A DNA stretch of 52,769 nucleotides from the NCBI GenBank assembly GCA_038316135.1, contig JBBQAL010000004.1, positions 1-52,769 on the forward strand, written 5' to 3'. Below the pieces are notes generated by a model that saw only the letters and a program-made list of their open reading frames with translations, was not told the origin of the DNA and made no database searches. This stretch comes from Candidatus Nanopelagicales bacterium. Its GTDB lineage: Bacteria > Actinomycetota > Actinomycetes > JAHEKZ01. Position numbers and translations under genes: made by a program. Of this stretch, positions 1 through 52,769 are shown one piece after another (positions within the stretch are counted from its first letter, which is position 1; each line of letters starts with the position of its first letter).

Positions 1-192
1 GTCGGCCCCACCGAAGCGGCCAACCTCGCCGTCCTCTGCCGACGCCACCACCGCCTCAAACACACCGCAGGATGGACCGTCACCCTCGACCCCACCGGAG
101 TCATGACCTGGACCACCCCCACCGGACGCACCCACCAAACCGAACCCTGGCACTACACAGATCCCGATCCACCCCCCGAACTCGACGGTTAG
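1..192 (+). CDS. 3' end of DUF222/HNH endonuclease (13E12-repeat-like) protein, partial
   Basis: Frame 1 reads VGPTEAANLAVLCRRHHRLKHTAGWTVTLDPTGVMTWTTPTGRTHQTEP...DG* (TAG 190-192). The NLxxLCRxHHRxKH and WTTPTG motifs are typical of actinobacterial DUF222-HNH proteins. Not in the ORF track because the start lies outside the window. Confidence 0.85.
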   Translation, partial: VGPTEAANLAVLCRRHHRLKHTAGWTVTLDPTGVMTWTTPTGRTHQTEPWHYTDPDPPPELDG

Positions 193-241
193 TTGGGTTC
201 TAGTGATCAACCGCGGGGCGAGACGTACCGGGCGCGCCACC

Positions 242-247
242 TAGGAT
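242..247 (+). promoter_or_regulatory. -10 hexamer (TAGGAT) of a probable leaderless metG promoter
   Basis: TANNNT hexamer 6 nt before ATG 254, with no Shine-Dalgarno sequence. Confidence 0.6.
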
Positions 248-253
248 GCGCCC

Positions 254-2050
254 ATGTCCAAACGCATTCTGACTGCCGTTGCGTGGCCATATGCCAACGG
301 TCCGAGGCATATCGGTCACGTCTCGGGATTCGGCGTGCCCTCGGACGTATTCAGCCGCTACATGCGCATGTCCGGTCACGACGTTCTGATGGTGAGCGGG
401 ACGGACGAGCACGGAACACCGATTCAAGTCCAGGCAGATAAGGAAGGCGTCGGCGCGAAAGAGCTGGTCGATCGCTACAACCAGGTCATTGTCGAGGACC
501 TGCAGGGCCTTGGCCTCAGCTACGACCTCTTCACCCGCACCACAACACGCAACCACGCCGAGGTCGTCCAGGAGATCTTCAAGCAGCTGGTGAAGAACGA
601 CTACGTCTTCAGCAAGCAGGCGATGGGCGCCATATCGCCGTCGACGGGCCGGACGCTGCCGGACCGCTACATCGAAGGAACGTGCCCCATCTGCCAGTAC
701 GACGGTGCGCGCGGCGACCAGTGTGACAACTGCGGCAACCAGCTCGATCCCATCGACCTCAAGAACCCGCGGTCGCGGATCAATGGCGAGACGCCGAAGT
801 TTGTCGAGACGGAGCACTTCTTTCTCGACCTACCAGCGTTTACCGACTCGCTGCAGTCTTGGCTGGGAACCCGCACCGACTGGCGTCCCAACGTCCTGAA
901 GTTCAGTGGAAACCTGATCGGAGAGTTGCAGCCGCGTGCGATCAGTCGCGATCTTGACTGGGGTGTTCGGATTCCGCTCGAGGGCTGGGAGGATCGCAAC
1001 GACAAAAGGCTCTACGTCTGGTTTGACGCAGTGATTGGATACCTGTCAGCCTCCATCGAGTGGGCGCACCGCACGGGCGACGACGACGCCTGGCGCCGCT
1101 GGTGGCAAGATCCGGCGGCTCGTTCGTACTACTTCATGGGCAAAGACAACATCGTCTTCCACTCGGTCATCTGGCCGTCGATCCTGCTCGGGTACAACGG
1201 GCAGGGTGACAAGGGGGGAACCCCTGGGCGGCTTGGTGAGATGGGACTTCCCACCGAGGTTGTGTCCAGCGAGTACCTCACCATGGAAGGCCGCAAATTC
1301 TCGTCGTCCCGTCAGGTGGTCATCTATGTACGCGACTTCCTTGAGCGCTACGACGCCGACGCGCTTCGCTACTTCGTGGCCGCAGCTGGGCCCGAGAACC
1401 AGGATGCCGACTTCACTTGGTCTGAGTTCGTTCGGCGCAACAACGATGAACTGGTTGCGGGCTGGGGCAACTTGGTCAATCGCTCGGTGTCGATGGCGGC
1501 CAAGAACTTCGGCCACATCCCGCAGTCCGTCGACCCGACAGACGCCGACCGCGCCCTGCTGCAGACCGTGCGCGCCAGCTTCGGGACCGTTGGCGATCTG
1601 CTGGGCAAGTCGCGACAGAAGGCGGCGATCGTTGAGGCGATGCGAACTGTTGCCGAGGCCAACAAGTACATCTCAGACCAAGCGCCGTGGAAGCTCAAAG
1701 AGGATCCGGTGCGACAGGGCACGGTCTTGCACACCGCGCTCCAGGCCGTCCGTGACCTCAACACGATCCTGACGCCGTTCGTGCCGCACGCTGCGCAGAA
1801 GGTGCACGAGACCCTCGGAGGATCGGGTGTGTGGTCGGCGATGCCCGAGATCCGGTCCGTTTCAGAGCCAGGGAATGACGATTACAACGTCCTCATGGGG
1901 GACTACGCTTCGGCCTACGAGTCCGGGACACGCTGGGAATCGCAGCCGCTTGCCTCCGGTACGCCGTTGGCGCCACCCACACCGGTCTTCACCAAGCTCG
2001 ATCCGGCGATCGCCGATGAGGAACTAGCCCGGCTGGCAGGCGAGGCATAG
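254..2050 (+). CDS. metG: Methionine--tRNA ligase
   Basis: [13 protein letters not shown] (HIGH motif), [13 protein letters not shown]...CDNC zinc knuckle, LYVWFDA, KFSSS (KMSKS-like). Confidence 0.98.
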
Positions 2051-2059
2051 CCTGCCGCC

Positions 2060-3457
2060 ATGACGCAGGAACCCAGCCGTTGGCACCCGCGGACGATCAT
2101 TGAGCCGTTTCGGATCCACTCCGTCGAGCCGCTGCACCTCACGACCGAGGACCAGCGGCATGCCGCGATCGTGGGGGCTGGCTACAACCTCTTCAACCTC
2201 AGGGCGCAGGACGTCCTGATCGACCTGCTCACCGACTCCGGTACCGGCGCGATGTCGCGCGATCAGTGGGCCGCCATCCAGCGCGGGGATGAGTCGTATG
2301 CCGGTTCACCCTCCTGGTTCGTCTTCCGCGATGCGGTCCAGGACCTTTTTCCGTTCGAACACGTGATCCCGACTCATCAGGGACGCGCCGCTGAGCGGAT
2401 CCTCTTCGAGGTACTCGGTGGTGAAGGCAAGGTGGTGCCCAACAACACCCACTTCGACACGACCAGGGCCAACGTTGAGGCGAGCGGAGCTACCGCTGTT
2501 GACCTCGTCATCGCAGAAGGCACGGACCCGGAGTCCGACCATCCGTTCAAGGGCAACATGGATGTTGCGGCGCTCGAAACGCTTCTTGCCGAACGCTCGG
2601 CTGACGTACCCGTCGTGATGATGACGATCACCAACAACTCCGGGGGAGGGCAACCGGTGTCGCTTGCGAACCTGCTCGCCGTCCGTGAGGTTTGCGACCG
2701 CTACGAGGTGCCACTGTTCCTCGATGCCTGCCGGTTCGCCGAGAACGCCTGGTTCATCCGCGAACGAGAAGCTGGCATGGGTGATCGTGACGTGCGCGAT
2801 ATCGTCCGTGAGATCGCGGCCGTTGCCGACGGAATGACGATGAGCGCGAAGAAGGACCCCATGGGCAACATCGGGGGATGGCTGGCCATGGACGACGACG
2901 CGCTCGCCGAGCAGTGCCGCAACCTGCTCATCCTCACCGAGGGCTTCCCCACCTACGGAGGGCTGGCCGGCCGCGATCTCGAGGCCCTCGCCCAAGGGCT
3001 GAGCGAAGCGATCGATCACGATTACCTCCGTTATCGGATCACGTCGACCGCCTACTTGGGGGAAGCGCTCGACCGGGCCGGGATCCCGGTCGTGATGCCG
3101 ATCGGCGGCCACGCCGTCTACCTCGATGCACGCACTCTGCTCGCGCATCTTGATCCGATGCAGTACCCGGGTCAGTCGCTAGCCGTCGCGCTCTACGAGG
3201 TCGGTGGCGTCCGCGGTTGTGAGATTGGAACGGTGATGTTCGGCCGTCGGCCGGACGGGTCGGAGCAACCAGCGTCGATGGATCTCGTACGGCTCGCCAT
3301 CCCTCGACGCACCTACACGCAAAGCCACATCGACTACGTGATCGAGGTGTGCGAAGAAGTAGCGCGGCGCGCGTCAGAGCTCCCCGGCTACCGCATCGTC
3401 GACCAGCCACAGATGTTGCGCCACTTCACCGCGTCCTTCGAACCTGTCGCTCCCTGA
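2060..3457 (+). CDS. tnaA: Tryptophanase (tryptophan indole-lyase, PLP beta-eliminating lyase)
   Basis: IDLLTDSGT, GDESYAGS, THQGRAAE and the SAKKD PLP lysine. HFDTT, CEIG and LRHFTA match tryptophanase rather than tyrosine phenol-lyase (YFTTT, MERG, LRFFTA). Confidence 0.9.
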   Translation: MTQEPSRWHPRTIIEPFRIHSVEPLHLTTEDQRHAAIVGAGYNLFNLRAQDVLIDLLTDSGTGAMSRDQWAAIQRGDESYAGSPSWFVFRDAVQDLFPFEHVIPTHQGRAAERILFEVLGGEGKVVPNNTHFDTTRANVEASGATAVDLVIAEGTDPESDHPFKGNMDVAALETLLAERSADVPVVMMTITNNSGGGQPVSLANLLAVREVCDRYEVPLFLDACRFAENAWFIREREAGMGDRDVRDIVREIAAVADGMTMSAKKDPMGNIGGWLAMDDDALAEQCRNLLILTEGFPTYGGLAGRDLEALAQGLSEAIDHDYLRYRITSTAYLGEALDRAGIPVVMPIGGHAVYLDARTLLAHLDPMQYPGQSLAVALYEVGGVRGCEIGTVMFGRRPDGSEQPASMDLVRLAIPRRTYTQSHIDYVIEVCEEVARRASELPGYRIVDQPQMLRHFTASFEPVAP

Positions 3458-4149
3458 TGCCGCACACCGACGGCCCAGCGCCGGAGCTCTTCACTCTCAG
3501 CGAGGTCACATTCGTCGCTCGTGAACGCCCGATTCTCGACCACGTCAGCGACCACATCCATGAAGGACATGTCACCGCGATCGTCGGTCCGAGCGGCTCC
3601 GGGAAGTCGACGTTGTTGCGGATGCTCAACCGGTTGGAGGAGCCGACATCGGGAAGCATTCACTTTCGCGGGGTTCCACTTCCGGAGCTTGACGTCCGCG
3701 ATCTGCGTCGTCGGGTGGGAATGGTGGCGCAGCACCCGGCCATGCTCACCAGCCGGATCGACGACGAGGTCAGAGTCGGCAAGCCCGATCTCACCGATGG
3801 CGAGGTGGACAGCCTGCTCGCCCGGGTGGCACTGGTCCACATTGAGCGAGAACGACGCCCCGCAGACCTCTCGGGGGGTGAGCAGCAGCGGCTCGCGCTC
3901 GCGCGGGCCCTCGCGGTTGGCCCCGAGGTATTGCTGCTCGACGAGCCGACGAGCGCACTGGACCGTAAGGCAGCTGAGTCGGTGGACGCCGTGATCGCCA
4001 GTCTGGTCGGCCTCGGTCTGTCCGTCGTGCTGGTCAGCCACGACCTCGAGCGCGCCGCGGCCCTGACCCATGATGCGCTGGTTCTCGACAACGGGCGCTT
4101 GGTCGACCGTGGTGATCCCGCCCGGGTCACCTATCTCGAAGGAGGCTGA
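3457..4149 (+). CDS. fetA: ABC transporter ATP-binding protein, FetA/YbbL-like
   Basis: Walker A GPSGSGKS, signature LSGGEQQR, Walker B LLLDEPT and VSHD. ATG 3457 overlaps the tnaA stop (TGATG). Adjacent to a FetB-type permease. Confidence 0.8.
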   Translation: MPHTDGPAPELFTLSEVTFVARERPILDHVSDHIHEGHVTAIVGPSGSGKSTLLRMLNRLEEPTSGSIHFRGVPLPELDVRDLRRRVGMVAQHPAMLTSRIDDEVRVGKPDLTDGEVDSLLARVALVHIERERRPADLSGGEQQRLALARALAVGPEVLLLDEPTSALDRKAAESVDAVIASLVGLGLSVVLVSHDLERAAALTHDALVLDNGRLVDRGDPARVTYLEGG

Positions 4150-4151
4150 CG

Positions 4152-4931
4152 ATGGGGTCAACGACAGCGAACATCCCCACCTGGCTGGGTGTTGCCGCCT
4201 CCGCGTCGCTTGTGCTTATCGCCATTCTCATCTCGTGGCGAGAGCGCCTCGGGCTCGAGCGCGAGGTCGCGGTGGCAGCGGTGCGGGCGCTCGTTCAGCT
4301 CGCCCTTGTTGGTGCCTTGCTGCTGATCGTCTTCGATCGCGGCGGGCGGCTGGCAGCGTTCGGCTGGCTCGTCATCATGGTGGTCATCGCCGGCTTCGTC
4401 GCCGGTGGGCGAGCCCGGAGCATCCCGCAGGCTCGATCACATGCCTGGTGGGGCATCGGTGTCGCTGTGACGATGACGATGGGCCTCCTGCTTGCGCTCG
4501 GCACGATCGACGCGGTGCCTCGCGTTGTCATCCCTGTCGGAGGAATGGTGGTCAGCACTGCGATGGTGACGGCCGGACTTGGCCTGCAGCGCACCGCCGA
4601 CGTTGTCGATGACCAGCGCGCCCGGATCGAAGCGAGGCTTGCCCTCGGTCTGTCGCCGCGCGAGGCATTTCTGGAGCCCTACCGCACCGCGATGCGGACG
4701 GCGCTCGTCCCCTCCGTCGACACCACCAAAGTGGTCGGGCTGATCTCACTCCCCGGCGCGATGACCGGGCTCATTTTGGCCGGTGTCGACCCCTGGGATG
4801 CGATTCGCTACCAGATCGTCGTCATGTACATGCTGCTCGGTGCGGCGTTCATGGCTGCTGTCATCTCGGCGAGGCTCGCGCAGCGATCACTGTTTGACGA
4901 CGCCGAACGTCTGGTCCGCACCGTGCTCTGA
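4152..4931 (+). CDS. fetB: ABC transporter permease, FetB/YbbM (UPF0014, STAR2-like)
   Basis: RALVQL, IPVGGMVV, ARLALG and GLISLPGAMTGLILAGVDPWDAIRYQIVVM match the UPF0014 family; multiple TM helices. Confidence 0.85.
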   Translation: MGSTTANIPTWLGVAASASLVLIAILISWRERLGLEREVAVAAVRALVQLALVGALLLIVFDRGGRLAAFGWLVIMVVIAGFVAGGRARSIPQARSHAWWGIGVAVTMTMGLLLALGTIDAVPRVVIPVGGMVVSTAMVTAGLGLQRTADVVDDQRARIEARLALGLSPREAFLEPYRTAMRTALVPSVDTTKVVGLISLPGAMTGLILAGVDPWDAIRYQIVVMYMLLGAAFMAAVISARLAQRSLFDDAERLVRTVL

Positions 4932-4987
4932 GCGTGGCTCGAGCTGTCCAGACCGTTCGCCCTTTCGTGATCTGCCACGATGGGGTT

Positions 4988-5863
4988 ATGTCCGATCCGT
5001 CCCCAGCGTCGCCTGAGCCCGGCGTCGGCAGTTGGCCGGAGCTGCCCGAGCCGCTCCCAAGCTCGGTCCCCGACAGTCACTGTCACCTGGACATCTCTTT
5101 CGACGTCGGCAAGCACGGCGCTGGGCTCTCGGTCGATGAGGCGCTACGGCTGGCGGCGGCTGTCGGGGTGACCAGAATCGTCCAGGTCGGCTACGACGTC
5201 GCGAGCTCGCGATTCGGCGTGGAAGTGGCGGCCAGGCACCGGCAGGTGGTCGCCGCTGTCGCCCTGCACCCGAACGAAGCTCCGCGGCTCGCCGCTTCCG
5301 GGACTTTCGACGAAGCGTTCGTCGAAATCCTGGCGCTAGCGGCCGACGAACGAGTGGTCGCGATCGGTGAGACCGGCCTTGACCATTTCCGCACCGGCCC
5401 GGACGGTCGGCATGCACAGGAGGAGTCGTTCCGGCGCCACATCGCGCTGGCCAAGGCACTAGGTAAGACGCTGGTCATCCACGATCGGGAAGCCCACGAC
5501 GACGTCGTTCGTGTCCTCCATGAGGAGGGTGCCCCGGACCGCGTCGTCTTCCATTGCTTCTCGGGTGGGACAGAGCTGGCAGCCCAATGCTCCGAGCATG
5601 GCTGGTTCATGTCGTTCGCCGGGCCGGTCACGTTCAAGGCGAATGACCACCTTCGCGAGGCTCTCGCCGTCGCTCCGGCCGACCTCTTGCTGGTAGAGAC
5701 CGACGCGCCCTTCTTGGCGCCGTTGCCGCACCGAGGTCGCCCCAATGCGTCGTACCTGATCCCAGTGACCCTGCGGGCGATGGCGCAGGTGAAGGGCGTC
5801 AGTATCGATGAGTTGGCTCGGACCGTCGCCGCCAACACCGAACGGGCCTTCGGGGCCTGGTAA
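4988..5863 (+). CDS. tatD: TatD family hydrolase
   Basis: DSHCH, AIGETGLD, IHDREA, VFHCFS, LLVETDAPFL. Start placed at ATG 4988, 6 nt after CACGAT. Confidence 0.95.
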   Translation: MSDPSPASPEPGVGSWPELPEPLPSSVPDSHCHLDISFDVGKHGAGLSVDEALRLAAAVGVTRIVQVGYDVASSRFGVEVAARHRQVVAAVALHPNEAPRLAASGTFDEAFVEILALAADERVVAIGETGLDHFRTGPDGRHAQEESFRRHIALAKALGKTLVIHDREAHDDVVRVLHEEGAPDRVVFHCFSGGTELAAQCSEHGWFMSFAGPVTFKANDHLREALAVAPADLLLVETDAPFLAPLPHRGRPNASYLIPVTLRAMAQVKGVSIDELARTVAANTERAFGAW

Positions 5864-5901
5864 GGCAGAGCAAGGCAGAGCAAGGCAGAACAAGGCAGGG
5901 G
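5862..5901. repeat. 10-bp tandem repeat AAGGCAG(A/G)(G/A)(C/G) x4
   Basis: aaggcagagc aaggcagagc aaggcagaac aaggcagggg, starting in the tatD stop codon. Confidence 0.9.
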
Positions 5902-6029
5902 TCGAGGCTGGCTTGAGGCTCAAGTCTCGACGTGAGATTCACTCTTTTGGCGCGAGATTAACCCGGTTGGACGAAGGGCCTGGGGACGACGGTTCGCTCT
6001 TGGGGGTGCGCACCGCTAGCGTCGATCGG

Positions 6030-7124
6030 GTGTCTCGTCGACTGAAGGTCGTTCTTGAGGGTGCCCTGGTGGTGGCCCTCCTGCTTGGCGTCTCCGGATT
6101 CGCCCACAGCGACAACCGGGTCGACCTCAGTGTCGATGGTCAGACGGTGAGCGTCGAGACGCACGCCGACACTGTCGCCGAGCTGCTCGACGAGCAGGGT
6201 GTGGTGGTCACCGACCGCGACCTCGTCGAGCCCGATTCGGTCGCCTCGCTGGACGCGGTTCCGGTCGTCACGGTCCGGCACGCTCGGCAACTGCAGATCG
6301 TCATCGATGGCCAGCCGACCCAGATTTGGACGACCGAGCTCACCGTTGACGCCGCTCTCGACCAGTACGGCGTGCGGATGGCCGACGCCGAGTTCTCAGC
6401 ATCACGAAGTGAGCGGCTCCCCCTCACCGGCGGTCGGGTCGGCGTCCAACTACCCGACCAGGTCACCGTGGTGCACGACCAACGGCGCACGACGGTGGTC
6501 ACCACCGCTCAGTCGGTCGCTGCCCTCCTCCGCGAAGCCAGCGTCCGACTAGGCCGAGACGACCTGATCAACGTTGGTCTGGGTCGAGAGGTCGAGACCG
6601 GAATGCAAATCGTGGTCACGCGGGTCGACGCCAGCACAGTGCGCCGAGCCTTCACCATCGACCACGCTGTTGTGCGTCGAGCCGATCCGTCCCGTTATGA
6701 GGGCGTCGAGAAGACTCTGCAGCGGGGCCGTGACGGCCGCGGAGTGATCATCACCCGCGTTGTTCGGCACGATGGTGTCACCGTTCGGCAGCGTCAGCTC
6801 GACCGCAAGGTCACCCGCCAACCCGTGCGCCAGATCGTGATCTACGGCACCAAGGTTCGGCCCTTTTCTGCTCCGGCAACCGGAGCAGAGGGTCTCAACT
6901 GGGGTGCGCTGGCTGGGTGCGAGTCTGGGGGCAACCCGCGGGCCGTCAACCCTGCTGGGTATTACGGGCTTTACCAGTTCTCGCTCTCGACGTGGGCCAC
7001 CGTCGGCGGGACGGGTAACCCAATTGATGCCACCCCGGACGAGCAGACCTACCGGGCTCAGATCCTCTATGAGCGCTCCGGCGCCGGCCAGTGGCCCGTC
7101 TGCGGCCCGCTGCTCTTCAGCTGA
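6030..7124 (+). CDS. rpfB: Resuscitation-promoting factor RpfB (DUF348 repeats, G5 domain, lysozyme-like domain)
   Basis: N-terminal signal/TM segment, three ubiquitin-like repeats, G5 domain, then [12 protein letters not shown]...YYGLYQF...EQ...QWPVCG. Located between tatD and rsmA. Start uncertain (GTG 6006 or 6030). Confidence 0.93.
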
Positions 7125-7140
7125 GGGCACACTGAGGGCC

Positions 7141-8010
7141 GTGACGAACTCCGGCGCCAATGCGCAGCTCCTTGGCGCCGCGGCGATTCGCCAGCTGGCC
7201 GAAGCGCTCAACTTGCGTCCGGCCAAACGCTGGGGTCAGAACTTCGTGGTCGACGCGAACACGGTTCGACGCATCGTGCGCCTGGCCGGGATCGGCCCCG
7301 ATGAGGTGGTGGTCGAGGTCGGCCCCGGTCTCGGCTCGCTGACCCTGGGGCTGCTCGAGACCGGAGCGCGGGTGCTGGCGGTTGAGATCGACACGACGCT
7401 GGCCGAGGCCCTGCCGGCCACCGTCGGCACCTATCTGCCGGCGGCAGCGGACCGGCTCACCGTGATTGGCGCCGATGCACTGCAGCTCACCGAGCTTCCA
7501 GCCGCACCCGACGCGTTTGTCGCCAACCTCCCGTACAACGTGGCGGTGCCGGTCATCTTGCATCTGTTGGCCCAGTTCCCCTCGCTCGACCACGGTTTGG
7601 TCATGGTGCAGTGGGAGGTCGCTGAGCGATTGGCCGCACCACCGGGAAGCCGAACGTATGGGGTCCCGAGCGTCAAGGCCGCCTGGTACGCCGACGTGAC
7701 CCGGCAGGGCCGCGTCCCCCGCACGGTTTTCTGGCCAGTCCCTAACGTCGATTCGGGGCTGGTTGGCTTCCGAAGGCATCCGCCTCCCGAGACCAGCGCA
7801 TCCCGCGAAGAGGTTTTTGCCTGTATCGATGCCGCCTTCGCGCAGCGGCGCAAGAGCCTGCGGTCGGCCCTGGCACGTTGGGCCGGTGGTGTTGAAGCCG
7901 CCGATGCAACCCTGCGTACGGCCGGTATCGATCCCTCGCTGCGAGGCGAACGCCTCGACATCGTGGCCTTTGCGGCTATCGCTGAGCATCGTCGCGATGC
8001 GGGTGGGTGA
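7141..8010 (+). CDS. rsmA: 16S rRNA m6,2A1518/1519 dimethyltransferase KsgA
   Basis: [42 protein letters not shown]. Confidence 0.96.
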
Positions 8011-8074
8011 TGGATGCTGACAGACTGGCCCGGTTCGATCGGTGCGACGGCCTGGCGACGAGAGGATGTGACGG

Positions 8075-8977
8075 GTGAGTCCGGTAACGGTGCGGGTGCC
8101 CGCGAAGGTGAACCTGCAACTTGTTGTCGGATCCGAGCGTGCTGACGGGTTTCACGATGTGGCAACGGTCTACCACGCGGTTTCGCTCTTTGACGACGTC
8201 ACAGCGTTGCCCGGTGACCACCTCACCGTCAGCGTCGAGGGCGAAGGTGCTGAAACGGTGCCTACCGACGACTCCAACCTGGCGGTAGTCGCGGCGCGTG
8301 CGCTCGCCGACCACCTGGGGATCGAGCCGCACGCCCACTTGCACGTCCATAAGTCGATCCCGGTGGCTGCCGGCATGGCTGGTGGCAGTGCGGACGCTGC
8401 CGGTGCACTGCTGGCTCTGGACCGACTCTGGGATGCCGGGCTCGATCGGGGCGAGCTCGTCGAGCTGGCTGCCGGAGTCGGAAGCGATGTGCCGTTCGCC
8501 CTGGTCGGGCACACCGCCATGGGCCTGGGACGCGGTGAGAAGCTGACGCCGGTGCTGGCTCGCGGGCACTTCCACTGGGTTTTTGCCTTCCCGGAGACTG
8601 GACTGCCGACACCGGAGGTCTACACCGAACTCGACCGGTTGCGGGCAACATCAGTGCTCCCTGAACCCCGGGTATCGGATGCGCTGATGAGTGCTCTGCG
8701 GGCCGGAAACGCCGCTGCGCTAGGAGCGGCGCTCGGCAACGACCTGCAACGTGCCGCAGTCTCGCTGCGGCCGGGTCTGGCCATGACCCTCGATGTCGGT
8801 GACGAGTACGGGGCGCTCGGAGCCTTGGTGTCCGGCTCTGGTCCCACCTGCGCTTTCCTCGCCCGCGATGAAGAACACGCTCTCGACTTGGCTGTCGCGC
8901 TCACTGCCTCAGGGACGTGCCGGACGGTTACCTCCGCAGTGGGTCCGGTCGGCGGGGCTCGGGTCGTGGACGCGTGA
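8075..8977 (+). CDS. ispE: 4-diphosphocytidyl-2-C-methyl-D-erythritol kinase
   Basis: PAKVNLQL, KSIPVAAGMAGGSADAA, GSDVPF, NDLQ, VSGSGPT. Confidence 0.96.
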   Translation: MSPVTVRVPAKVNLQLVVGSERADGFHDVATVYHAVSLFDDVTALPGDHLTVSVEGEGAETVPTDDSNLAVVAARALADHLGIEPHAHLHVHKSIPVAAGMAGGSADAAGALLALDRLWDAGLDRGELVELAAGVGSDVPFALVGHTAMGLGRGEKLTPVLARGHFHWVFAFPETGLPTPEVYTELDRLRATSVLPEPRVSDALMSALRAGNAAALGAALGNDLQRAAVSLRPGLAMTLDVGDEYGALGALVSGSGPTCAFLARDEEHALDLAVALTASGTCRTVTSAVGPVGGARVVDA

Positions 8978-9684
8978 GCTCGTCCGCGGTCGTTTCCCTG
9001 GAGTGGGGCCCTCAGGGCCTCCGCATGTTGTCCGAGACCTGCGAGTGCGTCGTACTCGTCGATGTGTTCTCGTTCTCGACGTCGGTCGCCGTTGCCGTCT
9101 CGCGTGGCGCAGCGGTCTGGCCGCACACGGGTCATGAGCGCGCCGAAGAACTGGCCAGGGCGATCGGGGCGACGTTGGTCCGCGGCAGGAACATGCGTGA
9201 AGGACGGACGATGTCGCCGGCCAGCCTGCTCGGTGTCCAGGACGGTGAGCGACTGATCATGCCGTCTGACAACGGATCGGTCATCTCGCACGCTGCCCTC
9301 ATGTCGGGACTGACGGTTGTCGCCGGGTCGCTGCGCAATGCGTCGGCTGTTGCGCGTTGGCTCTCCGGACGGTTCGCCACTATCGGCCTCGTACCAGCTG
9401 GGGAAGAGTGGCCAGACGGTGCCATGCGGGTCTGCTATGAGGACCTCATCGGAGCTGGTGCGATCGCAGCTGGGATGGCCGACCTGGGTGGCGAGACCCG
9501 CATGACTCCGGAGGTGCTGGCAGCCGCCGCGGCGTTCCGAGCGCGAGCCTCCCTGGTCGAGGTTCCTTCGGGACGCGAGCTCGTCGAGCGCGGGTTTGCC
9601 GAGGACGTACGGCTGGCCGAGGAGGTCGACTCCGACGACGTTGTTCCGTTGTTGCGCAACGGACGCTACGTGGCGGCCGACTGA
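8974..9684 (+). CDS. 2-phosphosulfolactate phosphatase (ComB) family protein
   Basis: VVLVDVFSFSTSV, SPASL, SDNGS, GSLRNASAV, EDLIGAG, SGRELVERGFAEDV. GTGA overlap with the ispE stop. Confidence 0.8.
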   Translation: MSSSAVVSLEWGPQGLRMLSETCECVVLVDVFSFSTSVAVAVSRGAAVWPHTGHERAEELARAIGATLVRGRNMREGRTMSPASLLGVQDGERLIMPSDNGSVISHAALMSGLTVVAGSLRNASAVARWLSGRFATIGLVPAGEEWPDGAMRVCYEDLIGAGAIAAGMADLGGETRMTPEVLAAAAAFRARASLVEVPSGRELVERGFAEDVRLAEEVDSDDVVPLLRNGRYVAAD

Positions 9685-9706
9685 CCGGCGCGTCGTAGCT
9701 GACGGG

Positions 9707-10234
9707 TCAGTGTGGGCCGGGGTGGTCGAACGGCATCAGAACGCGACGCAGCAGGGAGGCGAGCAAATCGGCGTCTTCACCCCCGAGCTCAGCCAGGATG
9801 TTCCGCTCATGGGCCAGGAGGTCGATCAGGGCGGCGTCGACCTTGGCGGCGCCTGCGTCGGTGAGCTGCACCATCACGCTGCGTCGGTCGTCCAGCGATG
9901 GATGGCGCTCCACCAGTCCGCGCGCCGCGAGCCGGTCGATCCGATTGGTCATGGTGCCGGATGTGACGAGCGTCTGCTGAAGCAGCCGGCCAGGGGCGAG
10001 GCGGTACGGCTCACCTGATCGGCGAAGGGCCGCGAGAACATCAAACTCCCAGCCCTCCAGGCCGTGGCGGCTGAAGGCCTGGCCCCTGGCCCTGTCTAGG
10101 TGACGGGCTAGGCGCGTAACCCGGCTCAGCACCTCGAGCGGTGCGACATCCAGATCGGGGCGTTCGCGACGCCATGCGGCAACAAGGTCGTCGACCTCAT
10201 CGCCCCCAGTTGGGGCGGTCTCACCTTGGGTCAC
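9707..10234 (-). CDS. MarR family regulator, urate-responsive (TamR/PecS/HucR-like) subfamily
   Basis: N-terminal helix DLVAAWRRERPDLD, then EFDVLAALRRSG, SGTMTNRIDRL and DDRRSVMVQLT. GTG 10234 overlaps the upstream stop. Confidence 0.85.
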   Translation of the reverse strand: MTQGETAPTGGDEVDDLVAAWRRERPDLDVAPLEVLSRVTRLARHLDRARGQAFSRHGLEGWEFDVLAALRRSGEPYRLAPGRLLQQTLVTSGTMTNRIDRLAARGLVERHPSLDDRRSVMVQLTDAGAAKVDAALIDLLAHERNILAELGGEDADLLASLLRRVLMPFDHPGPH

Positions 10235-10785
10235 GAGTTCGGATCGATCCCAAACCAGCTGCCAACCTCGTTCTTCATGCACTGGTCGTACTGGGCCTGG
10301 GTAGTCGAGTTGAGCTGACAGACCTTGTCGGCATCGTCACTTTTCGAAATCAGCAAGAGGAAGCCGATGCTCACAATGATCCCCACGATCAAAGCAAGAA
10401 TGCTGATGATCGTGCCAGCGATTGCAAGCCCTGCCGGGCGGCCAGCCTTCTTCGCCGCAACCCAGGCAATGATCCCGAGGATCAGGGCAATGACGGCCAC
10501 GCCAACATCGACGAACGGGAACCAGAACAACACAAGTGCGACGATCGAGACGATGAAGGCAATGATGGACAGTGCCCCGGCTCCTTGTTTGGGAGCTTGG
10601 CCCCCTGGGTAGCCGGCGGCCGGATAGGTCGGGGCCGGGTAGCCAGCTGGTGGAGGCGGTGGGTACCCGCCGGGGGGTGGGGGGACCGATGGCGGAGGGA
10701 CTGGAGGGACACCGGCAGGTGGTGGTGGTGGAAATCCTCCAGCAGGAGGAACGGCGTACGGGTCTTGGGGAGTCTGATCGCTCAT
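10231..10785 (-). CDS. Proline-rich membrane protein, DUF4190-like
   Basis: PPPPAG/PPPPGGY-rich N-terminus, then ALSIIAFIVSIV...LILGIIAW...GLAIAGTIISIL hydrophobic helices and a small C-terminal domain with two Cys. TAGCGT lies 7 nt upstream of ATG 10785. Confidence 0.7.
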   Translation of the reverse strand: MSDQTPQDPYAVPPAGGFPPPPPAGVPPVPPPSVPPPPGGYPPPPPAGYPAPTYPAAGYPGGQAPKQGAGALSIIAFIVSIVALVLFWFPFVDVGVAVIALILGIIAWVAAKKAGRPAGLAIAGTIISILALIVGIIVSIGFLLLISKSDDADKVCQLNSTTQAQYDQCMKNEVGSWFGIDPNS

Positions 10786-10851
10786 GTGGAGCACGCTAGT
10801 GCGTGCAACTGGGCTGGGAAAGCAGCGACATCCGGCGTCGCAGAGCCGGAC

Positions 10852-11484
10852 CTACTCATCGGTGGACAGCTTCGGCTTTGCCTCAAGCCCCCTCAGTCCG
10901 TTCCAACTGAGATTGACCAGGTGTGCGGCGACGTCTGCCTTCTTCGGCTTGCGCACGTCGACCCACCACTGCCCGGTCAGGGCCACCATTCCCACCAACA
11001 TCTGGGAGTACATCGGGGCGAACTTCGCGTCGAGGCCCCTCGCCTTGAACTCAGCAGCGACCAGGTGTTCGACCTGACCGGCGATGTCGACGATCAGGCT
11101 GGCGAACGTTCCCGTCGACTGTGCGACCGGTGAGTCACGCACCAGGATGCGAAAACCGTCGGTGTCCTGCTCGATGTAGGTCAGCAGAGCGAGCGCTGCT
11201 TGCTCCAGCAGCCGCCGAGGATGGTCTTCGGTCAGCGCTCCATCCACCATGCCCAGGAGTTTTTGCATCTCCCGGTCGACGATGACGGCGTAGAGGCCTT
11301 CCTTGCCCCCGAAGTGTTCGTAGACGACCGGTTTGGAGACTCCGGCCTTCGCGGCGATCTCCTCCACCGATGTGGCCTCGAACCCGCGTTCGGCGAACAG
11401 CGAGCGACCGACTTCGAGCAGTTGCTCGCGGCGGGCAGCACTGGTCATCCGGGAGCGTCGCCGCTCCTGGGGTTGTTCGCTCAC
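10852..11484 (-). CDS. TetR family regulator (Rv1019-like)
   Basis: HTH SLFAERGFEATSVEEIAAKAGVSKPVVYEHFGGKEGLYAV; C-terminal DGFRILVRDSP, QWWVDVRKPKK and HLVNLSWNGL as in mycobacterial Rv1019. GTGA overlap with the desaturase stop. Confidence 0.9.
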   Translation of the reverse strand: MSEQPQERRRSRMTSAARREQLLEVGRSLFAERGFEATSVEEIAAKAGVSKPVVYEHFGGKEGLYAVIVDREMQKLLGMVDGALTEDHPRRLLEQAALALLTYIEQDTDGFRILVRDSPVAQSTGTFASLIVDIAGQVEHLVAAEFKARGLDAKFAPMYSQMLVGMVALTGQWWVDVRKPKKADVAAHLVNLSWNGLRGLEAKPKLSTDE

Positions 11485-12428
11485 GACGCCCGGCGGGCGT
11501 CGATCCGGTCAGCCTTGGGCCAGCGCACATCCCACGCCCAGCCGGCCTTTTCCATCCAGGCGATGAGCCGGGCGCTGATGTCGATCTGGCCTTTCTCGAC
11601 GCCATGCCTGGCGCACGTCGGGTCGGCGTGGTGCAGGTTGTGCCAGCTCTCCCCGAACGAGGGGATCGCTAACCACCACACGTTGCCGGAGCGGTCACGT
11701 GACTTGAACGGTTGGTTGCCCATCACGTGGCAGATCGAGTTGATCGACCAGGTGATGTGGTGCACCAAGGCGATGCGCACGAAGCCACCCCAGAAGAGAC
11801 CGGTGAGGAATCCCCACCACGACCAGGTCAGGAGCGCGCCGAGCACCGCAGGCAGGAAGACTGACGCGACGACGATCCATCCGAAGTTGTTCGACACCCG
11901 GCGCATGGCTGGGTCATCCATGAGGTCGGGTGCGTATTTGCGTCGTGAGGTCTGTTCGACGTCGAAGAACCAACCCATGTGTGCGAAGAAGAGTCCCTTG
12001 AGCAATGCGGGAAGTGACTCGCCGAACCGCCACGGTGAGTGAGGGTCCCCGTCCTTGTCGCTGAAGGCGTGGTGCTTGCGGTGGTCGGCGACCCAACGGT
12101 CGAGGGGGCCCTCGATGGCCAGGCTGCCGGCCACGGCCATCATGACGCGCACCCACGGTTTGGCTTTGAAGGCGCCATGGGTGAAGTAACGGTGGAAGCC
12201 AACAGTGATACCGGCCGCGCTGATCGAGTAGAAGATGACGAGGAGAGCGATGTCGACCGGCCCGACGAACCCGCCCCATGCCAGGGGGATGGCCAGCACG
12301 ACGGCCAGAAGCGGAACGATGATGAAGTAGTAGAGCCAGAACCGGTGAACCGCGTTCTGGCTCTCCGGTGCATCGATCGCTGAAGGGTCGGGCGGTGGGT
12401 TGTGAAGGTCGGCAAGCTCAGCTGTCAC
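11481..12428 (-). CDS. Membrane fatty acyl-CoA delta-9 desaturase
   Basis: His boxes GFHRYFTH, DHRKHHAFSD and ESWHNLHHAD; TM helices; RBS AAGGAG upstream. Confidence 0.93.
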   Translation of the reverse strand: MTAELADLHNPPPDPSAIDAPESQNAVHRFWLYYFIIVPLLAVVLAIPLAWGGFVGPVDIALLVIFYSISAAGITVGFHRYFTHGAFKAKPWVRVMMAVAGSLAIEGPLDRWVADHRKHHAFSDKDGDPHSPWRFGESLPALLKGLFFAHMGWFFDVEQTSRRKYAPDLMDDPAMRRVSNNFGWIVVASVFLPAVLGALLTWSWWGFLTGLFWGGFVRIALVHHITWSINSICHVMGNQPFKSRDRSGNVWWLAIPSFGESWHNLHHADPTCARHGVEKGQIDISARLIAWMEKAGWAWDVRWPKADRIDARRAS

Positions 12429-12441
12429 AAGGTCTCCTTTT

Positions 12442-12478
12442 CAAGTTACGCCACCGTAACCTACGGTTCCGTAACTTG
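12442..12478. promoter_or_regulatory. Tandem palindromic operator array (TACG-N4-CGTA x2) upstream of the desaturase-tetR operon
   Basis: CAAGTTACG-CCAC-CGTAAC-CTACG-GTTC-CGTAACTTG: a perfect 9-bp outer inverted repeat containing two TACG-N4-CGTA units at a 15-bp period. Confidence 0.75.
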
Positions 12479-12537
12479 TCCACCGTGGCGCTGTGCCACG
12501 GGTGGTGTTGGCTGGTTAGGCTTGCGCCCGACTCCGT

Positions 12538-12608
12538 TCCCGGGTCGTCTAAGGGCAGGACAACGGGTTTTGGTCCCGTGAATGGGGGTTCGAATCCTCC
12601 CCCGGGAG
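12538..12608 (+). tRNA. trnQ: tRNA-Gln (anticodon TTG)
   Basis: Acceptor TCCCGGG/CCCGGGA, D arm GTC...GAC, anticodon arm ACGGG-TT-TTG-GT-CCCGT, T arm GGGGG-TTCGAAT-CCTCC. Usual position upstream of glmU. Confidence 0.95.
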
Positions 12609-12708
12609 CCCACTCATGCACGGCGGGCTCTTTTCGCCTCTGACTCCTGGGTATCCTGCGCTCGGCTCTACTGCCCGAGCCGCCGTCCCTCGCCAGGAGC
12701 CAGCCGCT

Positions 12709-14235
12709 GTGACCCTGAGCCGCCCGGCCGCCGTGATCGTTCTCGCCGCAGGTGAGGGCACCCGGATGAAGTCGAGCACCGCGAAGGTGCTGCATATGTT
12801 CCTCGGACGGAGCCTGCTCGGGCATGTGCTCACCGCTACTGAGCCGCTGCAAGCAGATCACACGGTTGTCATCGTTGGGCACGACCGGGAAGCCGTCACC
12901 GCCCACCTCTCCGAGATTGAACCGACGGCTGGCGTCGTCGTGCAGGCCGAGCAGAACGGAACTGGTCACGCGGTCCGCATCGCTCTTGACGAGCTGCCCG
13001 ACCTGTCAGGAACAGTCATCGTGGTGTGCGGGGATACACCCCTCCTCACCTCCGACACCCTCGGCAGGCTCGCGGCTCAGCACGATGAACAGGGGTCTTC
13101 GGCTACGGTCTTGACCGCGCGATTGGCCAACCCCACCGGCTACGGACGAATCGTTCGCGGCTCCGACGGCAGCGTCCTGGCCATCGTCGAGCACCGGGAC
13201 GCCGACCCGCAGACACTCCAGATCGACGAGATCAACTCTGGGATCTACGCGTTCGAGGCGGCCGTGCTGCGTTCGGCCCTGAGTCAGGTGTCGACCGACA
13301 ACAGCCAGGGCGAGGAGTACCTGACCGATGTCATTGGAGTCCTGGTGGCGGGTGGCGCACGGGTTGACGCCGTAGTCGTCGATGACGCGCGCGAAGTCAT
13401 GGGTGTCAACGATCGGGTGCAGCTGGCCGAAGCGCGTTCGGTGATGCGTCACCGCATCAACGAGGGGTGGATGCGGGCCGGCGTCAGCATCATCGATCCC
13501 GAAAGCACCATGATCGGGGTTGGCGTCATCCTGGAGGCCGACGCGATCATCCATCCGTGGACGCTGCTGGAAGGAACCACCTCGGTGGCGGCCGGTGCCC
13601 AGGTGGGGCCAGGGTCACAGATCATCGACTCAACGATCGGGCCCGACGCGACCGTGCGGTTCACGACGGCCGACCGCGTCATCATCGGTCCCGGTGCCAG
13701 CGTTGGTCCCTACACGTACCTACGGCCCGGCACCGAGCTCGGTGCCGGTGCCAGGGCTGGTGCCTTCGTCGAGGCCAAGAACGCCCAAGTCGGTGAAGGA
13801 TCGAAGATCCCGCACCTGTCGTACGTCGGCGACGCAGAGATTGGCGTCGGCTCGAACATCGGTGCGGCCACTGTGGTCGTCAACTACGACGGTGTCGCCA
13901 AGCATCGAACGGTCATCGGCGATCATGTGCGGATCGGGAGCGACACGATGCTGGTGGCTCCGGTCACCATCGGCGATGGTGCCTATACCGCTGCAGGGTC
14001 AGTAATCACCGACGATGTTCCCGCCGGTGCCATGGGTGTCGGGCGAGCCAGGCAGCGAACGATTCGAGACTGGGTGCTGCGCAAGCGCAGTGGTTCGGCG
14101 TCGGCGCAAGCCGCCGAGCGGGCTCAGCGGGCCGCTGGAGGCCAGCCCACCGATGACACAGCACCGCCGACAGGAGAGAATGCGGTAGCTGGAACAGGCG
14201 ACGGTGGCGACGAACCGGAAGGCACTGGCTCATGA
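12709..14235 (+). CDS. glmU: Bifunctional UDP-GlcNAc pyrophosphorylase / GlcN-1-P acetyltransferase
   Basis: VLAAGEGTRMKS, QNGTGHA, GYGRIVR, EINSGIY, EEYLTD, hexapeptide repeats, KIPHLSYVGDA. RBS AGGAG before GTG 12709. Confidence 0.97.
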   Translation: MTLSRPAAVIVLAAGEGTRMKSSTAKVLHMFLGRSLLGHVLTATEPLQADHTVVIVGHDREAVTAHLSEIEPTAGVVVQAEQNGTGHAVRIALDELPDLSGTVIVVCGDTPLLTSDTLGRLAAQHDEQGSSATVLTARLANPTGYGRIVRGSDGSVLAIVEHRDADPQTLQIDEINSGIYAFEAAVLRSALSQVSTDNSQGEEYLTDVIGVLVAGGARVDAVVVDDAREVMGVNDRVQLAEARSVMRHRINEGWMRAGVSIIDPESTMIGVGVILEADAIIHPWTLLEGTTSVAAGAQVGPGSQIIDSTIGPDATVRFTTADRVIIGPGASVGPYTYLRPGTELGAGARAGAFVEAKNAQVGEGSKIPHLSYVGDAEIGVGSNIGAATVVVNYDGVAKHRTVIGDHVRIGSDTMLVAPVTIGDGAYTAAGSVITDDVPAGAMGVGRARQRTIRDWVLRKRSGSASAQAAERAQRAAGGQPTDDTAPPTGENAVAGTGDGGDEPEGTGS

Positions 14236-15206
14236 TCGAGTCCACGAACTCAAAGAAGCTCATGCTGTTCTCCGGTCGCGGGCATCCCGAGCTCGCTGAT
14301 CACGTTGCTCGCGAGCTCGACACCGAACTGACGCCAACGTCCCTCTTCGACTTTGCCAACGGTGAGATCTTCGTGCGCTACGAAGAGTCGGTCCGTGGGT
14401 CGGACGCCTTTGTCATCCAGTCGCACACAACACCGGTGAACACCTGGATCATGGAGCAGCTGATCATGGTCGATGCGCTCAAGCGGGCGTCGGCCAAGCG
14501 CATCACGGTCGTGGCTCCGTTCTACGGTTACGGCCGCCAGGACAAGAAGCACCGTGGTCGCGAGCCGATCTCGGCGCGGCTGATGGCCGACCTCTTCAAG
14601 ACGGCCGGTGCCGACCGGCTTATGGCCGTCGATCTGCACACCTCGCAGATCCAGGGGTTCTTCGACGGGCCGGTCGACCACCTCTTCGCACTCGAAACGT
14701 TGGCGCACTATGTTGCCAGCCGGGTCGCCGACCGTTCCAGGATCACCGTGGTCTCACCGGACGCAGGACGCGTCCGAGTCGCCGAGCGCTGGACCGACCG
14801 GCTGGGCAGCCCTCTGGCGATCATCCACAAGCGGCGCGACCCAGACGTCCCGAACGAGGTGAAGGTCTTCGAGGTCGTCGGTGACGTCAAGGGGCGGATC
14901 TGCGTTTTGGTCGACGACATGATCGATACCGGAGGCACGATCGTGAAGGCGGCAGAGACCCTCTTCGACCAAGGCGCATCCGAGGTCATCGTCACCGCTA
15001 CGCACGGGATCTTCAGCGGGCCGGCGATCGACCGGCTGAAGAACAGCCGGGTCTCTGAAGTTGTGGTCACCGACACACTTCCCATCGCCGAGGAAATGCG
15101 CTTCGACAAGTTGACCGTCCTTCCGATCGCCCCCATGTTGGCGCGCGCCATCCGCGAGGTCTTCGACGATGGATCGGTCACCAGCCTTTTCGACGGCAAC
15201 GCCTAG
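14232..15206 (+). CDS. prs: Ribose-phosphate pyrophosphokinase
   Basis: FANGEIFVR, PFYGYGRQDKK, VDLHTSQIQGFF, VSPDAGRV, LVDDMIDTGGT. Confidence 0.98.
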   Translation: MIESTNSKKLMLFSGRGHPELADHVARELDTELTPTSLFDFANGEIFVRYEESVRGSDAFVIQSHTTPVNTWIMEQLIMVDALKRASAKRITVVAPFYGYGRQDKKHRGREPISARLMADLFKTAGADRLMAVDLHTSQIQGFFDGPVDHLFALETLAHYVASRVADRSRITVVSPDAGRVRVAERWTDRLGSPLAIIHKRRDPDVPNEVKVFEVVGDVKGRICVLVDDMIDTGGTIVKAAETLFDQGASEVIVTATHGIFSGPAIDRLKNSRVSEVVVTDTLPIAEEMRFDKLTVLPIAPMLARAIREVFDDGSVTSLFDGNA

Positions 15207-15376
15207 CCCTTTCGGCGCGGGTCGCTGCTCGGCCCACCTTTTCCCCCACTCGGGCTAGTGCCCGTACGGCGTAGTCCGATTTGACCCACCCAGTCGGCTC
15301 AACTCCGAGCCGATGGCGTCAAGGCCTACGCGTTCCTCCCCGATGTGCCGTTAGACGCACAGCAGGGAGCAGCCGA

Positions 15377-16915
15377 ATGACTCGCACCACCCCTCGTCCC
15401 TACACCCGAGTTGCCGGGGTCACTCTCGCGCTCGCCCTCACCGCTGGCCTAGGGGTCGCGGCGATGGTCGTGCCGTCATCTGCTGCGCCGGTCGGGGCGT
15501 CAGACGCCGTGAACCGCACGACGCTGGGCATCAACCTGATCAAGAACTCCGGATTCGCCGACGGTTTCTCGAGCTGGGCGCGGTCCAAGGGCAACGGTGG
15601 AGCTCTGGAGATCTCATCCGGCGGCGTATGGGGCAGCCGGCAGTCGGCTGCGATGCGGACCAAGCAATACCGCACCACGCACCTGCGGGACGAACGGTTG
15701 ACCGCTCCACACTCGGTCCAAGGCGTTGAGTACCAGGCGTCGGCCTGGGTACGGGCAACCGGACGGCCGGTCAAGGGTGTCTTCGAGCTCTACGAGTGGA
15801 AGCAGAACGCGGTCGTCGCGGAACACCGTGAATCCTTCACAGCCCGACGCGACACGTGGCGTCGGGTCACTTTCGTCGCGCGAGCCCAGCAGGACAACAG
15901 CGCTCTTCAGCTGTCGCTAACCGCACACCACATCGGCGACGGCCACGGTCTGAAGGTGGACCGCATCCGCCTGCAGAAGGTGATCGGATCGGTGCCATCG
16001 CCCACTCCGTCCCCGACTTCGAGCCCCACCGTGACAGCGACTCCCACAGCGACGCCGACAGCGACGCCGACCTCCACGGCAACCGCGCCGCCGCCCAGTC
16101 CGACTGGTGACACGCTCTTCGGAGCCAGCGTCTACGAGAACGGGCGCAGCTGGCCTCAGGCAGTTGCCGACTCGAACGCGACCTACGGGGGGATGGAGGT
16201 TGTTCGGGTCTTTTACCCGGGTCTGCCGAGCGCCTGGCCGGGTCGAGCCGGTCAGGTGGGTGGCCCCATCGTCGTGTCGTTCAAGGCCAACCCGGCCGAC
16301 ATCGTCTCCGGAACGCACGATGCCTACCTATCCAACTGGTTCGCGACAGCGCCCAAGGGTCGCGACATCTGGTGGACGTACTGGCACGAGCCGGAGGACG
16401 ACGTCGAGGACGGTTCCTTCACCGCACAGCAGTGGCGCGATGCCTACCGACACATCGCGGGACTCGCCAACGCCGTTAACAATCCGCGGCTCTACAACAC
16501 CGTGATCTTGATGTGCTGGACGGTCAACCCGCGTTCGGGACGCACCTTTGAAGACTACTTCCCCGGTAGCGATGTCGTGGAGGCTTTGGCCTGGGACTGC
16601 TACAGCTTCGCGAGCTCGACCAGCCCTTACGCAAAGCCGGAGGACATCTACGGTCGCGCACTGGCCACGACTCGCAGCCTCGGTCTGCCCTTCGGTATCG
16701 CTGAGACGGGCTCGCTCCTGGTTCCTGGTGACACTGACGGAGCCAAGCGCGCCGAGTGGCTGACCTCGGTCGGGCATTGGCTGCAGGACCACGATGCCGC
16801 ATTCGCCTGTTACTTCGACTCGGTCGTCGGTGGCGAGTTCCGATTGCTTGACCAGGCGTCGCAGCAGGCTTGGCACGATGTCGTGACCGGAGTCGGGGCG
16901 CACAACCCGATCTAA
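15377..16915 (+). CDS. Secreted glycoside hydrolase #1: CBM4/9(CenC)-like domain, Pro/Thr linker, GH26-like (clan GH-A) domain
   Basis: Signal peptide; NLIKNSGF..GFSSW...YQASAWVR...VDRIRL CBM pattern; PSPTPSPT linker; YWHEPEDD (acid/base), AWDCY and FGIAETGS (nucleophile). RBS AGGGAG before ATG 15377. Confidence 0.75.
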   Translation: MTRTTPRPYTRVAGVTLALALTAGLGVAAMVVPSSAAPVGASDAVNRTTLGINLIKNSGFADGFSSWARSKGNGGALEISSGGVWGSRQSAAMRTKQYRTTHLRDERLTAPHSVQGVEYQASAWVRATGRPVKGVFELYEWKQNAVVAEHRESFTARRDTWRRVTFVARAQQDNSALQLSLTAHHIGDGHGLKVDRIRLQKVIGSVPSPTPSPTSSPTVTATPTATPTATPTSTATAPPPSPTGDTLFGASVYENGRSWPQAVADSNATYGGMEVVRVFYPGLPSAWPGRAGQVGGPIVVSFKANPADIVSGTHDAYLSNWFATAPKGRDIWWTYWHEPEDDVEDGSFTAQQWRDAYRHIAGLANAVNNPRLYNTVILMCWTVNPRSGRTFEDYFPGSDVVEALAWDCYSFASSTSPYAKPEDIYGRALATTRSLGLPFGIAETGSLLVPGDTDGAKRAEWLTSVGHWLQDHDAAFACYFDSVVGGEFRLLDQASQQAWHDVVTGVGAHNPI

Positions 16916-16967
16916 AGCGGTCGCTGCCTGCCCGGGTCCTGGTTTTGATGACCTGGGAGCGCCCGGC

Positions 16968-17150
16968 TAGACTTCCGGGAGTCTCGGCGAGGGTGTGCTG
17001 AGCCAGCTACGGGTTCTCTCATCGAAGCCGTAGAAGGCGGGCACCCGTGATCGGCGCGGTGCTGGCACTGTGAGCGCGAGTGCAGCACGGTCTGCACATC
17101 GCCCCCGCCAAGACACCGCCCGCAAACAGTTGCCCGTCAGGAGCCAAGCC
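16968..17150 (+). promoter_or_regulatory. rplY promoter (-10 TAGACT) and long 5' leader
   Basis: TAGACT at 16968-16973, followed by ~170 nt to the RBS (AGGAG) and GTG 17151. Confidence 0.5.
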
Positions 17151-17786
17151 GTGCCAGAGATCGCCATCACCGCTGAGCGTCGTACCGAGTTCGGCAAAGG
17201 CGCAGCCCGCCGCCTTCGCCGCGACAAGAAGATCCCCGTCGTCGTCTATGGCCACGGGGAGGCCACTCAGCACTTGGCGCTTCCAGCGCATGAGTTGATG
17301 CTCGCCCTCAAGCAGTCCAACGCGCTGCTTTCCCTGCAGCTCGACGGCGGATCACAGTTGGTGCTTCCGAAGTCGGTGCAGCGCGATCCCGTGCGTCATG
17401 GCATCGAGCATGTCGACTTGGTCGCTGTTCGCAGCGGCGAGAAGGTGACGGTCGAGGTTGTCGTGCGCATCGACGGCAAGATCGCTCCAGGGGGACTCTT
17501 GGAGCACGTCCACGACACGATTGCCATCGAGGCAGACGCCACCAAGATCCCGTCCGAGCTCTCTGTTGTGGTTGAAGGCCTCGAGGTTGGTAGCAGCGTG
17601 CGCGCGTCCGACGTCGCGCTCCCCGAGGGTGTCGTGCTCGTCGCCGATGCTGATCTGGTCTTGCTTCACATCCTCGGTGCCCAGTCAGCGGCCGCAGAAG
17701 CCGATGAGGCAGCGGACCTGGCGGCAGCGGCAGCAGCCTCTGAGGCATCGGCCGCAGCTGCGGCGCCGGCGGAGGACGCAATCTGA
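17151..17786 (+). CDS. rplY: 50S ribosomal protein bL25 / general stress protein Ctc
   Basis: RTEFGKGAARRLRR..KIPVVVYGHG, QRDPVRHGIEHVD, Ala-rich tail; between prs and pth. Confidence 0.96.
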   Translation: MPEIAITAERRTEFGKGAARRLRRDKKIPVVVYGHGEATQHLALPAHELMLALKQSNALLSLQLDGGSQLVLPKSVQRDPVRHGIEHVDLVAVRSGEKVTVEVVVRIDGKIAPGGLLEHVHDTIAIEADATKIPSELSVVVEGLEVGSSVRASDVALPEGVVLVADADLVLLHILGAQSAAAEADEAADLAAAAAASEASAAAAAPAEDAI

Positions 17787-18388
17787 TCGGCCGCAGGCCC
17801 GCTGGGGAGGCGGGGCGCGACGACGATCGCCCCTGGATCGTCGTCGGCCTTGGCAACCCAGGGACGGAGTACGAGGGAAACCGCCACAACGTCGGGTTCC
17901 AGGTTGTCGACGCGTTAGCCGGTCCAGGCAGATTCAAGGCCCACCGACGCGCGAAGGCTCTTGTCTGGGAGGGCCGGGTCGACAACCACCGCGTCGTGCT
18001 CATCAAGCCCACCACGTACATGAATGACAGTGGCCAGGCTGTTGCCCCGCTCTGCTCTTTCTACAAAGTGACACCTGACCGTGTCATAGCCGTTCACGAC
18101 GAGCTCGACCTGCCGTTCGGCTCCCTGCGGCTCAAGCTCGGTGGCGGGGACAACGGCCACAACGGGTTGAAGTCGATGCGGCAATCGCTCGGGACTGGCG
18201 ACTTTTTTCGAGCCAGGGTGGGGATCGGCCGCCCACCGGGACGGATGGACGCGGCTGCTTTCGTGCTCCGCGACTTCGCGGCAGCCGAGCGCGTTGCAGT
18301 TCCGGAATTGGTGACCCGGGTAGCTGACGCAGTCACGGCGCTCATGGAACACGGGCTCGACATCGCGCAGTCGCAGTTCAATGACTGA
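17783..18388 (+). CDS. pth: Peptidyl-tRNA hydrolase (start codon non-canonical or uncertain)
   Basis: The frame contains WIVVGLGNPGTEYEGNRHNVGF, KPTTYMNDSG, HDELD, GGDNGHNGLKS and RVGIGRPP. There is no ATG/GTG/TTG between the in-frame TGA at 17741 and the N-terminal motif. CTG 17783 overlapping the rplY stop is the best candidate start. Confidence 0.9.
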   Translation: MIGRRPAGEAGRDDDRPWIVVGLGNPGTEYEGNRHNVGFQVVDALAGPGRFKAHRRAKALVWEGRVDNHRVVLIKPTTYMNDSGQAVAPLCSFYKVTPDRVIAVHDELDLPFGSLRLKLGGGDNGHNGLKSMRQSLGTGDFFRARVGIGRPPGRMDAAAFVLRDFAAAERVAVPELVTRVADAVTALMEHGLDIAQSQFND

Positions 18389-18427
18389 CGCACACAAGCA
18401 CTGACCGATCCAACGAAAGGCTCCGAG

Positions 18428-19813
18428 ATGTCAACGACACCGCGCCGCCACGTGGCGGCCGTCGTCGCGTCAGTTCTTGCTGCCGGGCTGCTGCCACTTG
18501 TGCTGACGGTGCCCTCGGCGGCAGGGACCGGCCGGGTGATTGATGGGTCTTCATTCGAGCGCTCGCTGAGTGGTTGGGTGGCGGCGACAGGTGCGACTCG
18601 GCTCGACCGCGTCAAGCGAGGGCGTGGCACTGGCAGTTCGGCCGCTCGCCTGCGGCCACCGGCGGATCGGGCAGCCACCGTCGGTATAGCCAACGCACCA
18701 GCTGCTGAGCGGTCGACCCAAGCCAGGGCCAGGTACACCGCAACGGCGTGGGTGCGAGCAACATCGCGCGCTGTTCGGCCAGGTGCCGTGACCGTCCGGC
18801 TCTCCCTTGGCGAGCGGACCAAGTCAGGTCGCGGCCCGACCGCTTGGCAGGGGCGACGTCTGAGCGACCGGCACTGGCACAAGGTGAGCGTGCCTTTTAC
18901 CTCCCGCAAAGACGGCAGGAGGATCGACCTGACAGTCCGGGCGGTAGATGTTCCTCGAGGTGGAGCGGTTCTCGTCGACGACATCCGCCTCGTTCGCGGG
19001 CCACAGCCTGCGGCAGCTGACCGTGTTCTTTCCGGAACTCGGTTCGGCGCAAGCGTGGATGAAGGGCGCCTCGATTGGCTGCGGGCCCTGCACAAGTCTG
19101 ATCAGCGCTACACACGGATGGAGGTTGTGCGGGTCTTTGAACCTGTCATCCGTGATGGGTGGAGTGGCCGACTTGGTGACGTCAACCGTCCCATGTCCGT
19201 CTCCTTTGTTGCACCGGCTTCGCAGGTGCTCTCGGGTGAGCATGACGCGACTCTGCGTGCCTGGTTCCGCCACGCTCCGGCCGGCGACCCGATCTGGTGG
19301 ACCTACTGGCACGAGCCGGAGGACAACGTGGCCGCGGGTGACGTCTCGGCCCGGCGCTACCGCGCCGCCTGGCGGCACATCAATGCAATCGCACAGCGGG
19401 TCGGTGGCGCCAATCTCCATCCAACGCTCGTGCTGATGGCTTGGACGGCGAAGTCAGCATCGGGGCGGCAGGTGCGCGACTATTACCCGGGTGACTTCAT
19501 CGACGTGATGGCCTGGGATGGGTACAACCCGCCGGGCTCCCGGGGGTACGCGTCACCTCGCGAGATCTTCGGCCCTGCCGCAGCCGCGACGAAGCGGCTG
19601 GGAAACCGCTTCGCCATCGCCGAGGTGGGCAGTGTCCTGGTACCCGGTGACGAGGGCAGCCGACGTGCTCGGTGGCTGGTCGACGTCGCGCGGTTTGCGG
19701 CAGCCAGGAGCGCCGCATTCGTCAACTACTGGGACGCGAAGATCCCCGATGAGGACTATCAGCTCCGCGACCTGCCGTCCCGGCTCGCTTGGCGGTCGGT
19801 CGTCAAGGACTAG
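18428..19813 (+). CDS. Secreted glycoside hydrolase #2: Arg-rich CBM-like domain plus GH26-like domain, paralog of 15377-16915
   Basis: Signal peptide; SFERSLSGW...YTATAWVR...LVDDIRL; FGASV, MEVVRVF, YWHEPEDN, AWDGY and FAIAEVGSVLVPGD, all collinear with hydrolase #1. Confidence 0.75.
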   Translation: MSTTPRRHVAAVVASVLAAGLLPLVLTVPSAAGTGRVIDGSSFERSLSGWVAATGATRLDRVKRGRGTGSSAARLRPPADRAATVGIANAPAAERSTQARARYTATAWVRATSRAVRPGAVTVRLSLGERTKSGRGPTAWQGRRLSDRHWHKVSVPFTSRKDGRRIDLTVRAVDVPRGGAVLVDDIRLVRGPQPAAADRVLSGTRFGASVDEGRLDWLRALHKSDQRYTRMEVVRVFEPVIRDGWSGRLGDVNRPMSVSFVAPASQVLSGEHDATLRAWFRHAPAGDPIWWTYWHEPEDNVAAGDVSARRYRAAWRHINAIAQRVGGANLHPTLVLMAWTAKSASGRQVRDYYPGDFIDVMAWDGYNPPGSRGYASPREIFGPAAAATKRLGNRFAIAEVGSVLVPGDEGSRRARWLVDVARFAAARSAAFVNYWDAKIPDEDYQLRDLPSRLAWRSVVKD

Positions 19814-19831
19814 CGGTGGCGGTTATTGCTG

Positions 19832-20764
19832 TCAGAGCCCGCGGCCGGTCCGGTGCAGCTGGCGGAGCACCCAGTCAGGTGAAAGCAACCCAGCCGCGAC
19901 GCCGAGCGCGAGATATGCGCGTGGCTCTGTCGGCCGGCGCCTCATCGCCTGGAGTGCCCAGCGCGCACCGGCGCGCCGTTCGTGGTCTGCGGCTGTCGCG
20001 AACGCGATCTGCCCCATGACGCGCGCCTCCCCGGCAGGGATGTCGCCGAACTCCGGGTATCGCTCCAGCAACCATGGCAAAGCTGAGCGGATCGTCGTCC
20101 ACCTGGCGGTGAAGTAGGAGCTTTTCGACCAGAGGACTCGAACACCGACCTCCGGAACGTTGAGCACCGGGTGGCTCCTGGCTGCTCGAAGCAGGAACTC
20201 GTAGTCCTCTCCGTAGCTTCCGGGGATTTCCTCCTCGACAAGGCCAAATCCGTCGATCACGGCCTTGCGCCTCATGACGAACGTTGATGGGTGCAGTTCG
20301 GTCAGGCGGTCCCTGAGCAGGTCGGTCAGGGTGACTGTGCGTTGGTCGAGGACACGCGCATGGCGGCTGTCGCCGTACTCGACCTCAATTCCACAGCAGA
20401 CCAGCTCGGCGGTCGCGTCAATGTTCAGGGCAGTTACCTGGGCCTGCAACTTGCCAGGTAGCCAGGTGTCATCGTCGTCGCAGAAGGCGACGAGTTCGGC
20501 ATCAGCGGCAAGGAGTCCGGAGTTACGGGCTCCCGCAAGACCTGGTGTTCGCGTGTTGGTGACCACGACGACTTTGCGGTCGTCCATAAGGCCGAGTGTT
20601 GGGTCATTCTCAAGGGATGCGTCTGGAGTCGACTGGTCGTAGACGACGAAAACTCTGATCGACCCTGGGTAGTTCGAGGTCAAGATGGCGGCAATCGTTG
20701 CGCGCAACAGGACAGGTCTGTCGCGGGTGGCAACGACGACGTCGACATCGGGGAACTCGCTCAC
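19832..20764 (-). CDS. Family 2 glycosyltransferase
   Basis: VVVATRDRP, GLAGARNSG, AFCDDDDTWLPGKL, GEDYEFLLR. GTGA overlap with the upstream fusion gene. Confidence 0.92.
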   Translation of the reverse strand: MSEFPDVDVVVATRDRPVLLRATIAAILTSNYPGSIRVFVVYDQSTPDASLENDPTLGLMDDRKVVVVTNTRTPGLAGARNSGLLAADAELVAFCDDDDTWLPGKLQAQVTALNIDATAELVCCGIEVEYGDSRHARVLDQRTVTLTDLLRDRLTELHPSTFVMRRKAVIDGFGLVEEEIPGSYGEDYEFLLRAARSHPVLNVPEVGVRVLWSKSSYFTARWTTIRSALPWLLERYPEFGDIPAGEARVMGQIAFATAADHERRAGARWALQAMRRRPTEPRAYLALGVAAGLLSPDWVLRQLHRTGRGL

Positions 20765-22203
20765 GGCATCCTCGAGCCGTATCCATAGTGTCGTTGGAGT
20801 GGCAGGGTGAGTGCGCTGACGAACCGGCGTCGACTCGTTGGCATTTCGGCTTGCCACGACTGGTCAGACTTGATGCTGATGTCGCCAGACGCGAACCGCA
20901 TGGGGTTGCCGGCAACGGTGTGCGATGCATTGACGTGAAGGACGTCCCCATTCAGGAACTTAAGGATCTCAGCTCCATCCTCGATACCCGCGAACTGCGC
21001 TGCGGCGAGCAGGACGTCCTTCGGTGCCTCGACGAAGTCCTCGTACCGCACCCTGAGGTATGGGTGTCGCCGTTGCATCTGTTCGATCACTGCGTTCTGA
21101 ACGTCCCACAGCACAGCAGCTTTGGCTGGACCGTAGACCGGCATCGGTTCGCCTCCGGCCTCCGGGCGCGCGATCTTCTTGGTCCAGGCATGGGCAACGG
21201 CCCGGCTGTCCCTGACCACATGGAGCAGTCGCAGGTCGACGCCCTCGACCTGCGAGAGCATGAGCGCGTACGAGGCGTGCTTGCTTGAGTCGATGATGAC
21301 GCGAGCCCCTGAGACCTCAGCGAGAGCCCGGTACAGCTGGGCGAGCCGGTCGAGGTACTTGGCATGACGTTGCCGGTACCTCGGCGACAGCCCGGGACGA
21401 AGAAGTAGCGGCAGGTATCGATTGCGATCGACGGAGTAACGGAGGGCTACAGCCTCGTCGGCATCGAGTGCTGCCCATCCACCGAAGGCCACCTCGCCGA
21501 CGCTCTGCCAGAAGGGGCAGGCCGAGAACGGCTGGCCACAGCCGCAAAGCTCGTTGTCGCGCAGGCCTCGGTCCCAGAGGTGCACCGACTCGCCGATGTT
21601 GAGCACGCCAGGAAGCTCGCCGAGTGCTCGTTCCAGCAAGGTGGTCCCGCTGCGACCCTGGCCGCCGATGTACACAACCGTGAGTGGGTCGGTGTTTGGG
21701 GTGGTGACGGTGGTCGGTGAGAGGGCAGCGATGAGTTCGCCGACTCGGCGGACGCCCGATGGCGCAGTGTCGCGGTGGCTTGATTTGTCGCGGGGTCGGG
21801 AAAGTGCTTGCTGCACGAGGGCGTCAAGGGCGGCTAGATCGGGTGCAGCAACGACGATTCCGGCATCGGCAATGCGCCGAACGAAGCGCAGCTGGTGTCC
21901 GTCGATGTGCTCGTGGTGGGAGGGGTCTCGGGCCAGGCAGACGGGCAACAGACCGCTTCGTCTGACGTCGGTGATGGTTGCAGGGCCTCCGTGGCAGACG
22001 ACCGCATCCGCACGTGCGATCTCGGTTTGCAACTGCGCGTGGTCAAGGAGTCGGGCGCGCTCTCCGTTGACCGGAGGACGAGCTGCACCGTACTGGATGA
22101 ATACCTCGTGTTCGGGGTGGTGGGCGGCAAAGCCGTCAGCCCAGCTCACGAGTCTCTGGAAGGGATGGAAGTCGGTCCCCACCGTGACCAGGATACGGCT
22201 CAC
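20761..22203 (-). CDS. Fusion protein: Alg13/PssE/CpsG-like glycosyltransferase subunit plus CHST-like PAPS-dependent sulfotransferase
   Basis: N-terminal ILVTVGTDFHPFQRL, FIQYG, ADAVVCHGGPATI and EHIDGHQ; C-terminal GGQGRSGTT (5'-PSB), LLHVVRDSRAV (3'-PB) and RVRYEDF. One open frame; GTGA overlap with the Alg14-like gene. Confidence 0.85.
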   Translation of the reverse strand: MSRILVTVGTDFHPFQRLVSWADGFAAHHPEHEVFIQYGAARPPVNGERARLLDHAQLQTEIARADAVVCHGGPATITDVRRSGLLPVCLARDPSHHEHIDGHQLRFVRRIADAGIVVAAPDLAALDALVQQALSRPRDKSSHRDTAPSGVRRVGELIAALSPTTVTTPNTDPLTVVYIGGQGRSGTTLLERALGELPGVLNIGESVHLWDRGLRDNELCGCGQPFSACPFWQSVGEVAFGGWAALDADEAVALRYSVDRNRYLPLLLRPGLSPRYRQRHAKYLDRLAQLYRALAEVSGARVIIDSSKHASYALMLSQVEGVDLRLLHVVRDSRAVAHAWTKKIARPEAGGEPMPVYGPAKAAVLWDVQNAVIEQMQRRHPYLRVRYEDFVEAPKDVLLAAAQFAGIEDGAEILKFLNGDVLHVNASHTVAGNPMRFASGDISIKSDQSWQAEMPTSRRRFVSALTLPLQRHYGYGSRMP

Positions 22204-22673
22204 AGCAGGGGTCCAACGAGCACTGAGCCAGGGTAGAGGCGCTGCTGCTCCTCCCACTGCACGCAGAAGTGCGTGCTGAGCGGTCGACAGAGGCGCCCGG
22301 TCATCGTGCGACTGTCGATCCGGTCATAGACCTCGACGTAAATGGTGGGGATTCCCTTCGCACGTCCGAGCAGAAAGAAGGGATAAGCGACAGCGGCACC
22401 CGTCGACACGATCACATCTGGCTGTTGCTTGGTGATCACCTTCTTGGCGAGAACCGTGTTCCGCATCAAGTTCGGCACGTTGCGGGTGGTGGGGTGGTGC
22501 GCCCAAGTGACGTCTTCAGCCACGAGCTGAGAGACGGCATCGGCGGTATCAAACGTCACCCAGTGTCGTTGCTCCCTGGACCACAGTGGTGCCAAGGCCA
22601 ACAGCTGAGCCAGGTGACCTCCGCTGGAACCGACCAGGAGGGCGCGGCCGGAAAGGTCGGCAACAGACTCCAT
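22200..22673 (-). CDS. Alg14/PssD/CpsF-like glycosyltransferase subunit
   Basis: LVGSSGGHLAQL, PDVIVSTGAAVAYPF, IYVEVYDR, TMTGRL, VQWEE. Confidence 0.9.
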   Translation of the reverse strand: MESVADLSGRALLVGSSGGHLAQLLALAPLWSREQRHWVTFDTADAVSQLVAEDVTWAHHPTTRNVPNLMRNTVLAKKVITKQQPDVIVSTGAAVAYPFFLLGRAKGIPTIYVEVYDRIDSRTMTGRLCRPLSTHFCVQWEEQQRLYPGSVLVGPLL

Positions 22674-22802
22674 GCCGTCCCCCGTTCGTTATCGATCCCC
22701 GTCTCGTGCAGCCCATTGTTCCGTGCTTACGACGGCCGCATGCGGGCATGTCCAAAGACAGGACAAATGGGTGACGCCAATCGGGTGAATGCGTCGTTGG
22801 CG

Positions 22803-24293
22803 TTAGCGACGGCGCCGCAGCGCCGTCGAGAGCTCGGCGAGATGCAGTTGGCCCCGGAAGATTCGGGTGAACGCTATGTAGGTGGCTGCACAGAGCACGA
22901 TGGCTACCCCGAGAGCGATCCAGGTCTGGCCCAACAGCACGGCAACAGCGCCGGCTGGAATGGCCACCGCCACCACGTTGGCGAGCACTGCGTACCCCGT
23001 CCCCAGCTCGAAAGGGTGGAGACCGTCAGAGCGGGCCAGCTGGATGACCGAGAGCGCGTTGATCACCACGATGCTGACGCCCCAAGCGATCGCTGCTCCG
23101 AATGCGCCCCACGTCGGCACGAGAGCCAAGATCAACACAACTTGCGTAGCGAGCGCCCCGAGTGAGTTGGCAAGCGTGGCGCTGGTGCGGCCCGTCATGC
23201 TGAGCATGACGTCGACCATGCCCGACCCGTTTCCGATGAAGGCGGCGATGCAGAGGGTCACGGTTACTGGCCAGGCCGACACATAAGCCTCTCCAAAGAT
23301 ACTGAGGAGCAGTGGGCTGAAGATGGCGACGCCGATGTAAAGGGGGCCGTTCAGCAAAATGATCCAGGTGGTCGTGGACCGGTAGAGGGAAGCGATGGAA
23401 GCCTTGCGGTCAGTGGCCGAGAGGCTGGCGATCTGCGGTTGGGCAGCCAGCGCGAGCGCGGAGTTGGTGAGCTGCCCAACGACGAGGAACCGGGTGGCGA
23501 TGGCGTAGATCGCTGCTTCGGCAGGGCCACGTAACGCCGAGACCAAGACGATGTCGAAGCGCTGCCGAGCCTGTTGCACCACACTGGTGATGGCTCGGGG
23601 CCAGGTGAACCGCCAGAAGTCGGCGCGGAGTCCAGGATCGACCGGCGAGTGGCCGCGGACTGTTGTTCGCGCCAACCACAGCCCGGCGATAACAAGGAGA
23701 CCGAAGTACGGCAGCGCCCACGCCGCCGTTACGGCAACGATGCCACCCATGGCGACGGCACCAACTGTGAGCACCAGTTGTGCCGCGGGTCGCGCGATGC
23801 GGTCAAGGGCTGCCGTTGGAGTCATGGTCCCTAGGCCACGGGTGGCACCCAGGAGGGCGTCGAATCCGACGATGGCGGGAAGTGCCAACGCCAGGACGCG
23901 GAGGAGTTGCGTTCCCGTGTCACTTCCGTCCAACAGCAGGTCGGAAGCGATCGGCGCTCCGGCAAACAGCACCACAGCTCCGAGCAGCGACAGTGCCAGA
24001 ACAGGACGAAGAGCTATGACGAGCAGCGATCGGAGCTCGTGCGCACGGCCCAACTCGCGTAGCCGTGCGACCCAGTAGACCAGTCCGATCGAGGTACCAA
24101 GGCGAGCGATCGTCGCGACCAGTAGCACCACCGATGTTGCAGCGAAGTAGAGACCGGTGTCCTCTTCTGAAAATGATCGTGCGACCACAACCGAGAGTGC
24201 GATCCCCAAGCCAGCTGCGATCGCCGCGGCTGCGACATTCTGCGAACCCCCACGGCCAATGCGGTGCAGGTGCGTGGCAGGTTGTTCGCTCAT
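22803..24293 (-). CDS. wzx: Polysaccharide flippase (Wzx / MOP superfamily)
   Basis: About 12-14 hydrophobic segments; GLYFAATS, FWRFTWPR, RFDIVLVSAL, AIYAIATR. ATGA overlap with the sulfotransferase stop. Confidence 0.85.
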   Translation of the reverse strand: MSEQPATHLHRIGRGGSQNVAAAAIAAGLGIALSVVVARSFSEEDTGLYFAATSVVLLVATIARLGTSIGLVYWVARLRELGRAHELRSLLVIALRPVLALSLLGAVVLFAGAPIASDLLLDGSDTGTQLLRVLALALPAIVGFDALLGATRGLGTMTPTAALDRIARPAAQLVLTVGAVAMGGIVAVTAAWALPYFGLLVIAGLWLARTTVRGHSPVDPGLRADFWRFTWPRAITSVVQQARQRFDIVLVSALRGPAEAAIYAIATRFLVVGQLTNSALALAAQPQIASLSATDRKASIASLYRSTTTWIILLNGPLYIGVAIFSPLLLSIFGEAYVSAWPVTVTLCIAAFIGNGSGMVDVMLSMTGRTSATLANSLGALATQVVLILALVPTWGAFGAAIAWGVSIVVINALSVIQLARSDGLHPFELGTGYAVLANVVAVAIPAGAVAVLLGQTWIALGVAIVLCAATYIAFTRIFRGQLHLAELSTALRRRR

Positions 24294-25150
24294 CGCCGCC
24301 ACGAAGGCGTTCGACCCCACCACTGCGCGAGCCGCTCGTCGAGCGGGGCGTAGTGCGCATTCAGCCTTGCCCGAAGATCGTCGCTCATGGGGGCGCGGGA
24401 GCGGGCATTGTGACGTTCGAAGGCGACGTCTTGGTCGGCAATCCCCAAGAAGGTGGTGACCTTGGGCCAGTCCTTCTCAGGTGCTGACCAGAAGTCCGCG
24501 CTGTCGAGAACGAGCATCTGCTCACGTCCGACGGCTCGTTCCATGCGCTCCAACTGGTCGATGTACTCACCGCGCTGAACGTACGCCAAGTGCTGGTGGA
24601 CCAAGCTCCGAGTGATCTCGCCGTTCCGAAGTCGTTCCTCCTCGCCAGCGAGGCGCTCTGACTCGAGTGCCAGGGCGTGCTCGAATGTCTCAGTCTCGAA
24701 GCCACGCGCGAGTTCGTGCGCGTGGGCTGAGTAGGCACGCTCGACTGGATCGCGGAGGAGGGCGATGACTCGGACGCCCGGAAGCGTCTTGGCGATTCGT
24801 TGCGCGGTGAGTGGGTGCCATAGGTAGTAAGGGCTTGACTCTCCCACCGCTGCCCGCCCGTCGCCACTGCGCTGCACGTTCTCGACTGCGCTCCGTAGCG
24901 GGAAGTGGGCTCGGTACCAGTCAAGCGACTGCTCGGGTTGTAGGTCGAAGTAGTGCACGCCCTTGCGCATAGTCGGGCCGAGGAACGCCCGGTGCTGAGC
25001 CAGCGCTTTGAAGAGGGTGGTGGTGCCGCATCTTTGACCGCCGACAATGAGCATGTCGGGGAGGACGCGCCGCGATGCAGTTCGCTGTCCGAGCTGGTCG
25101 GCGGCAACGAGAGCGGCCTTGCGACCAACGCCTTTGACGGTGCTGCTCAT
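24290..25150 (-). CDS. PAPS-dependent sulfotransferase, heparan-sulfate 3-O/N-sulfotransferase-like
   Basis: IVGGQRCGTTTL (5'-PSB), KGVHYFD, WYRAHFP, GESSPYY, LLRDPVERAYS (3'-PB), RGEY..QLER. Confidence 0.88.
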   Translation of the reverse strand: MSSTVKGVGRKAALVAADQLGQRTASRRVLPDMLIVGGQRCGTTTLFKALAQHRAFLGPTMRKGVHYFDLQPEQSLDWYRAHFPLRSAVENVQRSGDGRAAVGESSPYYLWHPLTAQRIAKTLPGVRVIALLRDPVERAYSAHAHELARGFETETFEHALALESERLAGEEERLRNGEITRSLVHQHLAYVQRGEYIDQLERMERAVGREQMLVLDSADFWSAPEKDWPKVTTFLGIADQDVAFERHNARSRAPMSDDLRARLNAHYAPLDERLAQWWGRTPSWRR

Positions 25151-26337
25151 CAGTCACCGACTCCTCGTCGGACCTGACGGGAGCGGCGCTGTACGAGGAG
25201 TGTTGTGAGGGAGGGGAGTAGCCAGTCTTCCACTGACCCCAGCCTGGCCCCGGCTAGCGATTGGTTGTCGTCGAGGTAGCGCCCTGCGAGTTCGAGCAGA
25301 TAGCCAGCCGTGGTGAGTTCTGCGACCGCTCGCTCGCGCACACCGAACGGGCGCAACAACCGCGGAGCGTTGTCGAACAGGTCAAAGGGAAGCGAATGCA
25401 GGTCTCGAACTGAGGGGGCATGCGACATCAGATAGAGATGCAATGCGTCATAGCCGATCGGTATCCCGGTAGCGAACCGTTCCCAGTCCCAGACGGAGCA
25501 GCCCGATGCGGTGACGGCCATGTTGGTGCGACGCCAGTCGCCGTGCCAGGAACCCCATTGGAGTGAACCGTCACTTGCCTGGTCGACCCAGCGCTTGGCC
25601 AGTTCAGCGAAGGCCGCCACATGCTTCTGCGCCTGTACGTCAGTAGCGACTCTGTGTTGCCACTGCTGGGCTACGGCGCCAAGCGCTGCTTCACCGTCGA
25701 TCGCTCCGCGGCCAATCGAGGCGACCTCGACCTGTGCGGCAACGACAGCTGCTGAATCACCTACGCGAGGCCCCCGGGTTGGAACCGGTGACTGGAGAAC
25801 GTAGGGGTGCGACTGGTGCTCACCAAAGGCGAGGAGCCGCGGTGCGCGAACCGATGTGAGGTCGGCGGCCGAATCCAAGGCAGCCGCCTCGCTACGCACC
25901 AGCCGATCGGTCAGCGCGTCGATACCGCACTTGACGAAGGCCGCCAGATCGCCATCCGTCGTCGCGAGCACCAGCACGGGTTTGCGGTTGGCCCGAGGCG
26001 GGCCGAGGTGGACCCCGTAGACGTACTCAGCGTCCGGTAACTGTTCGATCGCGACGGCCAAGATGTCCGGATCCGGGAGATGGATGGCGTGTACGCCTGA
26101 CGCCAGCGCGACGCGGGCCGCGAGTGTCCGAGCCCGTGCGCTGAACGACGACTTGTCGCGAAGCGCGTTCAAGATGACTCCAGCAGCCCGATGCGGGCGA
26201 GTCGGCACCACCAGACGTGGGTGCTCGACGGAGGGCAGCAACACGAACCGACTCGGTGATGAAGTCGGGGCATGGCCGCCGTTCAGAATCTCGGCATCCC
26301 AGAGCTGGCTGAGTGCGCCGGCGTCGACGGTGGTCAA
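25150..26337 (-). CDS. APH/choline-kinase-fold phosphotransferase of unknown specificity
   Basis: AFVKCG (beta-3 Lys), SEAAAL (alpha-C Glu), HGDWRRTN (catalytic loop), WDWE (Mg-binding). TTG 26337 overlaps the wzy stop (TTGA). Confidence 0.65.
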   Translation of the reverse strand: MTTVDAGALSQLWDAEILNGGHAPTSSPSRFVLLPSVEHPRLVVPTRPHRAAGVILNALRDKSSFSARARTLAARVALASGVHAIHLPDPDILAVAIEQLPDAEYVYGVHLGPPRANRKPVLVLATTDGDLAAFVKCGIDALTDRLVRSEAAALDSAADLTSVRAPRLLAFGEHQSHPYVLQSPVPTRGPRVGDSAAVVAAQVEVASIGRGAIDGEAALGAVAQQWQHRVATDVQAQKHVAAFAELAKRWVDQASDGSLQWGSWHGDWRRTNMAVTASGCSVWDWERFATGIPIGYDALHLYLMSHAPSVRDLHSLPFDLFDNAPRLLRPFGVRERAVAELTTAGYLLELAGRYLDDNQSLAGARLGSVEDWLLPSLTTLLVQRRSRQVRRGVGD

Positions 26338-27806
26338 GATGAGCCCCACTGCGGAGTGAGGGGTCGAAAGCCGGAGTCGCTGAGCCGCGGCACCACCGGG
26401 TCGGGGTGGCCTTCGTGTCGATCTCGTTCGTTCCGCCACAGCAAGGCAACCGAGATCATCAGCAGCGACAGTGTCGAACTGATTCCGACGTAGACGAAAA
26501 TATAGAAGAGCTGGACCAGCACGATGGTGTGTGCCGCAAGTCCGATCGGTGTGACATCACGCCGGAATCGCCAAAGGATTCCCACGAAGAAGCCCATGAA
26601 GGCCACGAGCCCAACCACTCCCTGCGAGTAGAGGACGTTCCAGGCGTGACCGGTACTTCCGATGGTGCGGTTACCGCATCGGGGGCATTCAGGTGTCGCG
26701 CCGATCGCAATCGACTCATCGCTGCCTACGGTCTCTCGCGTGCTCCCGTACCCGATCAACGGTGAGCTGAGCGCTCCAGCGATCGAGGCTTGGGCGAGTG
26801 AGCTGCGTACTTGGTTGCTGTTGCCGGCGTCAGCTCGACTCGTCACTACTGTGCCGAGCGGAGTAACAGCGAGTACCAGCAGGCCTACCGCCGCGACCGC
26901 CAGAAGTGCACCGATCAGCCATGGGCGACCAGCGAGCGCAAGACGCAGGACCGCGTAACAAGTGGCGAGGGCCAAGCCGAGCCAGAGCCCGCGGTTGAGC
27001 GAGTAGACGATGGGAACGACTGCGACGCCAAGGGCGGCGATGCCCCAGAGTCGACGCTTGGCGGTTCCGTAGATGATCCAGCCGATGATGAACCAGATGA
27101 TGAGGATCGAGAGGTTGTTTCCCCATGCATTCGTGAACTCGAAAGGGGCGTTGGGGCGTGGGTCGCCGGTGCCGATGACGTCCTGGATCTGCGCGACCTG
27201 CGGGTGAACCATGGTCAGGATGCCCCGCGGCACTCCGTTGAAGACCAGCCCGAGAGCCAGCTCGACCGGTGACTTCCAGGCCAGCGTTGGCAGGGCCAGG
27301 CCGACGTAACCACCGACCAGCGTCATGATGAAAAGAATGCCGAGCCACCGCACGATGCGAAGCCTGGGAACATCCCGTTCGGACAGGTTGCCGACATAGA
27401 GCAGCACAACCGTCGCGCCGAGGTACTGCAAGGTGCGCAGCACGTAGGCGTCCAGCCCCTGGGCGAACGTTGTCGGCAGTGTGTCGGGTGCGTTCACGCC
27501 AAGGACGATGGCGCCGATCATCGACCAGGCGACGAAGAGCAGCCAGAGCCCGAACCAAGGTGGCACCTCGATGTGCCTGCGGCCCTTGAGCTCCCACGCC
27601 ATCGGAATGGCCGCAAGGGGAAAGACCAAAGCCCCGAGCCCGAGCGCCCACCACAGCGGGTAGCCGACGAGTGCGGCCATGAGCGGCCACCCCGCGGGCC
27701 ATCTGGCCGGATTCCACCAGGCGATGGCTGTCGCCGGGATGGCGTCAACCGACGGCTCGGGTTGTGTCGTCCACCGGGGCGTCAGAGGAACTGAAGTCGA
27801 TGACAT
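26334..27806 (-). CDS. wzy: Wzy polymerase / O-antigen ligase family membrane protein
   Basis: Many TM helices; RPNAPFEFTNAWG, YSLNRGLW, periplasmic loop with R...GYG, and HAWNVLYSQGVVGL (Wzy_C pattern). Confidence 0.75.
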   Translation of the reverse strand: MSSTSVPLTPRWTTQPEPSVDAIPATAIAWWNPARWPAGWPLMAALVGYPLWWALGLGALVFPLAAIPMAWELKGRRHIEVPPWFGLWLLFVAWSMIGAIVLGVNAPDTLPTTFAQGLDAYVLRTLQYLGATVVLLYVGNLSERDVPRLRIVRWLGILFIMTLVGGYVGLALPTLAWKSPVELALGLVFNGVPRGILTMVHPQVAQIQDVIGTGDPRPNAPFEFTNAWGNNLSILIIWFIIGWIIYGTAKRRLWGIAALGVAVVPIVYSLNRGLWLGLALATCYAVLRLALAGRPWLIGALLAVAAVGLLVLAVTPLGTVVTSRADAGNSNQVRSSLAQASIAGALSSPLIGYGSTRETVGSDESIAIGATPECPRCGNRTIGSTGHAWNVLYSQGVVGLVAFMGFFVGILWRFRRDVTPIGLAAHTIVLVQLFYIFVYVGISSTLSLLMISVALLWRNERDRHEGHPDPVVPRLSDSGFRPLTPQWGSS

Positions 27807-27808
27807 CG

Positions 27809-29383
27809 TCAGCGCGTCTGTGCCGTGCTCACCGGTGAGCTGCCTGAGTCCTTGGCCGGGTCCTTGGCTGGGTCCTTGGTTGGATTCTGTGTCGACTGTG
27901 AGGCGATAGCCCGGGGCGGCGCTGAGTCAGGGGGCCCGAACGCGGGAACGGTGACAGCACCTGGGACGGTGGTTCCGACCAGGTTCCACTGTCGGACACC
28001 GTTCTCGACGGAGTCGCGAACCGTTCGGCCGATCTCGATCACTGGAAGCGCTGCTCGGGCATGGCGACCGAACAGCTGGGCGTCAGCCGCAACGTCGTTG
28101 GGCCGTGACCGAATCAGCAAGAAGTGGGTCTGTCCGGCGAGCGTCTCCAGCACAGGGGTGATGCCGCTGCCCTCGAGGTCCTCGATCTCGGAGTCGAGTC
28201 CGTGCCCGGCCGCAAGAAGGAACAGGCCCTGGAGGTCGGGAACGCGGTGGGCAGCGCGATCCACCGTCAGTCGCCCGCGGAGGACTTCGGTGAGGCCGTC
28301 TGTGGCCGGCATGCCGAAGAGGTCGGCGATCTGCGACGACTCGTCGGCGACCAGGAGCGTGGTGCTGTACCCGGCACGTGCAAGGGCGACGGCCAGGTTC
28401 GCAGCGACGACGTCGGCGCCGTAACCCTCGCTCGGTGAGGCAATCACGAGGGTTGCCGGTTCGTCACCGAGGCCACTGAGGATGGCATTGCGTACTCGAC
28501 CAAAGGCCTCGGCCCCGGGCGAGTGCGGCTCGAAGAGTGGGGCTGGGCTTTCGGCTGTTCCCGGCACATCGGCCAAGACAGCAAGGCCAAGCCTGCGCTC
28601 AACGGTGCGCCAGTCGTAGCACCGGCCGTCGCGTCGCTCCAGTAGCAGGAGGCTCATCAGGCCAACGAGGAGCCCGAAGGCGAGCCCGCTGGTCAGGACG
28701 AGTCCGGCGTTGGGGCTGGCGGGACGCTTGGGCAGCAGCGAGTCGCTGATCACCTTTCCGGGGTCGACCCTGGTGCCGTCGACGGAAGCCTTCCTGGTGT
28801 TGAGAGTCTGAAGAGCGGTCTCAAGTCCAGTCCGCTCGTCGGCCGTTGCGCTCGGAAGCTGAGACGCCAGCTCGGAGATCTGCTGGTTGAGCGCTCGGGA
28901 CTGCTCAGCAAGCAGATCTTCAGCGGTCTCGCGCCGGTTGCTGAGGTAGCCGTCGGCATAGGCAGCAGCTCCGATCTGAGCAGCTTCTGCGGAGCCGGCG
29001 GAGAAGCTGATCCGCAGGACGTTGGTGTTCGGGGGGACATCCACCGACACGTTCTGTACGAGCTGTCCGACGATCTCCGGCGTCTGCAGATTCACCTTGG
29101 CACGAGAAGAGACGGCCTGGGAGGTCACGATCTGGGCTTCGGTGTCGAGGTTGACCCCCGAGTTGGTCCTGGCGTTGTCGACGGCGCTGTCGAACTCGAC
29201 ACCGATGGGGTTGACGAGAACCGACGACGTCGACACGTAGGTCTTCGGTGCGACCAACAAGAACGCCGCAGCCAGGCCAAGCCCGAGCAACGCACCGAGA
29301 GCGACGACCCACCACCGGCGTCGGAAGGCTCCCGCGTACTCACCCAGGGTGGCGCCCCCGTGCTGACCACTGTCCTGTTCCAC
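27809..29383 (-). CDS. Polysaccharide co-polymerase (Wzz/CpsC plus degenerate BY-kinase/CpsD domain)
   Basis: N-terminal RRRWWVV TM, TYVSTSSVLV, coiled region, proline-rich LPKRPASPN before TM2, then EAFGRVRN and a P-loop-like fold. RBS AAGGGGAG before GTG 29383. Confidence 0.82.
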   Translation of the reverse strand: MEQDSGQHGGATLGEYAGAFRRRWWVVALGALLGLGLAAAFLLVAPKTYVSTSSVLVNPIGVEFDSAVDNARTNSGVNLDTEAQIVTSQAVSSRAKVNLQTPEIVGQLVQNVSVDVPPNTNVLRISFSAGSAEAAQIGAAAYADGYLSNRRETAEDLLAEQSRALNQQISELASQLPSATADERTGLETALQTLNTRKASVDGTRVDPGKVISDSLLPKRPASPNAGLVLTSGLAFGLLVGLMSLLLLERRDGRCYDWRTVERRLGLAVLADVPGTAESPAPLFEPHSPGAEAFGRVRNAILSGLGDEPATLVIASPSEGYGADVVAANLAVALARAGYSTTLLVADESSQIADLFGMPATDGLTEVLRGRLTVDRAAHRVPDLQGLFLLAAGHGLDSEIEDLEGSGITPVLETLAGQTHFLLIRSRPNDVAADAQLFGRHARAALPVIEIGRTVRDSVENGVRQWNLVGTTVPGAVTVPAFGPPDSAPPRAIASQSTQNPTKDPAKDPAKDSGSSPVSTAQTR

Positions 29384-29482
29384 GTTTCTCCCCTTGCCGA
29401 GTCGGTACCGGAAGGTTACGGGTGCCACGGTGCCGCTCGTGCCTGGCCGACGGTGGATTCACCCAGGTGGTCGCCGGACTGA

Positions 29483-29508
29483 TGACTCTCAGTAGTCACA
29501 AAGTGACT
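29483..29508. promoter_or_regulatory. Overlapping palindromes in the divergent promoter region of the polysaccharide locus
   Basis: AGTCAC-AAA-GTGACT (29494-29508) overlaps TGACT-N6-AGTCA (29483-29498). Confidence 0.4.
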
Positions 29509-29647
29509 GTCAGCACGGATACATCGGCCGATGGTTCCCTTTCTGCCTCCCAGCCTTCCGTTGACGGCGAACACCCTCTGTAATGGACCCGATGCTGGCG
29601 TCGGGTGCGCCGCAATGTGGAGCAGGACCAATGTGGGGGGTAGCACG

Positions 29648-32602
29648 GTGATCGGTCGAGGACGCTGCGTGGCAGCGACGGTAGCTCTCGTCACTTTGGT
29701 TGGGGGGCTCCTTGGCCCGGTCAGCGCCGCTGGCGCGGCTCCGGCCGACCAGCAGTTGGCGAGCGCCAACCCAGAGAACGACACCCCGCGGGTCCTCGAC
29801 GGTCGGGTGCAGGCCATCACCCGCATCGGCGACACGGTCGTTGTGGGCGGGACATTCACTCAGGTCCAGGAGGCCGCACCGAACTCGCCCATCCTGCCCC
29901 GTACCGGGCTCTTCGCCTTCGACGCGAACACCGGTGCTGTGAGCAACGCCTTCAACCCTCAGCTGGGTGCCAAAGCGGGTTCGATCCCTGGCGTCGATGC
30001 TCTCGCGGTCGCCCCCGGTGCGCAGGCGGTCTATGTCGGTGGCGACTACCGCACCATCAACGGCAGTGGTCCGGCCCGCCTTCAGGCTGTGAAGCTCTCG
30101 GACGGAACGCGGCTGGCCAGCTTTGCGAATCCAGTCTTCAACAGTCGGGTCTACGACCTGAAAGTGGTGGGCGACCGGCTTTACGTTGCCGGGTCGTTTA
30201 CGTTGGCGGGATCTGCCGAACGTAAGGGACTGGCGACACTTGACGCCACAACGGGCGTTTTGACGACAGCAGTTTCGCTGCCGTTTACCGGGACAGCGGC
30301 TGGAGTGGGTGTCACCACGGTGCGCAAGATCGAGCTCACACCAACCGGTGACCGTCTTGTTGCCATTGGAAACTTCAACGCTGTTGGCGGCACTGCGCGC
30401 ATGCAGATCGCCATGCTCAATACTTCGGGTGCTTCGGCCACCCTCGATAGCTGGGACACGGCGCGCTTCGGCGGTGCTAACTGCAGTGCCTACTTCGACA
30501 CCTACATGCGCGACGTCGACGTATCTCCTGACGGCTCATTCTTCGTGGTGGTCACGACGGGAGGCTGGGGTGGCGACGCGACGAAGCTCTGCGACAGCGC
30601 CTCGCGATGGGAGACGTACGGCGGCGGCGCTCAGCAGCCAACGTGGGTCAACTACACCGGCGGCGACACGTTCTGGGCCCTTGAGATCACCGGACCGGTT
30701 GCTTACGTGGGCGGCCACTTCCGCTGGATGAACAACCTACTGACCAGGGACGGCAAGTCGGCCGGCCCCGGCGCCGTCGATCGTCCGGGGTTGGCGGCGC
30801 TCGACACCCGCAACGGGCTGCCCTTCTCGTGGAATCCAACGCGCACCCGCGGTGTCGGCGTCTTCGATTTCAACGTCACTCCCACTGAGCTGTGGGCCGG
30901 GTCCGACACAGCAATCTGGGCGGGGGAGCGGCGCGACCGGCTCGCTGCCTTCCCATGGGATGGCGGGCTGCCACTGCCGAACGACAAGCAGGGGTCGCTT
31001 CCAGGCGACGTCGTTCAGCTCGATGCCGACACCGTCAGCGGCATCGATGCGACGTCGCGATACCTCTCGGGTACCTCGAGCCCTGCAACGGCTGCCCTGG
31101 CGACCGGGGGCGTTGACTGGTCCAAGCTTCGCGGTGCGTTCATGGTGAACAACACCCTGTACACCGGCTGGAGCGATGGCACGCTTAAGCAGCAGTCCTT
31201 CGATGGCAACGTCTTCGGGCCGCAGTCGAACGTGCCGCTGTACGGCAACCAGCTCAGCAGTGACCTCACCGCCACCAGCGGGCGGGTCACCAGCATGTTC
31301 TACGACAAGCGCACCGGCCGCCTCTACTACACCCGTGCCAACACCACCAAGCCAAACGGGCAAAGCAACTCAGATGGTGGACTGGTCTATCGGTACTTCA
31401 CCCCTGAGTCCGGGATCGTTGGTGCCGAACGTTTCGCCGGGCTCATGCCAGCTTCACGCGTGGCGATCGACGCCGGGAATGTGCGTGGGACGTTCCTGGT
31501 CGGCGACATCCTGTACTACGTGACCTCAGCGGGCGCGATGCGCAGTGTCCCCTTCTCCACCGTTGGTGCATTCGGCACCACCCAGTCGGTGAACAGCGCC
31601 ATCAACTGGGCCGCCAAAGGGCTCTTCCTGTCGACGCAGCCGTCGATCCAGGCTCCCAACGCGGCACCGACCGCTGCCTTTACCCAGACCTGTGTGGGGC
31701 TCTCCTGCTCGTTCGACGCAACGTCGTCGACAGACGGAGACGGCACGGTTGCCTCGTACTCATGGAACTTTGGTGACGGTTCGGCCACCGAGAACGGGGC
31801 CAAACCAGACCACGTATTCCCGGCCGGCGGCAGCTTCCCGGTCACCCTCACTGTGACCGATAACGACGGTGCCACCGGTGATGTCATCGCCAACGCTGTG
31901 GTGGCCCCGATCGCTAGCACCGTTGCGTTCCGCGACGCCGCCAAGTACGAGGGCAAGCAGCTGCGGGTGCATGAGTGGCAGCTTCCCGGGTCGATCCAGG
32001 AGGGTGACACGATCGTGATGGCGGTGTCAGGACACCGGGCGGCCGACCCAGGCTCGGTCCTCGACACTGACCAGCTAGCGCTTGCCGGTTGGAGTGAAGT
32101 GGCCGCTGTCTCCGACATCGACAACCCGACGGTGATCTACACGAAGACAGCAACGGCGCAAGACGCCGGCCGCACCGTATCGGTGCAGTGGGTGGACGGC
32201 ACCGGTGCCAGCATCTCCGTGCGAACCATAGCCAGCATGGCTGTCTACTCAGGTGTCGCGGCGGTGTCGCCCGTGGAGTCAGGCATCGAAGGGTCCACAA
32301 CCAACGTCTTCGCGCACACTGCGCCCAATGTCACCGTTCCTGGTGATGGTGACTGGGTTGTCACGTATTGGTCAGACCTCTCGGGCAGCACGACTTCCTG
32401 GGCTCCGCCGGCAGGTCAGGTGGAGCGGGTGGACGGCACGTCGTTCGTCGATCCTGCGACGCCGACCACGGTACGAGTCTCCGGTTTGCTGACCGACGAC
32501 GGTGCGCCGACCCTTGCCGGCGTGCGAGCCGGGCTCACTGCGACCGCCTCCGGCAAGTCGACATCGGCGACGATGGCCTCGATCGTGCTGCAGTCGCAGT
32601 AG
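29648..32602 (+). CDS. Large secreted protein: beta-propeller-like repeats, PKD domain and C-terminal beta domain
   Basis: Signal peptide; repeated VVVGGTF / VYVGGDY / LYVAGSF / AYVGGHF blades; PKD NAAPTAAF...SFDATSSTDGDGTVASYSWNFGDG...HVF...VTLTVTDNDG. Start uncertain (GTG 29648 chosen). Confidence 0.8.
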   Translation: MIGRGRCVAATVALVTLVGGLLGPVSAAGAAPADQQLASANPENDTPRVLDGRVQAITRIGDTVVVGGTFTQVQEAAPNSPILPRTGLFAFDANTGAVSNAFNPQLGAKAGSIPGVDALAVAPGAQAVYVGGDYRTINGSGPARLQAVKLSDGTRLASFANPVFNSRVYDLKVVGDRLYVAGSFTLAGSAERKGLATLDATTGVLTTAVSLPFTGTAAGVGVTTVRKIELTPTGDRLVAIGNFNAVGGTARMQIAMLNTSGASATLDSWDTARFGGANCSAYFDTYMRDVDVSPDGSFFVVVTTGGWGGDATKLCDSASRWETYGGGAQQPTWVNYTGGDTFWALEITGPVAYVGGHFRWMNNLLTRDGKSAGPGAVDRPGLAALDTRNGLPFSWNPTRTRGVGVFDFNVTPTELWAGSDTAIWAGERRDRLAAFPWDGGLPLPNDKQGSLPGDVVQLDADTVSGIDATSRYLSGTSSPATAALATGGVDWSKLRGAFMVNNTLYTGWSDGTLKQQSFDGNVFGPQSNVPLYGNQLSSDLTATSGRVTSMFYDKRTGRLYYTRANTTKPNGQSNSDGGLVYRYFTPESGIVGAERFAGLMPASRVAIDAGNVRGTFLVGDILYYVTSAGAMRSVPFSTVGAFGTTQSVNSAINWAAKGLFLSTQPSIQAPNAAPTAAFTQTCVGLSCSFDATSSTDGDGTVASYSWNFGDGSATENGAKPDHVFPAGGSFPVTLTVTDNDGATGDVIANAVVAPIASTVAFRDAAKYEGKQLRVHEWQLPGSIQEGDTIVMAVSGHRAADPGSVLDTDQLALAGWSEVAAVSDIDNPTVIYTKTATAQDAGRTVSVQWVDGTGASISVRTIASMAVYSGVAAVSPVESGIEGSTTNVFAHTAPNVTVPGDGDWVVTYWSDLSGSTTSWAPPAGQVERVDGTSFVDPATPTTVRVSGLLTDDGAPTLAGVRAGLTATASGKSTSATMASIVLQSQ

Positions 32603-32611
32603 GGATCTGTC

Positions 32612-33592
32612 ATGACCGTCGTCTACCACATCGAGACACACCGGAACCCTCGACAGATCGAGAGTCTGGTTCGGGCCATCGTCCGAGGTGCGCCTGACGC
32701 GCTTGTGGTCGTCGACCATGACCGATCCTTCGATGCGCCCGATCCCGGAACCCTTGCTCGCCTTGGGGCCGAGCTGCGGCTCTCCGACGGTGGCTACGGC
32801 GACATGACACACGTCGATCGTTGGCTGACCACCGCACGATGGCTTCGGGCCGAAGGGATCGAGTACAGCTATTTGACCAACCTCACCGGGCAGGACTACC
32901 CGGTGCGTCCGGTGGCGCAGATCCACGCCGACCTCGCCGGGTCTGGCGTCGACGCGTACATCCAGACGTTCGCGGTACTGGATCCGGACGAGACCAAGTG
33001 GGGAGTGGCGCGTGGTCGCACGCGCTATGAGTATCGGCACCGCCGACTCGGCCGACTCCGTCCTTGGCAACAGCGTGCCCTGCGTCCGGTGCAGATCGTG
33101 AACGCGGTACAGCCTTGGGTACGAGTCACCACCTCGGTCGGTCTCGCCCTGGGACGACGAGAGCGGGCGCCTTGGGGCGATGACCTCGTCCTGCGGGGCG
33201 GCTCCTTCTTCTGCACCCTCTCTCGGTCTGCCGTTGACGCGGTGCTGCGCTTCGACAACTTCCGGCCCGACGTCGCGGACTACCTTTCGGGGTCGATCGC
33301 ACCGGACGAGGTCTACTTGCAGACCGCCCTCGGCTGGGCGGTCGATCACGACCCCAAGGCCAGCAGCCTGGTCGTGGAAAACGACTGTCGTCGTTACTTC
33401 GACTTCTCCGAGAGCACCTTCAATCATCCACGGACGTTTACCAGCGACGACTTGCCAACGGTGCTCGGCAGTGGCGCCGACTTCGCTCGTAAGTTTGATG
33501 AGGCGTGCTACCCCGGCGTCCTGGAGGTTGTCGACCGGAGCCTCGACGAGGTCGAGGTGGCGATGCCACGCTCGGTCGAACTGGCCAGCTAG
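32612..33592 (+). CDS. GT14 family glycosyltransferase (core-2/I-branching beta-1,6-GlcNAc transferase-like)
   Basis: YHIETH, NLTGQDYPVRP, GSFFCTLSR, PDEVYLQT, FARKFD; 9 bp after the PKD gene. Confidence 0.8.
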   Translation: MTVVYHIETHRNPRQIESLVRAIVRGAPDALVVVDHDRSFDAPDPGTLARLGAELRLSDGGYGDMTHVDRWLTTARWLRAEGIEYSYLTNLTGQDYPVRPVAQIHADLAGSGVDAYIQTFAVLDPDETKWGVARGRTRYEYRHRRLGRLRPWQQRALRPVQIVNAVQPWVRVTTSVGLALGRRERAPWGDDLVLRGGSFFCTLSRSAVDAVLRFDNFRPDVADYLSGSIAPDEVYLQTALGWAVDHDPKASSLVVENDCRRYFDFSESTFNHPRTFTSDDLPTVLGSGADFARKFDEACYPGVLEVVDRSLDEVEVAMPRSVELAS

Positions 33593-33660
33593 GCCGCCAC
33601 TAGTCTAGGAGCCCCGGTGCTTTCGGCCCCGGGCTCTCGACGCGTGGGGGTGCAGGGTCA

Positions 33661-36600
33661 ATGTCGCTGGCTGGACTCATGTCCCTCGTTGCCGCCGACC
33701 CTTCCATTGCCGAGGCGTTGCAGGAAGGCGGAGCTGGAACACTCGTCGTTCCCCCGGCCGCGACCGCCCCCACCATTGCGGCATTGGCGTCGGGGGTTGT
33801 CGGCCGCCCCCGACCGGTATTGGCGGTCACGGCCACCACGCGTGAGGCCGACGACATGGTCGCAGCGCTTGGCTCGATGCTCGACCCGGCCACCGTCGCG
33901 GACTTTCCGTCATGGGAGACGCTGCCGCACGAACGCTTGTCACCGAGGTCAGACACTGTTGGCCGTCGCATCGCGGTGCTGCGCCGCCTCGCACACCCCG
34001 ACAGTGACGACCCCGGAGCTGGCCCGTTATCGGTGCTTGTCGCCCCGGTTCGTGCCTTGCTTCAGCCCTTCGCCGTTGGGCTCGGCGACATCGAGCCGGT
34101 GCGGTTGCAGGTCGATGACGAGATCGATGTTGCTGCCACGGTCGCCCAACTCGTAGAAGGCGGCTACGTCCGCGCCGATATCGTCGAACGCCGCGGCGAG
34201 TTCGCCGTGCGGGGCGGTATCCTCGACATCTTCCCCGCGGTCGAGGAGCACCCGCTCCGAGTTGAGCTCTGGGCAGACACGGTCGAGGAGATCCGCTGGT
34301 TCAAAGCAGCCGACCAGAGGAGCCTGGAGATCGCCCCGCACGGAGTTTGGGCGCCTCCGACTCGCGAGCTGCCGCTGACCGCTGAGGTGCGTGCGAGGGC
34401 TGCCGCCTTGCTCCCCATGCATCCAGGGCTCGCCGATGTGTTGACCCAGCTCGCTGAGGGCATTGCCGTCGAAGGGATGGAGTCACTGTCACCGGTGCTC
34501 ACCGATGGGATGCAGCTCCTAGTCGACGTCGTGCCAGCGCAGACGGCCGTTGTCGTCGTCGATCCGGAGCGGGTAAGGGCGCGCAGTATCGAGCTGCACC
34601 GCACCAGTGAGGAGTTCCTGGCTGCGTCATGGGCGAATGCAGCGGCCGGCAACGTCACGCCCATCGACCTGGGGGCGGCGTCCTACCGCGAGCTGAACGA
34701 CCTTGAGGACGCAGCGCAGCAACGTTCGCTGCGCTGGTTGGGCGTCGGCCCATTCGGCTCGCTGGATGAGGACGCAGTCCCATCATCGCTGCGTCCTTCT
34801 GAGGAGTACCACGGTGACACCGCCCGTGCCGTCGGGGCTATCGCTGCTGCCGCGAAAGATGCATGGCGCGTCATCTTGGTCACGGCTGGGCACGGACCAG
34901 CTGAGCGGTTTGCCGAGCGACTGCGCGAGGAGGATGTCGCCGCTGATGTCGTTCCTGAGATAGACGTCACGCGTTCACCGTCAGTCGTGCAGTTGACGAC
35001 CGGCGTGATGGATCACGGGGTGGTCAGTGAGCAGCTAAAGCTGCTCGTACTTACCGAGACAGACCTGGTCGGACAGCGGTCATCGACCAAGGACATGCGG
35101 CGGATGCCTTCGCGGCGGCGGGCGGTGGTCGACCCCCTTCAGCTGTCACTGGGCGATTTCATCGTGCACGAGCAGCATGGTGTCGGCAGGTATGTGGAGA
35201 TGACCAGCCGCGAGGTACAGGGAGCAACGCGCGAGTACCTCGTGATCGAGTACGCGCCTGCCCGAAGGGGACAACCAGCTGACCGGCTCTTCGTACCTAC
35301 TGACCAGCTTGACCTGGTCACCCGTTATGTGGGCGGCGAGGCTCCATCGCTGCATCGACTTGGTGGTGCTGAGTGGGCGAAGACCAAGGGACGCGCCCGC
35401 AAGGCGGTGAAGGAGATCGCTGCAGAACTTGTCCGGCTCTATTCAGCCAGACAGGCAGCGCCGGGACACGCGTTTGGCCCGGACACGCCTTGGCAGCGCG
35501 AGCTCGAGGATGCCTTTCCCTACGTCGAAACGCCCGACCAGATGGCGTGTATCGATGAGGTCAAGAACGACATGGAGCAGCCGGTCCCGATGGATCGTTT
35601 GGTCTGCGGCGATGTCGGCTACGGCAAGACCGAGATCGCGGTACGAGCAGCCTTCAAGGCCGTACAGGACGGCAAGCAGGTGGCTGTGCTCGTGCCAACC
35701 ACCCTCTTGGTGCAACAGCACACGAATACGTTCGCCGAACGCTTCGGCGCATTTCCGGTGACTGTGCGCGCGCTTTCCCGCTTCCAGTCCGACAAAGAGG
35801 CGAAGGCCGTCCTGGACGGCCTCGCCGATGGAAGCGTCGACGTCGTCATCGGCACGCACCGGCTCCTGCAGGCTACCGCTCGGTTCAAGGACCTCGGGCT
35901 GGTGATCGTCGACGAGGAGCAGCGCTTCGGGGTTGAGCACAAAGAGCATCTGAAGGCACTGCGCACCCACGTCGACGTCCTCACGCTCTCAGCCACCCCG
36001 ATCCCGCGCACGTTGGAGATGGCGCTGGGCGGTATTCGTGAGATGTCGACGATCTTGACACCGCCGGAGGAACGGCACCCAGTTCTCACCTTCGTCGGTG
36101 CCTATGACGAGAAGCAGATCGGAGCGGCGGTGCGGAGAGAACTCCTCCGCGAAGGGCAGGTGTTCTACATCCACAATCGGGTGGAGTCGATCGAGCGTGC
36201 TGCCGCACGAATCCGAGACCTGGTGCCCGAGGCCAGAGTCGAAGTAGCCCATGGCCAGATGGGCGAGGACGCTCTTGAGCAGATCATCGTGGACTTCTGG
36301 GAGAAACGCTTCGACGTTCTGGTCTGCACCACCATCGTTGAGTCAGGGCTCGACATCAGCAATGCAAACACTCTCATCGTTGAGCGCGGTGACATGTTGG
36401 GACTGGCGCAGCTTCATCAGCTCCGAGGGCGCGTGGGCCGGGGTCGAGACCGGGGCTACTCGTACTTCCTCTACCCGCAGGAGAAGCCGCTCACTGAGTC
36501 GGCCCACGATCGACTGGCGACCATCGCTCAACACACCGACCTCGGTTCCGGAATGGCGGTGGCCATGAAGGATCTGGAGATCCGCGGGGCCGGCAACGTC

Positions 36601-37185
36601 TTGGGCGGTGAGCAGAGCGGTCATATTGAAGGAGTCGGGTTCGACCTTTACCTGCGGCTCGTCGGCGAGGCGGTAGCCGTGCTGAAAGGAGACGTCGACG
36701 GCGAAGCGCCCGAGGCCCAGGAGACTCGGGTCGAGCTCCCCGTCGATGCCCATATCCCGCACGCGTGGGTTCCGTCCGAGCGCGTCCGCCTACAGGCCTA
36801 CCAGCGGATCGCTGACGCACACGACCAGGCGGCGCTGGTGGAAGTGCGGGCCGAGCTGGTCGATCGCTTCGGGCTCCTGCCGGCACCGGTAGAGCGCCTC
36901 TTCGACGTGGCCCAACTGCGGGCGCTGGTGCGCGGGGCCGGGCTTTCTGAGGTCGTAGCGCAGGGGGCGAAGATCAGATTCTTCCCGGTTGAGCTGCCCG
37001 AGTCGGCAAGCCTGCGCCTCTCCCGCCTTTACCCGGGCACCATCATCAAGCCCGCAGTCCGTACCATCCTGGTGCCAAGACCTTCCACAGCGCGGGTGGG
37101 TGGCGAGCCCATGCGGGACGCCGCACTGCTGCAGTGGGCCACCGAACTGATCGGGGTCGTGTTGGAAGGTGCGAAGGCAGCGTGA
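33661..37185 (+). CDS. mfd: Transcription-repair coupling factor
   Basis: FPSWETLPHERLSP, GEFAVRGGILDIFP, VHEQHGVGRY, CGDVGYGKTE, DEEQRFGV, SATPIPRTL, QLRGRVGR, TRCF C-terminus. Confidence 0.98.
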   Translation: MSLAGLMSLVAADPSIAEALQEGGAGTLVVPPAATAPTIAALASGVVGRPRPVLAVTATTREADDMVAALGSMLDPATVADFPSWETLPHERLSPRSDTVGRRIAVLRRLAHPDSDDPGAGPLSVLVAPVRALLQPFAVGLGDIEPVRLQVDDEIDVAATVAQLVEGGYVRADIVERRGEFAVRGGILDIFPAVEEHPLRVELWADTVEEIRWFKAADQRSLEIAPHGVWAPPTRELPLTAEVRARAAALLPMHPGLADVLTQLAEGIAVEGMESLSPVLTDGMQLLVDVVPAQTAVVVVDPERVRARSIELHRTSEEFLAASWANAAAGNVTPIDLGAASYRELNDLEDAAQQRSLRWLGVGPFGSLDEDAVPSSLRPSEEYHGDTARAVGAIAAAAKDAWRVILVTAGHGPAERFAERLREEDVAADVVPEIDVTRSPSVVQLTTGVMDHGVVSEQLKLLVLTETDLVGQRSSTKDMRRMPSRRRAVVDPLQLSLGDFIVHEQHGVGRYVEMTSREVQGATREYLVIEYAPARRGQPADRLFVPTDQLDLVTRYVGGEAPSLHRLGGAEWAKTKGRARKAVKEIAAELVRLYSARQAAPGHAFGPDTPWQRELEDAFPYVETPDQMACIDEVKNDMEQPVPMDRLVCGDVGYGKTEIAVRAAFKAVQDGKQVAVLVPTTLLVQQHTNTFAERFGAFPVTVRALSRFQSDKEAKAVLDGLADGSVDVVIGTHRLLQATARFKDLGLVIVDEEQRFGVEHKEHLKALRTHVDVLTLSATPIPRTLEMALGGIREMSTILTPPEERHPVLTFVGAYDEKQIGAAVRRELLREGQVFYIHNRVESIERAAARIRDLVPEARVEVAHGQMGEDALEQIIVDFWEKRFDVLVCTTIVESGLDISNANTLIVERGDMLGLAQLHQLRGRVGRGRDRGYSYFLYPQEKPLTESAHDRLATIAQHTDLGSGMAVAMKDLEIRGAGNVLGGEQSGHIEGVGFDLYLRLVGEAVAVLKGDVDGEAPEAQETRVELPVDAHIPHAWVPSERVRLQAYQRIADAHDQAALVEVRAELVDRFGLLPAPVERLFDVAQLRALVRGAGLSEVVAQGAKIRFFPVELPESASLRLSRLYPGTIIKPAVRTILVPRPSTARVGGEPMRDAALLQWATELIGVVLEGAKAA

Positions 37186-37862
37186 CCCGTGTGCGTGTTC
37201 CGACGAACAGAACGGTGAGGCCCATGCTTGGTGGTAGGCGGCTCCGAAACGCGTTGGCCGTGTTGGCCATCAGCGTGTTTGCTCTCTCTGGTTGTGCAAC
37301 ACAGAAAGCGGGCTCTGCTGCTGTGGCCGGGGACGAGCGCCTCACCGAAGCCCAGTTGACCACCCTCTACGACGAGCTCGACAGTCTCTACAACGTGAAC
37401 CCAGACGCGCAGCGACTCCCCAACGACCAGCTCACGCTCAGTGTTCTTTCTTGGTGGGTCAACGAGCAGTTGATCGGAACGATCGCCAAAGAGGAGGGGC
37501 TCACTGCGACGCAGGCACAGATCGACCAGGTTCTCGGTGCCGACCAAAAGCAGCGCGATGCCATCTCACTGGGAAATGGGATCCCCCCTTCCCGTCTGGA
37601 GGCGGCTGCCGAGGTGTTCGTGCTCAGCTCAGCGATCTCCGACTCGCTGGCTGAGCCTGGCGCCACCAAAGCGGAGACCGATGCGGTCTTGCTGGCGCGG
37701 CTTCAAGAGACCGCCGACCAGCTCGGAGTCTCGATCAGTCCGCGATTCGGCACCTGGAACTCCAAGACGGTGTCCGTCGAGCCCCGCAACCCAGAACGCC
37801 TCTCGAGTCCAGCCGGTGGAGTGACAGAGCCGCCAGCGCTCGACGTCCCCGGTCAGGGGTAG
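37182..37862 (+). CDS. Lipoprotein with a SurA-N-terminal-like fold
   Basis: Lipobox FALSG-C; conserved actinobacterial position between mfd and mazG; VSISPRFGTW C-terminal motif. Confidence 0.65.
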   Translation: MTRVRVPTNRTVRPMLGGRRLRNALAVLAISVFALSGCATQKAGSAAVAGDERLTEAQLTTLYDELDSLYNVNPDAQRLPNDQLTLSVLSWWVNEQLIGTIAKEEGLTATQAQIDQVLGADQKQRDAISLGNGIPPSRLEAAAEVFVLSSAISDSLAEPGATKAETDAVLLARLQETADQLGVSISPRFGTWNSKTVSVEPRNPERLSSPAGGVTEPPALDVPGQG

Positions 37863-37865
37863 GCC

Positions 37866-38870
37866 GTGCCGGGCCGGCTCTCACTGCTGGTCACGACCCA
37901 TCGGGTTGCCCCAGGTTTGCTCACACGGTCGGCGTGGCAGGTACTCGACGACGCATCGTTGCGGTTCTCCCGCCCTGAGCATCCCCTGCTTCCGACACTG
38001 GCCGATGCCGGTTTGGCAGTGACGATCGAGAACCCTGATCCGCCGGCCGCATTGGCCCGCATGCTGCTTGACGCCGCCGATCGAAATTGGGTGGTGTGGC
38101 TCGTCGGGGACGGCGGTGATCCTGCCCTGACCGAAGCGTTGGCCCCTGCGTTGGCCTCCCGGGCCGAGGGGGGTGCCGAGGTCGAGCTCGAGGTTGTCCA
38201 TGGTTCCTACGACTTGCCGGGTGCCCGCCTGCTAGACGTCGTCGCCGTGATGGACCAGCTCCGCTCACCGGGCGGTTGCCCCTGGGATGCCGAGCAGACT
38301 CATGCCTCTCTCGCCACCTACCTTGTCGAGGAGACCTTTGAGGCGCTCGCCGCCATAGACGGCCAGGACCCCGACGCGTTGCGCGAAGAGCTCGGGGATG
38401 TTCTGCTTCAGGTGGCGTTCCACTCCCGTATTGCCGAGGAGTCGGAGGAGCGAGCCTGGTCGATCGATGACGTGGCATCGGGGCTGGTCGACAAGCTGGT
38501 TCGCCGCCACCCTCATGTGTTCGCAGACGGCGAAGCCGCAACCGCATCCGACGTCGAGAAGAACTGGGAGCAGTTGAAGGCGCAAGAGCGCCCAGGCTCC
38601 TCGGTCGTCGACGGTGTGCCCTTGGCGCTCCCAGCGCTGGCGCTCAGCGAGAAGCTGCTGAGCCGCAGCATCAAGGCCGGACTCGATCTCGAGGTCGAGG
38701 AGCCTGAGTTGCCCGAGGATCTCGACGAAGCTCTGCTGGGCGCGTTGTTGTTCGGCGTGGTGAGCGCCGGCCGACGAAGGGGGCTCGACTCCGAAACGGC
38801 ATTGCGGCGCTTCGCCCACGACTTCGCAGAGCAGGCGCGCCGTGCCGGCCTGGCTGCTGCCGACGGGTAG
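37866..38870 (+). CDS. mazG: MazG family nucleoside triphosphate pyrophosphohydrolase
   Basis: LRSPGGCPWDAEQTH, EETFE, EELGDVLLQVAFHS, KLVRRHPHVF. Confidence 0.93.
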   Translation: MPGRLSLLVTTHRVAPGLLTRSAWQVLDDASLRFSRPEHPLLPTLADAGLAVTIENPDPPAALARMLLDAADRNWVVWLVGDGGDPALTEALAPALASRAEGGAEVELEVVHGSYDLPGARLLDVVAVMDQLRSPGGCPWDAEQTHASLATYLVEETFEALAAIDGQDPDALREELGDVLLQVAFHSRIAEESEERAWSIDDVASGLVDKLVRRHPHVFADGEAATASDVEKNWEQLKAQERPGSSVVDGVPLALPALALSEKLLSRSIKAGLDLEVEEPELPEDLDEALLGALLFGVVSAGRRRGLDSETALRRFAHDFAEQARRAGLAAADG

Positions 38871-40190
<1,320 letters not shown>

Positions 40191-40192
40191 CA

Positions 40193-40633
40193 ATGGCGAC
40201 CACCGACAACGGCAATCGGTCGCGAGACCACCTCCAGGTGGTCGATGATCGTCCGCTGTGGGCCCGGCTCACCGGTCGGGCCGTCGTCTTGATCCTGGTG
40301 GCCGCAGCCCTGGTCATGTCCTTGGCGTTCCCGGTCCGTGAGTACCTGGCCCAGCGCGCCGCAATCTCAGCAGCGCAGGAGCAGGCCGCGACGCTCGAAA
40401 CGCGCGTCGACAGTCTTCGGGATCAAGTAGGTCGGTGGCGCGACGATGCCTTCGTCGAGCAGCAGGCACGCGAACGGCTGCACTATGTGATGCCCGGTGA
40501 GACCGGGCTTGTGCTGCTCTCGCCGGGAGATGTGGAGCAGGCGCGAAAACCTGAGATCCGTAATCCCGTCGAGCCTGAGGTTGCCTGGTTCGACACGCTT
40601 TGGGGTTCGGTGAAAGAGGCGGACAACCGGTGA
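40193..40633 (+). CDS. divIC: Septum formation initiator (FtsB/DivIC family)
   Basis: TM helix, coiled coil and QARERLHYVMPGE; directly after eno. Confidence 0.88.
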   Translation: MATTDNGNRSRDHLQVVDDRPLWARLTGRAVVLILVAAALVMSLAFPVREYLAQRAAISAAQEQAATLETRVDSLRDQVGRWRDDAFVEQQARERLHYVMPGETGLVLLSPGDVEQARKPEIRNPVEPEVAWFDTLWGSVKEADNR

Positions 40634-41154
40634 GCGTTGCTGATCGTCCGGCTGTGGCTGAGTCTGACCTCGGTGCCGTGCAGCGCCAGCTTGGGCGCGA
40701 GGCGCGAGGCATGGTCGCGGTCGCGCACCGATGCTCATGCGGCGAGCCCGATGTCGTCACCACGGCCCCGCGGTTGCCAGATGGGACGCCGTTTCCGACG
40801 ACGTACTACCTCACCTGCCCGCGCATGACCGGCGCCGTCAGCACACTCGAGGCCGAGGGTCGAATGCGGCAGATGCAGCAGCGCCTCGTCGTCGATTCTG
40901 ACTTGCGCTCCACCTACCAGAATGCACATCGGGGCTACCTGGCTGACCGCTCCGAACTCGGCGACGTTCGGGAGATCTCGGGGATCTCGGCCGGGGGCAT
41001 GCCAGACCGCGTCAAGTGCCTGCATGTGCTCGTCGGCCAAGCGTTGGCGTCCGGGCCGGGCGTCAATCCCTTCGGTGACGAGGCTCTGATTGAGATCGCC
41101 GAGCGCGGCTTGGCGCGGGGGCGTTCTTGCGCCGAGCGGAGTGCCGACCTGTGA
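40630..41154 (+). CDS. DUF501 domain protein
   Basis: PRLPDGTPFPTTYYLTCP and GGMPDRVKCLHVL. Confidence 0.9.
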   Translation: MSVADRPAVAESDLGAVQRQLGREARGMVAVAHRCSCGEPDVVTTAPRLPDGTPFPTTYYLTCPRMTGAVSTLEAEGRMRQMQQRLVVDSDLRSTYQNAHRGYLADRSELGDVREISGISAGGMPDRVKCLHVLVGQALASGPGVNPFGDEALIEIAERGLARGRSCAERSADL

Positions 41155-42092
41155 CCTCGCGGCGGGTCGCTGCCATTGACTGCGGTACCAACTCGGTGCG
41201 ATTGCTGATCGCCGAGGTCGACCCCAGTTCTGGACTCTTGATCGATGTCGCCCGCGAGATGCGCATAGTCCGGCTTGGTGAAGGTGTGGATGCCACTGGT
41301 CGACTGAACGCTGCGGCTCTTGAGCGCGCTTTCGGCGCCGTTGACGAGTACGCACGACTCATCGAACGAGCAGGTGTCGATGCTGTCCGCTTCGTCGCAA
41401 CGTCGGCGACGCGGGATGCTGAGAACCGTGACGACTTCGTCTCCGGGATCCGCGGCAGGCTCGGAGTCGAGCCAGAAGTGATCTCCGGTGATGAGGAGGC
41501 CGCACTTTCGTTCACCGGGGCCACGAGCAACCTTGAGATCGCCGGTGCGGCAACTCCGTGTCTGGTTGTCGATATCGGGGGTGGGTCGACCGAGTTCGTG
41601 ATGGGAGAACCTGGGCGTGCCCCTGCGTTATCGGCCTCGGTCGACATCGGGTGTGTGCGCATGACCGAGCGCCACTTCGTCAACGACCCCCCGTGGCCGG
41701 CGGAGGTCAGTGCTGCGCGAGATGACATCGACGCTGCGATTGCCGAGGTGGCCATGACTCTGCCCCTGCGTCGCGCCGGCTCCATGGTCGGGCTGGCGGG
41801 GTCGGTGACCACGGTTGCGGCGCTCGCGATGGGCATGTGGGAGTACGACGTGTCTCGCATCCACGGCGCTGTCATCTCGGCAGCAGACACCCATCGGGTC
41901 TGCGAAGAGCTGCTCTACTCCAATCACGAGAAGCGGTCGGCCAACCCCGCGGTGCATCCGGGTCGGGTCGATGTCATCGCTGCAGGGTCACTGGTGCTGT
42001 CCGCGATCGTGGCTTACACCGGCCTTGCGGAGATTCTGGTCAGCGAGCACGACATCCTCGATGGCATTGCGGCGTCGCTCACCACGGAGTAG
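41151..42092 (+). CDS. ppx: Ppx/GppA family exopolyphosphatase
   Basis: AAIDCGTNSVRL, ATSATRDAENR, SGDEEA, DIGGGSTE, SEHDILDG. Confidence 0.95.
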   Translation: MTSRRVAAIDCGTNSVRLLIAEVDPSSGLLIDVAREMRIVRLGEGVDATGRLNAAALERAFGAVDEYARLIERAGVDAVRFVATSATRDAENRDDFVSGIRGRLGVEPEVISGDEEAALSFTGATSNLEIAGAATPCLVVDIGGGSTEFVMGEPGRAPALSASVDIGCVRMTERHFVNDPPWPAEVSAARDDIDAAIAEVAMTLPLRRAGSMVGLAGSVTTVAALAMGMWEYDVSRIHGAVISAADTHRVCEELLYSNHEKRSANPAVHPGRVDVIAAGSLVLSAIVAYTGLAEILVSEHDILDGIAASLTTE

Positions 42093-42151
42093 CCGCGAGC
42101 CTGACTTGTGAGACAGGATGTGCGCGGGGTTACATGACAGGCGGAGGTCCA

Positions 42152-42841
42152 ATGGCTGAGCAAGTGACGTTTGCAAGCAACGGCGGGTCGTGTAGCGGGC
42201 TCTTCGCCGTGCCGGCGTCCGGCCGTGGTCCTGGTGTCGTCGTCATCCAGGAGTGGTGGGGTTTGGTTCCCCATGTAGAGAGCCTGGTCGACCGGTTTGC
42301 TGAGGCGGGCTTTGTCGCGCTCGCCCCTGATCTCTACCACGGTGCCAAGACTGACGAGCCGAATGAAGCCACGCGAATGATGATGGCGCTTGCCATGGAT
42401 CCGGCAGCGCGAGACATCGCAGGTGCCGCGCGATTCCTCTTCGAGAGCGACCCGACGAGTGGCAACGGCATCGGCGCCGTCGGCTTCTGTATGGGCGGGT
42501 CTTTGGCTTTGTGGTCGGCGACGCTCGCGCCGCAACTGACGACGGCGGTCGGCTTCTACCCGGCGCTGCCATGGGACCGAATGAGCCCCGAGTGGCCCAA
42601 CTACGAAGGCAAGGCCGCGATGATCCACTGCTCTGAGCAGGACGGCACGTCGGCGGCCGCAGGAATCCAGGAGGCGAAGACGGCGATCGAGAATGCTGGC
42701 GGCAACATCGAGCTCTTCGACTACCCGGGCACGCAGCATGCCTTCTTCAATGATGAGCGCCCCGAGGTCTACGACGCAGCGGCGTCTGCCTCGGCGTGGG
42801 ACCGCACCGTCCAGTTCTTGCACGACCGGCTCTCCGCTTGA
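42152..42841 (+). CDS. Dienelactone hydrolase family protein
   Basis: [13 protein letters not shown], nucleophile GFCMGG, HAFFN. RBS GGAGG before ATG 42152. Confidence 0.9.
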
Positions 42842-42858
42842 GCCCAGGAGCTGAAGCA

Positions 42859-43584
42859 GTGAGCGGCACACCAGGCGTCGCCGTCGCTGCAGCAGCTGCG
42901 ACGAGTCTGGTCGAGCTCGACGACTCCGTCGGTAATTGCCGGGCCTGCCCGCGACTGGTCGAATGGCGCGAACGCGTCGCCGTCGAGAAGCGACGCTCTT
43001 TCGTCGCCGACGACTACTGGGGGCGTGCAGTGCCAGGGTTCGGCGACCCAGATGCGACGATCGTGGTGGTCGGGTTGGCGCCGGCGGCGCACGGCGCGAA
43101 CCGGACCGGACGGATGTTTACCGGTGACCGCAGCGGGGACTGGCTCTATGCCGCACTGAACCGAGCTGGTCTCGCGAGTCAGCCGACATCGGTTGCCGTT
43201 GGCGATGGGCTGCGACTCATCGGCGTCCGTATCACCGCTGCCGTGCGATGCGCCCCGCCCGCCAACCAGCCGACCCCGGAGGAGCGGGACACGTGCGCGC
43301 CATGGTTGGACGCCGAACTGCGGCTGCTGCCCGACGCCCGAGTCGTGGTGGCCCTGGGCGGGTTTGCGTGGACAGCTGCTCTGGCGGCATTGGGCAGGGC
43401 CGGCGCCGTGCAACCGAGGCCGCGTCCTCGGTTTGGTCACGGAGCTGAGGTCGAGATCGGAAGATGGACCCTGTTGGGTTCGTTCCACCCGAGTCAACAG
43501 AACACCTTTACCGGGCGGCTGACCGAACCAATGATCGACGACGTGTTCACCCGAGCCAGCACTCTGGTTGGCCTCAGCGCATAA
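42859..43584 (+). CDS. udgB: Uracil-DNA glycosylase family 5 (Fe-S)
   Basis: [44 protein letters not shown]. Confidence 0.9.
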
Positions 43585-43648
43585 CTCGACGTCAAGATTT
43601 TGCCTCCTCGTCCATCTTTGGAGTTGCGTTGGTTCCTACATTGGTTCA

Positions 43649-45001
43649 ATGAGCGCAGCACCAGCCGCCAAGGCCCACCGCCCCCGCATCTTGATCGTCG
43701 GGGGAGGGTACGTGGGGCTTTACACCGCCATGCGACTGCTCAAGAAGCTGCGCAAGGACGAAGCGGTCGTGACGGTCGTCAACCCGCGGTCATACATGAC
43801 GTACCAGCCCTTCTTGCCGGAGGCCGCCGCCGGGGCGGTCTCACCTCGACACGTCGTGGTCCCGCTGCGTCGGGTGCTGCGCGGGGCAGAGATCATCGCG
43901 GCCAAGGTCACCGAGATCAACCATGCCAACCAGACGGCGACCGTGCAGCCGCTAGAAGGCGAGGCGTACCCGCTCGAGTATGACCATTTGGTGATGGCCG
44001 TTGGCTCGGTGTCGCGCACCCTGCCCATCCCTGGCCTGGCCGAATGGGCCACCGGCTTCAAGACTGTCGAGGAAGCGATTCAGCTGCGTAACCGCGTCCT
44101 GGAGTGCCTCGACATTGCCGAGTCGACGCACTCGCCCGAGATCCGCGAACGCAACCTCAACTTTGTCGTGGTCGGCGGTGGGTACGCCGGGGTCGAGGCA
44201 CTAGCCGAGCTGGAGGACATGGCTCGTTACGCCACGAGGTATTACCCCGGCATCGACGAGGATGATGTGAAGTTCCACCTCGTCGAGGCTACCGGGCAAG
44301 TCCTTCCCGAGGTCGGTCCCGAGATGGGAGTCTGGACGCTCGAGCAACTGCGCAAGCGGGGGATCGACGTCAAGCTCGAGACGCGGCTCGAATCCTGTGT
44401 CGGTGGACACGTCGTGCTGTCCGACGGCACGGCCTTTGATGCCGAGACTGTGGTCTGGACCGCTGGAGTTATGCCGAGCCCGGTCTTGCGGAACACCGAC
44501 CTCCCGCTCAACGAGCGTGGACGACTGCTCGCCGATGCGAAGCTTCAGGTTGTCGGCACCACTAATGCCTGGGGTGCTGGCGACGGAACGGCCGTTCCAG
44601 ACCTCACCACCGATGACAACCGTGAGTGTGCCCCGAACGCGCAGCATGCGGTCCGCCAGTCGAAGGTGTTGGCCGACAACGTGATTGCGACGCTTCGCGG
44701 ATCCGCCTTGCACGAGTACAAGCACAAGTACGTGGGCTCCGTTGCCGGCCTTGGTCTCTACAAGGGTGTCGCCAACGTCTACGGGATCAAGGTCAAGGGC
44801 GTGCCGGCCTGGTTCTTGCACCGGACCTACCACATGAGCAGGGTGCCGACTCTCAACCGCAAGATCCGAGTGATCGTCGAGTGGACGATGGCGCTCTTCT
44901 TCAAGCGCGAGATCGTGTCGCTCTGGTCCATGCACGAGCCGTTCACCGAGTTCCAGGCTGCCGCCGCCCCACCGGCTCGCCGCATCCCGCCGGCCGCCTG
45001 A
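43649..45001 (+). CDS. ndh: Type II NADH dehydrogenase-like FAD/NAD(P) oxidoreductase
   Basis: GGGYVG and GGGYAGVE Rossmann motifs, YQPFLPE, YDHLVMAVG, WTAGV. TACATT lies 6 nt before ATG 43649. Confidence 0.85.
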   Translation: MSAAPAAKAHRPRILIVGGGYVGLYTAMRLLKKLRKDEAVVTVVNPRSYMTYQPFLPEAAAGAVSPRHVVVPLRRVLRGAEIIAAKVTEINHANQTATVQPLEGEAYPLEYDHLVMAVGSVSRTLPIPGLAEWATGFKTVEEAIQLRNRVLECLDIAESTHSPEIRERNLNFVVVGGGYAGVEALAELEDMARYATRYYPGIDEDDVKFHLVEATGQVLPEVGPEMGVWTLEQLRKRGIDVKLETRLESCVGGHVVLSDGTAFDAETVVWTAGVMPSPVLRNTDLPLNERGRLLADAKLQVVGTTNAWGAGDGTAVPDLTTDDNRECAPNAQHAVRQSKVLADNVIATLRGSALHEYKHKYVGSVAGLGLYKGVANVYGIKVKGVPAWFLHRTYHMSRVPTLNRKIRVIVEWTMALFFKREIVSLWSMHEPFTEFQAAAAPPARRIPPAA

Positions 45002-45012
45002 CCCGTCGCCGC

Positions 45013-45042
45013 CTGAGTCCGTGGGCTGGGCATCGGACGCAC
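45013..45042 (+). terminator. Imperfect hairpin after ndh (one copy of a small REP-like element)
   Basis: TGAGTCCG...CGGACGCA stem with one mismatch, no U tract. Confidence 0.4.
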
Positions 45043-45056
45043 TAATCTGATGGTTG

Positions 45057-45138
45057 GCCCGGATGGCGTAACTGGCAGCCGCTGACCACTTAAAATGGTT
45101 TGCCGAAAGGCGTGTGGGTTCGAGTCCCACTCCGGGCA
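45057..45138 (+). tRNA. trnL: tRNA-Leu (anticodon TAA)
   Basis: Acceptor GCCCGGA/TCCGGGC, anticodon arm GACCA-CT-TAA-AA-TGGTT, long variable arm TGCCGAAAGGCG, T arm GTGGG-TTCGAGT-CCCAC, discriminator A. TAATCT -10 upstream. Confidence 0.95.
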
Positions 45139-45591
45139 CTTCGCGACGCGGGTAGCTGGGCATTTCGGATCCTGGCGGGGTCTGATGGTGACTGGACGAC
45201 TATGGAGCCGGGGGCGGCCTTCAGGTGGAAGCTCGGGCAAGGCGTTGGCGAACCGATGACTGCGACCGAGACTCCGATGCCTGCTCAAACGCACCCAGCG
45301 CATCGGACTCAGGTTCAGAAACGTCCGCAACCAACGGGGTCGCGCGCTGATCTAGGCGAGCAACCTTAACTGGTGGATCCTAGGCTCCATCGTCGTCCGA
45401 TGAGCCCGATTAGCCCCACACCCCGCCACAATCCGAAGCGGCGGGTAAGTGCCGGTTTGCATCCCATTGACGGCCAGATCGAGTCTCGTGGCTGGACACA
45501 CACCCGAAATGAGTTACCGTTGTTCTACCGGCCACCCGCCGGGGAACCTGTTCGACGACGACTCGCCTCACGAAAGGGCCGATCAGTCCGG

Positions 45592-46437
45592 ATGGAAACG
45601 CGCAACCCCGTTATCGCTCGTATGGAGAAGGAAGCCAAAGCCAACGGCGGCTACGCCGGAATCGGAACGGCGACCGCCACCAAGACCGCACCAGCTGGCT
45701 ACGACGTCCCACCGGCGATGCCGGTCGAGATGACCCCAGCCGCCACCCCCATGACGGTCAACGACGTCGTGGTGCGTACGGCCACCCTGTTCGTCCCGCT
45801 GCTGATCACCGCCTACTTCGCCTGGACGCTGCAGGTCGGCACCGGGATTGTTCTGATCGCCATGCTGGTCGGGCTCGGGCTCGGGTTCTGGGGAGCCTTG
45901 TCGGCGAAGGTACGCCCGGTCGTCTTCCTCGCCTACGCCACGGTCGAAGGCGTTGTTGTCGGTGGGTTTAGCTTCTGGATGCAGGAGTACGTCAACCAAA
46001 GCAACTTTGCTGCTGGCAACCCCGATCCGCCCAACATCGTCCTGCAGGCCGTCATCGGGACGTTGGCTGCCTTCGTCGCGATGCTCTTCCTCTACGGCAC
46101 TCGCATCATCAAGGTCACCGGCCGCTTCAAGAAGATGATGGCTGTTGCGTTCCTGGCCTACTTCGGGATCGCGATCATCAACGTGGTCGCTGCGCTCTTC
46201 GGTGTCGGTGGCGGATGGGGGCTTGCCGGCGCTGGACCTCTTGGGCTGCTCTTCTGCGTCGCCGGTGTTGGGCTCGCTGCGTTCTCGCTGGTACTCGACT
46301 TCGACGCGATCGAGCAAGGCATCAAGCTCGGCGTTCCGGAGAAGGAGTCGTGGCGTGCGGCGTTCGGTCTCACCGTGACCCTTGTGTGGCTCTACTTGGA
46401 GATCTTGCGCCTGCTGGCGATCCTCAACCGCAGCTAA
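45592..46437 (+). CDS. Bax inhibitor-1/YccA family membrane protein
   Basis: METRNPV, MTVNDVV, IVLQAVIGT, LVLDFDAIE and AFGLTVTLVWLYLEILRLL. Confidence 0.9.
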   Translation: METRNPVIARMEKEAKANGGYAGIGTATATKTAPAGYDVPPAMPVEMTPAATPMTVNDVVVRTATLFVPLLITAYFAWTLQVGTGIVLIAMLVGLGLGFWGALSAKVRPVVFLAYATVEGVVVGGFSFWMQEYVNQSNFAAGNPDPPNIVLQAVIGTLAAFVAMLFLYGTRIIKVTGRFKKMMAVAFLAYFGIAIINVVAALFGVGGGWGLAGAGPLGLLFCVAGVGLAAFSLVLDFDAIEQGIKLGVPEKESWRAAFGLTVTLVWLYLEILRLLAILNRS

Positions 46438-46465
46438 TCGCTCGCTGGATACTGCAAGCCTCAGC

Positions 46466-46506
46466 GAAGGGGCCGCCGGACCGTTCACACGGTCGGCGGC
46501 CCCTTC
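46466..46506. terminator. Strong GC hairpin, likely a bidirectional terminator
   Basis: GAAGGGGCCGCC-gGACCG-ttcaca-CGGTC-GGCGGCCCCTTC, between convergent genes. Confidence 0.8.
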
Positions 46507-46521
46507 GGCTGTGGCCGGGCG

Positions 46522-46755
46522 CTACTTCACCCGCCGGGCGGCTCGAACCTTGTCGTACTCGTGAACGACGGCGGTGGCGTAGCTGTGCGGTATCTCGTGT
46601 TCGTCTTGCAACCAATGGACTCGTTCTTCGAAGCGGGTCAGCGCTGGGCCGTCCTGCACCACCTGGAACCACTCGTCGATCGGCTTTCCCGTTGCCTGAG
46701 GCAGCCGGGCGACCAGATTCGCGTGGGTCTCTTCGGAGTGGTGCAGAGATGACAT
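46522..46755 (-). CDS. DUF4287 domain protein
   Basis: NLVARLP..TGKPIDEW...WLQDEHEIPHSYATAVVHE. Confidence 0.75.
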   Translation of the reverse strand: MSSLHHSEETHANLVARLPQATGKPIDEWFQVVQDGPALTRFEERVHWLQDEHEIPHSYATAVVHEYDKVRAARRVK

Positions 46756-46849
46756 GGCAACTCCCGATGCTGGAGGAGAACGTGGCTCTACCGTGCCTCA
46801 GCGCGCCCCGGGCCGCAAGACCCCGAAGGCCCCCAGATAGCGTGCCGGC

Positions 46850-47170
46850 GTGCCCCGACTGGAGGATGACCAGAAGAGGTTGGACCGGCTCTGTGACCGA
46901 CTCCGTTCGGCCCCGGAAGGGCGTTTGGTTCGGGCCGATGAACGGCTCTCCGGCGGCTCGGTGGCCGATGCTGTTCACGAGGCTGCGGTGTGGGCCGCTG
47001 CCGCTCAGGGGATCGGCCAGCCGGTTCCGCAGTTGCACCCGCTGGCCAGCGCCGACCAGCTGAGTGTGGTGGGTGGCGACTTCCTCGGCTGGGTGGCTTC
47101 GGCCGACGGCCGGGAGGCGGCTTTGCAGGAGTGGCGTTGCTTGGTCGAGCGCTTGCGGGTAGCGGTCTGA
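46850..47170 (+). CDS. Conserved actinobacterial hypothetical protein
   Basis: DRLRSAPEGRL...ADQLSVVGGD pattern; TAGCGT 6 nt before GTG 46850; fits between divergent and convergent neighbours. Confidence 0.6.
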   Translation: MPRLEDDQKRLDRLCDRLRSAPEGRLVRADERLSGGSVADAVHEAAVWAAAAQGIGQPVPQLHPLASADQLSVVGGDFLGWVASADGREAALQEWRCLVERLRVAV

Positions 47171-47176
47171 GCTCGG

Positions 47177-48118
47177 CTAGCGGTCGCTCGTGGCAGGCGC
47201 CTGTTGGCGCTGTAGCCGCAGAAGTGCCCTGACCCGAGACCCACGGACGGCACTGACCTCGGCTCCGCCCACCTCGGCGGCCTGGGCTGCAGCGTGCGCG
47301 AGGTCGAGGGGGGTCGAGCCCAGCTCCGACTCCAGCGACGGCGCGAGTGCGTCGGCGAGGCTCGGCACGATGGCCTCGGCGAAGTGTCGGTAGCCCGTTG
47401 CTGATGGGTGGAACTGGTCGGGACCAAACATGGTGTCGGGGTGGGCGTCGAACTCCGGCCCGAGAAGGTCAGCCAGCGCAACGCTGCGGGCTCCCGCCGA
47501 AACCGCAGCCACTGTTTGGGCGGCTGCCAGCGATCTGCTCCAGCGTCGAGCGACCCACCGCAGGGGGTGGGGAATCGGGCGGATGGTTCCGAGGTCGGGG
47601 CAGGTGGCTACGACCACCTTGACGCCGTTGGCGTGCAGTCGTTCGATCGCCGCCGTGAGCAGAGCGACTGAGCTTCCAGGTGGTACCCGGTGCGTGACGT
47701 CGTTGGCGCCGACGGCGATCACCGCGATGTCGGGCCAGTGTGGCTCGATCTGGTCGATTTGTTTTTGAAGGTCGCCGCTCTGCGCGCCAACCACTGCGAA
47801 GCATCGCAACTGCACTTCGCGACCGAGCTCGGCCGCAAGCCCCGCGGCGATGACGGCGGCTGTGGTCTCTTCGGGGCGCTCCACCCCGAATCCAGCAGCG
47901 CCGGAGTCGCCGAGAACGGCGAGCGAGACAGGCACTCCGCCGGTGCCGTAGGCCCCATCGGCGATCGGTGGCGTCGTCAGCGGCTCACCGATCCGGTGTC
48001 TGGCGAGACGCGACTGGCCGAGGAGCACTCCGTAGATCGCTCCGCCTGCTCCGACCAGTCCGGCGCCTCCGACGGCGGCGGCGGAGGCGATCGCTCGTGC
48101 TCGACTGGCTCGACTCAC
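47177..48118 (-). CDS. SGNH/GDSL hydrolase family protein
   Basis: LGDSGAAG (block I), GAQS, VGANDVTH (block III), DQFHPS (block V). RBS GGAGG. Confidence 0.92.
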   Translation of the reverse strand: MSRASRARAIASAAAVGGAGLVGAGGAIYGVLLGQSRLARHRIGEPLTTPPIADGAYGTGGVPVSLAVLGDSGAAGFGVERPEETTAAVIAAGLAAELGREVQLRCFAVVGAQSGDLQKQIDQIEPHWPDIAVIAVGANDVTHRVPPGSSVALLTAAIERLHANGVKVVVATCPDLGTIRPIPHPLRWVARRWSRSLAAAQTVAAVSAGARSVALADLLGPEFDAHPDTMFGPDQFHPSATGYRHFAEAIVPSLADALAPSLESELGSTPLDLAHAAAQAAEVGGAEVSAVRGSRVRALLRLQRQQAPATSDR

Positions 48119-48417
48119 GGCTGTGCCTCCTCTCGCTCGCGCAACTGGCGTCTCGTCGTGGACCCTCTACCGTAGTCGACCGTCCGGTATCGCGGGTTTA
48201 CGTCCGAGGGCCGAGCAGTCTGGGTAGCGTCGGCGGACGGCAGATGCTGAGACATCCACTCCTGAGTCACCAGCAGGGCACCTTGTCCGTGCGACCCGCA
48301 AGCTGGCTGGCCGGTTGTTCATGGCGGCACGCCGGGATGACCAGGAGCGAAGGCGCGAAGCGCCCTCCACGTCGAGCCAGGACTGGTACCAGTAGTCACC
48401 AGTCGTAGGCTGCGGGC

Positions 48418-49785
48418 GTGGAAACCTACGAATCAGTCATTGAGCTCATCGGCAATACCCCGCTCGTGCGGCTCCACAAGGTCACCAACGGCGCCGGTGC
48501 TCCGGTCTACGCCAAGGTCGAGTACTTCAACCCCGGCGGGTCGGTCAAAGACCGAATCGCGCTGCGCATGGTGGATGCCGCTGAGCGCGAAGGCTTGTTG
48601 AAGCCCGGCGGCACGATCGTCGAACCGACGTCCGGCAACACCGGAGTCGGCCTCGCGCTCGTCGCGCAGCAGCGCGGCTACTCATGCATCTTCGTCGTTC
48701 CCGACAAGGTGAGCATGGACAAGATCAATGTGCTGAAAGCCTACGGCGCTGAGGTTGTTGTCTGCCCAACGGCAGTCCCTCCAGACCACCCCGACTCGTA
48801 CTACAACGTCAGTGACCGGTTGGCGCGCGAGACCCCGGGCGCATGGAAGCCGGACCAGTACGCCAACCAGAACAACCCGATGTCGCACTACGAGCAGACC
48901 GGCCCAGAGCTCTGGCGTCAGACCGACGGGCGCATCACGCACTTCGTCGCAGGCGTCGGAACCGGTGGCACGATCACCGGCATCGGGCGCTACCTCAAGG
49001 AGGTCTCGCAGGGTCGGGTGCAGATCGTGGGGGCTGACCCAGAGGGATCGGTCTACTCCGGTGGCACCGGTCGCCCTTACCTCGTCGAAGGTGTCGGTGA
49101 GGACTTTTGGCCGACGACGTATGACCCGGCGCTGGTCGACGAAGTGATCGCGGTCAGCGACGCCGACTCGTTTGCTATGACGCGGCGCCTGGCCCGCGAA
49201 GAGGGCTTGCTGGTCGGCGGCTCCTGCGGGATGGCCGTCGTTGCCGCCATCGGCGTGGCCGAGCGGCTCACCCCGGAGGACATGGTCGTTGTGCTGCTGC
49301 CGGATTCAGGTCGTGGGTACCTGTCGAAGGTGTTCAACGACGAGTGGCTGGCGCAGTATGGGTTCTTGCCCGAGAGGGGTGAGAGCCAGTCAGTCGGCGA
49401 CGTCTTGCGCACCAAGGGTGGTGAACTCCCGACCTTCGTGCACACCCATCCGAACGAGACGCTGGCCGAGGCGATCGAGATCTTGCGTGAGTTCGGCGTC
49501 TCGCAGATGCCGGTCGTCAGGGCCGAGCCTCCCGTGATGGCCGCGGAGGTAGCCGGGTCGGTGATCGAGCGCGACCTCCTCGATGCGCTGTTCACCGGAC
49601 GCGCCAAGCTCTCCGATCGCGTCGAGGACCAGATGTCGCCGTCCCTTCCCAGCGTTGGGGCTGGCGAACCGGCGTCAGCCGCAGTGGCGGCCCTAGAGAA
49701 GGCCGACGCAGTCGTCGTCCTCGAGGACGGCAAGCCCATCGGGGTACTCACACGGCAGGACCTGCTCGGTTTCCTCGCCACCTAG
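48418..49785 (+). CDS. cbs: Cystathionine beta-synthase with C-terminal CBS domains
   Basis: KVEYFNPGGSVKDR, EPTSGNTG, GVGTGGTITG, VEGVGED, PDSGRGYLSK and a CBS pair. Confidence 0.96.
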   Translation: METYESVIELIGNTPLVRLHKVTNGAGAPVYAKVEYFNPGGSVKDRIALRMVDAAEREGLLKPGGTIVEPTSGNTGVGLALVAQQRGYSCIFVVPDKVSMDKINVLKAYGAEVVVCPTAVPPDHPDSYYNVSDRLARETPGAWKPDQYANQNNPMSHYEQTGPELWRQTDGRITHFVAGVGTGGTITGIGRYLKEVSQGRVQIVGADPEGSVYSGGTGRPYLVEGVGEDFWPTTYDPALVDEVIAVSDADSFAMTRRLAREEGLLVGGSCGMAVVAAIGVAERLTPEDMVVVLLPDSGRGYLSKVFNDEWLAQYGFLPERGESQSVGDVLRTKGGELPTFVHTHPNETLAEAIEILREFGVSQMPVVRAEPPVMAAEVAGSVIERDLLDALFTGRAKLSDRVEDQMSPSLPSVGAGEPASAAVAALEKADAVVVLEDGKPIGVLTRQDLLGFLAT

Positions 49786-49988
49786 AAGTCGATCCCTTTC
49801 AGGTTGGGGTCGTTGACTGGGGTTGTATCCCAGCCGGTTCTATGGGTCCCTACGCACCTGATCGCTGGACGGGTACTTACGCCACGTGCTGCTGGCATCG
49901 AGCGTGGAGACTTGGTGGGCTCTGGAGCCATGAACTCTCCACACCCGGCGGATTAAAGCGTCCTGGTGGGCTCCGCGCACCTTCAGCG

Positions 49989-50095
49989 TCAAGCGGGGTA
50001 GGCGACCCCGGCGGTGGCGTGGCAGTCGTAGCCGTTCGGAACCTTCGCCAAGTACTGCCGGTGGCAGAAGCAGTCGCTATCCACAAGAACTCAGG
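49989..50095 (-). pseudogene. Displaced, degenerate copy of the msrA 3' end
   Basis: Encodes ...[24 protein letters not shown]. 49996-50030 is identical to 50614-50648, and the upstream part is frameshifted. Confidence 0.85.
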
Positions 50096-50102
50096 AGAGT
50101 TG

Positions 50103-50513
50103 CTAGCGGGAATCGCACGCCGCGATGGCCCGAGTGATACGTGCCTGCTGTTTCGAAGTCAGTGGTTTGCCCTGCCATACGAACTCACCGCGGTTGTTTT
50201 CGACCGGTTCGTAGGCCGCGCTCAGATACGCGTACACCCCCTGCTTTCCGATAACGACCACGGAGGTCGGGGACACCTCGGACTCGGCTGTACTGGAAAG
50301 TTCGACGGCACCGTTGAACGCGAGGCCCATATCTCGGGCATGGTCGAAGGCTGCTCTGTCACCTGTGGGATACGACTCGGCCATGAGGTCCAATCCTGCG
50401 CAGCCTTGAGCAATCGCGTCATCGAGCTCGCTCGAGCAGGCGGACAGGATCAGGACGATGAAGATGCCGATAGAAACGGCGACGGCGGGTGGCCGCGACC
50501 TACCAACACTCAT
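50103..50513 (-). CDS. Small hypothetical lipoprotein
   Basis: MSVGRSRPP + hydrophobic segment + lipobox LSA-C; two further Cys in the mature part; no recognised domain. Confidence 0.6.
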   Translation of the reverse strand: MSVGRSRPPAVAVSIGIFIVLILSACSSELDDAIAQGCAGLDLMAESYPTGDRAAFDHARDMGLAFNGAVELSSTAESEVSPTSVVVIGKQGVYAYLSAAYEPVENNRGEFVWQGKPLTSKQQARITRAIAACDSR

Positions 50514-50606
50514 GTCCAATATTCTCGCACTCGATCTGATGCCAAGTGCCCGCTCGGCGGGCTGAGGCGTCAACCAACTGCGCCCTCGGCGGGCTAGGCG
50601 GACTGT

Positions 50607-51245
50607 TCAGACTGGGTAGGCGACCCCGGCGGTGGCGTGGCAGTCGTATCCGTTCGGCACCTTCGCAAGGTACTGCTGGTGCGGCTCCTCGGCGTAGAAA
50701 AACTCGGGCGCCGGCAGCATCTCGGTCGTGATGGAACCGAGGCCGACCTTGGTCAGGGCCCCTTGGTAGACGTCGCGGGACGCTTCTGCCGCGGTTCGCT
50801 GGTCCTCGCTCGTCCAGTAGAGCGCTGAGCGGTACTGAGAGCCTAGATCGTTGCCCTGCCGGAAGCCTTGGGTCGGGTCGTGGGTCTCCCAGAACATCTT
50901 GAGTAGCTCGGAGTACGAGACCACGGCCGGGTCGTAGACGACGCGGACGGCCTCGGTGTGTCCGGTCCTTCCGGTGCAGGTTTCGTCATAGGTGGGATTC
51001 GGGGTGATCCCGCCCTGGTAGCCGACCGCGGTGGTGTAGACGCCGGGTAACTGCCAGAAGCGTCGCTCGGCGCCCCAGAAGCAGCCCATCCCGAAGAAAG
51101 CCTCAGCCATGCCGGTCGGGACCTCGCCGGCGATGGGGGTGCCCAACACCGCGTGCCGCTCGGGAACCAAGAATCCCCGCTGGGGCCGGCCGGGGAGTGC
51201 CTGCTGGGGGGTGGGCAGCGTTGCCGCCGTGCGTGCGAAGAGCAC
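50607..51245 (-). CDS. msrA: Peptide-methionine (S)-S-oxide reductase
   Basis: [57 protein letters not shown]. Confidence 0.97.
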
Positions 51246-51341
51246 CGAGTCCTCCTGTCGTTGACCTGTTTGGCTTAACCATCACCCCCCACCTGCCGAT
51301 TCCCCCCGAGACACATCTCATGGGGGTCACGGAGGGTAACA

Positions 51342-52769
51342 ATGCGGAGCATGCGCCTACCAGCGCTGATGCTGGGCGTCGTGATGCTCTCCTCCGCCGT
51401 TGGCTTGGCCTACCAGGCCACCAGGACCGCTAGCGACGCCGCAAGTGCTCAAAACACTGAACTGCAGACCGCTGCGGCCAACGCCGAGGTACTCCTCACC
51501 GCTCAGTTCGAGCAGGCTGGGGCCATTGGTCTACTGACCGCCCAGGACGACGTGTTCGTGGACTTCTTCAAGGAGCCGGGTAGCACCGAGGCCAAGGTCG
51601 CGGCCGACACCACGACGCGTCAGGGCATCGTCGACCTCCTCGCCTACCAGCAGACCCTCTTTCCAGGATCGATCGCGCGTTCTGGCTACGTCGACACGAA
51701 GAGCGGCCAGGAGATCGCCGAGGTCGTCAATGGTCTTCCGTCACCGCCGATCACTCTTGAAGGCGGAGCCGACCAGAACCTCCCGTTCTTTGCAGATGTC
51801 GCCTCTTTGCCCACCGGGTGGCTCTATCAGTCGAACCCGTACTTCTCCAAGGAGACGAACGAGTGGGTGGTGGCAAACGGCACGACGGTGATGTACGACG
51901 GTGATAAGCGCGGAATGATCTACTTCGAGTTTCGCCTAGATGCGTTGCGAGGACAGATCCTCGCTCGTGACGGAAACGCAGCGATGCGTGCCGTCACCGA
52001 GCGCACTGGGCTGGTAGTGATCGATAGCCGCTCGTCGCAGGTGTCTGCGACCAACTTTGGCCAGACTGACGACCGCACCTTCACCGGTGAGATCCGCAAC
52101 TTCGGGCCATCGGGTCTGACCACGATTGGCGACGAGCGTGTTGCCTATGTGCGGATGGAGCCGTCGAAGACTCTGCAGATCGTCAACGACAATGATTGGT
52201 TCATCACGGCGTCGGAGTCTGTCGTCGTGACTGGCTTGGCTGCTGCCGTCTCGCCCATGCTGATCGCGCTGCTTGCGCTCGGGATTCCCCTGGTCATCTT
52301 TGCCGTCATCTCATACGTGCGGCTCACCCGGAGGAAGCGTCGCGAGGCTCTGGAGACGGGCGCAGAGCGTGACCATCTGAACGCTCGACTGACTGACCTC
52401 TCGGATGCGCTGGATCAAGCGGCAGCCGGAAACCTTGCGGTCAGCCTGCCGGTTGACTTCGATGACGAACGACTTGCGGTTCTTGCCCATTCGTTCGAGA
52501 ACACCTTGGAACGCCTCCGAACGCTGGTTGCGCAGGCGCAGGGTCACGGAGTCCAGCTTGCGCAGGCTGCCGGCCAGATGCGGGCGACTGCCCAGGAGCA
52601 AGCTGGTTCGGCCGGTGAGCAGTCGGCAACCGTGACGGAGACGACGGCGACGATTGAGGAGTTGGCGGCGACGGCGGCTCAGATTGCTGAGACGGCTGGG
52701 TCGGTGGCTCGGGTGGCTGCTGAGACTTTGGTGTTGACCGATGAGGGTCGGGGTGCGGTGGCTGAGTCG
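51342..52769 (+). CDS. Methyl-accepting chemotaxis protein, partial (runs off the window)
   Basis: RBS GGAGGG then ATG 51342, open to the end. TM1, extracytoplasmic sensor domain, TM2 (~52250-52320), HAMP (AAAGNLAVSLP...LAHSFENTLERL), then EQSATVTETTATIEELAATAAQIAE of the signalling domain. Absent from the ORF track because there is no stop in the window. Confidence 0.88.
   Translation, partial: MRSMRLPALMLGVVMLSSAVGLAYQATRTASDAASAQNTELQTAAANAEVLLTAQFEQAGAIGLLTAQDDVFVDFFKEPGSTEAKVAADTTTRQGIVDLLAYQQTLFPGSIARSGYVDTKSGQEIAEVVNGLPSPPITLEGGADQNLPFFADVASLPTGWLYQSNPYFSKETNEWVVANGTTVMYDGDKRGMIYFEFRLDALRGQILARDGNAAMRAVTERTGLVVIDSRSSQVSATNFGQTDDRTFTGEIRNFGPSGLTTIGDERVAYVRMEPSKTLQIVNDNDWFITASESVVVTGLAAAVSPMLIALLALGIPLVIFAVISYVRLTRRKRREALETGAERDHLNARLTDLSDALDQAAAGNLAVSLPVDFDDERLAVLAHSFENTLERLRTLVAQAQGHGVQLAQAAGQMRATAQEQAGSAGEQSATVTETTATIEELAATAAQIAETAGSVARVAAETLVLTDEGRGAVAES

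Follow-up and report, generated by a model that had tools for sequence, protein, structure and literature searches.

The closest known counterpart of the locus analyzed here is the wps-1 cluster of Actinoplanes missouriensis, which comprises WpsA to WpsK and the adjacent AMIS_7390 (Tezuka & Ohnishi, Appl Environ Microbiol, June 2026, PMC13390465). Knock-outs were made of its individual genes, and a sulfated polysaccharide was proposed as its product. Every gene except wpsD, together with a neighboring sulfate adenylyltransferase/APS kinase gene, is required for normal sporangia, and the bulk matrix is affected in knock-outs. The authors predict galactofuranose and glucose as constituents, and sulfation awaits verification, as sulfate was not shown chemically (PMC13390465). 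Sulfate has been measured in synechan, the product of the xss cluster of Synechocystis sp. PCC 6803 (sugar:sulfate about 8:2; Maeda et al., eLife 2021, PMC8205485).

The window, the whole stretch of 52,769 nt analyzed here, belongs to contig JBBQAL010000004.1 of a metagenome-assembled genome (GCA_038316135.1; 86% complete, roughly 3 Mb) of an uncultured actinomycete. The original prediction placed a polysaccharide locus at 19832 to 33592, and domain profiles of the open reading frames recovered all 10 genes that it named, in the predicted order and on the predicted strands (Table 1). The minus-strand series runs from a Wzz-type co-polymerase through Wzy, an APH-fold kinase, a sulfotransferase (ST1), Wzx, Alg14 and an Alg13::sulfotransferase fusion to GT2; the propeller-PKD protein and GT14 are divergent from the Wzz operon, as predicted. 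Judged by sequence, the locus is homologous to and collinear with the wps-1 cluster type. Identities to a locus of wps-1 architecture in an Actinoplanes sp. (L089) are 33% for Wzz, 40% for Wzy (across 429 residues), 36% for the kinase, 46% for ST1, 42% for Wzx, 45% for the sulfotransferase domain of the fusion (ST2) and 44% for GT2. The “candidate new system” of the original prediction is, therefore, a member of a cassette type already described (PMC13390465), and its product is most likely a sugar polymer that bears sulfate and is secreted or displayed at the cell surface.

TABLE 1 Features of the polysaccharide locus and its associated hydrolase genes (positions in the window)
Feature	Positions	Strand	Basis
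Secreted CBM4_9-like + GH26 hydrolase, paralogue of 18428–19813	15377–16915	+	Profile match
Secreted CBM4_9-like + GH26 hydrolase; WpsE counterpart	18428–19813	+	Profile match; signal-like N terminus
GT2 glycosyltransferase; WpsA counterpart	19832–20764	-	Pfam Glycos_transf_2, 65.6 bits
Alg13::sulfotransferase fusion	20761–22203	-	Glyco_tran_28_C and Sulfotransfer_3 (Pfam, NCBIfam)
Alg14/PssD/Cps14F-like acceptor-side half of split glycosyltransferase	22200–22673	-	NF041549, 113.1 bits (cut-off 110); Pfam Alg14, 37 bits
Wzx flippase; WpsG counterpart	22803–24293	-	Polysacc_synt, 50 bits; 12 hydrophobic segments
ST1, cytoplasmic, heparan-sulfate NDST/3-OST type; WpsH counterpart	24290–25150	-	Sulfotransfer_1, 40.3 bits
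APH-fold, small-molecule-type kinase-like protein; WpsI counterpart	25150–26349 (GTG) or 25150–26337 (TTG)	-	Pfam APH, 26.7 bits
Wzy-type polymerase (O-antigen-ligase-like membrane protein); WpsJ counterpart	26334–27806	-	Wzy_C, 25.1 bits (below the Pfam cut-off of 31.7)
Wzz-type polysaccharide co-polymerase with degenerate BY-kinase-like cytoplasmic domain; WpsK counterpart	27809–29383	-	Pfam Wzz, 32.5 bits
Beta-propeller + PKD protein, secreted or membrane anchored; accessory	29531–32602	+	PKD_4, 73.7 bits; weak propeller matches
GT14 (Core-2/I-branching type); accessory	32612–33592	+	Pfam Branch, 34.1 bits (cut-off 23.4), covering profile positions 148–237 of 250 only

The NTGA or TGATG overlaps originally claimed are present at most minus-strand junctions (Wzy/kinase, TTGA, or 16 nt of overlap with the GTG start; kinase/ST1, TGATG; ST1/Wzx, ATGA; Alg14/fusion and fusion/GT2, GTGA). 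Wzz/Wzy reads TGAcgATG, and Wzx and Alg14 are separated by 129 nt. The junctions are taken as translational coupling of the eight-gene series. The locus is flanked, also as predicted, by pth (about 17783 to 18388) and mfd (33661 to 37185), which adjoin directly in two congeners and in one genome from another genus of the family. Neither an integrase nor a transposase turned up among the scanned large open reading frames of the window.

The system reaches beyond these limits to take in two GH26 genes, one convergent with GT2 (18 bp between them) and one between prs and rplY, an interval from which the gene is missing in three relatives, two of them congeners and the third from a different genus of the family. 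The reading frame of the latter was listed from 15281, and the ATG at 15377 precedes a signal-like hydrophobic segment. The two copies are 34 to 37% identical. Their family profile (A2) aligns with CtLic26A, a GH26 lichenase (2bv9), over the entire catalytic domain (E value, 1.8e-17) and more weakly with GH26 mannanases; conserved glutamates lie in WHEPE and IAExG, and Pfam Glyco_hydro_26 is matched by 6 of 18 family members. GH26 enzymes act on beta-mannans, beta-glucans and beta-xylans.

Similar loci had been suspected in other actinobacteria, and 551 species genomes indeed contain ST2 relatives; the cassette is found in more than one order, and the family is widespread in the phylum. Cultured carriers include Catellatospora, Angustibacter sp. 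McL0619, Cellulomonas sp. APG4 and A. missouriensis. Among 48 related loci, each of at least 18 kb, the fusion or ST2 and GT2 are present in all 48, the kinase, ST1 and Alg14 in 41 each, Wzy in 39, Wzx in 37 and Wzz in 28, so these genes have not come together by chance. Homologues of the GH26 gene at prs occur in 24 of the loci, and those of the accessory propeller-PKD and GT14 genes in 18 and 9. Recurrent extras in 81 related loci are GH26, DUF3048, further sulfotransferases, GT26 and TauE. As originally stated, the literature search gave no chemically characterized product for this cassette family.

Genes for priming and PAPS supply are located elsewhere in the genome. A WbaP-type transferase, a CysQ-like protein, CysD, CysN and APS kinase (CysC) are encoded side by side between rpsA and coaE on contig C136, and 32 of 80 related loci have homologues of these genes no more than 10 kb from the cassette, most often arranged pth-WbaP-CysQ-CysD-CysN-ST2-GT2. 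Contig C160 carries sulfite reductase and CysH, and the single CysDN pair must therefore also serve sulfur assimilation. Furthermore, contig C200 holds another WbaP-like gene and contig C173 another polysaccharide locus with a sulfotransferase, so the C136 module cannot be assigned exclusively to this locus.

Domain and motif evidence upheld the claim of a Wzx/Wzy-type locus with two distinct PAPS-type sulfotransferases and an intact small-molecule-type kinase. ST1 has intact PAPS-binding motifs (GGQRCGTTT and LLRDPVERAYS) and matches 3rnl (1.2e-20), NDST1 (1.3e-9) and 3-OST (4e-8) in the PDB. Residues 175 to 480 of the fusion form ST2, a Sulfotransfer_3-type domain and WpsB counterpart with a conserved Cys triad; GGxGRSGxTL (5'-PSB), SSKH, VRD (3'-PB) and C220/C222/C229 are invariant in alignment A1. 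The ST2 profile matches CurM and olefin-synthase sulfotransferases, and the C-domain of the fusion's AlphaFold model (pLDDT 83) resembles the CurM sulfotransferase and TPST. These nearest structures, which serve a polyketide pathway (CurM) or act on protein (TPST) rather than carbohydrate, would be compatible with a polymer that is made but not sulfated, the sulfotransferase- and kinase-like proteins being structural, regulatory or active on a lipid or small metabolite, as would the lack of a published sulfate measurement for any family member. This is, however, very improbable: the PAPS-binding motifs of ST2 stay invariant among relatives as distant as 43% identity, 60 of 80 related loci have ST2 covalently joined to half of a glycosyltransferase (18 have it unfused), many genomes show physical linkage of PAPS-synthesis and PAP-removal genes with the cassette, the nearest solved relatives of both sulfotransferases are PAPS dependent, and the wps-1 phenotype requires the APS-kinase neighbor (PMC13390465). 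Sulfation is thus the preferred reading. A hydropathy scan found no hydrophobic segment in ST1 and no signal peptide or clear membrane segment in ST1, the fusion or the kinase, suggesting that both sulfotransferases and the kinase would act before flipping.

Residues 1 to 160 of the fusion correspond to the half of a split GT-B transferase that binds the nucleotide sugar (Alg13/PssE-like), and the N-domain of the model resembles the C-terminal half of GT1 enzymes and MurG. Alg14 and this Alg13 domain are thus predicted to be the two halves of one split GT-B glycosyltransferase. In pairs of the Cps14F/G, PssD/E and Alg14/13 types, acceptor and donor halves of a MurG-like GT-B enzyme add the second sugar to a lipid-linked primer. 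Eukaryotic Alg13/Alg14 transfer GlcNAc, and animal GT14 enzymes make GlcNAc branches or xylosides, which would suit the glycosaminoglycan-like (keratan- or heparan-like) Gal/GlcNAc repeat with two sulfates originally proposed. In addition, all three glycosyltransferase families are inverting, implying beta linkages as in glycosaminoglycans, and the animal enzymes closest to ST1 are heparan-sulfate NDST and 3-OST domains. That likeness, the sole link to heparan sulfate, speaks for the enzyme fold, not the substrate. Such a repeat is unlikely, because genes for amino sugars, uronic acids or other nucleotide sugars are absent from the window (except housekeeping glmU) and from the recurrent set of the 81 loci, the best-scoring bacterial relatives are PssD/PssE/WelK (glucuronosyl) and Cps14F/G (galactosyl) rather than GlcNAc transferases, the primer is a WbaP-type hexose-1-phosphate rather than a WecA-type GlcNAc-1-phosphate transferase, the accompanying hydrolases belong to GH26, with its different substrates, and the sugars predicted for wps-1 are others (PMC13390465).

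The predicted kinase retains all catalytic residues (K140, E154, HGDWxxxN and WDWERF are invariant among 23 homologues) and a sugar- or aminoglycoside-kinase fold; the best matches of its predicted structure (pLDDT 88.7) are fructosamine-3-kinase, APH(3'), homoserine kinase and N-acetylhexosamine 1-kinase. The C-terminal half of Wzz (residues 300 to 492) matches tyrosine-autokinase models (TIGR01005, TIGR03029 and TIGR01007), but its Walker A sequence, SPSEGYGAD, lacks GK[ST] and therefore the Walker A lysine, and there is no Tyr within the last 30 residues. The same degeneracy of the kinase domain is seen in 31 of 35 family members.

Wzy has about 10 to 12 hydrophobic segments in a hydropathy scan. 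The Wzy fold also serves ligases and O-oligosaccharyltransferases, and the Wzy_C family includes WaaL ligases and PglL-type transferases. Together with the subthreshold Wzy_C match and the large secreted protein encoded divergently and recurring in other loci, this kinship raises the possibility that a ligase or O-oligosaccharyltransferase places a short sulfated glycan on a cell wall acceptor or on secreted proteins, e.g., the propeller-PKD protein, whose PKD domains match those of collagenases and which has paralogues on three further contigs (C68, C199 and C65). This is unlikely, as the wzz gene is directly upstream of and coupled to the wzy-like gene and recurs in 28 of the 48 related loci, the presence of dedicated endo-type GH26 enzymes points to a polymer as their substrate, and wps-1 knock-outs have an altered bulk matrix (PMC13390465).

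The locus and the C136 module therefore probably direct the assembly, by a Wzx/Wzy-dependent route, of a heteropolysaccharide that is sulfated, mainly beta linked and probably phosphorylated as well, for which we infer the catalytic steps, sugars, sulfation sites, kinase substrate and location (free, capsular or wall bound). Counting against this reading are the subthreshold Wzy_C match, the separation of the priming and PAPS genes from the locus, the shared use of CysDN and the incompleteness of the genome. The WbaP-type phosphoglycosyltransferase would prime undecaprenyl phosphate with hexose-1-phosphate, the MurG-like enzyme formed by Alg14 and the Alg13 domain would add a second sugar in beta linkage, and GT2 and GT14, both of inverting families, would supply a third sugar and a branch sugar. 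At the cytoplasmic face, Alg13-tethered ST2 and separate ST1 may transfer sulfate from PAPS to two positions of the repeat, and the kinase may phosphorylate a sugar hydroxyl. CysD/CysN would provide APS and CysC PAPS, with PAP removed by the CysQ-like phosphatase. The decorated repeat would then be flipped by Wzx and polymerized by Wzy to a chain length set by Wzz, presumably with no cycling of tyrosine phosphorylation, given the degeneracy of its kinase-like domain, and the two secreted CBM-GH26 enzymes could trim or release the polymer.

The wps-1 cluster and this locus share contiguous Wzz, Wzy, kinase-like protein, NDST/3-OST-type sulfotransferase and Wzx genes in one order, GT2 beside a Sulfotransfer_3-type sulfotransferase, GH26, and a co-polymerase with a degenerate Walker A motif. 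Dependence on APS kinase was shown genetically for wps-1 and is expected here. The second glycosyltransferase differs, being the split Alg14/Alg13 enzyme with ST2 fused to Alg13 here and GT26 with a free sulfotransferase in wps-1. The locus is without the methyltransferase and DUF4262 genes of wps-1 but has the additional GT14, propeller-PKD protein and two CBM-GH26 copies, and its primer and PAPS genes lie on a different contig, with CysC separate from CysDN, whereas wps-1 has a fused sulfurylase/APS kinase. With a genome of roughly 3 Mb, the host is unlikely to form sporangia, and the biological role must then differ from that of wps-1.

The Alg14 and fusion genes are adjacent and overlapping, as are those of Cps14F/Cps14G (Streptococcus pneumoniae), PssD/PssE (Rhizobium), WelK and eukaryotic Alg14/Alg13. 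Unlike in these systems, the Alg13 half is followed by a sulfotransferase domain of 300 residues at the C terminus. The match to the PssE model reaches only 52.8 bits (cut-off, 120), whereas the cut-off of the PssD model is exceeded, and the Alg14 half has no hydrophobic segment above the hydropathy-scan threshold. By description, the xss cluster also combines a Wzx/Wzy/PCP pathway with two sulfotransferases of different subfamilies acting on a lipid-linked repeat, but it belongs to another phylum, is plasmid borne, and encodes regulators of its own and an outer-membrane exporter in addition to eight glycosyltransferases. A kinase-like gene, GH26 and a transferase-sulfotransferase fusion, which xss lacks (PMC8205485), are all present in this actinobacterial locus.

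ORF listing and profile searches of the window bore out the genes named in the original prediction. With gene starts set at the coupled codons, the junctions in transcription order from Wzz to GT2 read TGAcgATG, TTGA, TGATG, ATGA, a 129-nt gap, GTGA and GTGA, in agreement with the NTGA/TGATG-type coupling described for the locus. The locus is set among ordinary housekeeping genes of actinobacteria, including metG, tatD, an Rpf-like gene, ksgA, ispE, glmU, prs, rplY and pth to one side and mfd, mazG, eno and ppx to the other. The large ORFs scanned in the window contained no integrase or transposase; the lack of an integrase had also been stated for the locus. The host genome is a MAG of 3.02 Mb in 202 contigs, with 86% completeness.

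Genes of the cassette and its neighbors. Identity is to L089, an Actinoplanes sp. locus of exactly wps-1 architecture; recurrence is from tblastn of the window's proteins against 48 related loci of ≥18 kb.
Product	Position (nt)	Strand	Evidence	Identity to L089 (%)	Related loci (of 48)
Wzz-type co-polymerase	27809-29383	minus	ORF + profile	33	28
Wzy-like membrane protein	26334-27806	minus	ORF + profile	40	39
APH-fold kinase-like protein	25150-26337/26349	minus	ORF + profile	36	41
Sulfotransferase ST1	24290-25150	minus	ORF + profile	46	41
Wzx	22803-24293	minus	ORF + profile	42	37
Alg14/PssD-like protein	22200-22673	minus	ORF + profile		41
Alg13/PssE-like domain::Sulfotransfer_3 (ST2) fusion, 480 residues	20761-22203	minus	ORF + profile	45 (ST2 domain)	48 (fusion/ST2)
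GT2	19832-20764	minus	ORF + profile	44	48
Propeller-PKD protein, 1,023 residues		plus, divergent			18
GT14 (Branch domain)		plus, divergent			9
GH26 proteins (two)	18428-19813; 15281/15377-16915				24

Three further observations concern the flanks. The pth frame (17741-18388) is intact, but its first canonical start, GTG 17996, lies downstream of the catalytic motifs VGLGNPG and RHNVG; no ATG, GTG or TTG precedes them in the frame, and a CTG or ATC near 17783, where rplY stops, is the likely start. Next after ispE comes a gene for a ComB-like 2-phosphosulfolactate phosphatase (8917-9684), and no tie to the sulfation locus was seen. A fatty-acid desaturase gene followed by a TetR-family regulator on the minus strand (10852-12428) is divergent from tRNA-Gln (12537-12612).

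Assignment of the cassette to the Wzx/Wzy pathway type is upheld by Wzx and Wzz and by a putative WbaP-type primer encoded elsewhere in the genome. Wzx scores 50 bits against Polysacc_synt (cutoff, 28.2) and has 12 hydrophobic segments, as in multipass MOP-family flippases. Wzz scores 32.5 bits against the Wzz model (cutoff, 25.5) and has the two membrane segments and GNVR-like stretch of a co-polymerase. The Wzy-like protein, with about 10 to 12 hydrophobic segments, scores 25.1 bits against Wzy_C, under the cutoff of 31.7; it is 40% identical to the WpsJ-type protein of L089, and polymerase and ligase are inseparable by sequence.

The cytoplasmic domain of Wzz matches tyrosine-autokinase models in profile searches, but its P-loop (SPSEGYGAD) lacks the lysine and its last 30 residues lack tyrosine, so that neither the Walker A GK[ST] nor the C-terminal tyrosine cluster of BY-kinases (Wzc/PCP-2 type) is present. 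The same degenerate loop and tyrosine-free tail occur in 31 of 35 Wzz family members, including the Actinoplanes-type protein. The idea that the APH-fold kinase stands in for the dead BY-kinase is unsupported because the two are not anticorrelated: the kinase is present in three of the four loci (L034, L043 and L064) whose Wzz retains a canonical GEGK[ST]T loop. Both the APH-fold kinase and the inactive kinase-like domain of Wzz are conserved features.

Both sulfotransferases carry the 5'-phosphosulfate loop and 3'-phosphate motif and match solved PAPS enzymes. ST1, the separate enzyme, has canonical loops (GGQRCGTTT and LLRDPVERAYS) and matches 3rnl, a bacterial sulfotransferase of solved structure (E, 1.2e-20), as well as the NDST and 3-OST domains of heparan-sulfate type (E, 1e-9 to 1e-7). 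ST2, the sulfotransferase domain of the fusion, reads GGQGRSGTTLL; GGxGRSGxTL, SSKH, VRD and a Cys triad are invariant in an alignment of its relatives. The solved structures closest to it, in profile searches and in fold, are those of the CurM and olefin-synthase sulfotransferases and of TPST. Inside this domain, fusion residues 208 to 232 form an invariant H-x11-C-x-C-x6-C pattern (H208, C220, C222 and C229), which looks like a putative metal site; the pattern also occurs in an unfused ST2 paralogue on contig C173 of the same genome. Soluble carbohydrate sulfotransferases from bacteria are in demand for making sulfated glycans enzymatically, and the fusion and the NDST/3-OST-like ST1 are candidates for such enzymes.

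In the structure model of the fusion (pLDDT, 83), the N-terminal domain overlays the C-terminal half of GT-B enzymes. This Alg13 half scores 32.9 bits against Glyco_tran_28_C (cutoff, 22) and just 52.8 bits against PssE (cutoff, 120), and the adjacent Alg14 half, joined to it by a GTGA overlap, scores 113.1 bits against PssD (cutoff, 110). The pair therefore has the arrangement of a split glycosyltransferase (Cps14F/G, PssD/E or Alg14/13), for which the best bacterial models are PssD/PssE and WelK; literature searches for work linking Cps14F/G with Alg13/14 gave nothing relevant.

A single-sequence PDB search with the kinase gave no usable match, and a structure model (pLDDT, 88.7) was required; its top folds are fructosamine-3-kinase, APH(3'), homoserine kinase and N-acetylhexosamine 1-kinase. 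All are kinases of small molecules, and several have a sugar hydroxyl as their target. The β3 lysine, αC glutamate, HGDWxxxN and WDWERF are invariant among 23 homologues. PAPS and ATP are cytoplasmic, and in a simple hydropathy scan ST1, the fusion and the kinase showed neither a signal peptide nor a clear membrane segment. The repeat should thus receive its decorations while still lipid-linked and not yet flipped, by analogy with the general Wzx/Wzy scheme (PMC8205485).

No initiating phosphoglycosyltransferase was found in the window. On contig C136 of the same genome (∼38.6 to 45.0 kb; L002 5599-11965), between rpsA and coaE/uvrB, lie genes for a CysQ-like phosphatase, CysD, CysN, an APS kinase and a WbaP-type phosphoglycosyltransferase (518 residues; Bac_transf, 221.6 bits). 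The APS kinase is a 458-residue protein on the opposite strand, with a 280-aa N-terminal part and a C-terminal APS-kinase domain (194.5 bits). ATP sulfurylase, APS kinase and PAP phosphatase are thus all represented, and together with the intact PAPS motifs of both sulfotransferases they argue for the predicted sulfation. WbaP homologues adjoin the cassette in 21 of 81 related loci, and the C136 protein would presumably be the primer for this locus. Homologues of the C136 genes lie ≤10 kb from the cassette in 32 of 80 related loci, usually in the order glmU-prs-rplY-pth-WbaP-CysQ-CysD-CysN-ST2-GT2; the two sets therefore seem to be one functional unit, split in this genome over two chromosomal sites.

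Exclusive dedication of the PAPS genes to sulfation was rejected for CysDN, which also serve assimilation, as the genome has a single CysDN pair and encodes sulfite reductase and CysH on contig C160. As a family, actinobacterial CysH uses APS, and the only PAPS-specific genes would be those for the APS kinase and the CysQ-like phosphatase. An apparent second polysaccharide locus was seen by tblastn and motif reading on C173 (∼17.2 to 29.2 kb), with genes for a Wzx-like protein, two sulfotransferases, a GT2, a Wzy/ligase-like protein, a polysaccharide deacetylase, a GT4 and a repeat-rich secreted protein. The unfused ST2 paralogue, in which the Cys triad is kept, is one of these two sulfotransferases.

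Two secreted proteins missing from the predicted gene set are paralogues of one another and correspond to WpsE of Actinoplanes. Singly, they fall short of Pfam's GH26 model, and a single-sequence PDB search with the 461-aa protein gave no usable match. A profile built from 18 family members was required; it matched the GH26 lichenase CtLic26A across the entire catalytic domain (260 positions; E, 1.8e-17) and, less strongly, GH26 mannanases. The catalytic glutamates expected of GH26 in clan GH-A are present, E296/E298 being nearly invariant and E399 invariant, and the N-terminal parts give weak CBM_4_9 matches.

From domain identities, motif conservation, gene coupling, recurrence and linkage, we infer all catalytic steps of the following scheme. 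WbaP would prime the lipid carrier, Alg14 and the Alg13 domain would add the second sugar, and GT2 and GT14 two further sugars; all three glycosyltransferase families invert, and β linkages are therefore expected. ST2, ST1 and the kinase would decorate the repeat, Wzx would flip it and Wzy polymerize it, with Wzz setting chain length without a phosphorylation cycle and the GH26 enzymes trimming or releasing the polymer. A glycosaminoglycan-like repeat of Gal/GlcNAc type, resembling keratan or heparan, had been proposed from family names, and such a polymer now appears very improbable. The primer is of the WbaP type, the split transferase scores best with the PssD/PssE and WelK models, and the associated hydrolases are GH26. 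Furthermore, no amino-sugar or uronic-acid genes are linked to the cassette, and neither matching nucleotide-sugar genes nor a glycosaminoglycan synthase was found in the window or as a recurrent gene of related loci.

The suggestion that similar loci exist in other actinobacteria proved correct. The protein collection holds >1,000 relatives of the fusion protein, ≥120 of them full-length, and 551 genomes encoded a relative of its sulfotransferase when each species, represented by a single genome, was scanned by pattern. The carriers are mostly MAGs of Actinomycetes, Mycobacteriales, Frankiaceae, Sporichthyaceae, Streptosporangiaceae and Acidimicrobiales, with a few labelled Verrucomicrobiales or Chthoniobacterales. 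Some carriers are in culture, among them five Catellatospora species, Angustibacter sp. McL0619, Cellulomonas sp. APG4 and Actinomadura craniellae. The gene set recurs in the 48 related loci (table), and of 80 loci, 60 have ST2 joined to Alg13 and 18 have it as a free protein. Clustering was applied to every GC3-filtered ORF from 81 loci, and antisense artifacts, which made up most extra "families," were removed by an overlap test; the recurrent extras are a short GH26, DUF3048, further sulfotransferases, GT26 and a TauE-family transporter, and no recurrent nucleotide-sugar genes were found.

Most genomes of the genus have the fusion, but not all do. In one congener (G001, contig C5, 323992-325426), the Alg13::sulfotransferase gene has an in-frame TGA and continues in another frame, and the cassette is apparently decaying. 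The genes glmU-prs-rplY-pth-mfd are contiguous in two fusion-less congeners and in one genome from another genus of the family, relative to which 18428-33592 and 15281-16915 are extra DNA. These contiguous relatives suggest a recent genomic island, which is disfavored by the shared pth address, the unremarkable G+C content of the locus and the lack of an integrase in the scanned ORFs. Among 81 related loci from several orders, the cassette is flanked by pth in 20, rplY in 17, prs in 12 and glmU in 11, and it lies directly downstream of glmU-prs-rplY-pth among loci L007 to L085 (e.g., L024, L066, L079 and L084). The chromosomal address is therefore conserved far beyond the genus, and a long-held position from which the cassette was lost several times, or exchange by way of the conserved flanks, fits better than recent insertion.

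Sulfated polysaccharides are usually seen as animal, algal and cyanobacterial products. Among bacteria, they have been stated to be found only in cyanobacteria (PMC8205485, PMC13390465), and the window adds comparative weight to the 2026 proposal of sulfated polysaccharides in actinomycetes. The cassette is common, also in cultured genera, and in many lineages is physically tied to genes for PAPS synthesis and recycling. Judging from its genome size, the small-genome host lineage is unlikely to form sporangia, and the role of the cassette is therefore probably general, e.g., in cation binding, hydration or surface charge. Sulfated and phosphorylated glycans might, as a tentative proposal that falls somewhat short of an even chance, be a trait that is ancient and common among soil Actinomycetota, not a peculiarity of Actinoplanes sporangia, with assembly on the lipid-linked repeat as its hallmark. 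In such an assembly line, one sulfotransferase would be covalently attached to the Alg13 part of the second glycosyltransferase, and the second sulfotransferase would have a dedicated APH-fold sugar kinase next to it. Sulfate and phosphate would then occupy fixed positions in every repeat before flipping, giving a polymer with a fully defined anionic pattern, in contrast to the patchy sulfation of animal glycosaminoglycans.

Literature searches for a chemically proven sulfated polysaccharide from an actinobacterium gave nothing relevant, and the best chemically proven analogue is synechan, encoded by the xss cluster of Synechocystis (PMC8205485). The closest genetic counterpart is wps-1 of Actinoplanes missouriensis (Tezuka and Ohnishi, Appl Environ Microbiol, June 2026; PMC13390465), which encodes a GT2 (WpsA), a sulfotransferase (WpsB), a GT26 (WpsC), a DUF4262 protein (WpsD), a GH26 (WpsE), a methyltransferase (WpsF), Wzx (WpsG), a heparan-sulfate-type sulfotransferase (WpsH), a kinase-like protein (WpsI), Wzy (WpsJ) and Wzz (WpsK). 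Normal sporangia require every wps-1 gene except wpsD, plus a neighboring sulfate adenylyltransferase/APS-kinase gene, and its authors regard sulfation as still awaiting experimental verification (PMC13390465). The window shares with wps-1 a contiguous Wzz-Wzy-kinase-like-sulfotransferase-Wzx block, a GT2 beside the second sulfotransferase, and GH26. Its proteins align with those of L089 in the same order, at 33 to 46% identity; the window is therefore a member of the wps-1 cluster family, and the locus is not the new system that had been suggested. The GT26, methyltransferase and DUF4262 proteins are all absent from the window. Where wps-1 has a GT26, the window has the split Alg14/Alg13 pair, whose Alg13 half bears a sulfotransferase, and this is the majority variant of the family.
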